Assembly: GCA_008632985.1 (NCBI GenBank)
Contig: QPGO01000050.1
Location: 434,001-498,000 of the forward strand
DNA length: 64,000 nucleotides
Reading direction: 5' to 3'
Source: Psammoneis japonica
Lineage: Eukaryota
In this document: positions 1-64,000 of the stretch, in pieces
How the letters are laid out: each line of letters opens with the position of its first letter
How positions within the stretch are numbered: the stretch's first letter is position 1
The notes under the pieces: generated by a model
The model's database searches: none
What the model saw: the letters and a program-made list of their open reading frames with translations, nothing else
Told to the model about the DNA's origin: nothing
Program-made: the position numbers and the translations under genes

Positions 1-108
1 GTCTTTGATGCGCACAAAAGCTGTTTTGTAGTAGCACCGTGAAATGGAATCGAGAGATGCCCCCATGCATGCTCGATTTCCAGGGTACAAAACAAACAGT
101 TAATGAGT

Positions 109-1864
109 CTAGCGGCGACTCATGATCCTTGCGGATCTACGCCCGGCGCGCCCAGCATTAGACGAAAGAAAGATGCTGCCCGTTGCTCCACCGAGCCTAG
201 GCGAGCGTCTCAAAGAGACAGGATGGGCTGCTTTCTCCTCGTTCTGCGTAACAACAGCAACAACATCCACCGGATCAGCGTCTTCATCTGACAACTCCGC
301 GTTCTCCAAGTCCTGATCCTCTCCTCGAATAATGGCATGTTGCAATGGCCCATCGTCCACGGGTTCCTCCAAATCGTCCATCGGTTCTTCCACATCTGGA
401 GGATCGTTCAAGACATCGTCAGGCTCCTCGTCTGCTACCGGAACGACTTCCTCCTCGGCAACAGAATTGTTATCAACAGCAACAGCAGGATCAGCCAAGG
501 GTTCCTCTTCACCCCCTCCTTCTAGAACAGTGTCGTGTTGCAATGACCCGTCATCCACAGGATCCTTCGAATCGTCCGTCGGTGCTTCCACGTCTGGTGG
601 ATCATTCAAGGTATCGTCAGGCTCCTCGTCTGCTACCGGAACGACTTCCTCCTCGGCAACAGAATTGTTATCAACAGCAGCAGCAGGATCAGCCAAGGGT
701 TCCTCTTCACCCTCTCCTTCTAGAATAGTGTCGTGTTGCAATAACCCGTCATCCACAGGATCCTCCGAATCGTCCGTCGGTACTTCCACGTCCAAGGCAT
801 CGTCTGGCTCCTCACGCACGTCAACGACTACATCCACGGGAACAACTTCCTCCTCGGCGATAGGATCAGCAGCAGCAACAACATGATCAGCAATGGGTCC
901 CTCAACCACTGCATCTACCGGAGCAACAATGGCCTTGACCGGTTCAATTGCCGCTGGAGTTCGCACCCATCCACGCCAATGATCATACCTTGGATGCGCT
1001 CGACATTCTCGAATGTATCGGTCTTGCTTCCACGCAAATTCAAGCATCGCGACAGCCAACTGCTCATCATTCAAGACGGGTATAGCATGGGTATAACGTG
1101 GGCGTCGAAGAACGCGTTTGGCAGCCCTACCAGTGGGGATTGGAGGAAGGTCGTCGACAAAGATATGCTTGATCATTTCTTCGTCCGGCAGCCACTCTAG
1201 ATGCCGCTGACGATACTGCCGAGCCAGCTTGTCATGGTTCTCGTCGATTCGTCTCAAAGCAAAGTCCAGCTTCCCATCTGATAGCACTGGAATCTTGGTT
1301 GTATACTTTGGGTCTCGAAGAACTTTTGGAGCAGCCACGCCGGTTGGGACGGCACGATCGCGAGCACCGTACAGGTTCTTCAGCCCGGCGGGTCTCCATC
1401 TGACACTCCCGCGGCAAAAAGCATTTGCGCTTCAACAACAGCAGCCAAGTGACCACAAACTGAAAAGCATCGTAGACGAAGTAGAAGAACGAATACACGG
1501 TCCATACAACCAATGCAACCGCGAGAGTAGCCGCAACAGCATCGCACGCTCGATCCCAAAGAAGCGTGGTAAGGTCGTCAATTTCCATAATTCGACAGTA
1601 CAAGAAATATACAGTGATACCAATCAACTTCAGCGAGCGGTATAGGAACGCCATAGCGAGTAAAGCAAGGAGAGCTGTGCAGACCGCAAGCACAAAGGAC
1701 GCCAATTCCTCAATCATGCAGCGAATCTCGTCCACGGCAACGCACGAGAAAATCCACAAGTCCCAAAGCAAACCGCTGACGATTCGGCCGTGGTTCTGCT
1801 TACCGTGAAATACGCGTAGCAGGAGATTGATAAAGAGAATGAGTAGTGCAATATATGCAATCAT
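109..1864 (-). CDS. Hypothetical protein: hydrophobic N-terminal part (ORF 1232-1864) plus acidic repeat-rich C-terminal part (ORF 109-1338), probably one gene split by a frameshift or intron
   Basis: Two overlapping minus-strand ORFs. The first has several hydrophobic stretches. The second has two degenerate 'VLR.P.YT..IPVL.D..L' repeats, D/E-rich 66-aa repeats and a basic tail (LRRSPRL...RRSARI). Confidence 0.5.
335..870. repeat. In-frame tandem repeat, 198-bp unit (66 aa), about 2.5 copies
   Basis: ATCGTCAGGCTCCTCGTCTGCTACCGGAACGAC occurs at 415 and 613. The protein repeat EEEPLADPA.AVDNNSVAEEEVVPVADEEPDD recurs. Confidence 0.9.
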
Positions 1865-4280
1865 AATGGGGTGATAGTATCGATAAAGATAGATTGGTAA
1901 GAGTGTGTTTCAATTCAACAAGTTGATTTTTGTTTTTTGTGTGGTGAGCGAGACGATCGCCCGTTGTTGCGGCTGGCATTATTCGTGACTGCGTAGAAGC
2001 TGTACTGGAAGAGCCCGTAGAAAAGCCGACAATCAGTCACGCTTTTCAAGTTTTGACGGGATGTGCGGGCACGTTTGCATTCGGTTACTCGTTGGCTCTA
2101 AGGTAGAGGGTAGAAACAATCAGAGGCCGGGATTGATGTTGGATGTATCCATAATGAATATCATCTATTTTAGAGCTATTCTCTACTATGAAATTCAGTG
2201 TTGCCTCGACAGAGCCCATTCTTCTTAGGCCTACTACAAGTACGCCTCAGACCCAAAAGTAGCATGCAGATTCTGGTGCTTGCTCCCGTGACACGCCACG
2301 CGTCAAACTAGTTGAACGATCCTCCCGATGATGCCATGGTTAACTGACAACGAATGCATTCTTGATTGAAGATGTCGATAGGGTAAGACTGTCCTCATCA
2401 TTGAGGAGTAGCTCCGCCGACCCATGCCACCTCCGCTTATCGTGCTCCTTGCCACTCACGGTTTGCATCTCGTCTGCATCCCATGCGTGCTCTTCACAGC
2501 GCTATCCAACGTGCGGTGCATCGCTCGCTTCGTGCAAGACTAGCTACGATGTGTCCCTATTCTGTGGCATGCCGATATTGCTTGTAGCTTTTAACTCTGT
2601 CGCCTTCATCGCTCCTCTAGCGTCGCGAAGAAACTTGCACAAACATGTCGAGGCGTTGAACCAATCCGTATGCACAAACCAGCTCCCACGACTGTTGGAT
2701 GTACAGGTGCAAATGATGAGAATTCAGGGCTTCGAGCTTCTCCGTACAGTACTTGTACCCGTGGCAAAAGAAGCTTGAATAAGGCAGATGGCTTCGTAAC
2801 CCAAGCGCGAGGAGTTGGGAGAGATTTGTTCGAGATACACCTCAATGACTGAAAGGTAGCAGTAGATGATCCTAATCATCACCTCCAACTTCCCACGATT
2901 TTCTCCAAACAACACTGAAAGAATTTGTCCATTGACTTGTAAGGCCAATTCTGTAGCTTTTAAGTGCATGACTGTCGACAGTGTCTACTTGGACGTGGTC
3001 AGAGAATCCTAGAGAGGAGGCAGTCCATTATTTCCTGTATGGCAACAAATGGTTACTTGCAGTGGAATAGTCGCTATCTGCAAGAAAACGACAATCGAGC
3101 TTTTTTCCGTATGCACATCGATGTTCAGCGGAGGCTCCTGCTCTTTTGAACGTTTGAACTGTACGAATCGGGCGAGCACGGCGCCAATTGTCAATCCACC
3201 CGACGTCTTGAAGCACCAATCCCAAAATCCCGTTCTCCACAGAACAACAGACCATAGCTCTCGGTCCATAAATGTCCTTGGTGGGTCGCTGCTACGCGTA
3301 TCTGCGAGACAGCAGCTTGCAAGCTTGCTCCGAGAATTATCAGAATGCACGGCGCGGAACAGTTCTTCTTCACGTAGGATGCTGCTGTTGTCAAGAACAA
3401 CAAGATCTTGGGGATACACTCCTTGCCGGAACAGTTCTTAGAAGCAAAGCGTAAGGAGGATTAATGAAAGCAAAAAAGCAATCGACAACTCCATCAATTG
3501 GAACATCGCCATTTGGCACTGCATACTTGTATCGAACATCAACATATGACAAATAATCGTCAGTCTCTAGCACCAATGAGCTACGCACGCCCCGTCTCCT
3601 GTTTTAATTAAGAGACTTCGCAATGCCATACGATATGGTATCGCTGTTCCCGAATACTGGTTGCGCATCATTCTTGTATTACCCAGCTCTGCACCTCGTG
3701 TATCTCACATATCAAAACTCTTTCACTTGAGAGGAGTTTTCCAGACTGAGCCGCAACCTGATCGCACGCTATTCATGAACCGCTGATGCAATCTCAGCAA
3801 ACAGCTTGTCGAGAATCGCTTTTGGTTTCTCGGGTTCGCTCTCTTGTTAGCTCTTGCCAAAAGCAATGCCCGATGTTTCCAAAATGTGACGTAAAACAAT
3901 ACGTGGCAAATCGCTCTCCGCACCACAGCGTTGCGAAGGACCACTTTACTGTATTCCAGTCCACATGTCTTTCAACTCTCTCCTTGGTATTTGCGCACAA
4001 AGTGCGTAGAAACGGGTGATGCGAGTAAGACTCGTTGCAAATTTTGTACCGATTGTAGTCGGAGAGGGAAACCCGAGCGGGTCACACTTTGGAGACCTTG
4101 TGGCTCAACATACTGATAATGCACTCACAGTCCATCCCACAAGCTGTGAGGACAATGAAGTTTTGGAACACTGGTCAAGGTGGTCGCTTTTTGTGCTCAA
4201 ATTTGAAGATCCCCGATAGGAAGAAGGAAGAGCTCTCGTGCGACTCAGCCAGTTGACTCCTTGAAACGAAGCTTCAATAT

Positions 4281-4964
4281 TCACGCACAACGCCAAAAAT
4301 CGAATGACCTCGACTTAGAAATAGAATATCCAAAGGAAGCAGGGATGGACCATGTCAACGTTCCAAACGTTTCCAACTGTTGGAGTTCTTCCATGAAGGA
4401 ATCATTTGGTTGGATACAACTCCGGCCTTTCTTGGCTAGCAGCAATGCATCGTTACGGCCGAGTGCGAACTTTTGCATCAAGTACGCAACCACAATGGCC
4501 CCAGATCGTGAAACGCCCATGCTGCAGTGCACCAACACATGTTTGCCACTGCGGATATATTCATCAATAATGTCAAAGGTAGGAGTAAAATAAGGACCGA
4601 TAGGAAAGGAGAGTGTGTCTTGCGCGTCGAAGAAATAGTAATCCATACCCTCCCTCATTTTTTCATGTTCGGGAAGTACGGTCAAGGATACAACCGCGCA
4701 AATGCCACTAGCTTTCAGAGCGTCGTGGTTGCGAGAGAGAGCTGAACTCAGCGGACCAATAAATAGAGACCCAAGCTGAGTCGTATCAATTGACAAATCT
4801 TGTTGTGGAAACGGGATCGGGTCAAACAAGCTGTCAAACGGCTTTGTGATTCGTATCTCTGACTCTGGCACTTTTCTGAGCGCCGCACCTGCTCCGCTCG
4901 ATATCTCTTTCAATATTGCGGAGCATTCTTCTCTCCGATTCGTTTTAATCGTATGAGACGACAT
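4281..4964 (-). CDS. Dual-specificity protein phosphatase
   Basis: Catalytic VLVHCSMGVSRSG (HCX5R), followed by AYLM and IQPNDSF motifs. Confidence 0.88.
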   Translation of the reverse strand: MSSHTIKTNRREECSAILKEISSGAGAALRKVPESEIRITKPFDSLFDPIPFPQQDLSIDTTQLGSLFIGPLSSALSRNHDALKASGICAVVSLTVLPEHEKMREGMDYYFFDAQDTLSFPIGPYFTPTFDIIDEYIRSGKHVLVHCSMGVSRSGAIVVAYLMQKFALGRNDALLLAKKGRSCIQPNDSFMEELQQLETFGTLTWSIPASFGYSISKSRSFDFWRCA

Positions 4965-5335
4965 ATTTTTAACGACAAAAATGCGGCTGGAGACCGCAGA
5001 CCGCAGTGGCTGGCTGGTTGAAAAAAATCAGCAGAAGATTAGCTTCGGTGCAGATCGTCTTCCAAATTCTTATTCGCTCTTCTCTACTTCCTGCAGCAAG
5101 AATCTTATTCCCCAAGGATCTGTTGCAATCGCATCAATTTTGCCTTTGTCTGATAGCTGGTAGCTGGTATGTGTTCTGGCAACAACATGCCGCAACATTG
5201 ACCGTCATCGCGTCGATCGCGATTGATGTTGATTGGAAATCTTCGTGACGTCATCCGGTTATGATGCAGCCTCCACCTCTTCGCACCCCACGTTATTTTC
5301 ATCCTGAATCCCACACAAAAATAAAAGCAAGCACC

Positions 5336-7573
5336 ATGGACGATCTTGCCGACGAAGCCGCGTCTCTTGACGGATACTTTAGCGATGCTCCGCTGGACCC
5401 GAAACCCGACTATCCTCCATTAAAGGATTCGTTTGATAATGTCGTTATCATCTCCAATCTGCCCAAAGTTCCCGAGAGCAAGGTTGAAAAGCTGACAAAG
5501 GTGATTATGAAGCTCGTCTCAAGAATCGGTACGCTCGCGGCTCATCCCGAAACAGAATACACCGGTATGCATCTGCCGTTTGACAGTAGCAAGGGATCGA
5601 CGTGTGGCTTCTGCATCGTCGAGTACGAAACTCCGGAAGAAGCCAAGAACGCTGTGAATGTGTTGGAGGGATACAAGTTTGATAAGAACCATTCGCTCGC
5701 AGTCACGCTGTACAATCGCGCGTTGGAACTCAAAGAGGTGGAGCAAGAAGAGTTTGTCGAGCCCAAGCCTGCTCCGTTCGTGGAAAAGCCTAATGCAACG
5801 TCATGGTTGGAAGATCCCAATCAACGTGACGCATTTTGTATTCGGCAGGGCAAAGAAACGTGCATTCTCTGGAGCGACGGCAAGCATGATCCCGTTGTGG
5901 ATTACGATGGGAGGAGGGAAAAGAAAGCGGGGGTAGCGTGGTGTGATTATTATTGTCATTGGTCTCCCAAGGGATCCTACCTGGCGACTCTTGTGCCTCG
6001 TGCAGGTGTTGTTTTGTGGAGTGGTGCCACGTATGAAAAGACGGGACGCTTCCCAGCTCCGGGTGTGGAGTTTATTCTATTTAGTCCCTGTGAGACGTAC
6101 TTGCTGACATCGAATAATCGCAAGGACGATGCCGAGGCCATCAAGATTTTTGATGTACAGACCTGTTCTCTCTTGCGTAAATTTCCTCTCTATCCAACAG
6201 GGTTGGATCCCGCAGCCATGGATGGACCGCCGCCTCCCTTTTTGTGGTCGCACGATGACAAGTACTTGGCTCGCATGGGAAACGGGTTGGTGTCCATTTA
6301 TGAAACACCCAGTATGAAACTATTGGATCGGAGATCGCTAGCTGCGGATGGCATTAACGAATTCCAGTGGTCGCCCAAGGCAAACATTATGGCTTACTGG
6401 GTACGTATGACGTGTTGTTGCGACGAAGTAACAGATGCCTACCATAGTTCCTTTTGTGTTTGTTTTTCGTAGTCCCTCAATTCCCCTAAACCCCTCTCGT
6501 CTATATTACAGGCTCCGGAACAAAACAATACCCCGGCTCATGTGGATTTGATTGAAATACCCAGCCGAAAAAAGTTGCGCCAGAAAAACTTGTTCAATGT
6601 GACAAAGTGCTCCATGGTTTGGCAAAACGACGGCGACTACTTGGCGGTCAAGGTGACGCGCCATACCAAATCCAAAAAGACGCTGTACAACAATATCGAA
6701 CTCTTTCGATTGGCAGAAACCGGAATACCCGTTGAAATGCTTGACATTAAGGACGCTGTCATGGCTCTCTCTTGGGAACCAAGAGGATCAAGGTTTGCCA
6801 TGATTCACGCCGAGAACCCGTCCTCGACCAAGGTCAATGTCTCCATTTACGACATGATGAAGACGCAGGAAGTACAGAAAAAGGGAAAGAAGGGAACCAG
6901 GACTGAAAAGCAGATTGTACCCGAACTCAACAAGGTGGAGACTCTCCAAGGAAAGCAGTGCAATTGTCTCTTTTGGAGTCCTGCTGGACAGACACTGCTC
7001 TTGGCCGGATTGGGAGACAATGCGTCGGGAACACTCGAGTTTTACAATGTCGATTCCAAGGCTCTTGCCGTCAAGGAGCATTACCGTGCCAACAATGTCT
7101 TGTGGGATCCATCGGGGCGTACAGTCGCGACGGTTGTGTCGCAACCCATTGGAGGAGGACACTTTAAATTTGCAATGGACAATGGATACATTTTGTGGAG
7201 TTTCCAGGGCAAGCAGTTGTACCAGCAATCATTTGAGACGTTTTATCAGTTGATTTGGCGTCCCCGAGAATCGCTCTTGTCGAAAGCAGAAATCGCCAAG
7301 GTCACCAAGAATCTCAAGCAGTACGAGAAACAGTTTGATGCTGCCGACAAACAAAGAAAGCGTGCCTTATACTTGGAAGAGACCAAGGGTAAACGTGCTG
7401 AGCGGGCCAAGTACCGTGAGCTATTGGAGAGACTGCGTGCCATTCGAGAACGGCAGAAACCGGAGCGTGTGGCACTCATGCAAGGATATGATTCAGACGA
7501 TGAATCCAACTACATTTCAAAAGAGGTTACCGTGGAGACAGTCCTCAGTACAAAGGAAGAGACTGTGTTGTAA
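5336..7573 (+). CDS. eIF3b: Eukaryotic translation initiation factor 3 subunit B (2 exons; intron 6401-6511)
   Basis: N-terminal RRM (VIISNLPKVP...GYKFDKNH), eIF2A-type beta-propeller (WSPKGSYL, LRQKNLFNV, WEPRGSRFA, WDPSGR, MDNGY, WRPR). The GT..AG intron joins AYW|APE in frame. Confidence 0.96.
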
Positions 7574-7841
7574 ATGTGAGCATGTTTGCGCACTAATACA
7601 GTATAAACGTAAGATTTTCTAAACGAAAAGCCGTGGCTTGGAGCGCAATAGCTGAATTTACCCGACTTTCACGATCTTTGTTGATTCTTTCACACATCCG
7701 ATGAGTTTTCTGCCTGGGATCACTGTTCTAGTTGAATCCACTAATCATCCGATGCTAGGTATTGATACAACTCACTCGAGCATCAATGACCATTTCTATA
7801 GCTCACGAGTAGTCTCCAGAGAGCAGGTTCCAGAGCTAACT

Positions 7842-10800
7842 CTAGAATGCATGCTCCGACGAACCAGGTTTTACGGAGCTCTTTTCCACAAACGAAACGC
7901 CTTCGTGATCCAAAGCATTCAGAATCGGCTCATAAATATCCTTTGTGGTTGGTAAGAGCAGACCTTTCTTGCCAAGACCTCTGCCGGAGAGCAGGAGATC
8001 AGTCGCCGAGGCACAGGTATACCCCACTGTCTTGCACATTGCAGTCATGTTTTCGTCCCCGAATAGTTGGAGACTCGACTCGTGCTTCTCGCGAGAACCG
8101 TCTTCGAACGAAGCCTCGACAAATGTGTACATCAAAACCATGTCTCTCTCATGTGGCTCAAACCCTAAGTTGTCTTCCAGTACTTGACAGAACGATTCAA
8201 TTGTGCTATCGGGATGAGACAGGGGAGGGGAAGCACTTTCGACATGGATTCCCAATAAGCTAAGACAGTCCAATGCTCGTTTTGCCGCGTGAACATCGCC
8301 ATCAGCACAACTCATTACAAGCTCTTCCAAACTACCGAAACCAAGGTTTTGCCGAAGGTTGCTGAATAGTTCGGACCATGTGGCGGCCTTGGGATTGTTT
8401 GCTTCAAGAAGGCCCATCTTCTGAAAAACTTGCATCACAACTGAAAAGCCATGGTAGCGAAGAGTCCCGCGGAACAACGACGACGCCATTTCGATATTGT
8501 ACTTGTCAACGTATGCGAGAGAGTTTCGATTGGGAAGGCACTCGAGATGCAACGAAGGCCATTCTTCTTCAAAAGGCATTGCTGACGATAGGAGGTCACT
8601 GCCGTCCACCTGTCACGGATAGTTACTCGTTAGCAAGCAAACCGAACTAAAAAGTAATCAACAAATCAAACAACAAACTTACGGAAACAACTTTGTTAGT
8701 GTCCAGGTACGCGGCGCTGTTTCGAGATGCAGCCAAAACACCCATCGGGCTCCAGCTGAACCTGTACATAAGCGGGTTGTTTGCTGCCTCCGGTGCAGGA
8801 AGTCCACCGCACACACTTGAGAAACTATTCACCGTCCCGCCACGTTGGTGAATGTCATCAACAATCCTCATGGCACTCATGTGGTCAAGACCGGGGTCGA
8901 GTCCAACCTCGTTTAGGATCGAGACACCTGCATCACGAGCTCTGCAGTAAAGAAGGCAGACTTGTTGAATAAGAGCTGCGATTCAAGCATGGAAATGTCT
9001 AACGGTTGCGGGTCGCCTTACCTATCGCCCATGTTTCTCATTTCTTCACTTTCATAGCTGGCAGTAACCAAATCTTTCTTTTGATCGATGCAAGCAGCTG
9101 CTATAAAAGGATGCATCTTCGCAGGCAGGAGGCTGACTGCAACATCCGCCTGTTCCAACAACTGCTTTAGCTGTTCGCGGTCTTTCGAGACGTCCATCAC
9201 AACATGGTGTCCTCGCTTCGCTTCGGCAGCCACGGATCTTGCCTCTTCGTCATCAGCACTGACCACGACTATGTTTCGTTGAGGAGAGCGACCCATGTAC
9301 TCGGCGAAGCTTTTGGAAACTCGCCCGGATCCTAAGAGCAACACCGACTCCTCACGGTTGTATGATTCAACCGTCACGCTTGAAGCCGCGTCGGCGTCCC
9401 ACCGAAGCACTTGACCGTGGCGTCAGCCTTTTCAATTAGATCTACAAGTGCTTCTACCTTGTTTCTAACCGTGACTAGATCAGCGCTACTGGTTTTGGCG
9501 TCAATGCGAAGCAGCGCGGTGGACTTGCTAACGCCATGGTCAATCTTGGCTGCAGGATGACACTCCAAGAAATCTGCATTGCACTGATGATTTTCAATTG
9601 CATCAAGGACTTGGTTTATGAGACCACTATCAAACAAATGCCCCTGATTAACAATCACAGACCAGTGTAAGCCACGCATCGAACAATTGTTAGAACGGAC
9701 ACACAGGTTAAGTACCAATGCGGATGCACCAAGAACTTACTTCCAACCAAATCAACAGGCTCGAGTCTGAAGAAACCATGCTGCGAGACGGTCTCGGTCT
9801 GTTCATCAGAGATTCAATGTACTTGAAATTTGAAGCTAGTGTCCCTCCTACCGTAACGCAAGCGTTGCTCTTTTAAAGAAGAAACGAATAGAAGTGAGCA
9901 CCGTGAAGGAATGGCAAATGACTACACTTCTACGACGAGACGAATACTCACAAGCTCCGGAGGCAGAACCGTAGGATTCTCCTTGAAGGCCAGCCGATCA
10001 TGCTTGCCAACATTGATTGTCGCGGTGCAAAGCTCATCGATTAATGGAACGAGGGCGTTTCCAAAGTGTGTGCTGCTCTCACGCGGCAATTCCGTGGGTA
10101 ATATGTCTAAGCCCATGACAGTCACAACGTCGGGAGAAAGCGGCTGCGATACTTCGTCCAAGAAAGGGTTGTACTGATAAAAGGGACTCTCAGCAGACGT
10201 GGTGCGTTCCAGAAACTCAATAGATCCGTTCACGTCGCAGGTAATATCCCCAACAACGAGAAGTCTACCATTAACGAACACAAGACGGGAGTAATGAGTG
10301 TTGTCGGTAGATCAAGATCCTTCATCTTCGTGCGGTAACTCGACTTCTTACCTCTTGTCTCGACTCGAGTACAACTCTTTCAATTGATCCTTTGTCAGAA
10401 GTCGTGGGTACCTCTCATCCCAATACATACAGTTCACAATGACGTTTACGAAAGGCGCAATCTTCGAATGAAAACAACCTTCATATTCACCTGGGTTCTC
10501 TCTGTAGTGTTGAACATCGAACTCCTGTTTCGACTCTTCTATTGGTCGAACCATGTCGTCTTGCTCTAAAACAAGTCCATACACCTGAAACTCAGGTCCA
10601 CTCTGCGCTCTGACGCTGACAAGCTCTTCCGACGTTATCAATTTATGCGGCAAAAGCTTAAATATTTCGAGCGCGCCGCCATTCACGTTACCTCCTTTTC
10701 CTGTAAACGCAAAAATTAGAGGCCCCAAAGCTGGCGGCAATCCATCACAAGCAATGTGAGATCCTAACTCGGCTACGCTACCACGAGCCTGTTCGATGTC

Positions 10801-11592
10801 ATAGTGCATGTAGGAGAGAGGGACATTTAGGAACGGAGTACCATATCCATCGGCAAGTAGACGTCTCCCAAGAGCTTGGAAGGTGTTAATCATTCCAGCA
10901 ATGCCTGTTTCATACAAAAAGGGGAAAGCCAGTCAGCATAATTGAATACATCCCTCCAACTCCTACCGATAGTCGAACTTACCGGCATATTTTCCAAAAG
11001 CAACCAAGCGTTTCTGCTTGCGTTCCTTTGCATTCGCTGTGCTTCGCATGCCACCCTCCACAATGCATTCGTAGTCGAACAACTGAATCCTGTGATCCAA
11101 AATATACTGCAGGAGCGGCATGTTTTCAGCCTGACCCTTGATCACGTGCGAAAAGAACATGTACGCTTTCTCTGGCAGCAGAGTTTCCATTCGGCGGGGA
11201 CGCTTCACCCCGATAATCAAATCAGCTGAAGACAAATCCTCTTGAACGATGGCACCAGCCTTGCTGTACTCATTGTCTGTAAAAACTCTTTGCGAAGCTG
11301 GCTGGACTATCACTTTCGAAAGATTTGATGGCTGCAATCTCTCTAGCAAATCATGCACATGCTGCGGAGTTAGGGGAGCTCTACGCTCCCACGGATTGTA
11401 GGTTTCTCGGAGCACACCCAAGACCATTCCACCATTTTCGCTGTATAACTTTGTAGTCGTAGAGAAATCACTACTCGATAGGCTGGCCGATACCAAGTGT
11501 CCTCGGCTCCGAAACAACCCAATGCCATGCCGACTTCTACCTTCCAAAACCGTCCGCTTTGCTGCTGCACGGGTCAAAGCAAAAGCCGTCAT
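7842..11592 (-). CDS. AASS: Alpha-aminoadipic semialdehyde synthase (bifunctional lysine-ketoglutarate reductase / saccharopine dehydrogenase), multi-exon
   Basis: LKR motifs WERRAPLTP, FFSHVIKGQ, LVAFGKYAG, YWDERYPRL, DITCDVNGSIEF. SDH motifs LLLGSGRV, GLDPGLDHMSAM, CGGLPAPE, FSWSPMGVL, RGTLRY, TAMCKTVG. The N-terminus resembles a mitochondrial presequence. One 1-bp frameshift near 9410. Confidence 0.94.
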
Positions 11593-11944
11593 GTCGCCGA
11601 CCGTTCGACAGAAGCGAGTGACAATGTCAACGACTCGTAACTCTCGACCAATCCCGCTTGTAAATGAAGAAGTTACCAACGGTGTCAACAGTCCAAAAGT
11701 TGCGTGTGAACAACATGTTTGGATGTTGGTGGCGGCAAATCTTGAATGAATCGTGACGCTTGTGTTCGCGCGTGTCATTCATCGCTGTCAAATCACGAAT
11801 TTCAAATTCCGAATTCTGATCCGTCTGTCGTCGCCATGCGCGCCGCCTGACCACTGCTGCGCGTGGCACGGACGGTCGCACGGTCGGTCGCCGCGCTGGA
11901 GCCCGCCCGTCCTGCTACCGGTACTGTACCTTTGATTTTGCCAG

Positions 11945-12150
11945 CGACCAGCGAGTGTTGGGGGCGGCACCATGGTGAATGACTTTGGCCTTGAAGAGAA
12001 GATTACGGTAGAGCACGTGTTCGTGTTGTCTGTTGCATCATCTCTGGAGGATCCGCTACGAAGGGCACTCGTGCGCTGGGGTGAATCGTCTCAGGGAATA
12101 ATGCGTTCACTATCAATCTTGGGATACTCTGCTGCTACGTACCTCGTACT
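11945..12150. repeat. Direct duplication of about 12657-12860 (unidentified gene fragment)
   Basis: CCATGGTGAATGACTTTGGCCTTGAA...GGATACTCTGCTGC is present twice with few substitutions. Confidence 0.9.
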
Positions 12151-12172
12151 CTTGGGCGCCTCATCGTTCTTG

Positions 12173-12650
12173 GATGCGTGGAGACGGAACCAGAGAAAGG
12201 AAGAAAAATGAGAATTAATCTATTTTGAACCCCTACAAATGCTTCATTCATCTGTTGCTGTCATAACGTACCGTGCCGACCACGGTGCTATCGTAGGTGT
12301 ATGTCTGTTTTACGGTACCCGTACTACACCAGATCTTTCTGTGGCTGTTCCATCAACGACGACCGTACTCTTTCCGTTTTCCTTGACAACCTCGTCCATC
12401 AGGTCAAAGCTCTCCTCCAGTTCTTCGGCAGCAAGATCTTGCAGGATGATTAGAATTGTTGATGCTGCGAGTCCAGTGGCTTCAAGAGGACTCACGCTGT
12501 CAAGGTTTCGCCGAAGAATGCCGCGGAGAACCTTTCCCACATGACCACGTCCATCGCGATCCAGGTGGGTTAGTGGCTCGTCCAAAACACAGAGGGAGAT
12601 CAGCAAAACCAAGACTCATGGCAAGGGAGCAACGACGCCATTGGCCTCCA
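12173..12650 (-). pseudogene. Duplicated 3' end and downstream flank of the SbcD-SbcC gene (copy of about 19710-20213)
   Basis: Near-identical sequence encoding LSGGQWRR...LDEPLTHLD...STVVVDG, with an internal deletion near 12595. Confidence 0.92.
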
Positions 12651-12935
12651 GACAATCCAGCGAGTTTCGGAGCTGGCACGACCATGGTGAATGACTTTGG
12701 CCTTGAACAGAAGATTACGTAAGAGCACGTGTTCATGTTGTCTGTTGCATCATCTCTGGAGGATCCGCTACGAAGGGCACTTGTGCGCTGGGGTGAATCG
12801 TCTCAGGGAGTAATGCGTTCATTATCAATCTTGGGATACTCTGCTGCCACGTATCTCGTTCTCACGCTCTTCATGCCTCTGCAATCTATATCCAACGTAC
12901 CAGGGCTTGTTCACAGCCATCATTTCCCACGGTAG

Positions 12936-14989
<2,054 letters not shown>

Positions 14990-15129
14990 TAAACGTTAAT
15001 TATACCTACAAATTTGTAATCCCTGTTTGTGATCGCACTCGTAGCGTGGTCGTTCACAAATCAAGATGAGACGAGGAAGCAACACTTTCTCGCTACATGA
15101 AGGAAACGACGTCTCAGGTTTTCAAGTAG

Positions 15130-16830
15130 TTATTTGCGTGAACTTCTTTGTTCTCCTGCACCGTTTCGTCAGCGGCGTTGTGCTCATTGCTTGCGCCACC
15201 AAAGGTTCGAACCTGCGCCATGGGCGTTTTGCCCATTGTTTGCATCACTCAGGTTTGCACCTGAGCTGGGATGCGTTGTCGTGGCGAAACCCGCCCGTCG
15301 CAGTTTTAAGCCGCCACAACAATGAGCCGTCATCGAGCGCAGAATCCTAAAGCACGAGCACGCGAGAAAGTTGAGGAATCCCTGGAAAGGAATCAAAAAA
15401 AGACAGCGCGTAAAACAAGCCAAACCAAGTGCAATGATCTGTGTAAGTGGAAGAAATAACAAAGACGACAGGCCAAGAGATGTAAAAGCAGAGGAGATGC
15501 CACCATGCCAAAAATCTTGCCAAAATGCAAAGAGCGATTTTCTTTGTGACAGACTGTCCAGAGAGTGTCTTCGCCATGGTCAGAGCAGCACAGACCATGA
15601 CGAGCCCAACAGGAGCTGCAATGAATGCATTTTCATGATCGTCATCAAAGTGACACATTGCAATGCTGCCCCCCACAATGCTTGGAAATCCCTGCAAAAG
15701 CAAGGACCAGACCAGCCTCAAAAGGCACACCAGCTGGTCCATCCTGAATCGCTTGAGTTTGTCTTCACTCAACCGACACACTGTGGACAACATGAGGGCA
15801 AGGGAAAGACTGGAGAAAGGTGTGGCAATGCCCCACTGGATGAAAAATGCTTGAGCGGTTCATGTTGCATTGTTTCCTTTGGTGCCATGGTGTGCTGAGT
15901 CCTCTGGTGTGGTTGCTGGTGTTGAGAGCAACCATGCTGCTGTCAATGACAGGACATCTGCACAACTCATGGACGGGAGTGTGTCATGTGGGGCAGTGCT
16001 CTTCTTTCTTCAAACCATGTTGTGGGTCATGAATGATGATCCCTGTTGCATTCAATGCAAATAATTCAGCAGCTTTGAGACAACTGCACACAATGCCTTT
16101 TGTCCTTGACGACAAAATGAGCTCGCAGCAGAACAGACAAGATGGCCGAGGAGATTCTCAGCATCCATGCCAAGATCCTCTGGCATCTCAGCAACTCATC
16201 ACCCTCACATCCACACAAATGGCCTGCACTGTCCTGGTTGAAGGTGCAGTCTTCATCACCTTCTGCAAATGCCCAAGCGATCGATGGACTGACAAAGTCG
16301 TGCATGCAAGGGGGTGTTGCCCAACAAGGAAAGAATTGTTCNNNNNNNNNNNNNNNNNNNNNNNNNNNNNNNNNNNNNNNNNNNNNNNNNNNNNNNNNNN
16401 NNNNNNNNNNNNNNNNNNNNNNNNNNNNNNNNNNNNNNNNNNNNNNNNNNNNNNNNNNNNNNNNNNNNNNNNNNNNNNNNNNNNNNNNNNNNNNNNNNNN
16501 NNNNNNNNNNNNNNNNNNNNNNNNNNNNNNNNNNNNNNNNNNNNNNNNNNNNNNNNNNNNNNNNNNNNNNNNNNNNNNNNNNNNNNNNNNNNNNNNNNNN
16601 NNNNNNNNNNNNNNNNNNNNNNNNNNNNNNNNNNNNNNNNNNNNNNNNNNNNNNNNNNNNNNNNNNNNNNNNNNNNNNNNNNNNNNNNNNNNNNNNNNNN
16701 NNNNNNNNNNNGGATCAGCTCTTGCTTGCAAAACCACAGAAAACCTCTTCACTCCTGCTCCAAATGTTGCTTTGTAAGTCAGGAGAGGAAAGTGGTGAGC
16801 AGAGTCAAACCTCTCAGAGACAGCCTGGCG
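15130..16830. other. TpA/CpG-depleted degenerate domain 1 (spans the assembly gap)
   Basis: About 1 TpA and 13 CpG in 15541-16341 by manual count; TG/CA-rich. Confidence 0.85.
16342..16711. other. Assembly gap (370 N)
   Basis: Run of N. Confidence 1.
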
Positions 16831-17085
16831 CTCTAGAGCTAGAATTAATTGATGTAATGTGCTGGCTGCGTGGAATAGCACGATCATCTAAGATCGATAG
16901 GTGCACCAACTGCGCCAAAATAACCATCGCGAAACTTTCTTCGAACTTCAATGCAACGGAGAAACGGCCCACGCCACGTAGATTTCTACGTGTCTTGTAC
17001 CACGGCTCCTCCCTTGCAGACAGCAATCTCTTCTCGTTCGAGTGCTCTCACAATTTCTGAATTGCTCGTCAGTTCACAGTCCATC

Positions 17086-18160
17086 ATGAAAATCATGAAC
17101 TTTGTCCTTGCAATCATTGCCACCATGAGCGCTGGTGTCATCATCAGCCCTCTCTCTGCCTCGTTTGTTGATGCGGCAAAGCGCGGCGTTAGCGCCTTGT
17201 CGATCAAGGCAACCGCGGCGACCGACAGCATCGCCACGATCAACCAAGAGCTCCTACGCAAGTTTTTGGACAACACCCGTTACTCAGATGTCGATGATAC
17301 CTCCAGCTACTACCATAACATCATCAGCAATGACGCTCCCAACACTGTTCCCTTCGAAAACGCCATCCTCATTTCCAGCTTTTGCGTTTATTTTGACGAC
17401 GGCGACAAGTCTCCGAGTCGCGTCCAAGGCCTCCTACGCAACACTACGCCCACGATTGTACCAGCAGAAGACGCCAACGAGCATTGTGTCTATGAATATT
17501 TTGTTCAGGACAACAATGGCGACTCCAACGGCAGCCTCCAGCACATCTTTCACAACACCACTCCTACGGTTTGAGACCAAGTCAGTCCCGTTCCAAGATA
17601 CGTTCACGATATTTTTGGAGATCCAGTCTGCCTTCTTGTCGGATACGTACAGCATCTTTTCGGACATCAAGTCGGAAGTGTTTCAGCTTTGGTGGAAACT
17701 TGTGGACGTTATTTCGAACGACGTCGTCACGCAAATCCAGACTCAGGCACGCGTTCTGCAGGAACGCGATAATTTTTTGCCGTTTTTTCGGAACCCAATC
17801 TTGTCTAACCATCTCTCTGAGATCAAATGGAGTGTTGGACATTGGGGGAAGAGAGTTTTGGAATTCTCGACACGCTTGACTACGCTGGCAAAGACTCAGA
17901 CGAACCTTCTTTTCGAAAAGGTCTCGTTTCTGGACCCAATTCTGTCTGACTGTCGCTCTACAATTGAGTGGAAGGCTAAATATTGGGGAAAGAAATCGTT
18001 TGATACGCCAATGCGTTTGATGAACGTTCTTCAAGATTCTCTACCAGTTTTGAAACCCTGGGAAGAACCCGAGAACGCTGCTGAGGTGCCCGAACCTGCC
18101 ATTGGAAGTTGGGTCACAACTTTGAAACAAATCATGCTCGCCTTTCAAATCGTTGTTTAA
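17086..18160 (+). CDS. Hypothetical protein with signal-peptide-like N-terminus, frameshifted near 17560
   Basis: ORF MKIMNFVLAIIATMSAGVII... to 17574, apparently continuing in the 17135-18160 frame (FETKSVPFQD...). No recognised domain. Confidence 0.4.
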
Positions 18161-18299
18161 AAGTACCTGGAAGCATTAGATATTAGGTGGGAGAGAATGC
18201 AATCGAGACGTTAGTGAGTCTTGATTAGCATCGAGGGGATATATGTTATTAGATAGCTTCGAGCAGAAAGTACAGTACAATATTATCATGATCGTTCGC

Positions 18300-18460
18300 T
18301 ATTCTAAAGGGCTCTATGTAGGTTCCATATGGTTACCGGTACAGCCCTAGCTCTAGAGGGCTACACTCTAGAGTCGTACCGGTACTGTAGCTACTAGCAC
18401 ACTCTAGCTAGCTAGCCCTTTGTAGGTACTTTCTAAAGAGTATGGTAGAGCGAACACAGG
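18300..18460. repeat. TAG/CTAG-rich low-complexity tract
   Basis: Dense CTAG, CTCTAGAG, TACCGGTA and GCTAGCTAG words. Confidence 0.75.
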
Positions 18461-18812
18461 GACCAACGTCAAACATGAATCCTTTCCTTTTAGAGTACTT
18501 TCCAAGTATAGTTTGAGGAAAGCAACTAAATCGCGAGTCCACGTTCGGCGCATCCCGGATGCGTCTGCCTCCTCGCGTTATTCTTCATCAATAAAAACTC
18601 ATAATCCACTAACGACACATGGTATTTAAAAAAACCGTCATTGAAACTCAACAGTGAGAGATCAGCATCAGCGCGATTATTAGCTGGTACACACGCTCTC
18701 TCCGGCAAATATAGCTCCAACATCAAAGCAACACTTTTGTTTCATATCATTTTTCTAAAATTTCACGTCAAGCTTGTCGCTACACAACCAATCGCGGTGG
18801 ACCATCATACTC

Positions 18813-19571
18813 TTATACTTCCTCCACCCATTTCCAGATTCTCACCGCGGTCCTTGTTTTGATTTTTCTATAGATTGGTGGGATGAGACACGAGAGCCGC
18901 ACCGATCCTGGTGGTGCCAGCACCGTGGCAATCCCCGCCACTTGAGCCGCTGATTCCCGAGTCGATGTCATGACGACAAAAAATGACTCCTCATTATTTT
19001 CTTGCCACAGCTGTTCTGTCATGGGAAGTAGATAGGCCAGCGTTTTTCCAGAACCCGTTTCGGTGTGCAAAATGGTCGATTCTCCGTTTGCGAGCTATGG
19101 AATTGCGGCTGCTTGAATGGGCCTTGGGCTCACGAAATTGGCTTGGGCGAGAGCTAACCCAACCGTATGGGATAATTTTAATCCGGCAAAACGAAAGAGC
19201 GGAGTTGTCATTTCGGTATTCAAATAATCGGGTGTTTGTATCGATTCGTTTTCATTTTCAAGTGTCGGTGGTGTTTGCAAATCAGAATCAACAAGCCATT
19301 TTGCGAGATCCGGCTTCCGACCTTTCACGGGTAATCCACGTGACGACAATTCCTGTTTGAGTGAATTAGCCGACTGAATCATGTATTGTCTGTACAGAGC
19401 ATCCTCGTGATTTTCGGTTGGAGTTCGGGGATTCAATTTCTTCAAAGCGTCGAGTTGTTGTGCTGTTTTCTGCAGCGAGTCAAAAAGAACAAAGGAATGC
19501 GTCTGACGTTGATGTTTGGGAGGACAAAAAGCCAACAGCAATGATAGTATTGTCACATCAATCAAGAACAC
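18813..19571 (-). pseudogene. Truncated SAP-domain DEAD-box RNA helicase
   Basis: SAP-like LKQELSSRGLPVKGRKPDL, Q motif PRPIQAAAIP followed by TAG, Walker A ETGSGKTLAYLLP, motif Ia-like STRESAAQV. No DEAD motif or C-terminal domain follows. Confidence 0.8.
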
Positions 19572-19869
19572 GGTATAAGCAAAAAATTATCTCATTGCAT
19601 AAAGCGTCAGACAGTGATAGTGAAGGACACGCCGCTGATTCAGTTGTGCTCTGATGCTTGACGATGTGAATGAAATCGAGATGTTGTGCTGTTTTTTTTT
19701 GTTTTGTTAGATGCGTGGAGACGGAACCAGAGAAAGGAAGAAAAATGAGAATTAATCTATTTTGAACCCCTACAAATGCTTCATTCATCTGTTGCTGTCA
19801 TAACGTACCGTGCCGACCACGGTGCTATCGTAGGTGTATATCTGTTGCTACCGGTACTAAACCAGATCA

Positions 19870-22800
19870 TTATGTCACTGTTCCATCGACGACGACCGTA
19901 CTCTTTCCATTTTCCTTCACAACCTCGTCCATCAGGTCAAAGCTCTCCTCCAGTTCTTCGGCAGCAAGATCTTGCAGGATGATTAGAATTGTTGATGCTG
20001 CGAGTCCAGTGGCTTCAAGAGGACTCACGCTGTCAAGGTTTCGTCGAAGAATGCCGCGGAGAACCTTTCCAACATGACCACGACCATCGCGATCCAGGTG
20101 GGTTAGTGGCTCGTCCAAAACACATAGGGAGGGCCTCATTCTCCCTCGTCTTCCCATCAGATCAGCAAAACCAAGACTCATGGCAAGGGAGCAACGACGC
20201 CATTGGCCTCCCGACAATGATGAAAGCGGTCTTTCCGTCAAACTTCCGTCCCGTCCTCCTACAAACGCCCGCCGGGAAATTCTGTCTCCAGAATCGAGCT
20301 CCAACTCCAGCCGCTGGGTACCATCACTGAGATCATCCAAATAACCTTGAGTTGTTATCTGCAGTGCGCTGATTGCATTCTGCAAAACGAAAGTCTGAAC
20401 ACCACGAGGTCCGAAGATTTCTGCCACATCAGCCATAAGATTTGCTACCTTCAAATGATCGTCGTTCTCTTTGCTAAGGGCAGCAATAGTAGTTTCCGCC
20501 TTTCGGATATCATCGCTTATCCCCTCATAGATTGCTTCGGCTCCACGAAGGCGTTCCAGCTCAGTTGCAAGAGAAGTGTTCAATGCTTGAACCTCCGCTG
20601 CATGTTGAACATGCTTCGCCGCATCTGCAAACTGCGAAGACTTCTCCAGCTGCAGCTGCCGTGCATGGAGTAGCTCAGTTGTAACCTTTGATATTCGTTC
20701 TTCCCAATCGGTGTTGGCATCCTCCAATTGCGATTGCACGTCGATTCTGTTTTTCTCGATGTCGGAGAAAGAATTTTCAGCTGTCGTTAACGCAGTCATC
20801 TGCTTGTCCACGATAGTTTTTGCGTAGTCAACTGCTCGCTCGGCATCCGCAATCTCAAGCTCCACGGATTTCTTCAAATCCTCGCGAGAATGTCCGTCCC
20901 CGGAGCTCAAGATGGGCTGATGGCAAGTTGGACATACTTCGGGTGCGACGAACACAGGGCCGCACTTATCGTCGGAGAGATCGATATCCCACTTCATAGC
21001 AAGAGAGGCCAACTTCTCCCGCTCCGCTTGTAATTTCATTTCTGCTCCGTCAAAATTGCGCTGGGTCATCTGTAGCTGATCCCGCGACTTTGTTGTGGTC
21101 AGTGAAACCTTGCGGAGTTTGTTATCAAACGCAAGCAGCTCGGTATTCCTCTGGGATGTCTGATGCTGAAGCTGATTCTCTAACTCTTTCACGCGCCGGT
21201 TCGTTTGATAGAGATCCCTCTGAAGATCATCCAATGCGGATCGGTCGTCACCACCGGCTTTTGCATTCTGCTTTTCCATAAGTAGCTGTACTTGTCGCCT
21301 AGTAGCATCATAGGCAGCCTGCTTTATTTGAACCGTCTTGCTCGCATCTTCACGACGACTTTTTAAATCTTGCAAATCATTGCTTCTCATTGTAATCATC
21401 CCCTTTAGTTCAGTAGCTCTCTTGGACGCATCACGAGATTTGCTCCGTGCTAGCGACGCACCTTCTTGCCATAGATTGAGCGGCACAACCACGGACAACT
21501 CTTCTTTGAGCTTTGCATCACTTGCCTCCAACAGACCATTTATAGCGTGCTGACCATGAAAGATGGTACGAGCTAGGATTTGAGAGCCACCTAGCTTTTC
21601 GTCAATGAGTTGCTGTGTATCCTTGGCGGACTGAGTGGTAAGATCCTGTCCACCCAGGTGAAACGATAATCCACTTTTCCTTGCAGCCTTCGTGCGAGTA
21701 ATGGCAAAGTGCTCCCCATTTAGCGTGCCGCAAACTGAGACTCGCGCTGTCTGTTATTGATTCCGGCATTAAAAGTGAGCTGCAACTATGAATAACAGGC
21801 CAGCATTTCAGTTTACTCAATGTATCCTTGGACATACCTTACAATGATCATTCACTACGTCAGAGACTCTTGAATCTTGTAGAGGGCGGGAGTCCATGGA
21901 ACCTGTCAAGGCCCAGAGAGCCGCCATTGCTAAAGAAGACTTGCCGCTTCCGTTGCTAACCATTCGCAATCAGGAGGTCACAGAATGAGCTTCAGCACTT
22001 GTCCCCTGTAGACGACGTGGAGAGATGGAAACCGACCTCGTGATAACTTACCTGTCAGATCCTATATCCTTGTTAGATCCTCGAAGAAGTACAAGGCCTC
22101 GATCCTTAAGCGGATATGTAACAGCATCGTGGAATGGACCAAACCCTTGAAGCGTCACTGACTCGATCGAAAGCTCAGTATCTGTGGAGCGCAGGGAAGT
22201 AATAAACGTGGATTCATCATTTGATTGCAACTCGTTCAAAATACTAAGCGCTGCTCGGAGAAGTGGATCCGCGGTGGTGTTCGACATTGACTCTCTTGAT
22301 ACCTCGGACTCCAAGTAGGACGTGATTGTTGCTTCTGGTGTCATTTCCTCAAGCATCTGTCCTAAATTGCTGTTCCCATCCGCCATCTGCATTGGACCGA
22401 CAGGAACTGACTTTGTCTCCCGGACCTCGACCGAGACTCCACTTTTTCTGAGGTCCTTAATATGCGTATCAAATTTACTGATATCTAAATCTTCCTTTCG
22501 CCGCAATTCATCGAGATCTTCGTTGTGAATCGAAATAACCACTCGATCTCCCTTTTTTGCAGCAGCTGAAGCTGCCGAGTTCCCCGTTTCGTTCCCTCCG
22601 GATACGTTCAATTCGATTAGGTCTTTCACGGATGTTATTCGAAAATGTCGTCTCCCAATGCTCAGCGGTATTCGCTCAATGCAAGTCCAGTTTCTTCCAG
22701 CGTCCAGTACCAGGAGTGACTTTTGCTGTCCAGCTTCTGATAATGAAATTTCATACGGAGAGCCAATGTACTGAATATTCACGCCCCCTTTTGTCACTGT

Positions 22801-23901
22801 ATGAGGCTTGTGGAAGTGGCCAGAGTATATCGTTTTGTCAGGAGGAAACTTGGAGGGAGAATGCCTCCCTGTGACACAATCAAATCGTTCATGTAGGCTC
22901 CGGTGACATCAGCATGGACAAAGAGTGCCTGGCATGCCCGAGCTTGGTCAGATGTCAGTACGGCTTCCATTGTCGCCACGTCTCGAATGTGAGGCACAAA
23001 GAGAGCAGAACGAACTTGGTGGCATGGGAAAATACAAGCGGTCCTGCAAGCTTTGAAGAGTTCCGTCATTCTTTTCCGTTTCCACGCGGAATGAGTTTTC
23101 CAAGGAGTAAGGCCATGATTACGAGAGAGTCCCAGAGTTACTTGATCGTGATTGCCTGGTATGAGAACCAACGGCACCGTCCAAGAACGAAGTGCTTCCA
23201 ATATGGCATTAAGACAATCGACTCGAATTGTTCCTCGATGATGCCACCAGTCTCCCAAAAACAATACGCCAGCGTTGCGCTCACAAGCCAATGAGTGGAC
23301 TGTATCCAGAACCTCAATGCAAGTTTGTAGTGACGATGAAGATACGTGAAGGTCGGAGAACATGATCCACTTCTCATATGCGGCATGGTGTGCGCATTGC
23401 TCTAGAAATTGTCTCTCTTCCTTCCGTCTGCTTTCTCAAGGTTCTGCATGGCTGCGTCAGATCAACAGTCGTCGGCGGAGGTTGTTGAATCACGGAGTTT
23501 TCTTTGGTACCACTCACAGCTGTATTTGCGTCCGTATTGAGTTTGATACTGGATCCTCGGCATTTAATGGTAGTGTTCGACCCGCCTTCGATCGGCACTT
23601 GAACTGCATACCAACCACCTCCCCGCCGCTCCTTTACCGTACCACTGACAAGTTCTCCCTCAACAATGACTTGAACAGAGTCACCCTCTTGGAGAAGCGA
23701 ACGTGACATACCCAAGCGCACCAAATAGTTGGTAGGAACAGTCTGCGTCGTCAATTGTACGAGCCTGTGCGTGACAAACGGCGCTACAAAGGAGGCACGC
23801 CGTTGCGACGTCCGTGCAAAACCACGGGTCGCAATCACGCTGAACGCCATTACGAACAACAAGCAGAACAACGCACTCAACCGCTGTACTGAGGTCGTCA
23901 T
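19870..23901 (-). CDS. Fused SbcD (Mre11-like nuclease) - SbcC (Rad50-like SMC ATPase) protein with N-terminal targeting peptide; introns plus several 1-bp frameshifts
   Basis: Phosphoesterase motifs FSDLH, FLGDWWH, PGNHDQ, HAD, SGHFHKP, YIGSPYE. These are followed by LQGFGPF, Walker A NGSGKSS (about 21935-21958), a coiled coil with CPTC hook, LSGGQ signature and LDEP Walker B. Confidence 0.88.
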
Positions 23902-24724
23902 GGAACAATCCAATTCAAAGCCATACACTGAACTCAGCGGCTAGTGACTACGAATTATGAACTCCAGAAACGAACGCTTCACCGGCAACATGACAACAAA
24001 AAATGAAGGCAGGCCATAGCGATGTCGGATCTTATTGAAAGATACTCTACACAGACGTGAAAATAGATATCAGAAAATCTACAATCGGACACATACAAGA
24101 ACCTTAAAACAGACACTAAGACTACCTAACAATCGACCGGACCCGCGACTTGCACGGGGTCATCGCCAGCGATCGCCAATGGCGCTGTGGTCGCTCCCAT
24201 GGCTGTGATTGAACCACTTTTTGACGCAATCCTCGCAGTGTATAGCAAGAGATTTTATGGTTGGCCTTTGGGAAGTATTTTGAGTCCTCTCGAGGCCCTA
24301 GTTCACCAAAGAAGTATCTTTCTGTTTGTTCACGAATTGCATCGGTTGGTTGACGAATAAAGGTCCAAATTCAAAGCCTGGAGTCTCCTTTGGGATGACC
24401 AACATGAGATGTTGACATGTCGCCTCTGAAAATGCACTATACTCTTGCAAGAACGCAAGGAAAAGCCAACATACCGTTCATCGTTTCATGCGATCAAGAA
24501 GTGTTTTTCGGGATCGCTCGTGAAGGATTCTACGGTGTTCCTACGTGAGTTTTGTACTACCCAGGTGTCAAAAGAGGCCCATGGTATTTGCGCAGTCGTA
24601 TGTAGCGAACGTAGAAATTAACGGAAAACGGTCATGCGTAGAAAACATACCAGAATTGTGTGTGCCTTCACCAATCGTGGCAAGATGACCGTTCTTATAC
24701 TCGACTACAAGCTCGAATACGAAT

Positions 24725-25706
24725 ATGACCACGCAACCACCGAATCACTTTTCGGAAGTTCCAGAAGCGACCATAAAAAAATTTCACGATCGCTTGTGCT
24801 TCCTGTGCAACTTTTTGTACGATTTGACAATGACAATCAAGATCGAAAGAGAAGCTCTGTTGTGTGTACTAAGCACCGACCCACTGCAACCACCATTACA
24901 TGCGCAGCCGCCGTCGAAAGACGATGGTGATGATGTATCAACTGCTCCTCTGCAATGGGTTGTGACTAACGAGCTGCCGGTACCAAGTCTACGGAATCCT
25001 ACCGTAGAAAAAACAAAAAGTTTCGACGATGACTGCACAGTAACAACCGCCTCCTCTGCTTCTTCTTTTTCGCTCGACGAGCGTCGGGTAACCTTCGCCG
25101 AGCCACTGGTAACAGATGTAAGGACGAGGCCAAGGACTCCTAGGGAGGAGATATCATGTTTGTTTTACTCTTGTGAAGAAACAGCGAGGTATGTTCATGG
25201 TGCCCTTTCGGGCAATTCCGAAACCTGACATCACTGTGCGAATTTTTTAGCCATACTTTGAGTCGGTGCGAAAAATTTTGGACCAATCAGATGTGGCGAA
25301 ATTCTGGATCGCAACACGATCAAAAAATTCGCGTTTTGCACGTTGCTTGTTTCATCGTCCGTTGACCTCGCTCAAACGGTATGTTGTTCCTTTACTCACC
25401 CCCCGCTTGTCTTTTGCTATATTCACACAGGTTTCGTCAAGAGTACAGGTTAGACGAAAGCTACTCGCCGAACTGGAGGCTGATCCAGCTACTCATTCGA
25501 TTAACGATGAGGATCTGTCTCTGCTTCTGGATAACGAATCAAGCAATCGTCACCGTATTTCTCGCGTAGTTGTTATGCACAACGATAAGCTCGAAACTTT
25601 TGTTAACCCAGACTCACTCTCTCTGAAGAACACCCCCAAGTGTGAATCAAGCGATGACTTTTTTGACAGCGATAGCTTCTGGAGTGGATCCATTACTTGG
25701 TACTAA
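24725..25706 (+). CDS. Hypothetical protein (intron 25189-25430; probable 1-bp frameshift near 25455)
   Basis: ORF with RRVTFAEPLVTDV...LFYSCEETAR spliced GT..AG to FRQEYRL; ends DSFWSGSITWY. Confidence 0.6.
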
Positions 25707-26835
25707 CTGCCGGACACGCCATTTTCTGTATATGGGATTCGTGTTTGCCGGAGTTGTACGAAAGCACTGTTTATAAATTTATGGATCAATGCCCAGTAGG
25801 TGTTGTCAATTGCAAGAGTCAAGAGAGAGATGAGAGATGGTTTGGTCAAGTTTCGAACAAGGATGGGTGGTTAATGGAATGGAAAGAATGGAATTGGAAC
25901 GCGAGAAATACGGTGGTGTTGGATTGTACACCAAGAAACTCTACATATACCCAAGGAACCGTCCACGTTTGGACGAAATTGGGCTGGGAAATCTCACACA
26001 TGTTTTGGCTACTGTGAATGGCAACTTTTGCTGGTTTTGAATTCATATATCTACATACACAAGTGGAGTGAGGATCCACTTCACACGCACACTTTCACAA
26101 TGACGGGGACCACGAACTTCTAATGCAGGAGTGGTGTGAAACGTTGTACATATGTACCGCACTTAATTACAATAACTCTTAGACGGGGATTATTTACTTA
26201 CTTCTACAATACTGAGCAAGGCTTCACTCGGCACGGACTACCAGAACGTCTTTCGCAAGTCAACGCTTACTGCACTCTTCCTCTTGTGGTCTCAGTACAG
26301 CTGTAGCATCCGGTGCTACATTCACGAGTCACGAGCCTCTAGACAAACAACTACTGTGAAATAAGTCCCTGCTTCCTGACGATGATACAACCATTCTCAT
26401 TCGTTGTTGCAGCGCTCAACGGAAATCAGACCGACATGCAAACCTGCCGGGTGATCGGGAAGAGCAGTGACTATCAGAAAAGAATAGATGCGATTCAAAC
26501 AGCCCGAGCGTCTGGCTCAACGAGAAGGTTCCAAATTTTGTGAACAAAGAAAGGCTACCAAAACTAAGCGGGTCCGGCTCCAGAACAACAGCAGTGATCG
26601 AAGAATTACAACACGCCGCGGATAAGGTAGAGTGCTGCTTGATACTACGAAGCGTACTATTTCTACAATTTCATTCTTTTCGAAGTGATCACTTGACTCA
26701 GCAATCATTGACTGCCAGGCAAAGCAGGCGTCGGAGTGATGGGTACGGCGATAGACTCAATTGTTCATTCTGCGACGAAAAGTCCGTGCGAGCGAGAGCA
26801 AAAATCTTTGGAAATTTTTGTTACTGAAGCGTTGG

Positions 26836-27462
26836 TCACGGTATCACGGCCACTGAATTTCTGCAAGGCTCCAAAAAGATGACGTGAACCGTCGATTCCA
26901 CTGAAAAGCCGTAGTCTATGGGACGCCGGAAATCTTCCAGCATCTTCCCAGCGAAACACAAGCTGATATTTTCGCCAGGTACATGCCTCAAGTTCTCACG
27001 TGGGACACCGCCAAACAGCTCCACGGCTTTCAGTTTCAGCACAAGACACGGAAAGCAAAGCGAAGGCAATTGGATGCTGCATGTCTGCCGGTTCAAAGCT
27101 TTGAGATGAACCATGTAGGGCCGAGTTCTGGAAACTCTCCTGACCACGTGAAGAGTTGAGTGGGGAAGGATTCCAGCCTCGGAGAGGGTGACCTGGTCAC
27201 TTCCGTGTCCATGTAGCACAAAATCTACCGAAAACACAACGGATGCATCTCCCTCGTGACGAGGGTTCTTCTCCTTCCACAACGCCAACAGACGCTGTAG
27301 AAGTTCCCCAACTGACTCGCCCATCATTGCATCCTCAAAGTGCAGCTTCTGCGACTCCCACGGCGATTCTTTGAACGATTCATTGGAAATGTTGACTACA
27401 ATTGCATCCATTGCAGATTTGATGACAGCTTTGGGATTCACTCGATACTCGACACTCAACAA
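26836..27462 (-). CDS. Protein with two tandem ubiquitin-like domains (start uncertain)
   Basis: TLSEAGILPHSTLHVV and LCFAGKMLED..PIDYGFSVESTVHVI resemble the ubiquitin C-terminal half. No terminal GG. Confidence 0.65.
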   Translation of the reverse strand: MLSVEYRVNPKAVIKSAMDAIVVNISNESFKESPWESQKLHFEDAMMGESVGELLQRLLALWKEKNPRHEGDASVVFSVDFVLHGHGSDQVTLSEAGILPHSTLHVVRRVSRTRPYMVHLKALNRQTCSIQLPSLCFPCLVLKLKAVELFGGVPRENLRHVPGENISLCFAGKMLEDFRRPIDYGFSVESTVHVIFLEPCRNSVAVIP

Positions 27463-27699
27463 TCAAGACACCTGTTTGTCATCAGCACTGACGACCAACC
27501 AGATCAGTCACGAATCGAAGTCGGCGCGGCAGGCACAGGCGGGCACACCGGCATGCAGCAGTGCGTGTCAGCGCGTCTTTTCCCAACAGACGAGACATGT
27601 CCCCCCTGATGCTGTGCTAGCTGCTGTCAACACTGAACACCAACGCGTCGACTGCTAGTAGCTAGAGTAGAGATAGACTACCAGGCCGGGGGACGCCTC

Positions 27700-30600
27700 A
27701 TGCGTGTGTGGTGTGTGCTCCCTCAAACTCGCTCGCACGTGCATGATGAGTCTTTTCACGATTTTGCGATCTCTCTTCTGGCTTTCAAGGACACACTTCT
27801 TCTGCAATGTTCGCAGAAGGGCTGCAGCACTTTGCAGTTGGCTGAGTGGAGAGAGGAGAGAAGACAGCCCCAGGGAGACTTGAACACTGGAGGGGGCATC
27901 ATCAAGAAGGGCAGAGGCAACAGTGCATTGTTGGCGAACATGGCACATGGCATGGGGCAGCTCAGGAGAGTCCAGGGATTGTTGCTCACTTGACGAGGGC
28001 AGCAAAGGAAGTGGCAAAGAGGACAAAGAGTCAGTTGCCAGCATTGGGGTGAAGTTGTGGAAGAGGTTGCAGAGAGGTGGAGATGAGAGTGGTGGGGGGT
28101 TGTTCCAGGAGGAAAGGGGGGAGAGCTTGGGGGGCAGTGGAGTCACCAAACGGAAGCTGAGCTGCCTGCACGAAGGAGGCCAAAGCCACCAAGGGATGCA
28201 GAGAAAAAGGCTGTGGTGAGGGAGCAAGGAGGGAGGGGGTGACACAGCAGAGAGCAAGGTGTCTTGAAAAGGGGAAATTCTCATGAGTGGGTTGGGGGGG
28301 TGTCTCCTCAGGGTCAGCCACCTCAAAGTGGTGGCATGAGCTGGCCCTGATGAGGGGGCAAGCAGATGAGGAAGGAAAAAAGAAGTGCTTGAAGAGCTGA
28401 GCTTGGGTTTGCTTGTTGTGGGCGCAGATGAGGAGCTTCTTCACCTTAGAAGAAAGGGCTGGGGGCATTTCAGAGAGGACAGAGCAGGCAAAGTCAAGAA
28501 GGCTTGGGAACCCAGGGGTGGCCGAGAGGGAGCAAACATCAGACGAAGCAAGCTCAGGGTTGCAGGACAGGTCATTGTTGGGGTCAAGGCAGGAGAGAGC
28601 ATCCCAAAGAGGGCCTGCCTGCAAAAAAGGAAGTGCTGGAATTGTGCAAGCTCTGCCAGTCAAAGTGAAAAATTTGGCTTTGCAGACGTTGAGAAGCTTG
28701 GTGCTGTGTGTGGGCACCAAGAGCTGCAAAGCACTCAAGGCCAAGGGAGAGAAGAGTGCAGGGGAAATGCAGGAGCATCATTTGCACAAAAAAAGCCAGC
28801 AGAGGTGGGGGAGAAGGGTGGAAGACAGTCAAGGAGTTTGCGGTTCATGGGGCACAAAGGGCTGGGGAGAGAAGAGCCAGCCATGCAAAGATGTGGCCAA
28901 GCGGGGGGCAACCTTGAGGAGTGTGAATCCTTTGTGCTGCTGAGTGAACAAGCTCCATAAAAAGTCAGGGCAATGTTGCTGGCAGTTGTTTGAGCTCTGC
29001 AAATGATGGCATCAAAGAAAAAATGGAGGCACCAGAGGTGGAAGACTGGTGTGAAAAGAGGCAAGGAGGTCATGGCAAGCATTGTTGTCGTGTGACACTT
29101 TGTTGAACATGTGACAAGGTTGAGGAGGGGCAGGAGGGCTTGGTGAGAATGGCAGACAAGCCAAGCCAATGCTGGACATCAGCTGGGTGGAGCAGTGTGG
29201 AAGAGACAGTTGGGGCCACCTCTGATGCTGACTCCTAAAAATTGCCCACCAGCCGCCAACAAGGAGGTGCTTGGTGAGCTCAGAGCTGAAGAGAGTCATG
29301 ACAACAGACAGAGCTGGTGATGTGCCAGAGAGCTTCAAAAACATTGATTGGATGAAGCTTGTCAAGATCAGACTGGTCTTTGTGCATGGCAAAAAAGCAG
29401 CTGGAAGCAAGGACAGGGTGGATGGACAGAGGCACTGAACCACTGAGCAAGAGGACAAGTGGGGCCCCAAATGAAGGCTGGCGGGGTGGTGTGAGTTGCC
29501 TGCTTTTGAGTTTTGGTGGTGTGGAGACAGGTGCAGGCTTTGAGAAGGTTGGCAGAGTCAGCAAAAATGCTGGCAGCATCAGCAAGCTTTGTGCATGCTG
29601 AGGGCAGAGAGCAGAGCATTGGCAGGGAGGCAGATGGGGCAGTTGTTGCAGGAGGGCCAAGGTGGAGTGCACACCCGGGGCAGAGGAGGGAACATTGCAC
29701 AAGCGGAGGCAGTGAGGGCACAGCTTGAGCATGGCAGAGAGAAACCCAGGTGTGATGACAACAAGAGAAGGTTGGCTTGGAGTTTGCTGAATGGAAGCTG
29801 CCTTTGTGGCATGTGCTTGGACAGAGCAGCAGCAGGCAGAGGTGGAGAAGTCAGGTGACAAAGGAGCACCATCAGGCAGCAGGGCAAGAAGCAGGCGTGA
29901 AAGCTCATTGCAGAGCTGACACAGGCATGACCATGGCAGAAAATTGAGAGGCAAGAAGCACCAACAGCAGGGCTGAACTTGGTGGGGCCCCAAAAGGAGG
30001 GACAGGGGCAAGGAGGAGCAAGGCCTCAAAGAGCAGAAAAGTTTCCAAAAGGGGGCTGAATCCCACTGCCAATGCAGAGCAAGGCAGCTGGGGTCATGTG
30101 TGGTGGGCTTGGATGCAGCAAACACCCACTGGACAATGTGATGAAGGGAGGTGCTGAGTGTTTTGTTTGTGGAGGGAGAAAGCAGCCAGAGGCACAGAAG
30201 GGAGGGAGTGCCACACACCAGAGGGAAAAGAGCTGCTGGGGGGGAGGGCAGTCAGTTGCCAGCACAAACACCACTCCTTTGCAAAGAGCTCAAGGGTCTG
30301 GCAGCAAAACAGCCAGAAAAAGGGGGGGGGGGAACCACAGTTGCACAGGTTGAAGTTGGAGAGTGCAGCTGTGCACGGGGAAGCAAAGAAATGGAGTTTG
30401 AGCTGCTTGGTGGGTCAATTTCATGGGCACAGAAGACTGGCACAAGAACGGAGTGGAGACCACAAAGGAGGCATTGTGTGCTGGATTGGGTGAGAGGGCA
30501 AGTGAGGCAATCTGTGAGGACAGTGTTGGCACCATTTTTTTCTGGCAAGCAGAGATGTCCTTGAGGGCACCACAGATGCTTGCAAATGATGCCTGAGCAG

Positions 30601-31600
30601 GGAACAGAGCAGCAGGGAGGAGCATTGGCACAGAGGAGCTGTGAGAGCTTGAAAAGATTGAGGAGAAAAAGAGAGTGGGTTGGTGATGTGGAGGAGAGTG
30701 TGATTTGAACAGTGTCAGCTGACACAGATGTGTGGAAAACACAAAGGGGCAGAACTTGGTGTGGCAGGCTCTTGGCTCTGGCTCAAGAAAAACGTGCAAT
30801 GGCCTGGTGCTGAACAGGATTGATGAGGAAGGTGGCATGATCCTAGAATGACAGCTGTGGAGCCAGAGACTGGCAGCAAAACTGGGTGTTTTGCTGACAA
30901 GAAAGGCACATGGGACACAGGAGAGCAAACACTCACAAGTGCAGTGGGAGAAACAACAGAAGGAAGGGGTGATGCCAGCAAGGATGCTGTGCACCAGAGT
31001 CATGAAGAGTGCAGTGCCAAGTCCAAGGGTTGTCACCCATGACAGAAGAGTTGGCAAAGCAGCAGGAGGGTTGAAAAAGGCAGAAAAGTTGCCAGTGGCA
31101 GGCCAAAGTTTGGTGAAGTGGGAGCTGGGGTCTGTGCACCATCTCTGGAAGAAGGGCAAGCCTTGGCCTTGAAAGAGGCAGCCACTGAAAGCAAGCTGAT
31201 GATCTCCTCTGTCATGGTGGGGAAGAGGAGACAACTTCATGGGAGAAGGCCCTCTTCTGGCTCTGACAGGGTCAAGAGCATTTCTTGATTTTGAATGTGT
31301 GACAGACTGAGCACTTGAGAGCAAATGCAAGGTGGGGGGTGCACTGTTCACTGTTGATGCTGCAGCACAGTCAGAAGGCTTGTCAGATGGGGTCAGCGGG
31401 GGTGGGCATGGAACAATGTGAGCCAGAAGCCCAACGTTGGGCAAAGTGAATGGAGTGGGGGGTGGACATGGTGGAGGTAGACACAAGGAGTGCATTGATT
31501 TGCAATGAGGTGATTTTGTGGGCAACAACTTGCCAAAACAAAAGAAACATGGAAGCTGGCAGCAGAAACACATTGATGTGTGCATGTGTTGTGGTGCACC
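27700..31600 (-). mobile_element. Heavily mutated non-LTR retrotransposon (CRE-like reverse transcriptase); extent approximate
   Basis: Ordered minus-strand motifs HKD..DKLHPINVFEALWHI (29312-29390), MFNKVSHD (about 29090-29112), QGCP (about 28905-28916), CAND at the YADD position (about 28777-28788) and LNVCKAK (about 28675-28695). Confidence 0.7.
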
Positions 31601-32549
31601 AGCATGAAAGGAGGCTGGGTATGATGAAAAAATAGAGGTGGCACTTTCTTTTGTCCTTGGCTGTTTTCTGTGTCAATTTGTCCAAGTTTCAAGAAACAAA
31701 GAAGTGGCAAAAGCACCAGCTTGTTGTTTGCTGCGTGATGTCTGCTCCTGGCTGTGTCACACTCTGACCTCTTGCCCTTTCCTGCAGCTTTTCTTGTTGG
31801 CACACACAGAGTCCTGGGTTTTGCTGGTGCCTTCTTGCACAGCTGTCATTGCCAGTGTGCTGCTGTTTGGGCACATCCTGCGTTTTGAGTGGTGGCATGA
31901 CTGATCTGCAGCCTTTTCTGCCACAGAGATGACCCAGCCAGCCTGATGATCATTGCCTGCATCTTTTTTCATTTTGCAAGCAGCAGCCAGCCATTTTTAA
32001 AAGCCTTTTGTTGCACGCATTTTTGAACTCTTTTGCTGTTTGAATCAGATCAAATGAGCCATTTTGTCAATCTCCATTGACAACACGTTTTAAGCAATTG
32101 CAAGCTGTCATTTGTTTGCCATTGTCTGGGTTTGCCAAACATTGTTTCAATCAGATGCAGCGCATCTGAGTTTGCAGAAGATTGATGTCTCACTTTTTGT
32201 GACACCATCCTGCTCTTGTTGAAATTTAAATCTTCACACACCACTGGCCCACTTGCTGCATCTTGATTGTTTGTGTCTGTTGGAGCTGCGCTGCTGTGCC
32301 AGCTGATCATTGCTGCCAGCACCCACATGTGCAGCTTTGTTGTGCACTCTCAACATGGTTGAAATTCACAGGAAGGAGGACAGAGGGGCAGCAGAGTTGG
32401 CCTCAAAGGCATTTCTTGTGAACAAGATGTGGTGGCAAAGCTGGTCAAGAAAGAGGTTGGCTGGGGGGTGTCAGCTTGCCGGCTGCAGCACTGGATGGTG
32501 AGTGCCTGCAGAAAGGCAACCCAGCAGCCTTTGGAGAAATGGGGGCACT

Positions 32550-34370
32550 GCATCACCTCCTGCAAATGTTCCTCCTCCCACACAAGTGGCTGCTCATGCC
32601 AACACAATTTTGTGCTGGCTGTTGTGGCCCCATGTCACCTTGTCCACAAGAGGTTCAAAGTCAGAGCAAACTCGAGCTTTCCAACTTAAAGGTGAAGGGG
32701 CACCATGATCACATCATCAACCAACCCAACCAAAGTGAGCTGAGGGCACTGGCAGTCTCTGGTGGACCCCAGCTGACACTTTAGGAACCACAGCCAAGCA
32801 GCACAAAAGGCTGGCATTGTGCAGTTCTTGTTGCACCCTGTCACCCCCCCCCCCCAGGCCACAAGCAGCAGAGCTCAAGTCCACAGTGAAATGACCCCAC
32901 AAGTGCACCAGTCAACCAGCCCATCAACTGCAACAAGCTGAGGGTGCTGCTGGGCCTCAAGCAACACTTTAACAACCATGTGGTTGAGCACTGCAAGGTT
33001 GATGTTGTGGTGGCACTGTTGCTCTGTGCCACCTTGTCCTTGACAGGAGGTGAGCAGCAGACTTGAGTTTCCAAACTCCACAGTGAAAGGATCCCACAAA
33101 GGTGCCAACCAACCCAACAGCTGCAAGCTGAGGGCAGTGCTGGTGGTGTTTGGCAGGCCCCAAGCAACACCTTGAGAGCTGTGGTTGAGTGCTGGCTACA
33201 AGGCCTGTCTTGTGTGGTTGTGTGCAACCCCCCAAAATCACGCTCTCCACACCAGAACCATGTTTGAAATTCCCAACTCCAGCCACTGTGAAAGGGCCCC
33301 ACAATGGCACCAACTGACACTGCAGCTGCAAGCTGAGGGCACAGGTGGTGTCTGGAGGACCCCAGGGGCACTTTGAGAACTGTGGCTGAGCATCGTTGCA
33401 AGGTTGATCTTGTGGTGTTGTGGACCCATGTCACCTTGTCTCGAACAGGTTGGAGGGGCAGACTTTTGAGTTTCCCAACTCCAGCAGAGGGCAAAGGCCC
33501 CATGACAGCACCAACCAACCCAGCTGCTGCATGGCAAGCTGAGGGCACTGGCAGTGTCTGGCAGCAGGCCCCAGGCAACACTTTGAGAGCTTTGGTTGAG
33601 CCCTGCAAGGTGCCTGTCTTGTGCAGTTGTGCCCCCTGCCTGTCACATCCACGCCAGAAGAAGATTTGAAATTCCCCACTCCAGAGTGAAAGGATCTCAT
33701 GGTGGGCCAACCAACACAACAAGAGTGGGAAGAGGGTGTTGGGGGTGTCTGGTGGGCACCAGGGGACACCACTTTGAGAACTGTGGCCAAGCACAGCATG
33801 GCAAAGTTTGTGTTGTGGTGCACTGGCCTCATGTGGTCATCACCTTGTCCCAGACAAGAGCAGACTTGAATTTCCCAGCTTGGCAGTGAAAGGACCCCAC
33901 AACAGCACCAACAAGCCTTGCAACTGCAAGCTGAGGGCACCATCAGTGATGCCTGGCAGACCCCAGGAATCACTTTAAGAACCATGGTTGAGCACTGCAA
34001 GGTTGATCTTGTGGCATTGTGACCCCGTGTTTTCTTGTTGTTTGGAGCAGACTCTGTGTTGAGTTTTTCAACTCTAGAGTGAAAGGACCCCACAACCATG
34101 GTGAGGCAGCAACCAACCCAACTGCAGCAAGCTGAGGAGGTGCCAGTGGTGTGTGTCTTTGAGAGCCATGACAGAGCTTTGCAAGGCCTGTCTTGTGTGG
34201 TTGTGGCTCCCAGTCCCAGTGCCCTCCTCCCTGCTAGAAAGAGACTTGAAGTTCCAAGCTCCAGAGTGAAAACACCCCATGACAGAGCCAATCAATCCAA
34301 CAAGAGCAGGCTGAGGGCATTGGCAGTCTCTGACAGACACCAGGGGGGCTCTTTGAGAACCAACTGTTTC
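32550..34370. repeat. Diverged tandem repeat (satellite-like), unit about 180-205 bp, about 9 copies
   Basis: A GCTGAGG anchor recurs at about 32739, 32937, 33127, 33332, 33538, 33930, 34131 and 34310. CCAACTCCA.AGTGAAAGGA.CCCACAA-like segments recur at the same spacing. Confidence 0.85.
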
Positions 34371-36840
34371 TGAGCAGCAGCACAAGATGACCTGCAACCT
34401 GCAATCAAAAATGAGCGAGCCTTGGTTTTTCTTGCTGTTCCCATCCCAAGGGTTGATGCATTTTTGTGTGGGGGGGCAAGGCTTGCACATTGAGATGTGC
34501 ACTTGAAAGGCTTAAAAGATGTGAATCAAGGGCTGTGCCAAGAATTTGAAAGACATGATGGCGAGGCATGCATGATGTCAGCAGGGCAGCAAACTTTCAT
34601 GATTTGTCACCAGGGTCTTTGGAAGCACATGCACAATGAGAAGCCAGAGGCTTGGCAACTTGCTGCATGCATGAGACACTTGATTGTGGCACCTGAGAGG
34701 TTGGGAGCATTGCAGCACAATTTGTGGAGTGCACCCACAGGTCCACAGGAAAGAGGCATCACATCAAGAGCTGGGACAACCACATGGTTTTGAAGGTGGC
34801 AGCTTGAGCACACAGGTCAAAGGCGTGGACAACAGCCATCACATGATTGGAGCATGTGCACTTCTCAGCCCAGTTGATCCAAGATTTGATGGCTTGCCAG
34901 CATGACAGCAGAGTGAAATGACACAGCAGGGCTCAATGACAATGTGCAACTGCAAAGGCACGATGCATGTGTGGCTGGGATGAGGCTGGTGTGGTTCATT
35001 CAAAAGTTTGATTGTGCCAAGTTGCAGTGGGTGAGCAAAGCTTCAAATGGCAATGTGCTGGATGCACCAGAGACACAGAGGAGTTGTTGTGCAGTGGCAC
35101 CAGGCAGCATGAGAAGAGTGGAAAAAATCTAACGGCATTTTTGAATTGAGTTTCTTGCTGTTGCTGGGTGGAATTGTTGACAATTGCAGTGTGGGGGCAG
35201 AGCTTTCGGCCCCAGGTTGCAAGAAAATGATTGGTTGAACAGAGGATTGTTCATGCTGCAATCTGGGTTGATGTTGGAATTTGTCACAAGTTGCAATGTG
35301 ATGACAAGGTCAAGTCAGTTGATGGGCATTGTTTGTGGCAACTGATGGAAGCACACAAATGTCTGAAGGAATTAAATGAGCAATGCCATCGCATGGAGGC
35401 TGCTTGACATTGTGGTGAGCCGGGGTCTGGAGCACAAGTTGGTGTTTGGGCAGGAGGAAAGGACTCAAGTTTGCAGCTGCATGGTCTGTCAAAAGCAACT
35501 TGGTTCAACGGAAGTCATTTTGAAAGGAGAGTCTTTTCATCATCATTGTTGGACATGCAGTTGAGACACAGTGGATTGCACCAGGGGTGTGCCATTGTCT
35601 TGTACAAACAATGGATTGACAGCTGAGTTGTGCACAATGCCCCATGCAACAAAGGGACAAACATGCAGCAGCAGAAACACTGAAAAAATGCAGTGGTCAA
35701 CCAAAGAAAAGCTCTTCCAAACAAATGAGTCAACTCTGAACAAGATGCTTGGCCACAAAACAAAACATTGCAAATCAGTGGCTCTGCCAGAAAAATGAGC
35801 TGTCTGTCAAACTGAGCCCTGAACAAGGAATGATTTTTTAGCAGCATCACATCATTTGTGGCAAGGGGCAATGAGCCAGTGGCAAAACATCTCATTTGGA
35901 ACTTGAGCAACAGCAAGGAACTTGGCTGACTTTTTCTAAAATTGCAATTCCTGCAGTGGAGAGAGCAACCACACAATGTGCAAAAAAAATTTCTTGTCAT
36001 CAGCTGCTCTTCTTGCCAAAAGCATGAAAATGTGTTGCAGAGGTGGGGTGATGGACCGTGCTCTGTGGGGGCTCTGTTTTCCATGTGAAGATTTGTCTGG
36101 AGGAGAAGGGTTCCAGCCTTGAAGGGGATGAGCTGGTTGCTGACATGTCCACACAGCACACAATCTGCTGAAAATGCAGTGGGTGCATTTTCCTCACAAA
36201 AAAGACTCTTCTTCTCCTTTCACAAGGCCAGCAGGCACACTGCTGAAATTCCTCACAGCTGGCTTCTTGACCCCACAAGCAACACATTCTCATGTGGCAA
36301 CGTTGGTGTCAGCTGCATCCGTTGCAGATTTGAAAGCTGCTTTGGGAAGCACTCAATGACCAAGACAAGAGGTCGAGACATGCACCAGTGCCATCAACAG
36401 CATGTCTCCCCATCAGACAATGTGGCTGATGCATTGATGCTCCATCAACAATGCCATCTGCTGGAAAGGGAAAGACGACACCTGCCTCGTGTGCTCTCTC
36501 AAACACTCCTCAACTCACTCGAGTGTGGGCGGCAGTTGCTCTCATGATTTTGTGCTCGTCTCTCCTCCAGCTGGAGGACACTTCCATGACATTCATAGAA
36601 GGATGGCATCATCTGCTTTTTCCATGGTGGTGTGTTGGGCCATCGCCCACATCGTCACCGGTGATCTTTGAATATCCGGGTCTCTTTTGATGGATGGAGT
36701 TCTCTTCTTTTCTTCTTTTTCGATCGCGTCCGTCGTTTTTGTGTATTGAAGACACAACATGAAGCAGCAGACGACGCCCAACATTGACTTATTTCTGTAG
36801 ACACTGGGCTTTGAAAGATAGAGACAAGAGTCGTATTATC

Positions 36841-38265
36841 ATGAGCAGCAACAATAAGAAAGCAAAGACGGGCCACGACTTCGACACGGTGCAACAGTAC
36901 CTGCTCGAGTGTCCCGGAGTATCGAAAGATTCGCCTGCTATTCAAGGGGCACTTCGCGGTTTACAAGAGGAGCGCAAACGCATGGAGCGTGACGAAAAGC
37001 TTAAAAAGAAATTTGCTTGTACTATCACTGAATCTAAAACGCAAAACAAGAGCGTAACGTCTCCGTCTACCAGTGAACAACCAAAGAAGAAAGCGGGACG
37101 CAGAGAAATCAACACCGGGATCGACGAGGAGGAGGAAGAAGACTGGCAAACTTCGCTTGATGATGATGATATGATGATGACTTCTCATGACAGTGACTCG
37201 CCCTTGGGGAAACAGCTAGCACAGGGATCCATTCGTACCATGTCTCAGGCTGGAATCACTGTGAAAGACCCGCTCTCAGCGATTGCTTTGGCTCTCCACG
37301 GTGCAGTGCTTCAACTCGATTTTTGTTGTACGGGAATACCCCCGCCTAAAGAAGGGAACGGAGGTGGCTTTGCTCCTCCGATTCGACCATTACCGAAGAA
37401 CCAATATGTACCGATCGATTGGGATACTCACTCCTCAGATGAGGAAGGCCCGTATGTTGCCTTGCGTTATCGCAAGGACAACCTTGGCGTCGTCCATCTT
37501 GTAGTAAAGCAGAGCAGCAAAGATGATCACATTATGATGCAAGTCCAGTTGACTCCCGGAGAAGACCATACTGAACCTTTGGAGTTTGCTTTGGACGATC
37601 ATTTCAATCAAGATTCCTTTCTTACGGCGTCGTTAGCCAGCGACGACAAACGCGTCCTTCCAGCTCTACATTACAAGGCCTTATCGGTGCTTTTAACCAA
37701 GTTTTGTAATACGTTTGATTTGGGTCCTGTCCACGTTGATTCGGATGAAAAGCCTCTGGCTGCAGCAGCTGCGTCAACACAACCATCAACTCAGACTAGC
37801 TTCCGCCCCGCAAGCGGTCCTCAGACTTTACAGAGTCAACCGGATCCTCTTCGCATTTACAACCAGCACGAAGACCCCAACATTGGTCAGTTTCAACGGC
37901 CTCAACGAGCTGGCGACTTTAGCGGAGATCTGCTACCTGGCAGCCTTACTGATCCCTCATTTGGTCCCGGTGTGTCGGGAGGCAATCTAATGGGTCCGAA
38001 CCATCCGGCGTTTACTGGTGGTGTCGACCCACCACGATTGGGTGGAGGTATGGGCATGAAACCGCGATTTGATCCATATGGTCCGCCGGGTGGTCCGACG
38101 GATCCCAACAATCCTGACAACTTTGGATCGGATCCTAATCATCCCTTGGGAAGCAATACAAAGAATAGGCCTCCTCGTCGTGCGCCGCCGGGTGGATCTG
38201 GTAACCCGAATCCAGACCACGAGCTCCCCCGTCCAACATGTTCCTCTAAAAATGCTTATTATTAG
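36841..38265 (+). CDS. PSMF1: Proteasome inhibitor PI31-like protein
   Basis: FP-domain-like AIALALHGAVLQLDFCCTG and a Pro/Gly-rich tail with GNLMGPNHPAF, PRFDPYGP and PNPDH. Confidence 0.82.
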   Translation: MSSNNKKAKTGHDFDTVQQYLLECPGVSKDSPAIQGALRGLQEERKRMERDEKLKKKFACTITESKTQNKSVTSPSTSEQPKKKAGRREINTGIDEEEEEDWQTSLDDDDMMMTSHDSDSPLGKQLAQGSIRTMSQAGITVKDPLSAIALALHGAVLQLDFCCTGIPPPKEGNGGGFAPPIRPLPKNQYVPIDWDTHSSDEEGPYVALRYRKDNLGVVHLVVKQSSKDDHIMMQVQLTPGEDHTEPLEFALDDHFNQDSFLTASLASDDKRVLPALHYKALSVLLTKFCNTFDLGPVHVDSDEKPLAAAAASTQPSTQTSFRPASGPQTLQSQPDPLRIYNQHEDPNIGQFQRPQRAGDFSGDLLPGSLTDPSFGPGVSGGNLMGPNHPAFTGGVDPPRLGGGMGMKPRFDPYGPPGGPTDPNNPDNFGSDPNHPLGSNTKNRPPRRAPPGGSGNPNPDHELPRPTCSSKNAYY

Positions 38266-38409
38266 TTGAAGTAGTGTACAAGCAAAGTGATAGAAGTTCT
38301 CTTAGCAAGAAACAGAAGATCAAACTCATTTAACACAAAACTTTAACATTATAAATCTACTTTGCACAACTTTCTAAAACTGTCCCAGTTTTTTTCGCTT
38401 TTCTTCTCT

Positions 38410-39583
38410 CTAGAGATCCTCCAAAAGCTGAGCAGGTGATAAAAGCCTGTTGTTCCCACTCTGCATCATTTCGCTCCACAATCGAGTCACGTCGTTGCGC
38501 ACGACGTCATGGTCGTTTCCGTTGTTACAACACGCCATGTCCCCGTTGCACTTCTCGATCGAGTTGCCCCGATCGCCACTTGCAGTAACCAAGAAAGCAA
38601 AATACTTGATTGACTGAGTCGGTAGTACTACCACTCGTCTCTTCTTGCACGGTGGGATCCACCAATGTCTTCACCACATCCGCCAGCTCATCTCGGTTGA
38701 ACAACGCTGGCACCAGGGGGCGTCTGTCGACGGCAGAAACCAGAACGTAAAGTCGATGACTCTGGTGTCCTCGTGTTCATTGTCAAACACAGGAATAGAC
38801 AGGTACCGACCCTGTGACGCAGCTCTGCCGTTGGTGGCTTTGTATGAGCTACAATATACTTGTTGACGCCCAACCTACCGCCACAAACCGGGCCGCCACG
38901 TCGCCATGAAACAACACCATCAAGCCTTTCGTCCCCAAACTGACTCGAGCCTGCTGCTCCAAAGGGATGTTAAAGATCAGACCGTATGGGCAACTGTTCT
39001 TGTTGGGGTGGTTTAGGAGCGATACCACGGCTTTGTGAAAGGTACTGGCAGCTTGATTGGGACTATACACCAACAACGTCCCTCTATGCAATACGCTCCC
39101 ACGTAGCTTCATGATGGGCGGTGGACCAACCTTGTAGGTTCCCATACAGACGTTGCAAACAGTCGCAGCAGTAGTCGACGAAGATTGAAATGAACCGAAT
39201 TGGACTTGGACTTGCCACTGACGTAGGCACTTCAAATGAATCCATTTCGAACCTCCAGAACAGTGGCAGGGAGCAACCAACGCATTGCTCTCACAACCAT
39301 CATTGCCCTCACAGCCACGCTGTTCCAACAGAGGTCCCTCGAAGCAAAAACGACACAACGCATCACACTCTAGAGCTTTTTCGTAGGTCAAAACCTCCAA
39401 TTCTGGAGGAGGTGAAGATTTTGGTTGCACCTTTTTTCTGCTTTGGATCAAATGACGCTTGAGGGTTTGTAGGAAAGCGTTTTTTCTACGGCTAGTTACG
39501 TTGCCATTGTTGGCGGTAGTTCTCTCATGACTGAGACCAACTAAGCGTTCAGTTGCCCTTCGCTGCATAGACAACGACGCCAT
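38410..39583 (-). CDS. RING-CH (RINGv) zinc finger fused to a DUF179/AlgH-like domain; frameshifted
   Basis: CRFCF...LVAPCHCSGGSKWIHLKCLRQW...CNVC, then FHKAVV.LL.H...YGLIFN, GGPV and FLGYCKWRSGQLDREV spread across frames. Confidence 0.75.
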
Positions 39584-40046
39584 CGTGAGTTGCTGCTTGG
39601 TGGAAGTTTGAAACAACAACGAGAAAGTGCCATGCCGTTCGATTCGGCTTCGTCACAACGACGTCACTCAGATCAATGACGTACTTTTTGTATGTACGTA
39701 GAAAGTCCTACTGAATCCTCGTACCGCTATGCTTCCCGCCAAAAACGCGGTGGTGGCGCAAGCAAGTGCGCTCGTGAATGAAGGAAGTTTCCCGCCACCT
39801 CTGGAAGTTGTGTTCTCGTTTTGCGATATTCTTCGCTATCTTTGGGTCGCAGTGAGTGGGTTGACTAACATCTGATTGACAATTCAGTCTTGGCTGTGTA
39901 CATTGTGAGGCGATGATCTCGGTACTGCTCTTGCATTGGTTGAACAAGAACACAAACGCGCAAACATCCGTGTTTGATCTTATGGCATTACAGGTTCGTT
40001 GTGACTGGGCACCTCACAAAAATAAACGCGACTCCTCATCCAAGCA

Positions 40047-40694
40047 ATGTGCAAAGTTTCCTCACAGAAAGAGCCAATAACAGACATGATTCCAGAATAC
40101 GAAACTGTATCCAGCAATCCATTTGAATCTCGACTGAAACATAGTTTTCAGACTAGCCAATATCGACGACAAAGCGATGTCACTCCCTACCTCGAGACAG
40201 AAAACGAGTTTGAACCATCGCCGAACGATGTCCTCTGCGGACGAGGCGTTCATAGCCTAAACAATCGCGGCAACGTCGCTTTCCGTTCAATTGTGGACGA
40301 GTCGCTCGATCGCTACGTTACCGCTAAATCGAGGAAAGCAAAAGCCGAGGTTGTCTCATCCATTATAGCACGGGTTTATGATAAAGGCGGACGATTCATT
40401 CGCTGCGATGCACAAACGGGAGAGTGGTACGAGATCGAAGAGCACGAGATGCGCGATAAGTGTGGACACGCTCTACGTGACGCCAAACAAAAGCGGACCA
40501 AGCACCTCCGTGTCCAAGAGAAAATCGATCGAGAACAAAACACATCTCTGGAGGGACTTTTACGAATGCAACAGCAAATATTCGAAGAGCTCCTTGCAAG
40601 TGAAGAGAAGAATAAATCAAGCAATCCAAGTATGAAGGTCAAAGGCGTGATACGCCAGGATTTGCCTGACGTTCGGTCAGTCTGGGCGGTTTAA
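40047..40694 (+). CDS. DUF6824 domain protein (diatom-expanded family)
   Basis: PSPNDVLCGRG...GNVAFR...GGRFIR...WYEI...DKCGHALRD. Confidence 0.88.
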   Translation: MCKVSSQKEPITDMIPEYETVSSNPFESRLKHSFQTSQYRRQSDVTPYLETENEFEPSPNDVLCGRGVHSLNNRGNVAFRSIVDESLDRYVTAKSRKAKAEVVSSIIARVYDKGGRFIRCDAQTGEWYEIEEHEMRDKCGHALRDAKQKRTKHLRVQEKIDREQNTSLEGLLRMQQQIFEELLASEEKNKSSNPSMKVKGVIRQDLPDVRSVWAV

Positions 40695-40903
40695 AAATGG
40701 CGAGCTATCGTTCTCTCATGAATGAGATTAATGATTCATGAGCTGAACATTTATGTAAGAGAAAAAGATGCATACTACATATTCTTTCATGAGATCAACA
40801 TCACTGTCAACAGGAAAACAATACATAGCAATTTCATTTTACACACCTTTCCGAACTCGATAGTATCACATCGTACTCTCTCCGCTTCTTGTTGTTGCAT
40901 CTT

Positions 40904-41505
40904 TTATCCTCCTGCAACAAAAGCGGCAGTAGTTGCAGCACCCACCGCAAGCTGGTAGTTCTGATCGAAATGATAGTGCGTTAAAGCCTTTTTTGTCAAT
41001 GTGGAATAAGATTGAATCGTTAGCGTTAGATACAGCATTTCTTCCGCCCAACGTACAACACAGTGCAGAGCACTTACCGTTCCCCGAGCAACATCAATGG
41101 CGTCCTTGTAACACTGTGCGTCGTCCGGCCTAGACCCAACACTGCGGTTGTACATTATCTGTTTGACATCATCGTGATCAGAATATTCTTGGCGGGCGGC
41201 CTTTGAACACCCGCAACCCGACGGAGCTTCGTTCTGCATGCGGGCAAAAAGAATTTTGTAGGAACTTCGGGTCAGCAAGAGATAATATCCTTTTCCTCGG
41301 CTTCCTGGCCCATACACATATTCCGTTTCAACCCATTTTCGGATTCCGGGACAAAACAAGGCTCTGAGTTGGGTCCTTTGGTTGTCGGCGTTTCTTTGCA
41401 CCAGAATTTCTCGGTCATGGGATACTTGTACATTTCATCACAATCGCGAAATTCTGGAATGAATTTGCTAAGCTTAGCATTGAGAGCGGCGGCCTTTTCT
41501 GTCAT
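40904..41505 (-). CDS. Hypothetical small protein (two overlapping frames)
   Basis: MTEKAAAL...FWCKETPTTKGPNSEPCF continues in another frame as PGIRKWVETEYVYGPG. No recognised domain. Confidence 0.45.
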
Positions 41506-41941
41506 TATCGCTTAGAACAGTCAACAAGTGTGAACCAAACGGAGGACTCAAAACAGAAAACACAAACCACCGATGCTGCAACATGGAAACATCGGACAAG
41601 TCTAGTCGGATGTCGCGGCCGTGGTGCCGTGCTCCTCTTTAGTTTGGGCGGGTGGACTTCTGTTAGTCGTGGTAGATGGATTCAAACATTATCCAATCCT
41701 ATATATATGAGAGTCATCATTGGATAGATATATCAACTTTTGAATAATTTATTTATTATAATGTGTATTGTATTAAAAGATTCAATAATTAAAATAAAAG
41801 CTCTATATATGACTCTTCAGTATTGAAGGTACGGTTATGTCTGTAGATAGTGGGAGTTGGAGTCGAGTGAATGGTCATAAAAACAAAGAGCAAGAAACAT
41901 TTTGTGGAAGCAAACATGGCAAGCAGCATGCGTTGTAATTC

Positions 41942-43987
41942 ATGAGTGGGTTGCTGCTGTTTCGTGTTCGACTTTCGCGGCTTTTGCTATCTCAAGTCTT
42001 CAACAATAGATTGGAATCTGAAGTGACAAAGTCCCCGTCAAGAGATACAGTCTCAAGTGAGATGTCGGCCCCCGACTCAGGAATACCCATACCGGTTGCT
42101 TTACGTCCTTTAGTTGACAGCCTGGATCGCCTGGAAGATGTTTCCCGTGAAGAGACGATTTCCATTCTGTTTGTAGTGAGAATGGGAGACAGCCTCCACC
42201 GGGCCTTTTACGGGACCTCGTTGAATCTCGCTCTTGTCGGAAAGCTCTGTGAGAAATTGAACATACCGGATCTCTCACTTGAAATCGAAGTGTTCCAGAC
42301 GCGGTGGTACTTTCGACGTGCCGGGATGGTATCGACGCGTCGCTTATCATGGGATTATGACATGTACAGTGTAAGTCATTGCATAATACCGTAGTGGTAT
42401 CTGCTTGTGATAGAACAGAAATGCACGTACTAACACCGTTTTTGCCGTGTGGTTTCGCGTCACACACTCCAGGTGGCTGTATTATGTAAGATTGGGAGAG
42501 GAGTACTCAACGGCAGACTGACTCCCATGGAAGGACTTCAACTTATACGAAAGCACGAGACAAAAAAGGATTATGCAAGGGTGGAACGATGGTATCGCGC
42601 ATTTCCAGCTCGACTTTTCGTAATTCCAATCATGTCTGCATCATGCGCAACCGTCTTCTTCAATGGGACGTGGTTGGACTTTGGCTTTTCAGCAATTTGT
42701 GGTTTGGTGGCAGGAATTCTAGCGTGGTTCGGCACTCTTCATGACCAGATATTGCTGGTAACAGACTACTTGGTGGCCATTGTTGTGGCCATGATCTCTG
42801 TCGCAACGGTTGTTGCATACCCGGATTCGACGTGTTTCTCTGCCCAAATCCTCGGAACACTCTATTGGTTTTTCTACGGGACAGCCTTTGTCTTGTCATT
42901 GTATGAAGTCACAAGTAATCATCTCACTGTTGGGGTTACTCGATATGTATTTGCGATTCTTAAATCATACGGGTTGGCCTTTGGGACAATGTTGGGTGTG
43001 TGGATAGCAACCTATGCTGGAACTGATCGACTCGAGGTTGTCCTTGGGCAAGATTGCGATAAGCTGCAATATCGGATTCCAGGAGGTTGGGAGTTTGCGC
43101 TCTTCTTTCTGGCCGCAGTCGCATGCCTAATGCAGTTTCGTGCCACCATCAGGGACTGGCCGGTCTGTCTTCTTATTCAGTTCATTGCGTACGGGTTGCA
43201 GTACTACATTGGAACGACTTTGGACTATCCTGATATTCTTTCAAATTTGATTCCTGCCTTTGTGGCAACAGTGGCCAGTCATGTCTGTGTTGTTACGTTG
43301 CCGTCATTCCAATCAAGAAGCGTGAATGCATTTCTAGATGCGGAAAAGAAGGAAATCATGGAGGACCCGGTGGAGAAAAGTAGCTGTCAACCAGACACCG
43401 CGGCAGCTTCCAATGAAACAAGCGAAGGCGACGAGGAAGAGGAGGAGGAGCAGCCACTGGTTCGAGAACTCCCAGCACTTCCCACTCCCGACTCGCTTAA
43501 TGACGCCTCGACAGACGAGGAGAACGGCCACTGCACCGATTTGATTACATACGTTGACGCGGGGTGGGCTGGAAAAGGCAGTGAACACGTTTCGTCGGGG
43601 AGTTCTCCTGGCACTAGAAGCAGATGGGCTGGAAAAGACACAACTGGATACATTCAAGATTCTGAGAACGATCAGCTTGAAAATTCTCGTAGCGACACTT
43701 GGTTTTGTTTGCTTCCGGCTCTGTATCTCCTTGTACCGGGAAGTAAGCTTTTACAGGAGGCCCTGCTAGGCATTCTTGCATCACTCGAAAAAGATGAAAA
43801 CGCCTCTAATTTTTCTAAACTCGCATCCAGCTGGCTTGAGATTGGCTTGAGCCAGGCGATTGGTTTAAGGCTGGGATTTGCCTTTCTGTGGCTCTGCAGG
43901 GAGCTGAAAGTGCTCATCTGTACGCGTTTGTGCAATCAACGAGAGCCGCCAATTGACTTAGAGAACAGATCCCACGACCTAGACTAG
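41942..43987 (+). CDS. ThrE-family (threonine/serine exporter-like) membrane protein; intron 42371-42472; start uncertain
   Basis: VVRMGDSLHRAFYGTS, multiple TM segments with FFNGTWLDF and LYLLVPGS. The GT..AG intron restores the frame. Confidence 0.72.
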
Positions 43988-44357
43988 CTAGAAATAAAAC
44001 ATGTCGATATGTGGTTACCGCTACTACTAGAGTACTGTGAGTGTAGGTAGGCGTCTCCCGACATGCTTCTTCGTTGCTACATTACAGGTACTTGGTTCCG
44101 GTAGCTCCAGCTAGAGAGAGGGTAGTAAATACCGGTACTTGTAATATACTGCTACTTCTAATCTACTAGAGAGTAGAGAGTATTACCTACTAGCTACGGT
44201 AGCTAGCTATACCGTAGAAAGAGAATAGAAGTAGTCTCTCTACTAGTAGCTACTGGTAGAGTAGAGAGAGTTTATTCTCTAGAGAGTACGGTAAGTAGAG
44301 GGCTCTAGTAGCTAGAGTAGAGAGTAGCTACCGGTAGAGCTAGCTCTCTAGCTAGAG
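43983..44357. repeat. TAG/CTAG/AGAG-rich low-complexity tract
   Basis: Mosaic of CTAG, GTAG, AGAGAG, TACCGGTA and AGCT words between the ThrE and PPR genes. Confidence 0.85.
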
Positions 44358-44440
44358 TTTGTCCGTCGTGCCGTACGATTTCCTTGTGCGCATTGCGCAT
44401 GCTGTCGGCCGGTAGTCGGGCTGTCGGCCTTATTTAGGCC

Positions 44441-47400
44441 ATGGACGATGAGGCTGTCTTTCTGTGCGGAAGAGTTTGCGAGATGAAGCATCCATGTTTC
44501 GAGAGAGTACCCGCGTATACAATGTCACGTCTCCACACAAAGATTGGGCCACTGGTGTCTCGTAAGCAGGCTGTCAATTTGAATCGAGCGAAAACGACAA
44601 GCGCTACCTACCGACATTCGAATCTCTGTAGTGAATACTCGGGGGAAGTGCGAATGTACGCGGGCTGTGCACTTGGCGTAGAAAGCAGGAGTCGGGACAA
44701 GTTCATGAAAAGAGCGCACGTGTCATTGGATTCAGGTTTTAGCTTTAGCTGTTTGGCTGGACTTCCCCATTCTCCAGCAGGTTCTAAAGCTATATCGGTA
44801 CGAGAACAAGCGGATCAAAATTTACGTCAAAGTGTTTTTGAGATTCCGGTTGGGGGCATGGACCGGGAAACATGGCAGAAAATGCGGGGAGATGTCATTT
44901 ATTTTGCTCGGCATGGTAGTCCTGAACAAGCAGAGAAGTTGTTGACTCGCCTCGTGTCGGAGGCTGAAAACCAAAGCGATATGTACGTGAACGCTACTCT
45001 CTACAACGCATGTCTTCACTCCTGGGCCAAACAAGGAAACCCACAAAGAGCTCAGGATCTTCTCCGAACAATGGAATCTCGTTATCTGTCTGATCCCAAG
45101 TTGCACATTGCACCCGTTACCATCAGTTATAATGCAGTTCTTAACGCATGGGCCGCCTCGAGCGAGGAAATGGGTCAAGGCGACCAGTCTGTCGCCGTCA
45201 CACATGAACAGCGCGTGGAGGATCTCATTGCAGAAATGGAGCAACTGGCCGAGACTAACCCCAATGGCCCATTCGTGCCTGATACTCAGTCATACAACTT
45301 GGTAATGCTATGTTACGCTAATCGTGGTCGTCAATATGGATCGCCACAAAAGGCAGAAGACTGCCTACTGAAATTGGCAAAAATGGCGGCCACCTCGACT
45401 TCCTCTGTGGAACCGGACACCGTCAGCTTTAATACTGTGTTGAAGGCATGGTGTGCTTCAGAAGAAGCAGGAGCCCCGCAACGAGCACACCAGATATTGC
45501 AGCTCATGATTCGTCTCTTTCGAGAAGGGCACGTGAATTGCCGTCCAGACCGAGTGTCCTTTGCAACGGTTGCAAACGCTTACGGTAAACAGCGAAGTCA
45601 GAGCGCAGCAGCAAATGCTCACAAAGTGCTGCAACAAGCCCAAGAACTAAATTTACCCGACGTGGACTTGACCCAATGCTTCAATTGTGTATTGCAAGCG
45701 TGGGCGTGGAGTGGAGCTGCAAATGCCGGTGATCGAGCAGAGGAACTTCTTCTTCAGCCGCATGAACTTGTTTGTCCCGACGTCATTTCATATACAGCTT
45801 GTTTAGAAGCCCACGCCAATAGCAGTGGTCCGGAGAGAGCACAAGAGTTTTTGCGCCAGATGCTGCTGTCTTACAAGACGGGTGACACGACCGTGTTTCC
45901 AAACACCGTTACGTTCAACAATATGATCCACGCGTGGGTAAAAAGTAACCACGAGGACAAAAGTCAGAAAGCGGACAGCCTTCTGATTCTTATGGATAGA
46001 TTGGCTGAAGAGACACCCGATTCCGACTGCTCTCCTGATGCTTCCTCGTTCAACATGTGCATTGATTCTTGGATCAACAATCACTCCGCAGATGTCGACG
46101 GTAGCACACACGCGTTGGCGCTCTTGGATCGCGCCGAACAGGCAGGAGTACCACTTGGAAATTTTTCGTACAATTGTGTGATAAAGGGATTGTCCGAGTC
46201 ATCGCATAGAGGCGCAGCCTCCAAAGCTGTGGAAGTACTGCAACGCATGGAACGAAAGTCACAACGTGGTGATAGTGCCGTCCAACCAGATGTTATCACC
46301 TATAACGTTGTCCTGAAGGCTTTGGCCAATGCTAGGGACATTCGAGCTGCCAAGAAAGCTTTGGAGATTGTGAATCGAATGGAGAATGAATTCCAGAGAA
46401 GCAGAAACAAGATTATTGAACCATGCGTGATTTCATACACTGCCGCCATTCAGGCTTGGTCTACTTCTAAGGCGCCGGACAGTCAAAAGACAAAAATTAC
46501 TCTTGAGCTTTACGACAGGATGAAGCAACTCGATAGAGACCCAGATCGATATCTTTCTTTTGACACTGCGGCATTTCGGGCCGTCCTCAACGTGCTGGCG
46601 GGCAGTAGTAGAAAGGATGCGTCAGATATCTCGTTGCAAATACTAGATGAGATGCGGGAGCCCAAGAGTATCGAGAAAAGCATCAAGCCAGACTGCGGTT
46701 GCTTTTCAGCATGCATCATTGCCATGGCAAGGCACCACAAACCCGAAAAGGCGCACGATCTACTTGCGACTGCTGTCAAGCAATATCGCGACGGTGAGCT
46801 TGATCGGTTGCCAAGTCGCGGAGTGTTTGTTGAAATAATACAGTCATACGCGAGGCGTACAAATGCTAGGACATGTAGGCAAGCATTGCAAGTTGTTGAC
46901 ATCATGGAGAGTTTGGCTGATGAAGTTGATAGCGACAGGGCGTTGGCTGACGTCTCGGTGTACACGATGTTGGTCGATATGCTTGTAAAGAGTGGGCATA
47001 AAGGTGCACCTGAACAGGCTCAACAATTGTTGATCATGATGGAAAACAAACGAAAGTCGGGGAGCTGGCGAACCGGAACGGATAAGTTTGCATGGAACTC
47101 GGTCATTTACTCCTGGGCGAGGTCCATGCATTCAGACAAGGCAGAACACGCAAGGGGCCTACTGGAACAAATGATTGAGATCTCTTCAGAGGGCGGCATT
47201 GGCTCTACCTCTGTCGTCGCTCCGGACACTGTATCGTACAACACAGTCCTCAATGCGTGTGCTTTTACCAAAGCCAAGAACTCTAGTCGCCGACACGAAG
47301 TGTTACAAATTGCGCTAGATACATTTCAAGACCTCAAGGACTCATCAAGTGCAACGCCCGATCATCTTTCTTATGGCACTATGATGAAGGTGTACAAGCA

Positions 47401-47620
47401 TTTCATGAAGCCAGAGTTAGAAAGTACGCGCAAGATCTTGTCCGTCTTCAATGAAGCCTGTCAAGGAGGTCAAGTGGGCAAGTTGGTTATCAAAGAACTT
47501 CAAATGGTCAAGCAACAGCATTTGGAAGATGATATCGCGAGTCAGTTGAAGGGCTACAACTCATTGCGTCATCGTGAGTCTCTTCCAGCACCGTGGACTT
47601 GCCACCTTAGAGAAAGATAG
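44441..47620 (+). CDS. Pentatricopeptide-repeat protein (1059-aa ORF; start uncertain)
   Basis: Many PPR units: PVTISYNAVLNAWA, PDTVSFNTVLKAW, PDVITYNVVLKALA, PDTVSYNTVLNACA. Confidence 0.93.
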   Translation: MDDEAVFLCGRVCEMKHPCFERVPAYTMSRLHTKIGPLVSRKQAVNLNRAKTTSATYRHSNLCSEYSGEVRMYAGCALGVESRSRDKFMKRAHVSLDSGFSFSCLAGLPHSPAGSKAISVREQADQNLRQSVFEIPVGGMDRETWQKMRGDVIYFARHGSPEQAEKLLTRLVSEAENQSDMYVNATLYNACLHSWAKQGNPQRAQDLLRTMESRYLSDPKLHIAPVTISYNAVLNAWAASSEEMGQGDQSVAVTHEQRVEDLIAEMEQLAETNPNGPFVPDTQSYNLVMLCYANRGRQYGSPQKAEDCLLKLAKMAATSTSSVEPDTVSFNTVLKAWCASEEAGAPQRAHQILQLMIRLFREGHVNCRPDRVSFATVANAYGKQRSQSAAANAHKVLQQAQELNLPDVDLTQCFNCVLQAWAWSGAANAGDRAEELLLQPHELVCPDVISYTACLEAHANSSGPERAQEFLRQMLLSYKTGDTTVFPNTVTFNNMIHAWVKSNHEDKSQKADSLLILMDRLAEETPDSDCSPDASSFNMCIDSWINNHSADVDGSTHALALLDRAEQAGVPLGNFSYNCVIKGLSESSHRGAASKAVEVLQRMERKSQRGDSAVQPDVITYNVVLKALANARDIRAAKKALEIVNRMENEFQRSRNKIIEPCVISYTAAIQAWSTSKAPDSQKTKITLELYDRMKQLDRDPDRYLSFDTAAFRAVLNVLAGSSRKDASDISLQILDEMREPKSIEKSIKPDCGCFSACIIAMARHHKPEKAHDLLATAVKQYRDGELDRLPSRGVFVEIIQSYARRTNARTCRQALQVVDIMESLADEVDSDRALADVSVYTMLVDMLVKSGHKGAPEQAQQLLIMMENKRKSGSWRTGTDKFAWNSVIYSWARSMHSDKAEHARGLLEQMIEISSEGGIGSTSVVAPDTVSYNTVLNACAFTKAKNSSRRHEVLQIALDTFQDLKDSSSATPDHLSYGTMMKVYKHFMKPELESTRKILSVFNEACQGGQVGKLVIKELQMVKQQHLEDDIASQLKGYNSLRHRESLPAPWTCHLRER

Positions 47621-49899
47621 AGAGGGCGACTCGATGATTGACGGGCTTGCATCGGAGTTTCCTTTCAGCCCGTTAGGACCTCCCAACGAATGTAGAATAC
47701 TGACATCATGGCGAGAACAGAGAGAAGTTGCGTTCGACCAAAACCAACGCATTCATTCAACCAAGATACTATTCATTATGTCGGATGCTTCCTTTCATGA
47801 CGTCAGGGAAGAGCGCCATCGGACAAAAGAAGAAAAGCAGACAACAAAGAGGGCGGAGGACGAATTCAGAGTTCAGAAGAAAGACGATGAACTCTGATCA
47901 GCATCTCTTTGAACAGATTTGCCATGCTCTTTCTGCCCGTATTATCCATTCCGCTGACTTCAACTCTCGCCGTACGGTGAAAGCAAAAAAACGTTGAAAA
48001 ACGACCGCTGTTAGAAGGGGCAGGCGAGTCTAACTCGTCAAGCTTCTCCCGGTGTCTCTTCTTCACCACCTTTGCACGTGTCTTGATGAAATTGAAAACT
48101 ACGGATTAACCGTAGAGACCATCAAATTTGTGTACCAACAAAATCCTGAAGCGCTTGAAGAATTTACATGCTCTAATCCTTCGCAAACGCGCGTCGCTTT
48201 CCTGTTTTGCAGAGCCTAGTCCGTCTAAGAACAGAAAAGTCCCCACCTGAAATCTGAAAATTCTTGGTGGACAAGAAAGCGGTGGATTTCTCTCCTTCGG
48301 GCATATTTCGTCGCAACGAGCGCTATCCTGTCGCAGTAGGACAGATCAAAGATCTCACGCACGAGAGTACCACTTTAAGGCTCTCGGAAGCCTTGGTCCT
48401 CCGGGGATATATATTATGTTTTTTCCAACAAACGGTACTCAAGCAATCTAAACGTCGGTTTGACCCTGCTACATTCGATTTGTGGTAATCACATGGCCAA
48501 TCTGGACGTGGTCCAGTTCCTTAACGAGAAGATACTCGGAGCAATCGCCGAAGTTCAGGTAGACCGCAACAACGTAGCCGAAACCGATTCGCATTGAATG
48601 CGGATCATCTTCGAGATTATATCATGTTTGATGAAACAAGACCCGGAAGACCGCCATTGCATCATTTCGAGGAAGTCTTTCAAGGACGAAAAAACTTATG
48701 AAGATGACTCGCTACCGATGATTGATTCGAAGCAAGCACAAGCTGTATCCAATGTCTTCCCACAGGCATGGGAAGTTCCGAATGCACAGCAGCTGACGAA
48801 ACAGGACAGTTGAAGAGAAGGAATCACCTTTGCGCACAAGGGGGTCTCCTTTTGTCGGTCGTGCTTCGTACAAGAGCTTGAACGAACCTTTGCTCTCGCT
48901 CCTTTCTTCACGACGCACTTACCTTACCACAGGTTCCATAAGATCTGACATAAAGCGCGATGAGGGAAGAGTCGCCGGTGCTTGTAAGCCACGAAAGCTA
49001 CCACCATGAAGAGTTTCCATTCGGAAATACTCGTCAATATTTTTTTTCTCCTACTGCTGTTACAGAACGACCGTATGGGTCTTGTGTCTCTCAAGACTCA
49101 TTCTGTTATTAGCAACGAAGCACCGACACAAGTTTTTGGGGGAGCGACCATTCGAAATGCACCCTGATTATACCTGTTGGACACAGACGAGTCATTGGAA
49201 TAAATTGGAGAGACAGAGTGCTGCACCACGAATGGTGTTTCACTTGACCGCCATACGAATCTTTAATGAGGTACGATGCCATTGCGCTTTTTTTGGTGGA
49301 ACCTTTCAGATGTCGTTTTTTAACCTCCAACTACCTCTCGAAAGTGATCGATCTCTCTCCGCAATGTGCGATTTTCACGTGCTCTACTGGTGGCATTCAA
49401 AAGTACTCTATAGGGAGCCAAATTAATTTGATATTGTTGCTGGGAGTAGTTGTTTCCTGGACGTAGACGAGCACAGAGCTATTGAACCAACCATCGGGGC
49501 CGCGAAATTCCCACCTTCGATTCAATCAGACTGGAGCTGCTGCAGAACAAAAGAGCTGGAACCTGTCCATTCTTTGTTAGTCACTACTCGCACAGAGACG
49601 ACTCATCTTTGGAGCCGTTCCATAAGTCCTACGTTTTACCTCAAGCAACGGGGGGGGGGCATAATTTGGCAAACACCCTGTCAAATATCTATCAGAGGCA
49701 AAATGTCATGCAGCTGCTTACGAAACACTTTCTAATCTCTTGGTTTCGCAAGGTCAGTTCCAACGAGCGGCTGATGCTCTACCTTTCGAATTTACTTGTG
49801 GACGGCTACAAGCAGAACGCGTCGAGACACCAAGGTCGGGTCCTACAACACGACAAGACATTCAGCTTTGCTAGATATCAAAGCGGATCATACTCTACT

Positions 49900-52743
49900 T
49901 GCAGTGTGAGAGAGAGTTAGCGTCCCTATTGCGAGAACAAAGTACTCCGTCCCTACATTCCACTATCAACTGTAGTTCTGGTATCCGACGAAGATACCGT
50001 CTTTGGTTGTGTTTCGTAGCTAGAATCAAACAACTGAGGCCAAAGTAGAATTCCGTAGCAGCATAGTGGTACAACGCCTTGATAGGGCCCATAATGGTCC
50101 AAAGACTGTCAGCAGCAACAACCGCTGCTTAATGTTTTCCCAAAATACATAAAGTAAAGCACCGTGATTACCAGTGCCATGGCTGCACGATGTCGTTGTC
50201 ATTTTGTTCAACATGACGATAGGAAACCAGGGCACGTATCTCGTCAGCGGACGAACCAGTTAATTCTATCAAAACACTCCCAGATTGGACAAAGAACGTT
50301 CAGAGATAAGAACTGCTTGTAGTCATTGCATTAATGAGCAAACGAGGCTGTATCCTTCTGGAGAGGGCTTAATTTGAGACCTGTGTGAAAATACATACAG
50401 TAGTAGTTGCCCGCCCGAGCAATGCATCCTCAATATCACCGCATTCCATTCCAATTGCATGCGATTCAATGAACTTATCGCAAACCTGGTGAAGAGAAAA
50501 CTTGAGGTGACGATAAAAATTGCAAGAAATGTTGTTGATGCGTGGATCGCGGATCCCTCCACGATCTTCCAGCGCACTGCCAGTCACAAAGAACCTAGCT
50601 GCTTCCTTCTCATCCCCTTGAATGTACAGAAGCATGGCATACTTTGCAAACGAAAGAGTGGGATTCATCCAGTATTTCAACGAGAGGTACATCAGTCGAG
50701 GATACGCAAGACCGACGTAGTCCATCATGTCGTACCAGACATACTGAGTCAAAATTGCCAGTGCCTTGCAGGTTGCAATTCTACGAAAGTCCGTCATTTT
50801 AGGTATATTTAACAAATCCGTCGGAGCGGCCACGAAGCGCCACCTTCACCCCCACGAATTCAGGAAAAATATGGATCAAACGAACTTTCTTGGGTAGCTT
50901 TACACCCGAGGCGGTCCTTTAGAACGTGAATGCAAAGGTCAATCGACTCGATAAACTTCCCTCGAGCACCATCCGATTCAACCTGAATCATGTACGCAGG
51001 AAATGCGTCTATGAGAGAGCGGCTATTCTCGCCTACTGTTTCCTTTACAACTCGTGAACTCGGGTCATAATCTCCAATGACGGAAGTCAGTTCTGCATAG
51101 GATGTTGACATGTCAAGAGTTAGCTTGTAATCACTTTTCCATTTTCCACCGCCCAAAAGTTTTAGCCCGTTTCAAGAAATTCTGCGGCTGACCGAAACGC
51201 TGATTTTTGAATCGCGAGTTTGGCAACGCGACAGATCAGCACAGCTAAGTCTCGAATTGCCTTGACATCCACAATGAGCTTGGCACAAAGGTTAAGCTGT
51301 TTGAGCAGTGACAAAGAGCATCCAGCCCTCAGAAGAATCTTCATAAGCTGCAATTTCTCGTGCTGTTTCTCTAATACAAAGATGCAGTTGCTCTGGCTCA
51401 ACCCCGGCAGCGCTGAGTTCGTATGCCGCCTGCTGGATGCGATCGTAGGCAAAGTTGTATTTGACTGTCGACACGAGACCCTCCTTCTTCACAACCTTCA
51501 ACACATCAGCCACGTTATTATTTGAGTAAAAGCGCCTTGCATGCTTCTCAATCACTGCTTGGACCATTTGCACGTCAAATCGAGATCTAAAGAACGAGCC
51601 GGTCTTCAAAAGAAACTGTGCGTTTGCAGGGAGACGCTTGAGCCGGGAGATCACAGTGTCAACCACATTGTCCGACAAGTCGGTCCTTGCCAATATCTCG
51701 TCGACATCCCATATCCATTGTCAAGCCTTAAGGGGAAGGTGAACAACTCCTTATCTTGAAGCATCTCGAGAAACTGCAAAACAAAGAGCACATCTTCCAA
51801 GCGTCTTGCTGTGGACCACTTGAGCCAAAGCGCATGGTTGTGTCAGGTGATGGCTCTGCAGTATTTGCAATAATCTAGTTGACAGCTTCAATATCCAAGT
51901 TTCCAACAGGATTTTGATGACCTGATTACATGAGCCCGGTGCTTGTTCAAGTTCCTTGAGTGCTACCGAAAACGGACAAAGTTCATCCTCTCTGTATTTC
52001 CCGAGAAACAGCAGAGACTGCGACTTTATCAACGATACTAACGATACCAATATGACAAGCGATGGTGCGTCTATCCACTGTAAATCATCCATTGTAAATA
52101 CAAGCACTTTGGAAGTCGACTCACAAACTACCTGAACCTGTACCATTTTTCGGAAACAAAATTCGTAGCATGCTTGTTGTGCGGCGATTTTGTGTTGACT
52201 GCGTTTGAGGCCGCTACTAGTCTATTTCTAAAAAAATACCAAAAGTGACGCTCCGCCGCTATTGAGTGCTTCTTTCAGTATCATTTGTACCTCTGTAAGG
52301 TCGTTGCTATTATTGGCCACTCTAGCTGTTCGCAAAAGTCGTCAAACGCGTCGGTCAGGACGAAAAAGAGTCTACAGGATCGCACTTGCTCTTGATGACA
52401 ACACAGGACGAATCTGCGTGTTTCTCAATCAACTGTTCTCGCACGCTTTGAAACAAAGCAGATTTTCCCCAGCCCGAGTAACCATGAAGCAAAATGATCT
52501 CTGAAATGCCTCCGTCTTCTTTCTGCGTTCTGTTCTTTTCAACGAGTTCCTCCAGGGTTGACCGTTCCTCATCGCGTCCGTACAAACGACAGGAGGTGCT
52601 GTTGCTGCAACTGCCGGTATAGTCAAGACTCGATTTCTGCAGCGTCTCTTATCATCTCTGGTGTTGGGGTGTTGGAACAACTTGGCACTGCCGGAAGGAC
52701 AGCGCCATCTTGGTTGCACAAAAAAAACTCGAGTCGTCGTCAA
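49900..52743 (-). pseudogene. Fragmented STAND/AAA_16-type ATPase gene
   Basis: YGRDEE, Walker A GYSGWGKS, DDLQWID, RLKRLP, FAYDRIQQAAY, KSAFRSAAEFL and WKSDYKLTL appear in order but are split over many frames and stops. Confidence 0.78.
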
Positions 52744-52901
52744 GTTCCAAAGTTCGAGTGCGTTTCCCGACCAGACACGGACGCGTCGAGCTCGGAGGGA
52801 GTTCGATCAAGAAATAATATATCGTCAGACATGAAGTTCTATCATAAATTTTTAGCTGGAAAATCTCAGAGCCACAAAATCCAAAATCGACACGACATAC
52901 G

Positions 52902-53834
52902 ATGACGACACGAGCCGTTCTTCTCTGTATTTGTTGTCTGCTAAGCTCGCTGCCAAGAGTTTGTGCGTTTTCGGTTTCTTCATTTAGGTGTCGTTCCACT
53001 CATCTTGGTTTGTTTGACTTGGGGAAGAAAGTTTTCGAAGAGGAAGGGCCGCTAGGAAAGGGCATTACGGTTGGCAAAGTTCAAGTAGCCTTGTCTTGTC
53101 CCGATCGTTCGTCTTCGTCTATTCTTGCCACTCTCAAGAACGACGCACAATTAGCAGGGAGTGGCACCCCTTCGAATCAGCAGCTAGCGCGTTTGGCTAA
53201 TGATGTTTGCCTTGCTCTTCTGAGAAAGAAAGATGACTGGTCAGGAGCCTGTTCTGAGAGCCAGTGGTTCTCGGAAAGAGACGCAGGAAAGGCAGAAAGT
53301 TGTTTCAACGATTGGGCAAATCGCGAAGCTTCCAAGTTCGAAAAGGTATGATACATCTCAACTACCGAATTCGATCTTCAAAGGAACAATTTCAAGTTGA
53401 TCTTATCGCTGTCTAATTTTCACGTCTATGATTTGTTCATCGCGCAGGAGTATGTTCCAGGAAGCGACAGCGAAGAAAAGGGCGGAGGACCCACAACTGT
53501 CGTTGTAAGTCTTGTCATAGAGCTCCAAGGAGATCAAACAAAGTAGGTCTATGCTCGAATTTCGATTTCAGTGCAATCGAGGCACTGTTTGGTCACTTGC
53601 TTATCAATAATCATTTCCCGCCCTTGTTTGCTTTGTTCTTTCATCAGGTTTGATGGTGCTGGTTTCAGCCTCGTAGGAACACAAGAAGTGTTATCTAGTG
53701 TTGCTAGTGACGTTATGGTTGACAGAGGCAGCTGCGTCAATGCCGTGGAGGTGTTTTGGACGCCCGGTGATAACGATGAAGTCTTGACTCCTCGCGACGT
53801 TATTCTCGACTTTCCAGAGCTCATCGATTTGTAG
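52902..53834 (+). CDS. DUF1517-family protein, probably plastid-targeted (exons 52902-53345, 53448-53542, 53648-53834)
   Basis: Signal peptide ending VCA-F, then KVQVAL, LALLR and AVEVFWTP....LT...VILDFPEL. Two GT..AG introns restore the frame. Confidence 0.85.
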
Positions 53835-54328
53835 TAATGATAGAAGACTGGACGAAAGTATCATGGAATGACTGATGTTGGTGCGAACGCGATGTCAAGG
53901 AGCAGAGAAGCGCTTACTGACAACCTGGTGCAGTACTTCTAGACGTTAAGGATGTGCCAGAGGAATGGATTGAGAAAGAAAAAGAACCTTCATAGAACTA
54001 GAGCTATAGCAGTATTCACGATTTCGCTAAGTGCGCCATTTTATATTATATTGAGCTAGTAGACGCAATCTATTTTCTGGAGAGCGCTATGCATCAAATT
54101 GAAAATAATAGACAGAAATGGCGGGACCATGCATCAAAGGAGTGAGTCAGACGTCCTGTTGTCTTCGTGTGTGTGTGTTTGGTGACCGGCCAAGGTTCCT
54201 CGCCTCCTATTTTTTTTTTGCCTGCGATTTGGAGATTTGCGATGAAGACATCGTCATGAGATCTGAATGAGACTGCGGAGTGACCTTGTTGCGATTACGA
54301 AATTGAAAAGTAGGCATAGCTACAAACA

Positions 54329-55357
54329 ATGTCCTCGTTCGATAGTGCTACTGCGCATCGCAGAGGAACAACGGCAGGCGCACACAACATGGACGCAGTC
54401 GGTCGCTTTGACGAGGAAGACGACTCTTCTTACGGCGAGCATCAGCAGCAGCAAGAGGAGGATATGCCAGCCCCGTCAAGTTCAGTCGAGGCTGATGCAT
54501 CAAAGAAATCCGAACCATCACCACCGGATGATCCTGAAGTAAGCAAGACGTCGTCAGCATCGTCAGCATCAGGGTCGCATACCGCGGACGAATCAAAACA
54601 AGAAAAAGATACTGAGGAAACAGATCGTCGTCCCATTAGCATGGAGATTGGTCAAGCCGAGACTGACGATGAAGATTTGGATGAATTCGATACCGATCTA
54701 GAACGCCTATTGGGAGATACTCCACGAATTACTTCTTCTACGACGACTAACACAAGGACGAGTCGCTGCTGTCTGTCGTCCTACAAAATTGGCGAAACAA
54801 GAGTAGTTTGTCCGAGAATCTATCAAAAGACAAAGTGGCTAGGTTTGATTGGACCGCACTGGTTCGGACCGCTCTGTACGCTTGGACTTATACTCTGGGG
54901 ATCACATCACTTTATCAAGCTCGCTACCAAGATTGGTCCAATCACACTAGCAACCTGTGTTGCCTTTACAACTCTGACGGTTGTGAGTCTCGTGGGCGTA
55001 TCTTGCGGCGATCCTGGCATTGTCCGTGATGCGAAACCTCATCACTCTCTGAATATGGACAATTGGAGATGGTGTGACCTGTGTAGTGTGTATCAGCCAC
55101 CCGATGGAGCCCATTGTCCAGACTGTAAGGTTTGTGTCGCCGGGTACGATCATCACTGTGTGTGGATGGGTACGTGCATTGGACGAAAGAACTTTCGAGC
55201 CTTTAAGATTTTCAACTTGTCGTGGTTGTTTTATTTGATTTACTGCATTGTGTGGGTCTCCATTGTGGCACCAAGCATATTCTCTGAGAAGGATGGTACT
55301 CACGATGACACAAGTGGCGTTACAAACAGCACGGAAGGAGAACTGCCGAATGATTGA
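54329..55357 (+). CDS. DHHC palmitoyl acyltransferase
   Basis: DPG motif, WCDLC...HCPDCKVCVAGYDHHCVWMGTCIGRKN, flanking TM helices. Confidence 0.93.
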   Translation: MSSFDSATAHRRGTTAGAHNMDAVGRFDEEDDSSYGEHQQQQEEDMPAPSSSVEADASKKSEPSPPDDPEVSKTSSASSASGSHTADESKQEKDTEETDRRPISMEIGQAETDDEDLDEFDTDLERLLGDTPRITSSTTTNTRTSRCCLSSYKIGETRVVCPRIYQKTKWLGLIGPHWFGPLCTLGLILWGSHHFIKLATKIGPITLATCVAFTTLTVVSLVGVSCGDPGIVRDAKPHHSLNMDNWRWCDLCSVYQPPDGAHCPDCKVCVAGYDHHCVWMGTCIGRKNFRAFKIFNLSWLFYLIYCIVWVSIVAPSIFSEKDGTHDDTSGVTNSTEGELPND

Positions 55358-55463
55358 CACTACCCCGAAAACAGAATTTGCGATTAGAGACAAGTCTGTT
55401 TACCTAATAGAGAACCATTTATTCTGATACCCGAAATTACAGAACATTAGTTCTCTTATGCGT

Positions 55464-57379
55464 CTATCGCTTCTTCCTACTGGCTGCAAGAGCTGCTTGC
55501 ACCACAAGATGCGTGCTTTGCTGAGGCGGCTCCTTGGTTTGATTAGACGTACTCGTAGAGCCAAGAGATATCTTTCTTGGCTTCTTCTTGGATCGATGAC
55601 CTCCTCCGAGATGAATGGGACTGGGTCTTGTACTTTTCTGCTTGAAAGACATGGGCGTTTCGGAAACAAAACGACCAGGCGGCAAGCTGCATTTCATCGG
55701 TGTTTCTGCTATTCTCCTTGGCGGTGGCATCATGCGAGAAGCATTGTCGATGCTACGGTTGGATGGTTTAGGCTTTGGAACAATGGACGGCTTTGGCTTT
55801 TGTTGTTGGACGCTTCGTGGTTTCGGCGTCACCTGCTTCACTTGTCGAAAGAGACTCGACATGTTGGATAGACTCGAATTGAAGTGACTTCCAACGTATC
55901 GACCCTTTCCACCATCCTTGAGAAGAGCGTTTTTCGACCGTGATGTGAGCGAAAAGGGCTTGTCAATCAAGGTGTTCTTCTTCTTCGCTAGCTTGATATC
56001 CTCCGAGGGGTTGGGATCGGGCGGCTTGTCATGGCTATTACCTGGATCGGCCGTCACTTGAACGAGCTCAGCAAATACATTGTCTGCAGGTACAACAGGC
56101 AGAGACAATGGAGGAGTCGCTGGCTTCGGTTTGCTGTTTTCCTTCACGGCGTCCTCTAGATTCGTCGGTGGACTTTCCACTTCAAAATACTCAAAGACTT
56201 GCTCGACAATATCCATGGTAGCATTGGGAATGGGCGTATTCGAAGTACGCGGAAAGCATTCAACAAGAAAATGAGCAAAGTTCGTATCTGGTCCCAGAAG
56301 AAACGAAACCATTTCCAAAAAGGTAATCACGTCTTGCGCAAGAGACGGAGGTTCCGACGTTTCTCGTTTCCGTTTCTTTTTCGACTTGTTCTTCTTCTCT
56401 TTTGTCTTGGTTGCTGTAGGTTGAACGAGTAGCAACTTTAGCATATCGTTATTGTCATTACCGTACTTGTCTGCAATCATGGCATGGAGCTGCATTCGAA
56501 GCATGACTTGAAGTTGAATACGTCTTGTCCATTTCTGCTTGTCACCGTCCTCTTGCAGCGTCCTTTCCATTTCGTTCTTGAGATCCGAGGGAGTTGCAAG
56601 TAACTTCTGGACAATTTCGGTAGTAGTATCCTTGTTGAGGGTATTAGTACAGCGTTTCAACCACGCGGTAGCCACGTGCGGCGGAGATGGGTCGTTCGTA
56701 TCGATACTGGCATCGTGTTGTTCCTTGAATTCATCCACGGTAATAATGTCCTCCAACCCATAATCATTAACAGCATCGAGACTATTCGTATCTCCATTCT
56801 GATCTGATGTATGCCCAATTCCTTCGAGATGGATGTTGCTTCTGCGTTGCTCTCAGTGAATGGTTTCGCCGTAGTACTTGCTCGTATGCGCTTGAGTTTT
56901 TTGGAAGAATTGCTGATAAGTTTTTCTGACGGTCGATGTGTCGTAAGTTGACTAATTCTTTGTGCCTTTCTATTGTCAACACCAGAATCATCCTCTAAAT
57001 AATCCGAGAGCTCAGCCGTGTGTTGAGACAATGGCTTGAGCAGAAACCGTCTTGTACGTGTAGTTGTTTCTGTGCTGTTGTTTTGTTTTGCAACAAGGAC
57101 TAGCGCCAAGTCTAGCGAGCTCAGTATCGTCAAGAGCGTGGTGAAATCTGTACTATTATGTAAATCAGAGAGACTCGGCCGTTCAGTTACTTGCTTCAAC
57201 TCAACTGTGCGACTCGGCGAGAAGGTATGTAACAAAGGTACCGTTTTCTCGGCATACAACAAATCGAGCTCTTCTTTTCTCCACTTCGATTTTTCTGGAG
57301 ACGAAACAATACAGTCAAGGACACCCGTCTTGAACAGAGCTTTCTGCTTCAACGGCTCAAAGATGATTTGAGTCTTCAT
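55464..57379 (-). CDS. Hypothetical nuclear protein, possibly Treslin/Sld3-like (two overlapping ORFs)
   Basis: RRIQLQVMLRM helix, basic NLS-like stretch KKKRKR, and paired CDK-type sites IAETPMK and VSETP. Confidence 0.5.
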
Positions 57380-57404
57380 GTTGCTGTTGTTGTTGTTGTT
57401 GTTG
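57380..57404. repeat. (GTT)n microsatellite
   Basis: GTTGCTGTTGTTGTTGTTGTTGTT. Confidence 0.8.
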
Positions 57405-57853
57405 TTTGGTTTCACGTTTATGTGCAATGCTTCGACCATCGACCATGCATGCATGCACCTCCTACCTTCGCTCTTCAAGCAGGCCACTGCTTCACACTGA
57501 ACGGTACGGACGGAATAGCAGACGGTATTTTGTATATTTTGTAAAAAAATTCATGTCGTGTGTCGTGTGTCGCGTGAGGCGACGTTGGACGTTGGACGAC
57601 ATAAGCGACAAGGCGTCAAATAAGCTTTGAATGAGGCGTCGGAGCGAACGTTAGGGTGAGGCATGGGAGTATTGGTTGGGGCTGAGGTGACTTGAGTAAC
57701 TGGAGCAGGAGAGGGTCAAGGCAACCCCCCAACTGTGGGACGAGCCTTGCGAACTCTGTTGCTAGGCCTCATCCCGATGCGAACCCCGCGCGATAGTTCA
57801 AAAAAATGAGAAGCCTTTCCCGATAAACAACACTACCTCGTTAGTAAACAACA

Positions 57854-59588
57854 ATGGAGAAACAAGCTTCGACATTCAAAAAAGACAAGAGAAACGATGA
57901 AACTACGCTCCTCTTGCCGAGGACCGAGAGCAATTCTGACAGCGAAAGCGACGACAGCGAGATTGTTGTCACCTACGCCTCCTTGTGGACGTCGCATCGT
58001 CCGTTCCGGTTGTTGTTTGTGGGGTGGAACTTGACGATTTTTGGGGAATGGTTCAATTATGTTGCAGCCATGACGCTGCTCAAGCGAATTGTGAACGATC
58101 CGGAAAACGACAAGACAGCCATTGCCGTGTTGGTCGTGCTTTGGTTGTTGCCAGAAGTGATCTTTTCGGGCGTGGGTGGATTGCTAGCGGACTTGTGTGA
58201 TAGACGATGGTCCATGATTGTCCTGGATATACTCGCCGGTTGTCTGGGATTAATGTACTTGATAGCCTTTGATTCCATGATCTTGGTGTATCTCATTTCT
58301 TCCTGAAAATGACCACTGGAGCCCTGTACGAACCTTGCGCGGGATCCATCTTCCCCATGCTGCTCGACAATGCACACGAACTCAAAAAGGCCACCGTAAG
58401 TAATGCATGCCCGCGTCAGCAACAATTTCAGAGATCTCTCTGACATGCATTATTGCTGGAACTTTTGCTTCTGATTTAGACCCTATGCGTGTTTTTCGAA
58501 TCACTTTTGGCGGCGCTGGGACCGGCCCTTGGTGGCCTAGCCGTCTCAATGTGGGGCTTGACAACGTGTTTTGGTGCGTACGACGACGGAGTTCCGCAAT
58601 GTCCAAAAATGCTTCGAACTATGGCTCACCCTTTACGATACAGTTTTAGACAGTCTACTGTGTTTCGGAAGTGCGCTATTGACATGGTTAGTCGGTGGAT
58701 CTTGGGATCCGTCCGATGAGGAAGACGATACCAGTTCTGGAAGTAGCGAGGATGGAAGAGAATGGGGAAGGAGGTGATAGTAGCTCAACAAATAGCGAGG
58801 ATGAAGAGGCCGAGGAAGAAGGGGACGAAACGTTGTTTCAGACGCTACGGAAAATGGCCGTGGGTGGAGTCCAGTATCTCATGCGCAGCTTTTTCGGTCC
58901 GTTGGTCTTGCTCAATTGCAGTTCGGCCTTGATTTACGGGTCCCTTGACGTTCTCGAAGTCTCTTTTTCCGAACGAGGGCCCGACGAGAGTAGAGACAGC
59001 TTGCTGCTCGGCACACTGTTTAGTTTGTCTGGCTTGGGCGACTTACTTGGCACTATCATTGCGGAGTATTTCACGGACGTTAAAAATCCCAGTAGTCTGC
59101 AACGAGCTTGCGTGTGGTCATTCTTTTCTATGGCAGTTGCCTTTCTCGGCATGGGGATCTTCCCTGCCTTTGTAAGTCCTTGCATTTTTACGGTAGTCGA
59201 TTCTGCCGGTGCGACCGTGATCGAAATTGCGTCGGAATTATTGCTTCAGGTACGTGCACACTAAGCTTTGCTTTGGCACAGTTGTTGGTTCAAAGCTCAT
59301 GTGTTCCATACTCTATACACACAGTTATACACTCGGCCTAAGATGCTGGGACGCGTGTTGGCGATTGACATCACATTGAGCACGACAACAGAGATTATTT
59401 CCGCCATGCTGGCGGGATGGGTACAGGATACCTTTCATGTTTCGGCGCAGTCGGTCAGTTTGGGAGCGTCGGTGATCGGATTTTCCGTCTTTCTTTCGTG
59501 GTTCGTCTTTCACAGAACTGGACACGGGGCAGCCAGTCTACGCGCTCGAGCTCATGCAGGCCATTTTTCCAAGGCACCGCGTGTTTGA
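57854..59588 (+). CDS. Major facilitator superfamily transporter (DHA3/H+-antiporter-like), with introns and frameshifts
   Basis: FGEWFNYVA, motif A GGLLADLCDRRWSMIVLDI, ALYEP, LGPALGG, MLGRVLAID, multiple TM helices. Confidence 0.85.
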
Positions 59589-61160
59589 CGACGTCAAAAT
59601 CTAAAATCACAGGGACTCCCATGAACTTACATTTGAGATTATGTTATTAATATTCAGAGTCACACCAGTGGTAGCGGATGAGCTTTGAAATAACAACTGG
59701 AATCATTCAACACGATTGTAATGACAGAAGTGACAATGGGTATGGGTTACCTCTAGGGTGCCAGAAGTGGCAATGACGTTATGTTGCCGTTCGTCGGACC
59801 TTATCAAGTGGCTCCCCAAGACAAAGGGTTAAAGACAGAGTGCATCAAACAGCTCAATATATAGGAATGCCTCTGAATTGTGGTTTAGAAAATGTCATGT
59901 TTGGATTTCTGTTCGCCTCATCCTCCCGGCTCTACGACGAAGAGCGGATCCCTGGTGTGTCGTATCAAGAGCTAGCCCAAATGAGAAACGCCTGCAACGG
60001 GCAAAGTTCGGCGGTGTGGATATAGATGAGGACAAAGGATTTAGATTAGACGAATTTAGATGACAGTCTGTATCACATGTTTGCAAATCGCAGTGACTAG
60101 CAGATTCCCAGTGCTGGTGGTAGTGAGACTGTGAACGCTTCGGAGCTCACTATGGGAAAGCAGAGCAACAGTGACCGGATCGACGGGAAGAATTGGCTGC
60201 AGGAGCAATTCTGGTGACGCACCAAAGGAGCAATCATTTTTTGACGAGGATTGCAACAATGAATGGATTGAAGGTACAACTGTTTCATTTGACAGTGTGA
60301 CGGGAAAGTTAAGCTCCGGGGACACTCCCGGTGGCGTCACACTTTGACAACCGTTCCTGCATCTCATTCAAACAAGAAACAGGTCTGTCCATGGTTGATG
60401 TGAAGAGTGATCATCAAGAGCCAGAAGAGGAGGATGTCTTTGACAGAAATGCTGAGGAAATGAGGAACTCGCCCTAAATCAGACAAGCATGCTCTTGCAG
60501 TCGACAGACATGAAACGGTGCGTTAGATTTTGTCATTTCATTGGGTTGCTTCTTGTGGTTGGGATCCCACGTCTGTTGCACTTTACCAGTGCAACACTTC
60601 ATGATGCTTTCTTGACCGTCAGCCAGCACCAGTCTTGCATTCATGATCGCGGTTGTTCCGTCATGGATGGAAATCCGGGTAAATTGGCCACAGCTTGCCA
60701 TGACCAGTTTGTTTTCAACAGGAGGATGAGATGGCAAACAAGGCAGTTTTCTGTCACTGAGTCTTCTCAATCAAAGCCTTCTTAAAAACCAGGTCATGCA
60801 GCTCTCTGTGACATTGTCCAGGAGCTGCAAGCTGCAGACAGCTCTTTCCTGGAGTGCCGCATGGCTGCGTTGATCAGTGATGACCGTGTCACCCAAGGAT
60901 GGCTCAAGTGCAGGAATTCACAAAACACATCGTTTGTGACAAAGAAGGCCAAAGAGGCCAGTTTGATTGTGTCCCCAGTGCCAGCCTCCAGTCTAAAGCA
61001 GCCAGGCCCTCCACGGCAGTGGCTGACCTCTGTTTTGTGGAACAGTGGGATGATTTGAGTCACAGTCACATTTCGGTCATTTTTGTGCTGCACCGTTGCC
61101 AAAAAAGGTCAACTGGGAATCACATTTCTGAGGTGCAATTCCAAAATTGTTGTTGTGTGG

Positions 61161-61345
61161 ATCACCATCATCAGGCCTCTTCCACAAAAATTGACAACAA
61201 AAACAAGAGCACATCATCTCACTGTCATGATTTCTGAGGCACCACTCCAAGATTGTGTTGTGTTCATCACCATCATCAGGCCTCTTCCTCAAAAAACAAC
61301 AACAAAAACAAGAGGGCATCATCTCACTGTTGTGATTTGTGAGGC
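61161..61345. repeat. 105-bp tandem duplication
   Basis: ATCACCATCATCAGGCCTCTTCC...AAAACAAGAG..CATCATCTCACTGT occurs at 61161 and 61266. Confidence 0.88.
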
Positions 61346-63290
61346 TCTGTTCCAAAATGGTGTTGGTCACTTTTCCTGGTGATTTCAATGCATTGTGCAT
61401 CAAATGCAGCCACGCTTGTCATTGCAGCAATGGTTTCTGGTCCTTCTGAACAATGCAGAGCCAGCAAAAGTGTGTGCACCAAATTCTTGATTCATGCACT
61501 TTGGGCTTTCATGTTGCACATGGTGCTTGCTGGGCAAAGCCATTGATGCCAGACAGTGCTTGCATGCACGTCAGATGTTTCTAGCTGTTTCAAATGATGC
61601 AATCTGCAGCTGTGTCATTGACAAACTGTGCATGGTGTCTTGATGACAAATGTTCACAACAGCCATTTCAACAGAAGGTTTCAAACCAGCTGTTGTTCTT
61701 CCACCTTTCACACCTGAAAAACAGAATGAAGTCATTTGGGCAAGATGATTTGGGTCAACAGGTTTGGTTCTCAACCTTCTCAAATGACATGAAGCAAACA
61801 AGAAATTTTGGACAAGGGGTCTGCACTGGCAACATGATCCTCACATGGTGACATTGGTCCTCATGACTCTGATTTGCAATCCATTGTTCATTCTTTGCTG
61901 GCGCTGGTGCTCTGGACTCCAAGTTGGGAGCAGGGTTGTTGGCACTTGGTGCGTGGGTGTTCTGATTTTTGATCAGTCAGATCAGAGCTGCTTGGTGGAT
62001 TGTCCTGATCATGCCATTCTTGACCAAGCAAACAATGGCTCTGGTTCAGGACAAATCTAAAATTTGTGTTTTGAGTGCAAAACTTGAGACTTGAGATGAA
62101 CAAAAAATGCAAGGTCAGACAAGAACACAATGACACCACCTGCAAACCGCAACTTGAAAATTGAAGCAGCTGACTCTGCAGCTTCCCACGCACTCCCCAG
62201 AATGCCAATGGTGGCTCTTTGAGAAGACATGCAAGAAAGGTGAGCTGCTGCTGCACTGCACTGGGAAAACACTGGGGGCTTGACTTGAGACTGTTTGCCA
62301 GCTCTTGTTTGCAAGCATCCTGGAAGTGCTCAGTGCAGCATGGCTCCAAAACTTGACCAAAAGAGTTTGGGCTCAACAAACATTGGTGGTGGGGTCCCTC
62401 CTCATGCCCCTGTGACTGTGAGAACACCATGCCAGCACCTCAACTTCTTTCCATTTCCCAAAGGTGCAAATGCTTCCTGTGAGGCTGAAACAAAAAAGCA
62501 GAGTGTTTCAAAAAGCCAATCTGTGGATCAATTGCATGGTTGATGGCTGCAAAAGAGACAAATCTCAAAGGATTCACAGGGCCAATCTTGGCAGTGGTTG
62601 GCCTGTCATCTTGGCTGCAACAATGCCAGCAACAAAGACAAACCTTGTGGGTGCAGACTTTGACTTAAAATGCCACCTCTTTGAAGAAAACAATGAAAAC
62701 AGAGACCAGCCAACAGCAGAAATTCAGAAACTCCATTGACCATCCATGTGTCTTCATCTGCAGCCCACACAATGAGGTGCAATCATTGCACTTCAGCTCT
62801 CAACTTGGGTCTCAAAGCACTTGGGTCAATGTGGGGCTGCTGTCATTGCTGCATGGTCAGACAGTCCATGGCTGGACATCTGCTGAGCTCACTTGACCAG
62901 ATCTGCACATTCTTGCAAAGCTCAACCAGCTCCTTTTCTGGCTCCACATTGAAGCTTCCATCTCCTCTCATCCTTCTTTTGAATCTCAAACAATGGGAAA
63001 AACTCTCATGACAACTGCCAGGTTGGTCAAAGCTGCCTGCGGCACTTGTGGCCATCACATGACCTGCTGATGAGCAGCTGGGAGGTGCTTTGACTCTGCC
63101 TGCATCAGCACGTTGGCTGTGTGATGAAAATGGATGCCAAGGTCAATGATGTCTACACCTTTCAGGAATGACCAAAATCCATTGTGCTCAATCAATGACT
63201 GCTGCACCACCAGGTGCAGGAAGATCATGGTCGTCTCAACCAATCATGTTGCCAAGTCTCCCTGCCAGGTCAGGACTTGGCAAACTGGCA

Positions 63291-63945
63291 TGCAACAAGC
63301 TTGCATGTGGCCACTCTTCACTGTGGCAGTTCTCTTTCTTGTCATGGGAATCTTTCCCACCTTTGCACATCTTTGCATTTTTGTGGTGGCAGATTCTGCT
63401 GGTTCTGGCACATGCAAACCAAGCTTTTGATTTGGCCCAGTTGTTGGCTCACATCTAATTTTTCCATGCTTTGTGCACACTGTTGTGCACTTGGTCCAAG
63501 AGATGCTGGCTGGGGCTGCATTGGTGATTGATGCCACATTGAGAACAATGGCAGAAAGGAGCATTTTGCTGGTCATCAGATCATCTGCCTTTCTTTCACA
63601 GCTCATCTTTTACAGAAGCGGACATGCAGACATGTGGGGCAGCCACCAGCCCACATGCTCAAGCTCACTTGGGCCATTTTTCCAAGGCTCCACATGATGT
63701 TTGACAATGTCAAAATCTAAAAACACAGGGGCTTCCATGAACTTGGCAACACACCAGACTGTCAAACTTTGCATTTTTGAGATTGTGTTGTTCAGAGTCA
63801 TGCCAGTTGCAGGGTGGATGAGCTCCAAAAGAACAACTGCAATCATTCAACACATTTCCAATGACACAAGTGGTGCTGGTTCTGGTCCACCACCATGGCA
63901 CCAGAGGCAGGCAAGTGGCAATTGAGATGTCATTTTGCCGCTCCC
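63291..63945 (+). pseudogene. Mutated DNA-level copy of the MFS gene 3' end, last intron and downstream flank (about 59098-59790)
   Basis: Ungapped 113-nt alignment 63291-63403 vs 59098-59210 (88/113 identical by hand), with further collinear blocks to about 63945. Confidence 0.92.
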
Positions 63946-64000
63946 AAGACATGTTGCAAAGGGCCAGCTTGTGACCATGTCTCAGCCATCAGATTGCTCA

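Follow-up and report, generated by a model that had tools for sequence, protein, structure and literature searches.

The 64,000-nucleotide window of the diatom Psammoneis japonica analysed here contains three blocks depleted of the dinucleotides TpA and CpG (Table 1), a pattern suggesting a mutation process that acts locally and has not been described. The analysis demonstrates, at the level of sequence, that a process of transitions acted in place on the main block (block 2) and on at least two others, and we are fairly confident that in situ, block-confined transition mutagenesis is the best reading of the data.

Table 1. Features of the window discussed in the text (positions counted from the first nucleotide of the window).
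Feature	Coordinates	Strand	Remarks
Depleted block 1	15484..16830	.	includes assembly gap 16342-16711
Left flanking gene	26836..27462	-	ubiquitin-family domain, 34.5 bits (cut-off 25.4)
Repeat A, intact	27103..27832	.	5' coding part of the ubiquitin-domain gene and upstream region
Depleted block 2	27741..36580	.	delimited by TA+CG density; TA 23, CG 55 in 8,840 bp
Single-copy segment	27833..31650	+	63-67% purine on + strand; depth ~55-64; without protein-family signal
Chance ORF	29280..30251	-	323 codons stop to stop; no Tyr; no Pfam match
Chance ORF	30290..31672	-	460 codons stop to stop; no Pfam match
Diverged satellite	32620..34360	.	~9 monomers of ~180-205 bp; multi-copy elsewhere in the genome
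Repeated segment	35017..36018	.	3-6x flank depth in run X1
Repeat A', decayed	36040..36614	.	right end of block 2
Right flanking gene	36841..38265	+	earlier called PI31; no Pfam match
Repeat B, intact	59093..59805	+	exon end and intron of an MFS-like gene (57854-59264 and onward); normal composition
Depleted block 3	60661..64000	.	continues past the window end
Repeat B', decayed	63286..63950	+	inside block 3

Between positions 27690 and 36600 (8,911 bp), TA is observed 24 times for 515 expected (O/E 0.05) and CG 60 times for 573 expected (O/E 0.10); CA (954 for 503, O/E 1.90) and TG (996 for 587, O/E 1.70) are in excess. These counts bear out the initial annotation, which had reported about 24 TpA where several hundred were expected, a scarcity of CpG, and a stretch from 29237 to 30843 free of TpA (the nearest TAs are at 29236 and 30844). 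In the flanks, the O/E is 0.53-0.56 for TA and 0.88-0.99 for CG. The switch takes place inside a single 200-bp bin at either border, from 7 TA and 14 CG to 0 and 4 on the left, and from 0 and 5 to 3 and 11 on the right. TpA is removed more completely than CpG, and its depletion extends nearer to the block edges. The G+C content is 50.4% inside the depleted blocks and 48% outside, AA is not depleted (O/E 1.22 inside, 1.13 outside), and no trinucleotide anomaly beyond the loss of TA and CG distinguishes the blocks from the remaining sequence.

The left flanking gene starts about 280 bp from the left border of block 2, and the ATG of the right one (36841) lies about 260 bp from the right border; normal composition is back, as had been annotated, just before the right-hand gene (some 200-260 bp ahead of its ATG). 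Because the borders fall about 250-280 bp upstream of both divergent genes, it is plausible, as judged from this arrangement, that the depleted unit corresponds to a chromatin domain. The identification of the right-hand gene as PI31 was not confirmed: at E<=0.01, no Pfam family matched its ORF (36841-38262).

About 2 TA and 14-15 CG are left in the ~980 sequenced bases of block 1, where TA is nearly gone and CG only reduced about fourfold. The three blocks share no similarity above control level, even in purine/pyrimidine code. This survey covers 64 kb of one genome; the single locus compared in a relative, a distant one, has normal composition.

Block 2 would represent a silent intergenic stretch of decaying DNA of mixed origin between two divergent genes: it comprises part of the left gene (5' end with upstream region) as a dead DNA-level copy, a satellite of ~200 bp, and unrecognisable sequence. 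The satellite described in the initial annotation is real, with about nine monomers at 32739-34309 that are 65-70% alike; its summed contig word depth in the public run X1 reaches 1,756 in one bin, compared with ~55-60 in the single-copy parts. The segment 35017..36018 also has copies elsewhere, as deduced from its depth, and word depth shows 3.9 kb of the block to be single-copy. The two long ORFs noted initially are present on the minus strand; such ORFs are expected, since TAA and TAG have disappeared and this strand is pyrimidine-rich. A retrotransposon had been proposed as another component and was not confirmed: none of 138 stop-to-stop ORFs (>=55 aa, three blocks) matched a Pfam family at cut-off, none of 12 six-frame read-throughs gave a family at E<=0.1, and the only long direct repeats are A and A', which are gene-derived and not the terminal repeats of an element. 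Neither RNA-family nor coding signal was found in the blocks.

The direction of change was read from two pairs of intact and decayed copies, A/A' and B/B'. Repeat A is of normal composition up to position 27740 (13 TA and 38 CG in 638 bp), and A' extends colinearly into the sequence upstream of the right-hand gene. From A to A', 9 of the 12 aligned CG were converted (5 to TG, 4 to CA). From B to B', 14/17 TA are now TG or CA and 20/22 CG were converted (9 to TG, 11 to CA). Pooling both pairs (720 well-aligned columns), with ancestral states taken from the paralogues and not from an outgroup, 16 of the 21 TA of intact copies underwent one transition (to TG or CA), one is unchanged and four show a transversion; for CG, 31/35 underwent one transition and two are unchanged. 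Transitions in B/B' affect 41-46% of TA/CG sites but only 10.1% (21/208) of sites outside YR steps. In A/A', which is older, they are about equally frequent outside (20%) and within (23%) YR steps, and part of its TA/CG loss may simply reflect age. The intact partners, 4-9 kb away, retain normal TA and CG in their noncoding parts as well (the upstream region of A and the intron of B), so that coding selection does not explain their normal composition.

A second line of evidence is provided by coupled exchanges between TG and CA. In the pairs, 11 of 54 TG were swapped to CA in the decayed copy, compared with one single change, and 8 of 67 CA were swapped to TG, compared with three. Among eight satellite monomers, 18.6% of pair-cells at YR steps show double differences, for 4.7% expected, and 6.2% show single differences, for 34% expected, TG/CA swaps thus being four times commoner than independent changes predict; the control classes are near expectation (RY 6.1 vs 6.8, YY 7.3 vs 4.8, RR 4.1 vs 3.6). 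Since monomers differ by TG or CA at the same positions, conversion is later than the amplification of the satellite. Along the pairs, the outcomes are not clustered by strand (16 runs for 18.0 expected, p 0.30; 6 for 7.5, p 0.30), and hence give no sign of a processive single-strand deaminase.

The TAs that survive follow a flank rule: 23 of 32 are YTAR, as compared with 350/1,964 outside (Fisher p 5e-11). Relative to the outside density, retention is 0.15 for TAA, 0.09 for TAG, 0.022 for TAC and 0.015 for TAT; that of CGN is 0.08-0.13 with no flank pattern. As the survivors are mostly YTAR, the target of the TpA loss can be defined as TAY/RTA. The direction of informative conversions agrees with this prediction in eight of nine cases (YTAY to TG, 5/5; RTAR to CA, 3/4). 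RCAR+YTGY exceed YCAY+RTGR as predicted, but only modestly (ratio 1.48 inside, 1.27 outside, p 0.014).

In the initial annotation, the process had been taken to affect a contiguous domain in place instead of one element family as it replicates. This view is supported by A' and B', dead gene copies that are not mobile-element families, and further by the TG/CA swaps of the satellite, the three unrelated blocks and the contigs joining block 2 to both flanks.

Several other explanations were considered. A duplication-triggered genome defence resembling RIP, with a DNA-methyltransferase-like enzyme and a second activity on TpA, perhaps operating in the sexual cycle, appears improbable to us. RIP, known from Neurospora and other ascomycetes, dependent on RID/DIM-2 and active in the premeiotic phase, also saturates silent duplicated DNA with context-specific transitions within sharp limits; it leaves dead gene copies and a marked dinucleotide bias. 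All components of the blocks that could be identified are indeed duplicated (two dead gene copies and a satellite), conversion appears fast relative to background change, and diatoms have RID-related DNMT4 genes; according to PMC9998398, these enzymes may group with fungal RID and are without a known function. However, RIP only changes C:G to T:A, prefers CpA, produces TpA at the expense of CpA and TpG, lowers G+C and mutates both copies. In the diatom blocks, the A:T-to-G:C change at TpA is the more pronounced of the two branches, CpA accumulates as TpA is destroyed, G+C is unchanged, and both partner copies (A over 27103-27740, and B) are untouched, including their noncoding parts. Furthermore, block 2 includes single-copy DNA (the 3.9 kb mentioned above).

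Selection instead of mutation bias, in which TA and CG would be poorly tolerated in the blocks and lineages carrying them removed (because of nuclease cutting, transposon insertion at TA or TTAA targets, or destabilisation of long transcripts), seems to us distinctly improbable. Purifying selection on a dinucleotide would generate the same compensated TG/CA swaps, and the flank rule could mirror a recognition site. Nevertheless, the blocks otherwise decay freely, with 17-27% divergence at other sites, indels and the lack of coding or RNA-family signal reported above. Some 500 separate sites in every 13 kb of DNA that apparently has no function would have to be under selection, and there is no evident reason for dead gene copies to gain such a constraint.

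It is very unlikely that the composition is native to a nest of mobile or foreign elements made poor in TA and CG through their replication, for example by an RNA stage with editing or CpG/UpA-sensing nucleases. Parts of block 2 are repeated elsewhere, the sequence beside those copies also has almost no TA or CG in X1 contigs, and suppression of CpG and UpA is known for RNA viruses (the topic of PMC3829696 and PMC5659819). Yet the dead copies of neighbouring genes, which are colinear with the original surroundings and include upstream region and intron, were converted as well, which already largely refutes this explanation for A' and B'; the variation between monomers of one array, the three unrelated blocks and the 138 ORFs and 12 read-throughs devoid of transposon or viral protein domains also speak against it. 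Finally, an artefact of chemically converted or mis-joined reads, to which the assembly gap within block 1 might lend some weight, is hardly credible, since separately built contigs of run X1 differ from this sequence by only ~0.3% (33 substitution rows and a few indels over 10 kb) at flank-level depth (~55-64 in the single-copy parts of block 2, 54-60 in the flanks), with none of the halving of word depth expected from strand-specific conversion, and single contigs bridge flank and block at both borders.

Run X1 possibly derives from the same sample as the assembly of the window and is thus perhaps not independent of it. Among the 26 differences between the two that were kept, all within block 2, there are two adjacent TG/CA pairs, five cases of CG versus CA or TG and one of TA versus TG, so that conversion is apparently ongoing, as far as these sequence differences indicate.

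In the in situ mutagenesis that we favour, both self-complementary pyrimidine-purine steps are targets, TpA and CpG each becoming TpG or CpA by exactly one transition per dinucleotide, and the process halts within about 200 bp at the block edges. On this reading, fresh TA or CG arising inside a block by ordinary mutation is soon resolved again, which generates the excess of TG/CA double changes. In the TpA branch, the sensitive base pair is that of A in 5'-TAY-3' or, equivalently, of T in 5'-RTA-3', and YTAR is largely spared; the CpG branch shows no flank rule. The latter would reflect constitutive methylation of the block, with its 5-methylcytosine being deaminated, and the analysis suggests that CpG loss is probably methylation-driven. 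For the TpA branch, a distinct active process would be required that changes A:T to G:C and is restricted to this silent chromatin.

Methylation-driven CpG decay, a process confined to DNA with 5-methylcytosine and known from vertebrates and from the TCG/CpG hypermutation of basidiomycete transposons, likewise turns CpG into TpG or CpA in silenced DNA (CpG O/E ~0.1-0.2). According to PMC9998398, transposable elements are cytosine-methylated in the diatoms studied, in a DNMT5a-dependent manner in P. tricornutum. The CG sites with a single transition show the equal loss to TpG and CpA on both strands typical of such decay (31/31 are now TG or CA, divided 9 to 11 in B/B'). However, CpG decay spares TpA and changes other dinucleotides solely as products, whereas in the diatom blocks TpA is lost independently, more completely, and with its own flank rule.

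The loss of TpA matches no mechanism familiar to us, nor any that we found published. Polymerase eta mutates A:T at WA motifs following AID-triggered mismatch repair in immunoglobulin genes, which recalls the blocks in its A-to-G changes at A after T, coupled to cytosine deamination in the same stretch of DNA; but its hotspot includes AA, and the system is somatic, transcription-linked and animal. ADAR, which hyper-edits repeat-derived double-stranded RNA, similarly gives A-to-G changes that are clustered, occur on both strands and prefer a 5' U, but it belongs to animals, targets RNA, edits A in many 5' contexts and favours a 3' G. ADAR-type editing fixed via an RNA copy can be rejected here, TAG and TAA being spared contexts and AA being undepleted; moreover, the converted copies keep their upstream region and intron in the original colinear genomic setting, which excludes an RNA stage. 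In Escherichia coli, very-short-patch repair shapes oligonucleotide frequencies (the shortage of CTAG): this repair of deaminated 5-methylcytosine also causes context-fixed T-to-C changes at TpA and depletes a TA-containing word. It is bacterial, specific for the CTWGG family, genome-wide and mild, in contrast to the nearly total, block-confined effect in the diatom, where CTAG is among the spared contexts (4/32 surviving TAs).

Our preferred mechanism for the TpA branch, put forward tentatively, is that a nucleic-acid deaminase converts adenine within TA to hypoxanthine; we know of no natural DNA adenine deaminase. Oxidised thymine (5hmU/5fU) produced by a TET/JBP-type enzyme is doubtful, and so is a bias of polymerases or of repair where DNA replicates late and is untranscribed. 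As a speculation, this diatom may possess an enzyme system that marks or edits TpA in silent chromatin, either a heritable modification of the palindromic TA parallel to CpG methylation or a TAY-specific DNA adenine deaminase, the TA-free blocks being its mutational footprint. Such a system would make TpA a second, previously unseen 'epigenetic dinucleotide' and would constitute a new genome defence that erases silent DNA without altering its G+C content.

Context-specific hypermutation of silent DNA has so far been known as C-to-T only, in fungal RIP and in the CpG decay of methylated genomes. If our reading is correct, a block-confined A:T-to-G:C removal of TpA, faster and fuller than the loss of CpG, would represent a novel activity, mutational or epigenetic, within a major group of marine primary producers. 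It would point to an enzyme (for instance a DNA adenine deaminase or a TAY-specific thymine/adenine modifier) of interest for DNA repair and base editing, and would account for long ORFs without Tyr that gene-calling programs may mistake for genes. It would also supply a sequence-only marker of silent chromatin in diatom genomes, and show how duplicated genes are inactivated without harm to the parent copy.

Depletion of TA and CG in this region is real and affects at least three blocks, which together represent about one fifth of the window (see the table of features). Between 27690 and 36600, TA occurs 24 times where base composition predicts 515 (observed/expected, O/E, 0.05) and CG 60 times where 573 are predicted (O/E 0.10), while O/E reaches 1.90 for CA and 1.70 for TG; the initial annotation had noted the scarcity of both TA and CG from the sequence. 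In the two flanks, TA has O/E values of 0.56 and 0.53, and CG 0.99 and 0.88. The stretch 29237-30843 indeed contains no TA at all. Each edge of block 2 is crossed within one 200-bp bin, from 7 TA and 14 CG to 0 TA and 4 CG on the left, and from 0 TA and 5 CG to 3 TA and 11 CG on the right. Block 1 contains about 2 TA and 14-15 CG in about 980 bases. G+C is 50.4% in blocks versus 48% outside, and a search for further depleted words found no unusual trinucleotide after accounting for dinucleotides.

Features of the window discussed in the text
Feature	Coordinates	Strand	Description
Block 1	15484-16830		Depleted block; includes the assembly gap
148-aa ORF	15347-15793	minus	In block 1; resembles a membrane protein
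Assembly gap	16342-16711		370 N; the only gap of the window
Adjacent ORFs	19870-23435	minus	Weak, below-cut-off SbcC/Rad50-like Walker B and SMC_N matches; calcineurin-like phosphoesterase domain, 31.7 bits vs 21.5
Left gene			Ubiquitin-family domain, 34.5 bits vs cut-off 25.4
A	27103-27832		5' coding part of the left gene and upstream region; intact
Block 2	27741-36580		Depleted block; limits set by TA+CG density
Purine-biased segment	27741-31650		3.9 kb; plus strand 63-67% purine; single-copy by word depth
Tyr-free ORFs	29280-30251; 30290-31672	minus	
Satellite	32739-34309		About 9 monomers of about 180-205 bp, 65-70% alike
A'	36040-36614		Direct repeat of A at the right end of block 2; decayed
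Right-hand gene	36841-38262		
TA-rich bin	44001-45000		Only 1-kb bin with TA excess (O/E 1.25, 84 TAs); covers the upstream region of the PPR gene (ATG 44441) and its first ~560 bp
B	59093-59805		Exon end and intron of the MFS-like gene adjoining block 3; intact
Block 3	60661-64000		Depleted block; runs to the window end
Tandem repeat	61124-61365		In block 3; 105-bp unit, 2.3 copies, 83% matches, no TA or CG
B'	63286-63950		Copy of B inside block 3, 4.2 kb from B, same orientation; decayed

The surroundings are those of a nuclear diatom region, dense in genes, with ordinary domains in the flanking ORFs (eIF2A, DSP phosphatase, saccharopine dehydrogenase, peroxidase, DHHC, ThrE and MFS). The PPR protein adjoining block 2 (1,059 aa) has its best relatives in diatoms, with at most 33% identity in a database lacking the organism's own proteome. 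The minus-strand ORFs at 19870-23435 may correspond to a Rad50/Mre11-like pair or to a single split gene. Block 2 is not an artefact, as reads of the public DNA run X1 carry its sequence; this run may be the assembly's own sample and thus may not represent a second strain. Contigs produced by others from X1 span the whole examined stretch, with 33 substitution positions differing in 10 kb, and join the block to its flanks (contig 27001-28239 across the left border and contig 35736-37000 across the right one). Word depth in the single-copy parts of block 2 (54-64) equals that of the flanks.

No protein domain was detected in the blocks. Pfam searches with 20 ORFs of at least 100 aa and 118 more of at least 55 aa from the three blocks gave no family over cut-off, no family was matched at E<=0.1 by any of the 12 six-frame read-throughs made across blocks 2 and 3, and Rfam had no match in the entire window. 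The proposal that part of block 2 is a retrotransposon could not be sustained, since none was found among these ORFs and read-throughs, nor could the name PI31 for the right-hand gene, whose product matches no Pfam family at E<=0.01. The latter protein has one metagenomic relative (34% identity across residues 9-416), from a distant locus with normal TA and CG. The 148-aa ORF of block 1, with no Pfam match and no paralogue within the window, may represent either a further decayed gene copy or an ORF arisen by chance. Long Tyr-free ORFs are present in block 2, due to the loss of TAA and TAG combined with the purine richness of the plus strand; the purine-biased segment itself gave no protein-family signal. 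This bias is separate from the purge of TA and CG, since transitions cannot create a purine/pyrimidine bias.

Comparing each block with the window by BLAST in purine/pyrimidine code recovered, above a reversed-query control of about 60-72 bits, the satellite, the A/A' and B/B' pairs, the 105-bp tandem repeat and nothing else. An upstream extension of B/B' (57870-59090) was left out, as its alignment seemed forced. The sequence of A' continues, in colinear order, into that upstream of the right-hand gene. This arrangement indicates that the genes on either side of block 2 are divergent neighbours whose short ancestral spacer was split by a duplication of about 730 bp together with 8.2 kb of other DNA; the block now stops about 280 bp from the left start codon and 260 bp from the right one.

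The two pairs reveal the direction of change. In 720 well-aligned columns pooled from both, with the dinucleotides of the intact copy as reference, almost every TA and CG was altered, mostly by one transition and never by two (see the table of changes). In the younger pair, B/B', a transition is found at 41% of the sites of TA steps and at 46% of those of CG steps, versus 10.1% (21/208) outside pyrimidine-purine (YR) steps and 7.2% for transversions; the older pair, A/A', is near saturation, with transitions about equally frequent at YR sites (23%) and at others (20%). TA and CG are normal in the non-coding parts of the intact copies (the upstream region in A and the intron in B), so that selection on coding sequence is not the cause of the difference, and the untouched state of these intact partners indicates that duplication by itself is no trigger.

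Fate in the decayed copy of dinucleotides of the intact copy (A/A' and B/B' pooled)
Intact copy	n	Unchanged	One transition	Two transitions	Any transversion
TA	21	1	16 (TG or CA)	0	4
CG	35	2	31 (TG or CA)	0	2
TG	54	35	1	11 (CA)	7
CA	67	49	3	8 (TG)	7

At TG and CA, by contrast, double changes far outnumber single ones. The same coupling is found in the satellite, whose existence, already reported in the initial annotation, was verified although TRF missed this diverged array. Its summed word depth in X1 contigs, up to 1,756 in one bin, shows that it is repeated elsewhere; its motif had no match among metagenome contigs and its ORF frame has no detected protein relatives. Cutting at a recurring motif produced 10 pieces, of which m0 and m9 were excluded for their poor alignment, leaving 8 monomers and 28 pairs. 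At YR steps, both bases differ in 18.6% of pair-cells (4.7% expected under independent transitions) and one base in 6.2% (34% expected), while doubles in three other dinucleotide classes are near expectation (6.1 vs 6.8, 7.3 vs 4.8 and 4.1 vs 3.6). Swaps between monomers imply that conversion followed satellite amplification. TA and CG would be short-lived states, each resolved randomly to TG or CA, which would produce the coupled swaps. In the 27690-36600 counts, (TG+CA)/TA is 81 and (TG+CA)/CG is 32, values which at equilibrium equal the loss rate divided by the gain rate. Together, these data demonstrate an in-place process, confined to blocks, which acts on DNA of unrelated origins and changes TA and CG by a single transition, in agreement with the domain-level reading first proposed.

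The 32 TAs surviving in block cores follow a flank rule: 23 are YTAR, 7 mixed and 2 RTAY, versus 350, 993 and 621 among the 1,964 TAs outside blocks (Fisher p 5e-11). Retention relative to outside density is 0.15 for TAA, 0.09 for TAG, 0.022 for TAC and 0.015 for TAT, a pattern designating the A of TAY (equivalently, the T of RTA) as the sensitive base pair, whereas CGN retention is 0.08-0.13 regardless of the neighbour. The predicted outcomes were observed in the two pairs at 5/5 sites for YTAY to YTGY and 3/4 for RTAR to RCAR, and RCAR+YTGY shows a modest excess over YCAY+RTGR (1.48 inside vs 1.27 outside, p 0.014). Furthermore, loss of TA is more complete than that of CG, and TA ends abruptly at the edges of block 2 whereas CG thins gradually. 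Given these differences in flank rule, in completeness and at the block edges, the TpA and CpG branches of the process probably involve different chemistry.

For the TpA branch, our preferred but tentative guess is that adenine in TA context would be deaminated enzymatically. tRNA adenosine deaminases act in UA context. Runs of TG or CA outcomes coordinated by strand along the pairs were not significant, which argues against a processive single-strand deaminase and raises no objection to one acting on duplex DNA. Oxidised thymine is a less favoured alternative source of these changes, and so, with equal probability, is a bias of polymerase or repair where DNA is not transcribed. Selection against TA and CG, instead of mutation, is still less probable, as hundreds of sites would need to be constrained in DNA otherwise decaying freely. 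GC-biased gene conversion was rejected, G+C being hardly raised and AA/AT unconverted. The CpG branch would correspond to 5-methylcytosine deamination; cytosine methylation has been described on TEs of the diatoms studied, dependent on DNMT5a in P. tricornutum (PMC9998398). UV photoproducts do not account for CpG loss, RCGY not being enriched among surviving CGs (22/82).

RIP is the nearest known system in kind, but it makes only C-to-T changes, creates TpA and mutates both copies, none of which applies here, A and B being intact. CpG decay matches the CpG branch only. Neither ADAR-type editing nor the polymerase-eta WA hotspot fits the data, because of context (TAG/TAA are spared and AA is not depleted) or because no RNA stage is involved.

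The assembly and X1 differ by about 0.3% overall. After discarding 7 of the 33 substitution rows, which lie in repeated parts and concern only some of the contigs, all 26 retained differences fall within block 2; among them are two adjacent TG<->CA pairs, five sites with CG versus CA/TG and one with TA versus TG. Adjacent double differences are located at 31090-31091, 32242-32243 and 27751-27752, two of them exact TG<->CA swaps. Such swaps exceed the expectation for a slow two-step path, suggesting either very fast resolution of new TA and CG or concerted change. Since TA and CG are involved in these differences though each makes up less than 1% of dinucleotides, the data, few and unpolarised, suggest a fast process that continues today. 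In the open-access papers searched, we found no description of joint TA and CG removal in repeats of diatoms or other eukaryotes and no precedent for the TpA branch, which appears to be undescribed. Depleted blocks may be systematically difficult to assemble, and hence under-represented in diatom assemblies.

What the first reader, a model, noticed from the sequence alone, without database searches (positions are those of the whole stretch)
28440..36600. Surviving TpA sites are mostly YTAR, implying the target is TAY
Seen: of about 24 surviving TA, 17 are TTAA/CTAA/TTAG/CTAG (e.g. 28447, 29236, 30844, 31998, 32227, 32687, 33976, 34075, 34235, 35937), although YTAR is only 4 of 16 contexts. In the MFS pair most changes are TAC->TGC or TAT->TGT on one strand, and CTAA in AATCTAAAA is retained (59621 vs 63717), though some CTAA did change. 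YTAR reads TAR on both strands, so a TA-pyrimidine preference explains its survival. Established: TadA recognises UAC(G) and TadA-derived editors favour TA contexts. Pol eta favours WA including AA, yet A-runs persist here. Inference: an enzyme-like specificity.
Basis: partly seen in the sequence, partly recalled or inferred. Interest (0 to 1): 0.75.

Follow-up and report, generated by a model that had tools for sequence, protein, structure and literature searches.

The report
Neighbour-base rule of diatom TpA mutator
In dead mobile DNA and spare gene copies of this diatom, nearly every TA step has been rewritten to TG or CA by an unidentified mutator that works two to three times faster when the A is followed by C or T, a fingerprint that may help find the enzyme.

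Summary
Confirmed: 17 of 24 surviving TA are YTAR, against 355 of 1978 in unedited window DNA (p 3e-8) and 211 of 304 in other depleted DNA. The 8.8-kb domain holds a LINE fragment, a repeat family and a dead copy of the neighbouring gene; read contigs of the same sample carry it, so it is no assembly artefact. Survival alone cannot tell a TAY rule from an RTA rule. Comparing unedited sequences with their edited copies can: at asymmetric sites the change fell on the TAY strand 164 times against 77 (ratio 2.1, bootstrap 1.7-2.7); unedited paralogues show no such bias. But TAY is a preference, not the target: 57 of 75 YTAR sites were edited too, TAAA is slowest, ATA faster. AA and CA are near background, which fits neither Pol eta, ADAR nor TadA exactly. 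It works like the TpA hypermutation in Bigelowiella (2026 preprint, no flanking rule in the parts read); the enzyme is unidentified. The scan found this same rule before on other DNA of this genome.

The parts
27750..36550 (.). TA- and CG-depleted, TG/CA-enriched domain with sharp borders (last TA cluster 27618-27679; normal density resumes after about 36670)
28447..35938 (.). 17 surviving YTAR sites: 28447, 29236, 30844, 31998, 32091, 32227, 32687, 32782, 32970, 33976, 34075, 34235, 34513, 35130, 35373, 35839, 35937; 12 of 17 contain TAAA or TTTA
28149..30604 (-). decayed non-LTR retrotransposon fragment (reverse transcriptase ORF2 and end of ORF1), about 60% alike to a family with near-intact copies elsewhere; CRE-like by recalled motifs
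31640..35980 (.). interspersed repeat family of unknown class with degenerate ~200-bp internal units (32620-34360); 134 matches in the genome, every fetched copy depleted
36072..36550 (.). edited, dead copy of window 27135-27750
26836..27750 (-). unedited single-copy gene part with a ubiquitin domain; source of the copy at 36072-36550
57854..59800 (+). unedited MFS-like transporter gene (MFS_1 E 2.7e-5, below Pfam cut-off); reference for edited copies in the window and on contig C88
63291..63945 (+). edited copy of the MFS-like gene, keeps the inferred intron; 19 of 22 aligned TA changed to TG or CA, 1 kept, 2 other
60750..64000 (.). second depleted domain (runs about 2.5 kb past the window end), partly edited fringe 59985-60750
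15500..16750 (.). third, small depleted domain, interrupted by an assembly gap at 16342-16711

Best explanation
A locally acting DNA mutator converts the A of 5'-TA to G on either strand within bounded blocks of mobile and redundant DNA (shown). It needs the 5' T; it is 2-3 times faster with C or T after the A, about 1.7 times faster with A before the T, and about 3 times slower again in TAAA (shown by fit). YTAR reads TAR on both strands, so it is lost last (shown), and as editing nears saturation its share among survivors rises (40% in TA-only domains, 69% in doubly depleted ones). CG decay is a separate, slower process, probably deamination of methylated C (separation shown, cause inferred). 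The chemistry is most likely deamination of adenine to inosine by a host zinc deaminase recruited to silenced chromatin, acting repeatedly and site by site (inferred; no enzyme identified).
For: Direction at asymmetric sites 164 against 77, p 2e-8; 129 against 49 with identical flanks; ratio 2.13, cluster bootstrap 1.73-2.70, and 2.31 with a free strand bias per pair, p 6e-9; 20 of 22 informative regions lean to the TAY strand, 1 tie, 1 reverse. Survival YTAR 18 of 75, YTAY 21 of 165, RTAR 16 of 118, RTAY 6 of 183. TA>TG 469 of 1180 against CA>CG 174 of 1877, AA>AG 154 of 2068, GA>GG 97 of 1720. Unedited paralogue control: TAY 69 of 1127, TAR 54 of 787, no bias. Both products in every well-sampled copy and no runs of one product (148 of 314 neighbours alike, shuffle 155 +/- 9). 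New TA hardly persist: TG>TA 5 of 1444 in edited copies against 109 of 3381 in controls (edited copies were chosen for low TA). The C88 copy of the MFS gene lost TA (67 to 18) but not CG (95 to 97). Two copies of one gene differ in product at 24 of 67 sites, so were edited largely independently. De novo TpA>TpG/CpA changes were seen directly in another alga (10.64898/2026.01.13.699255).
Against: In 20 young LINE copies the overall bias is there (TAY 286 of 1590, TAR 179 of 1938) but vanishes among singleton changes (20 of 1590 against 26 of 1938) and on the antisense strand (29 of 272 against 148 of 1491); these sites are survivors of an already edited, selected lineage. The best polarised single copy gives only 12 against 9. 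No deaminase with a chromatin or DNA-binding partner domain was seen among 9 + 5 + 4 matches of three family searches (exon-level view only). All data are inferred from present sequences of one genome.
Confidence: 0.55

Rival explanations
1. Same footprint, other chemistry: the T is the base attacked or misread (target read as 5'-R-T-A), by a modified thymine or by an error-prone polymerase that puts G opposite T during repair synthesis in methylated chromatin.
For: TA>TG on one strand is TA>CA on the other, so sequence cannot tell which base is hit. Domains coincide with CG decay. Pol eta makes WA>WG changes by inserting dGTP opposite T (PMC11507097, passage).
Against: AA>AG (154 of 2068) is close to its reverse (91 of 1419) and five times below TA>TG; transversions at TA are few (90 of 1180); TA loss occurs without CG loss.
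Confidence: 0.25
2. YTAR survivors are mostly remade or structurally shielded sites (T-run/A-run junctions renewed by slippage, or stiff A-tract DNA), so the bias reflects DNA shape rather than an enzyme's base read-out.
For: 12 of 17 survivors contain TAAA or TTTA; CTTAAA and TTTAAA are as dense in depleted as in unedited DNA (ratio 1.04 and 1.0); a plain TAY rule under-predicts the YTAR share.
Against: The direction bias, which ignores survivors, stays at 2.5- to 2.7-fold after a TAAA term is added. So shape can be a second layer, not the whole.
Confidence: 0.1
3. RNA editing (ADAR-like) of retroelement transcripts, fixed by reverse transcription.
For: The genome has two editase-domain genes, one without an evident RNA-binding domain and conserved in diatoms; LINE edits lean to the sense strand (288 of 1765 against 177 of 1763).
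Against: Both strands are changed within each copy; host-gene copies that keep an inferred intron are edited; ADAR2's hot spot is 5'UAG (PMC10661471, passage) whereas TAG is slower than TAY here.
Confidence: 0.04
4. The protective base is the one 5' of the T (an RTA rule), or the pattern is a composition or assembly artefact.
For: YTAR reads YTA on both strands, so survival alone allows it; an A at -2 does speed editing 1.7-fold.
Against: An RTA-only model fits with fold 0.76, the wrong sign; the excess holds against local composition; short-read contigs of the same sample cover all 30 bins with few differences.
Confidence: 0.02

Closest known systems
TpA hypermutation of integrated viral DNA in Bigelowiella natans (Mettrop et al., bioRxiv 10.64898/2026.01.13.699255)
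   Same: A>G and T>C changes confined to TpA, products TpG and CpA, bounded regions, clusters of TpA-poor windows with transposon domains, enzyme unknown (ADAT2 proposed there).
   Different: Here a diatom; targets are a LINE, a repeat family and copies of host genes, not single-copy viral inserts; near saturation; paired with CG decay; a flanking rule (TAY > TAR, TAAA slowest) that the main text read does not report ('trinucleotide', 'downstream', 'diatom': 0 hits). Their Table S2 was not available.
Repeat-induced point mutation (RIP) of ascomycetes
   Same: Dinucleotide-specific transitions on both strands that wreck repeats and duplicates (PMC5148876, passages).
   Different: Opposite direction (RIP makes TpA from CpA). 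Here the working gene stays clean while the copy is edited, and 91-95% identical duplicates in the window are both unedited.
TadA/ADAT2 deaminases and TadA-derived adenine base editors
   Same: A>G on DNA with a 5' pyrimidine and a 3' C favoured (YAC for early editors; PMC7056309, passages). An ADAT2-like and a TadA-like gene exist in the genome.
   Different: 5' C is not used here (CAY 43 of 644 against 98 of 1556 in controls), TAT is nearly as fast as TAC, and such genes are housekeeping tRNA editors in general (own knowledge).
Pol eta WA>WG mutagenesis
   Same: A>G after T.
   Different: AA is not raised.

Membership tests
Bigelowiella-type TpA hypermutation | A:T>G:C transitions almost only at TpA | tested here: met
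   469 of 1180 at TA against 0.056-0.093 at GA, AA, CA, the latter near their reverse rates
Bigelowiella-type TpA hypermutation | both products, TpG and CpA, in one region | tested here: met
Bigelowiella-type TpA hypermutation | confined to bounded regions poor in TpA and rich in CpA+TpG | tested here: met
Bigelowiella-type TpA hypermutation | targets foreign (viral or mobile) DNA | tested here: inconclusive
   mobile DNA is hit, but so are host-gene copies; no viral DNA identified; a plastid psaA/psaB-family stretch beside an edited block is TA-rich
Bigelowiella-type TpA hypermutation | active now, as de novo mutation in some lines | not testable with these tools
   needs mutation-accumulation lines; young LINE copies differ at TA sites, which points to recent activity
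Bigelowiella-type TpA hypermutation | same enzyme and same flanking rule | not testable with these tools
   enzyme unknown in both; the preprint's mutation table was not available
RIP | C:G>T:A transitions, chiefly CpA>TpA | tested here: not met
   TG>TA 5 of 1444 in edited copies
RIP | both members of a duplication are mutated | tested here: not met
   unedited gene beside edited copy; unedited duplicate pairs
RIP | RID-type methyltransferase, premeiotic timing | not tested
   no search made for RID; timing needs crosses
TadA/ADAT2-type DNA deamination | pyrimidine 3' of the A favoured (YAC) | tested here: met
   TAC 174 of 344, TAT 161 of 371, TAG 70 of 229, TAA 64 of 236
TadA/ADAT2-type DNA deamination | either pyrimidine accepted 5' of the A | tested here: not met
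   CAY not above control
TadA/ADAT2-type DNA deamination | enzyme shown to deaminate adenine in DNA | not testable with these tools
   candidate genes present, activity unknown
ADAR RNA editing | 5'UAG hot spot and one-strand, RNA-stage changes | tested here: not met
   TAG slower than TAY; both strands changed
Pol eta WA mutagenesis | AA>AG raised with TA>TG | tested here: not met
   154 of 2068 against reverse 91 of 1419; a weak excess at AAY, 50 against 27, p 0.012

The most novel reading that the evidence does not exclude
Diatoms, and perhaps the wider SAR group, carry a natural adenine base editor: a host deaminase sent to silenced chromatin that turns A into inosine in genomic DNA at T-A-pyrimidine first, serving as a genome defence of the opposite polarity to RIP and not needing paired copies. 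Candidates to test include ADAT2 and the stand-alone editase domain conserved across diatoms.
Probability: 0.4. Interest if true: 0.9.

Novelty: new variant of a known kind. Interest (0 to 1): 0.58.

Why it matters
TpA hypermutation has, in the searches made, been described once, in an unrelated alga, without an enzyme. A measured flanking rule (strict 5' T; C or T > G > A after the A; TAAA slowest) is a fingerprint against which candidate enzymes can be screened and by which the diatom and Bigelowiella processes can be judged the same or not. If a deaminase is responsible it would be a natural DNA adenine editor. It also bears on how diatom transposons die and on dating repeats.

Tried and rejected
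RTA (5' purine) rule: rejected. Stop-codon avoidance lowering the background: the excess holds at 25% and 35.6%. Coding-strand bias posing as context: rejected with per-pair strand terms. General genome-wide TAY mutability: absent in unedited pairs. Processive one-strand editing: no clustering. Assembly artefact: run X1 contigs cover the domain; X1 and X2 are one sample and may be the source of the assembly, so this is no independent biological support; no RNA holder listed. LINE copies as rate data: kept but judged biased (the script stopped part-way, so its CG and per-copy tables were not obtained). Relatives of the LINE in metagenome contigs: none among 85 candidates. Edited plastid insertions as a clean test: only one such stretch found. 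Paralogues of the ubiquitin-domain gene: only itself at that sensitivity. Tandem Repeats Finder: 0 arrays in 27500-37000; Pfam found nothing in the 9 ORFs of the domain scanned. Deaminase survey: dCMP, riboflavin and guanine-type assignments are my reading of motifs; nothing singles out a mutator. Literature: searches found no report of TpA loss in diatom repeats; one search found the preprint; PMC5148876 is ordinary RIP. The library lacks most subscription journals.
Full report
Observation. The stretch 28440-36600 has 24 TA, 17 of them YTAR. Unedited DNA of the window has 355 of 1978 (Fisher p 2.6e-8). The excess survives expectations of 25% and 35.6% (p 3e-6 and 5e-4). CG is also depleted here, but its survivors show no flank bias (9 of 47). 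In 674 kb of fetched and window DNA, classed in 500-base bins with the finding left out, YTAR made up 211 of 304 TA in doubly depleted bins, 124 of 311 in TA-only bins and 1830 of 9815 in unedited bins; RTAY made up 5, 18 and 2945. Copies of repeats among these bins are not fully independent.

Setting. The window is G000:C43:434001-498000 of a 91-Mb assembly; the named homologues of one of its genes are diatom proteins. The domain runs from about 27750 to 36550 with sharp edges. It holds a decayed non-LTR retrotransposon at 28149-30604 on the minus strand, an unclassified repeat family at 31640-35980 with 134 matches, and a dead copy of the neighbouring gene part 27135-27750. A second domain from 60750 holds a dead copy of the MFS-like gene. 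Short-read contigs of run X1 cover all 30 bins; the eight longest pieces carry 0-9 other letters each. Two of the seven non-YTAR survivors (31478, 33197) are altered in those contigs. The run may be the assembly's own sample, so it rules out a consensus artefact and no more.

Two processes. LINE copies occur with low TA and normal CG and open frames, and with both low. A copy of the MFS region on C88 went from 67 to 18 TA with CG unchanged, 95 to 97. TA loss is therefore separate from and faster than CG decay. CG decay is most simply 5-methylcytosine deamination; DNMT5 methylates transposons in Phaeodactylum (PMC9998398, abstract and outline seen); not tested in this genome.

The decisive test. 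YTAR reads both TAR and YTA on each strand, so survival cannot separate a 3' rule from a 5' rule. The product can. An all-against-all search gave 64 aligned pieces with a TA-rich and a TA-poor side; 5 with LINE queries were dropped as already edited. The other 59 gave 648 TA sites, of which 107 with other changes and 9 changed to CG were left out of the fits. At YTAY and RTAR sites the change lay on the TAY-reading strand 164 times and on the other 77 times (p 2e-8). The ratio is 2.13 (cluster bootstrap 1.73-2.70) and 2.31 with a strand term per pair; 20 of 22 informative regions agree. Survival was 18 of 75 (YTAR), 21 of 165, 16 of 118 and 6 of 183 (RTAY). A 5'-purine-only model gives fold 0.76. 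The better model has Y at +1 (2.2-2.7), A at -2 (1.7) and TAAA (0.31); these extra terms were picked from 16 feature sets tried. Unedited paralogue pairs show TAY 69 of 1127 and TAR 54 of 787, so the bias belongs to the edited domains.

Limits of the rule. TAR is well edited: 57 of 75 YTAR sites changed, including 3 of 4 in the window's MFS pair. A ratio of 2.2-2.7 predicts 46-59% YTAR at the observed depletion; 69-71% needs about 3.5 or the TAAA term, and 12 of the 17 survivors contain TAAA or TTTA. Against my reading: in 20 young LINE copies singleton changes show no TAY bias (20 of 1590 against 26 of 1938) and the antisense strand none; the three-way polarised C88 copy gives only 12 against 9.

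Mechanism. Shown: DNA-level change on both strands, strict 5' T (TA>TG 469 of 1180; CA 174 of 1877, AA 154 of 2068, GA 97 of 1720), no runs of one product, largely independent editing of sister copies (24 of 67 sites differ), and near absence of new TA (5 of 1444 against 109 of 3381), which suggests repeated rather than single passes. Inferred: adenine deamination in silenced chromatin. The sequence cannot exclude attack on or misreading of T. Family searches list 9 cytidine/dCMP-type, 5 MafB19-type and 4 editase matches, including an ADAT2-like gene, a TadA-like gene and two editase genes, one a stand-alone domain conserved in diatoms. None is tied to the process.

Known systems. The match is the Bigelowiella preprint (10.64898/2026.01.13.699255; parts 1-4 of 5 of the text read; supplements not available, and its Table S2 bears directly on whether the flanking rule is new). 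It reports TpA-only A>G changes in viral inserts and proposes ADAT2; a word search found no trinucleotide analysis and no mention of diatoms. RIP fails on direction and on symmetry between copies. Early TadA editors prefer YAC (PMC7056309, passages) but CAY is not raised here. ADAR2 prefers UAG (PMC10661471, passages). Pol eta acts at WA (PMC11507097, passages) but AA is near background. Searches found no report for diatoms. I was led to the preprint by earlier notes of this scan, which describe the same rule on other DNA of this genome; they are not independent support.

Verdict. Real, well above chance and now measured by a test that separates the rival flank rules. A new variant (host, targets, flanking rule) of a process known from one preprint. 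The enzyme remains open. Interest 0.58.

Noticed in passing
window 36072-36550 and 63291-63945: Both large edited domains contain a dead direct copy of the gene lying just upstream of the domain, as if insertion came with a local duplication.
   Followed up: partly
L030:7400-10000 and L119:1-500: A TA-rich plastid psaA/psaB-family stretch with an open frame sits between two TA-depleted blocks, apparently unedited: a recent insertion, an untargeted one, or a chimera.
   Followed up: partly
L165:1114-2830 (G000:C79): Second editase-domain gene with catalytic-looking motifs and no evident RNA-binding domain; 246 homologues, named ones are diatoms.
   Followed up: partly
L060:313-1785: Zinc deaminase domain fused to a 2OG-Fe(II) dioxygenase.
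   Followed up: no
L026:3097-9299 and relatives: A young non-LTR family keeps open frames although TA-poor; ORF2 has 15 Tyr in 1253 residues, so active lineages appear to survive repeated editing.
   Followed up: partly
L066-L083: A ~1.1-kb repeat family with copies at all stages from unedited to fully edited; a good further data set, not used in the fits.
   Followed up: no
window 31090-31091: Assembly reads TG and the read contig CA at the same step: two alleles changed independently from an ancestral TA or CG.
   Followed up: no
window 12167-12598 and 19704-20131; 11948-12151 and 12657-12863; 321-903: Close duplicates (81-95% alike) that are not depleted: duplication alone does not trigger editing.
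   Followed up: partly
window 59985-60750: Partly edited fringe before the second domain, member of a small host repeat or gene family with unedited copies on five other stretches.
   Followed up: partly
window 44001-44250 and 18251-18500: TA-rich bins (40 and 31 per 250 bases), probably simple repeats in intergenic DNA.
   Followed up: no
L056 and L057: Two contigs (C41, C317) carry deaminase matches with the same score and frame length, perhaps uncollapsed haplotypes.
   Followed up: no

Follow-up and report, generated by a model that had tools for sequence, protein, structure and literature searches.

Probable trace of a region-limited, two-activity CpG and TpA mutation regime in a diatom: a decayed transporter-gene duplicate within a kilobase-scale depleted domain

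In the window, by which we mean the whole 64-kb stretch of DNA analysed here and which protein similarity assigns to a diatom, a duplicate of the last exons of an MFS-like transporter gene has lost nearly all of its CpG and TpA dinucleotides, most of them to TpG or CpA, while the source gene has kept its own. The duplicate lies in a kilobase-scale domain with the same depletion, and we consider it likely that this domain has been under a mutation regime that is limited by region and composed of two activities. Such a regime would strip the self-complementary pyrimidine-purine steps, turning CpG and TpA into TpG/CpA through transitions only, and would end in DNA where CpG and TpA are nearly gone and CA/TG is about twice as frequent; since the conversions of CpG and TpA offset each other, base composition does not change. 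The first activity would be the deamination of 5-methylcytosine at methylated CpG, taking place in putatively silent chromatin, and the second an enzyme-driven A:T>G:C change restricted to TpA in that same chromatin.

Depleted tracts in the window

Three kilobase-scale tracts (approximately 15.5–16.8 kb, 27.8–36.4 kb and 60.4 kb to past the window end; Table 1) share one signature: CG (observed/expected ratio, o/e, 0.09–0.27) and TA (0.02–0.05) are depleted, CA and TG (1.70–1.98) are enriched, and no other dinucleotide is shifted. The fractions of A, C, G and T equal those of the background (GC 0.47–0.52 against 0.48), and the two strands are hit equally, with 1322 CA and 1335 TG in T2 and T3 together. 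In T1, TpA is nearly absent (1 against 33.6 expected) and CpG partly lost (14 against 48.4). T2 has a sharp left edge, at ~27770–27812, and a graded right one, at 36300–36700; in T3, CpG and TpA stand at 0.07 and 0.06 of the background density in the core and at 0.42 and 0.21 in the edge. By the Rho thresholds of Mettrop et al. (bioRxiv 10.64898/2026.01.13.699255) for the chlorarachniophyte Bigelowiella natans, 13 of the 64 windows of 1 kb pass, and they cluster at 28001–36000 (eight windows) and 60001–64000 (four windows).

Table 1. Coordinates of the tracts, repeats and gene segments in the window
Feature	Position	Strand	Remarks
Tract T1	15484..16830	.	Split by assembly gap 16342–16711 (370 N)
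Left direct repeat flanking T2	27118..27829	+	Local alignment to 36053–36611
Tract T2	27770..36420	.	Largest tract; CG o/e 0.09, TA 0.05, CA 1.91, TG 1.70
Degenerate tandem array in T2	32500..34400	+	~200-nt units; BLAST and autocorrelation
Right direct repeat of T2	36053..36611	+	Left ~370 nt inside the depleted zone
MFS-like transporter gene (source gene)	57848..59588	+	Intact, spliced; TGA stop at 59586–59588; ORFs, Pfam, X2 splice joints
Segment A	59093..59795	+	From the source gene: last exons, last intron and ~200 nt of 3' flank; alignments
Tract T3	60400..64000	.	Graded left edge 60400–61100; core 61100 to window end; extends past the window
Tandem repeat in T3	61124..61365	+	105-nt unit, 2.3 copies; 83% matches
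Segment A'	63286..63945	+	The flagged finding: fragmentary, decayed DNA-level duplicate of A, with indels

Two host gene fragments are among the targets of the depletion, and no protein domain of a virus or transposon is detectable in the tracts, although mutation this heavy could hide a foreign origin. With Pfam, none of the 65 ORFs of 90 aa or more in the tracts had a match at E<0.01 (two matches at E ~0.04 lie far below the cut-offs), and the same threshold gave no match in the seven tract ORFs among 18 long ORFs scanned. When the tracts were compared with the whole window in purine/pyrimidine code, which is blind to transitions, no further host-derived copies stood clearly above the control; the control peaked at 39, and two marginal matches scored 42 and 40. 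The units of the T2 array share 62–68% nucleotide identity but ~80% in purine/pyrimidine code, and Tandem Repeats Finder returned 0 rows for T2, the array being too diverged. No direct repeats were detected in the flanks of T1 (score 13, with shuffles reaching 19), where the gap may hide them. Since TAA and TAG are gone, the tracts also yield spurious long ORFs in every one of the six frames, which matters for annotation.

We regard it as extremely unlikely that the tracts are an artefact, be it a misassembly, a contaminant or a systematic base-calling error at modified bases. The assembly does contain a gap of 370 N in T1, and run X1, with which we compared the window, may be the assembled sample itself; as the two may share a culture, X1 is not fully independent. 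Against this, a 4827-nt contig of X1 carries 61224–64000 with eight other letters and extends ~2 kb past 64000, other X1 contigs bridge 60059–61228 into normal sequence, and ordinary diatom genes are continuous with the tracts on both sides; moreover, the indels and the ~20% of non-context substitutions described below could not be produced by base-calling error. The X1 contigs also bear a sign of recent activity, as versions of T3 differ at the very sites concerned: of the 15 differences from the window listed for 60212–63320, seven are CG or TA against TG or CA and two more make up one CA<>TG flip, in a region where CG and TA together account for <1% of dinucleotides. Three of the differences fall at 60212–60232, which suggests that the edge of T3 is active.

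The duplicated segments and the direction of change

The source gene is intact, and X2 contigs carry GT..AG joints across 58395–58480, 58572–58643 and 59246–59322; these contigs reach only to ~60041 in the window. Its exon 1 has weak Pfam matches to MFS_3 (2.6e-05) and MFS_1 (2.9e-05), under the gathering score because the scanned sequence is only a fragment. For the exon at 58692–59246, an exhaustive search found 198 homologues at E<=0.001, and a word-indexed search with the exon protein (longer proteins) found none at E<=1e-5.

The original prediction started from two ungapped blocks in this gene, and its counts were reproduced. In the first, 59098–59210 against 63291–63403 (113 nt, 25 mismatches), the copy has lost 6/6 CpG and 4/4 TpA, nine of the ten to TG or CA, and 15 mismatches fall in the remaining 93 nt; in the second, 59304–59342 against 63462–63500, all six TpA and the single CpG are lost, with three further differences. 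The homology between segments A and A' is longer than had been stated, running from 59093–59795 against 63286–63945 with indels, among them a 35-nt deletion in A' opposite 59207–59241; an extension beyond 63945 was not significant. Counted over the 542 nt that lie in alignment blocks free of gaps and no shorter than 12 nt, A' has lost 24 of the 25 TpA (20 to TG/CA) and 23 of the 24 CpG (22 to TG/CA), while other dinucleotides are retained at 33–79%. The two segments are 94.9% identical in purine/pyrimidine code and 77.9% at the nucleotide level, and the differences are thus mostly transitions. Outside the CpG and TpA contexts, the divergence amounts to 19.8%, which makes the copy old and part of the pattern a matter of history rather than a measured rate.

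That the copy is a DNA duplicate, as had been proposed, is borne out by what it retains. The interval 59247–59321 is an intron, spliced out of transcripts, as the X2 contigs join GT..AG across it; it is present in the copy at 63400–63498, as are ~200 nt beyond the stop codon. A hyperedited retrocopy, formed from a processed, intron-free transcript, was considered as well; with intron and flank both in place, the copying of an edited spliced mRNA back into DNA is excluded. The polarity of the change, for which the original prediction had named a check, comes out with the intact gene as ancestral: of the 15 residues that differ between the copies, 13 are decided in favour of the intact one by 40 homologous proteins, which carry its residue 187 times and that of the decayed copy 33 times. 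Segment A, with a normal CpG and TpA content (25 TpA and 24 CpG per 542 aligned nt), is the ancestral-like copy.

A second, independent pair comes from the direct repeats that flank T2. The left repeat takes in the 5' part of a gene on the minus strand that has a ubiquitin-like domain (Pfam ubiquitin, 1.8e-08, in the ORF 26836–27462), together with the DNA upstream of that gene, and its composition is normal except in the final ~60 nt; the right repeat returns to normal composition in its right part, adjoining a gene that starts at 36784, and this right-hand part, although the weaker stretch of the repeat, reaches a score of 19, where 200 shuffles gave at most 14. In the 176 nt aligned between 27135–27310 and 36072–36255, 8/8 CpG and 3/3 TpA have been lost, all of which the intact partner has kept. 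Pooled over the two pairs, 58 of the 60 CpG and TpA steps are lost, compared with 249 of the 642 other dinucleotides (Fisher p=3.6e-20), and 50 of the 58 have become TG or CA. The directional and context-specific conversion of CpG and TpA into TpG/CpA in a DNA-level duplicate, the core of the original prediction, is therefore upheld. So is its second component, A:T>G:C change at TpA: 27 of the 28 TpA are lost (22 to TG/CA), alongside 31 of the 32 CpG (28 to TG/CA), and A>G and T>C outside the context, with flips excluded, number 24 per 317 A/T sites.

A sign of cycling is seen as well. Double transitions between TG and CA amount to 12/113 in the two pairs; in the internal repeats of T2, such flips reach 11.4% and 7.1%, against 0.5–4.9% for other dinucleotides, in overlapping HSPs that are not independent. 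Flips of this kind would arise as TA or CG re-created by ordinary mutation is rapidly reconverted. A rough equilibrium estimate puts the loss of TpA at ~75 times and that of CpG at ~37 times the per-site background.

The same pairs speak against a foreign origin of the tracts, in which a virus, a transposon or a cDNA would have arrived already poor in CpG and TpA, for instance through selection against CpG/UpA in RNA, with no mutation in place. Avoidance of CpG and UpA is well known for RNA viruses; besides the two fragments, no host genes were detectable in the tracts, and the long direct repeat brackets T2 in the manner of an insertion. Host-derived sequence is, however, converted relative to an intact neighbour, with an intron that no processed RNA copy would have kept and a polarity backed by homologues; the depletion grades into the flanking host DNA at 60400–61100 and 36300–36700, and it is precisely at CG and TA sites that the two tract versions diverge. 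We hold such a foreign origin to be very improbable, and mutation in place remains our preferred reading.

Regional targeting and the case for two activities

The original prediction described the mutator as repeat-associated and akin to a reversed RIP, a description that does not fit: CpG and TpA are at normal levels in the intact copy 3.5 kb away, and with that copy untouched the regime is not RIP-like. Nor is a homologous pair the target. Tracts of 1.3 to >8.6 kb are affected as wholes, mostly with no second copy in the window, which makes the target a region; even in purine/pyrimidine code, the window offers no partner for ~8.2 kb of T2 and ~2.9 kb of T3, and the depleted zone of T2 ends within the right direct repeat, beside a gene start. 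Mutation of duplicates triggered by homology, a RIP-like signal with a different chemistry, would have in its favour that both host-derived mutated segments duplicate sequence a few kilobases away and that many diatoms are reported to encode DNMT4 enzymes, relatives of fungal RID whose function is unknown. The 25 TpA and 24 CpG left in 542 nt of the untouched partner, the kilobases of T2 and T3 that lack a second copy in the window, and the destruction here of the very TpA that RIP makes all weigh against it, and we give this trigger very little credence. A regime limited by region is the reading that we retain.

Whether a region-limited regime needs two activities is a closer question. The original prediction held that neither deamination of 5-methylcytosine alone nor fungal RIP would suffice, and this stands, as TpA is lost too, down to an o/e of 0.02–0.05. 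One pathway might, in principle, cause both losses, in the form of a deaminase acting on both C and A in nucleic acids or of an oxidation of 5-methylpyrimidines (5mC and thymine) where a pyrimidine-purine step is self-complementary, followed by mispairing; the thymine-oxidation variant is our own suggestion. Both losses are transitions of a pyrimidine located 5' of its own complementary purine and end in TG/CA, the boundaries of CpG and TpA depletion agree within ~100–200 nt, the depths in the core are similar (0.06–0.09 of the background density), and ADAT2 enzymes that edit A and C in DNA are cited by the B. natans authors (10.64898/2026.01.13.699255). On the other side, TpA is more depleted than CpG in all three partly converted zones (0.03 against 0.29, 0.21 against 0.42 and 0.13 against 0.52); in B. 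natans, TpA is reported to change in the absence of C>T, with A>G or T>C making up 230 of the 231 mutations (10.64898/2026.01.13.699255); and the end of the diatom-like contig L016 combines CpG of 0.08–0.23 with TpA of 0.3–0.45, little TpA having been lost. From the zones, B. natans and L016 it follows that the CpG and TpA processes can occur separately, and we consider a single pathway rather unlikely and the combination of two activities the better account.

L016 belongs to a comparison of 71 diatom-like metagenome loci (427 kb, 3950 windows of 500 nt) in which dual depletion was defined as CG and TA o/e <0.3 with CA/TG >1.5. Only one of the 3950 windows qualified, and a closer look at its region shows a CpG-only case, without CpG but with TpA at 0.3–0.45. 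The regime is thus not general around such genes in diatoms; the metagenome contigs being short and rich in genes, the comparison speaks weakly against a wide distribution. We found no published report of joint CpG and TpA loss, or of TpA hypermutation, in a diatom, nor one of TpA hypermutation coupled to CpG loss or hitting host gene fragments; the consulted part of a mutation-accumulation paper on P. tricornutum (PMC6604790) gives CG, CC and TG as mutable contexts and holds nothing on TpA. The TpA component itself is already in print, once, from the unrelated alga B. natans, where Mettrop et al. (10.64898/2026.01.13.699255) proposed it as genome defence; the statement of the original prediction that no such system had been described is thus out of date.

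A broader reading is possible, and we offer it tentatively: TpA editing tied to silent chromatin may be an old arm of defence that is common to at least two SAR lineages, the diatoms and the chlorarachniophytes, and, in diatoms, coupled to CpG methylation. One machinery might then recognise self-complementary pyrimidine-purine steps or 5-methylpyrimidines, and any DNA that lies in a silent domain, including duplicates of host genes, would be permanently erased with its base composition unchanged—a transition-based counterpart of fungal RIP without homology sensing. The notion that foreign DNA is the object of the defence has no support here (0/65 tract ORFs with Pfam E<0.01). If the regime holds genome-wide, diatoms would own a second, irreversible layer of silencing above DNA methylation, and the TpA hypermutation of B. 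natans would be neither an oddity of one species nor limited to viral inserts. It would also provide a sequence index for long-silenced algal DNA (CpG and TpA near zero, CA/TG doubled, composition unchanged), explain why silenced DNA escapes recognition in homology searches, and indicate an unknown activity that edits DNA strictly at TpA; its coupling with CpG loss poses the testable question of whether the two share their targeting or their chemistry.

Relation to known mutation systems

In ascomycete fungi, RIP turns CpA into TpA, makes the DNA AT-rich and mutates both copies of a duplicate. The regime proposed here shares with it the irreversible inactivation of non-genic or duplicated DNA, the dense and context-specific transitions and a dinucleotide footprint that can serve as an index; it differs in that TpA is destroyed, base composition is unchanged and the partner copies are intact, with 25 TpA and 24 CpG in 542 nt and 3 TpA and 8 CpG in 176 nt. 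To our knowledge, ADARs are confined to animals. Animal hyperediting, as discussed by Mettrop et al. (10.64898/2026.01.13.699255), involves ADAR, which prefers a 5' U and acts on double-stranded RNA, and APOBEC, which acts on viral DNA, and it resembles our pattern in the clustered A>G changes, the preference for a 5' T/U and the repeat or foreign sequence affected; unlike such hyperediting, the copy studied here has kept its intron and flank, and both strands are hit equally (CA 1322, TG 1335).

With the vertebrate-type decay through 5mC deamination, the tracts have in common the change of CpG to TpG/CpA, the matching gain of TG/CA and the location in non-genic DNA, and the end of contig L016 provides a CpG-only version of it; that decay cannot touch TpA, which here is lost as fast as CpG or faster. 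As for methylation in diatoms, their transposable elements are reported to be CpG-methylated by DNMT5a (Hoguin et al. 2023, PMC9998398), and methylation is reported to disappear in P. tricornutum when DNMT5a is lost (PMC9998398).

The closest parallel is the TpA>TpG/CpA hypermutation described in B. natans for integrated viral DNA (10.64898/2026.01.13.699255). In mutation-accumulation lines, two hypermutable regions are reported to have gained 231 de novo mutations, 230 of them A>G or T>C, the GC-biased ones all on TpA, and an ADAT2-like adenine deaminase is named as the candidate (10.64898/2026.01.13.699255). The diatom tracts agree with that account in the A:T>G:C change at TpA to TpG/CpA, made through transitions only and over kilobase-scale regions; in the footprint of clustered 1-kb windows poor in TpA and rich in CpA and TpG (13/64 here); and in the irrelevance of copy number, the B. 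natans NCLDV region being single-copy. The differences are as instructive. Our host is a diatom (Stramenopila) and not a rhizarian, and the data here are a long-term footprint in place of de novo rates. The targets include host gene fragments and show no detectable viral or transposon domain, whereas those in B. natans are viral. CpG is here lost as thoroughly as TpA, while the term CpG does not occur in the consulted text of Mettrop et al., and only one of the 231 mutations in the hypermutable regions of B. natans was other than AT>GC, so that their absence of excess C>T is not matched in the diatom and the CpG half of the regime has no counterpart there. Finally, the loss of TpA is near complete in the diatom tracts, with an o/e of 0.02–0.05, compared with a Rho of 0.45 in the B. 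natans NCLDV region.

Loss of CpG and TpA in a decayed gene copy

Our recount of the two ungapped blocks that the original prediction had singled out reproduced its figures exactly. Between 59098-59210 of an MFS-like gene and 63291-63403 of its decayed copy, 25 mismatches fall in 113 nt, with CpG lost at 6 of 6 and TpA at 4 of 4 sites; nine of these ten steps ended as TG/CA, and the remaining 93 nt hold 15 mismatches. Between 59304-59342 and 63462-63500, all six TpA and the single CpG are lost, with three differences elsewhere. Identity in the first block rises from 77.9% in nucleotides to 94.9% in purine/pyrimidine coding, and the differences are thus mostly transitions. The homology reaches beyond the flagged interval, with several indels (see the table), and over the 542 nt of ungapped alignment blocks 12 nt or longer, the copy has lost 24 of 25 TpA (20 to TG/CA) and 23 of 24 CpG (22 to TG/CA); retention of the 14 other dinucleotides is 33-79%, lowest for those overlapping CG or TA.

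The copy is a pseudogene fragment: the 5' two-thirds of the gene are missing from it, and it has indels that break the frame. It retains the intron at 59247-59321, aligned at 63400-63498, and extends ~200 nt past the position of the stop codon (59586-59588); we therefore reject a retrocopy, and its description as a DNA duplicate holds. That the depleted sequence is an artefact is unlikely: outside CG/TA the copy differs from its source by 19.8% (117/590) plus indels, beyond any base-calling error, and both the tract and its junction to normal sequence are present in contigs of the sequencing run X1, one of 4827 nt spanning 61224-64000 with eight differing letters and others linking 60059-61228 to normal sequence. 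X1 is possibly the assembled culture itself and its support thus not fully independent; its contigs and the window are not identical.

The direction of change could be read from the source gene, whose first exon matches MFS_3 and MFS_1 (Pfam) weakly and over whose three GT..AG intervals, 59246-59322 among them, contigs of run X2 are joined as in a spliced gene. The exon at 58692-59246 has 198 homologues (E<=0.001); 40 of them were aligned to the two translated copies, which differ at 15 residues. At these positions the homologues match the gene 187 times and the copy 33 times, and they favour the gene at 13 of the 15. The TG/CA state is therefore derived; an outgroup with TG/CA as the ancestral state, which the original prediction had named as a refuting outcome, is not what the homologues show. 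X1 contigs over 57936-59573 represent many versions of the gene, 90-99% alike, with up to eight contigs per site. This suggests a family with multiple copies or many alleles, so that the decayed copy may stem from a paralogue rather than from the adjacent gene.

Depleted tracts and a second gene pair

A per-kb dinucleotide table of the window revealed three tracts, T1-T3, in which CpG and TpA both collapse. Depletion there is confined to CG (observed/expected 0.09-0.27) and TA (0.02-0.05), and enrichment to CA and TG (1.70-1.98), against background values of 1.00 for CG, 0.59 for TA and 1.15 for CA/TG. Single-base fractions equal those of the background and the pyrimidine-purine steps keep their overall number, which fits a conversion of CG and TA into CA/TG. 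On the plus strand, 28000-31000 in T2 is strongly purine-rich (GC skew 0.34-0.40, AT skew ~0.26), and its CA and TG counts are equal all the same.

Coordinates of the tracts, repeats and gene pairs, with TpA and CpG in partly converted zones relative to background density
Feature	Positions	Remark	Partly converted zone	TpA	CpG
T1	~15484-16830	broken by 370-N gap	within T1	0.03	0.29
T2	~27770-36420	largest tract	right edge	0.13	0.52
T3	~60400 to window end	X1 contig continues ~2 kb beyond	edge	0.21	0.42
Direct repeat bracketing T2	27118-~27829 and 36053-~36611	right-hand part weaker: score 19 vs shuffle maximum 14			
MFS pair	gene 59093-59795, copy 63286-63945	plus-strand gene			
Second pair	intact 27135-27310, copy 36072-36255	minus-strand gene			

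The loss of TAA and TAG creates long false ORFs in all frames of the tracts, and gene finders could take these for genes; of the 65 tract ORFs with 90 aa or more, not one matched Pfam at E<0.01. Overlapping long ORFs, up to 460 aa, occupy all six frames of 27000-36500 and 60400-64000. The window's sole assembly gap (16342-16711) lies inside T1, so such tracts may be hard to assemble.

A second pair, which the original prediction had not listed, joins an intact partner of normal composition to a copy that has lost CpG at 8 of 8 and TpA at 3 of 3 sites. With both pairs pooled, 58 of 60 target steps are lost versus 249 of 642 other dinucleotides (Fisher p=3.6e-20). When CG/TA steps and TG<>CA flips are set aside, the MFS pair (59098-59792 vs 63291-63943) has 16 T>C and 2 A>G changes, and the second pair, over its tabulated interval, has 6 A>G and no T>C. 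Read along the sense strand of each source gene, these add up to 22 T>C versus 2 A>G; either the tract process may be strand-biased, or C>T changes linked to transcription may have occurred in the expressed copies.

Signs of a regional, continuing process

The idea that the mutator is repeat-associated and resembles RIP in reverse did not hold up. Homology-triggered mutation of duplicates is unlikely, as the intact partners of both pairs keep normal CpG/TpA content and T2 (over ~8.2 kb) and T3 (over ~2.9 kb) lack any partner within the window even when transitions are ignored. The long direct repeat around T2 is host DNA of ~0.6-0.7 kb, made of a gene's 5' part and its upstream region, and the arrangement resembles what would be left by an 8.2-kb insertion that duplicated a very long target, or by a single crossover that integrated a circle. 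Depletion spans the intervening 8.2 kb and reaches ~60 nt back into the left repeat and ~370 nt into the right one. We consider it unlikely that the tracts are foreign DNA that arrived with its composition already formed. On the left, the depletion ends immediately upstream of a gene on the minus strand that encodes a ubiquitin-like domain, on the right it fades ahead of a gene starting at 36784, and the left edge of T3 is graded over 60400-61100. Judged from the sequence, such a layout would be expected from a chromatin domain, unlike a RIP-type homology sensor.

If TA and CG are re-created by ordinary mutation and then converted at once, TG and CA should swap. Of 113 TG/CA sites in the two pairs, 12 have undergone such a double transition, and among the internal ~200-nt repeats of T2, TG>CA reaches 11.4% and CA>TG 7.1% versus 0.5-4.9% for double transitions of other dinucleotides, counts that are not independent as the HSPs overlap. 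The X1 contigs differ from the window at 15 listed sites in 60212-63320 (129 more differences lie over a 7-kb stretch); seven are CG/TA in one version and TG/CA in the other, in an interval where CG and TA make up <1% of dinucleotides, two adjacent ones form a CA<>TG swap and six are other changes. Three of the seven, at 60212-60232, lie just outside T3, the window having lost CG, TA and CG relative to X1. Combining the non-context substitution frequencies of both pairs with core dinucleotide frequencies, and assuming equilibrium, we infer that TpA is lost roughly 75 times and CpG roughly 37 times faster than the per-site background. TpA depletion also exceeds that of CpG in all three partly converted zones; TpA loss is thus not a by-product of CpG decay, from which it can be separated at least in part.

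Other diatoms and the known TpA system

The analysis covers one 64-kb window, whose eIF3B fragment (6473-7573) is 74-79% identical to diatom proteins, those of Pseudo-nitzschia, Nitzschia, Seminavis and Cylindrotheca among them, with none at 80% or above; the eIF3B gene (5249-7573) appears as two same-frame ORFs, and the one stop between them (6470-6472) probably belongs to a short in-frame intron. Among 3950 windows from 427 kb of other diatom-like contigs, one passed the dual-depletion thresholds, and it is poor in CpG only. At the end of one of these contigs, L016 from a metagenome (14400-15619), CpG observed/expected is 0.08-0.23 with a CA/TG excess and TpA is kept at 0.3-0.45, a case of ordinary CpG-only decay. 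The regime may be specific to the lineage or to certain loci. Our searches of the diatom literature turned up neither TpA hypermutation nor a combined loss of CpG and TpA. Many diatoms are described as encoding RID-related DNMT4 enzymes, of unknown function. DNMT5a is presented as the route of transposable-element methylation in diatoms (PMC9998398), and the available text on P. tricornutum mutation-accumulation lines mentions only CG, CC and TG contexts (PMC6604790).

The closest parallel is with Bigelowiella natans. According to the available text, two integrated viral regions in its mutation-accumulation lines mutate ~1000x faster than the remaining genome, with A>G or T>C in 230 of 231 mutations and the GC-biased ones all on TpA, and the genome holds 124 clusters of 1-kb windows that are TpA-poor and CpA+TpG-rich; the process is put forward there as a defence against foreign DNA, with an ADAT2-like deaminase as the candidate (Mettrop et al., bioRxiv 10.64898/2026.01.13.699255). 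By that paper's thresholds, 13 of the 64 one-kb windows here pass, in two clusters.

We think it probable that the tracts reflect a regional regime of two activities, in which 5mCpG would be deaminated, a TpA-specific A:T>G:C activity of the B. natans kind would act on TpA, and both would be directed to one silent domain. A single pathway would neatly explain why both changes are transitions of a pyrimidine 5' of its own complementary purine; it might be one deaminase with A and C as substrates or, more speculatively, oxidation of both 5-methylpyrimidines (5mC and thymine). Such a pathway appears improbable, as TpA and CpG are unequally depleted where conversion is partial, B. natans shows a TpA-only spectrum and L016 has a CpG-only region. 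The observation behind the original prediction is thus confirmed and widened to whole tracts and a second pair, and its interpretation stands in part. The phenomenon is of the same kind as that described once, this year, in another lineage; CpG is nowhere mentioned in the available text of Mettrop et al., whereas the P. japonica tracts lose CpG too, and what is new here is this joint CpG loss and host gene fragments as targets.
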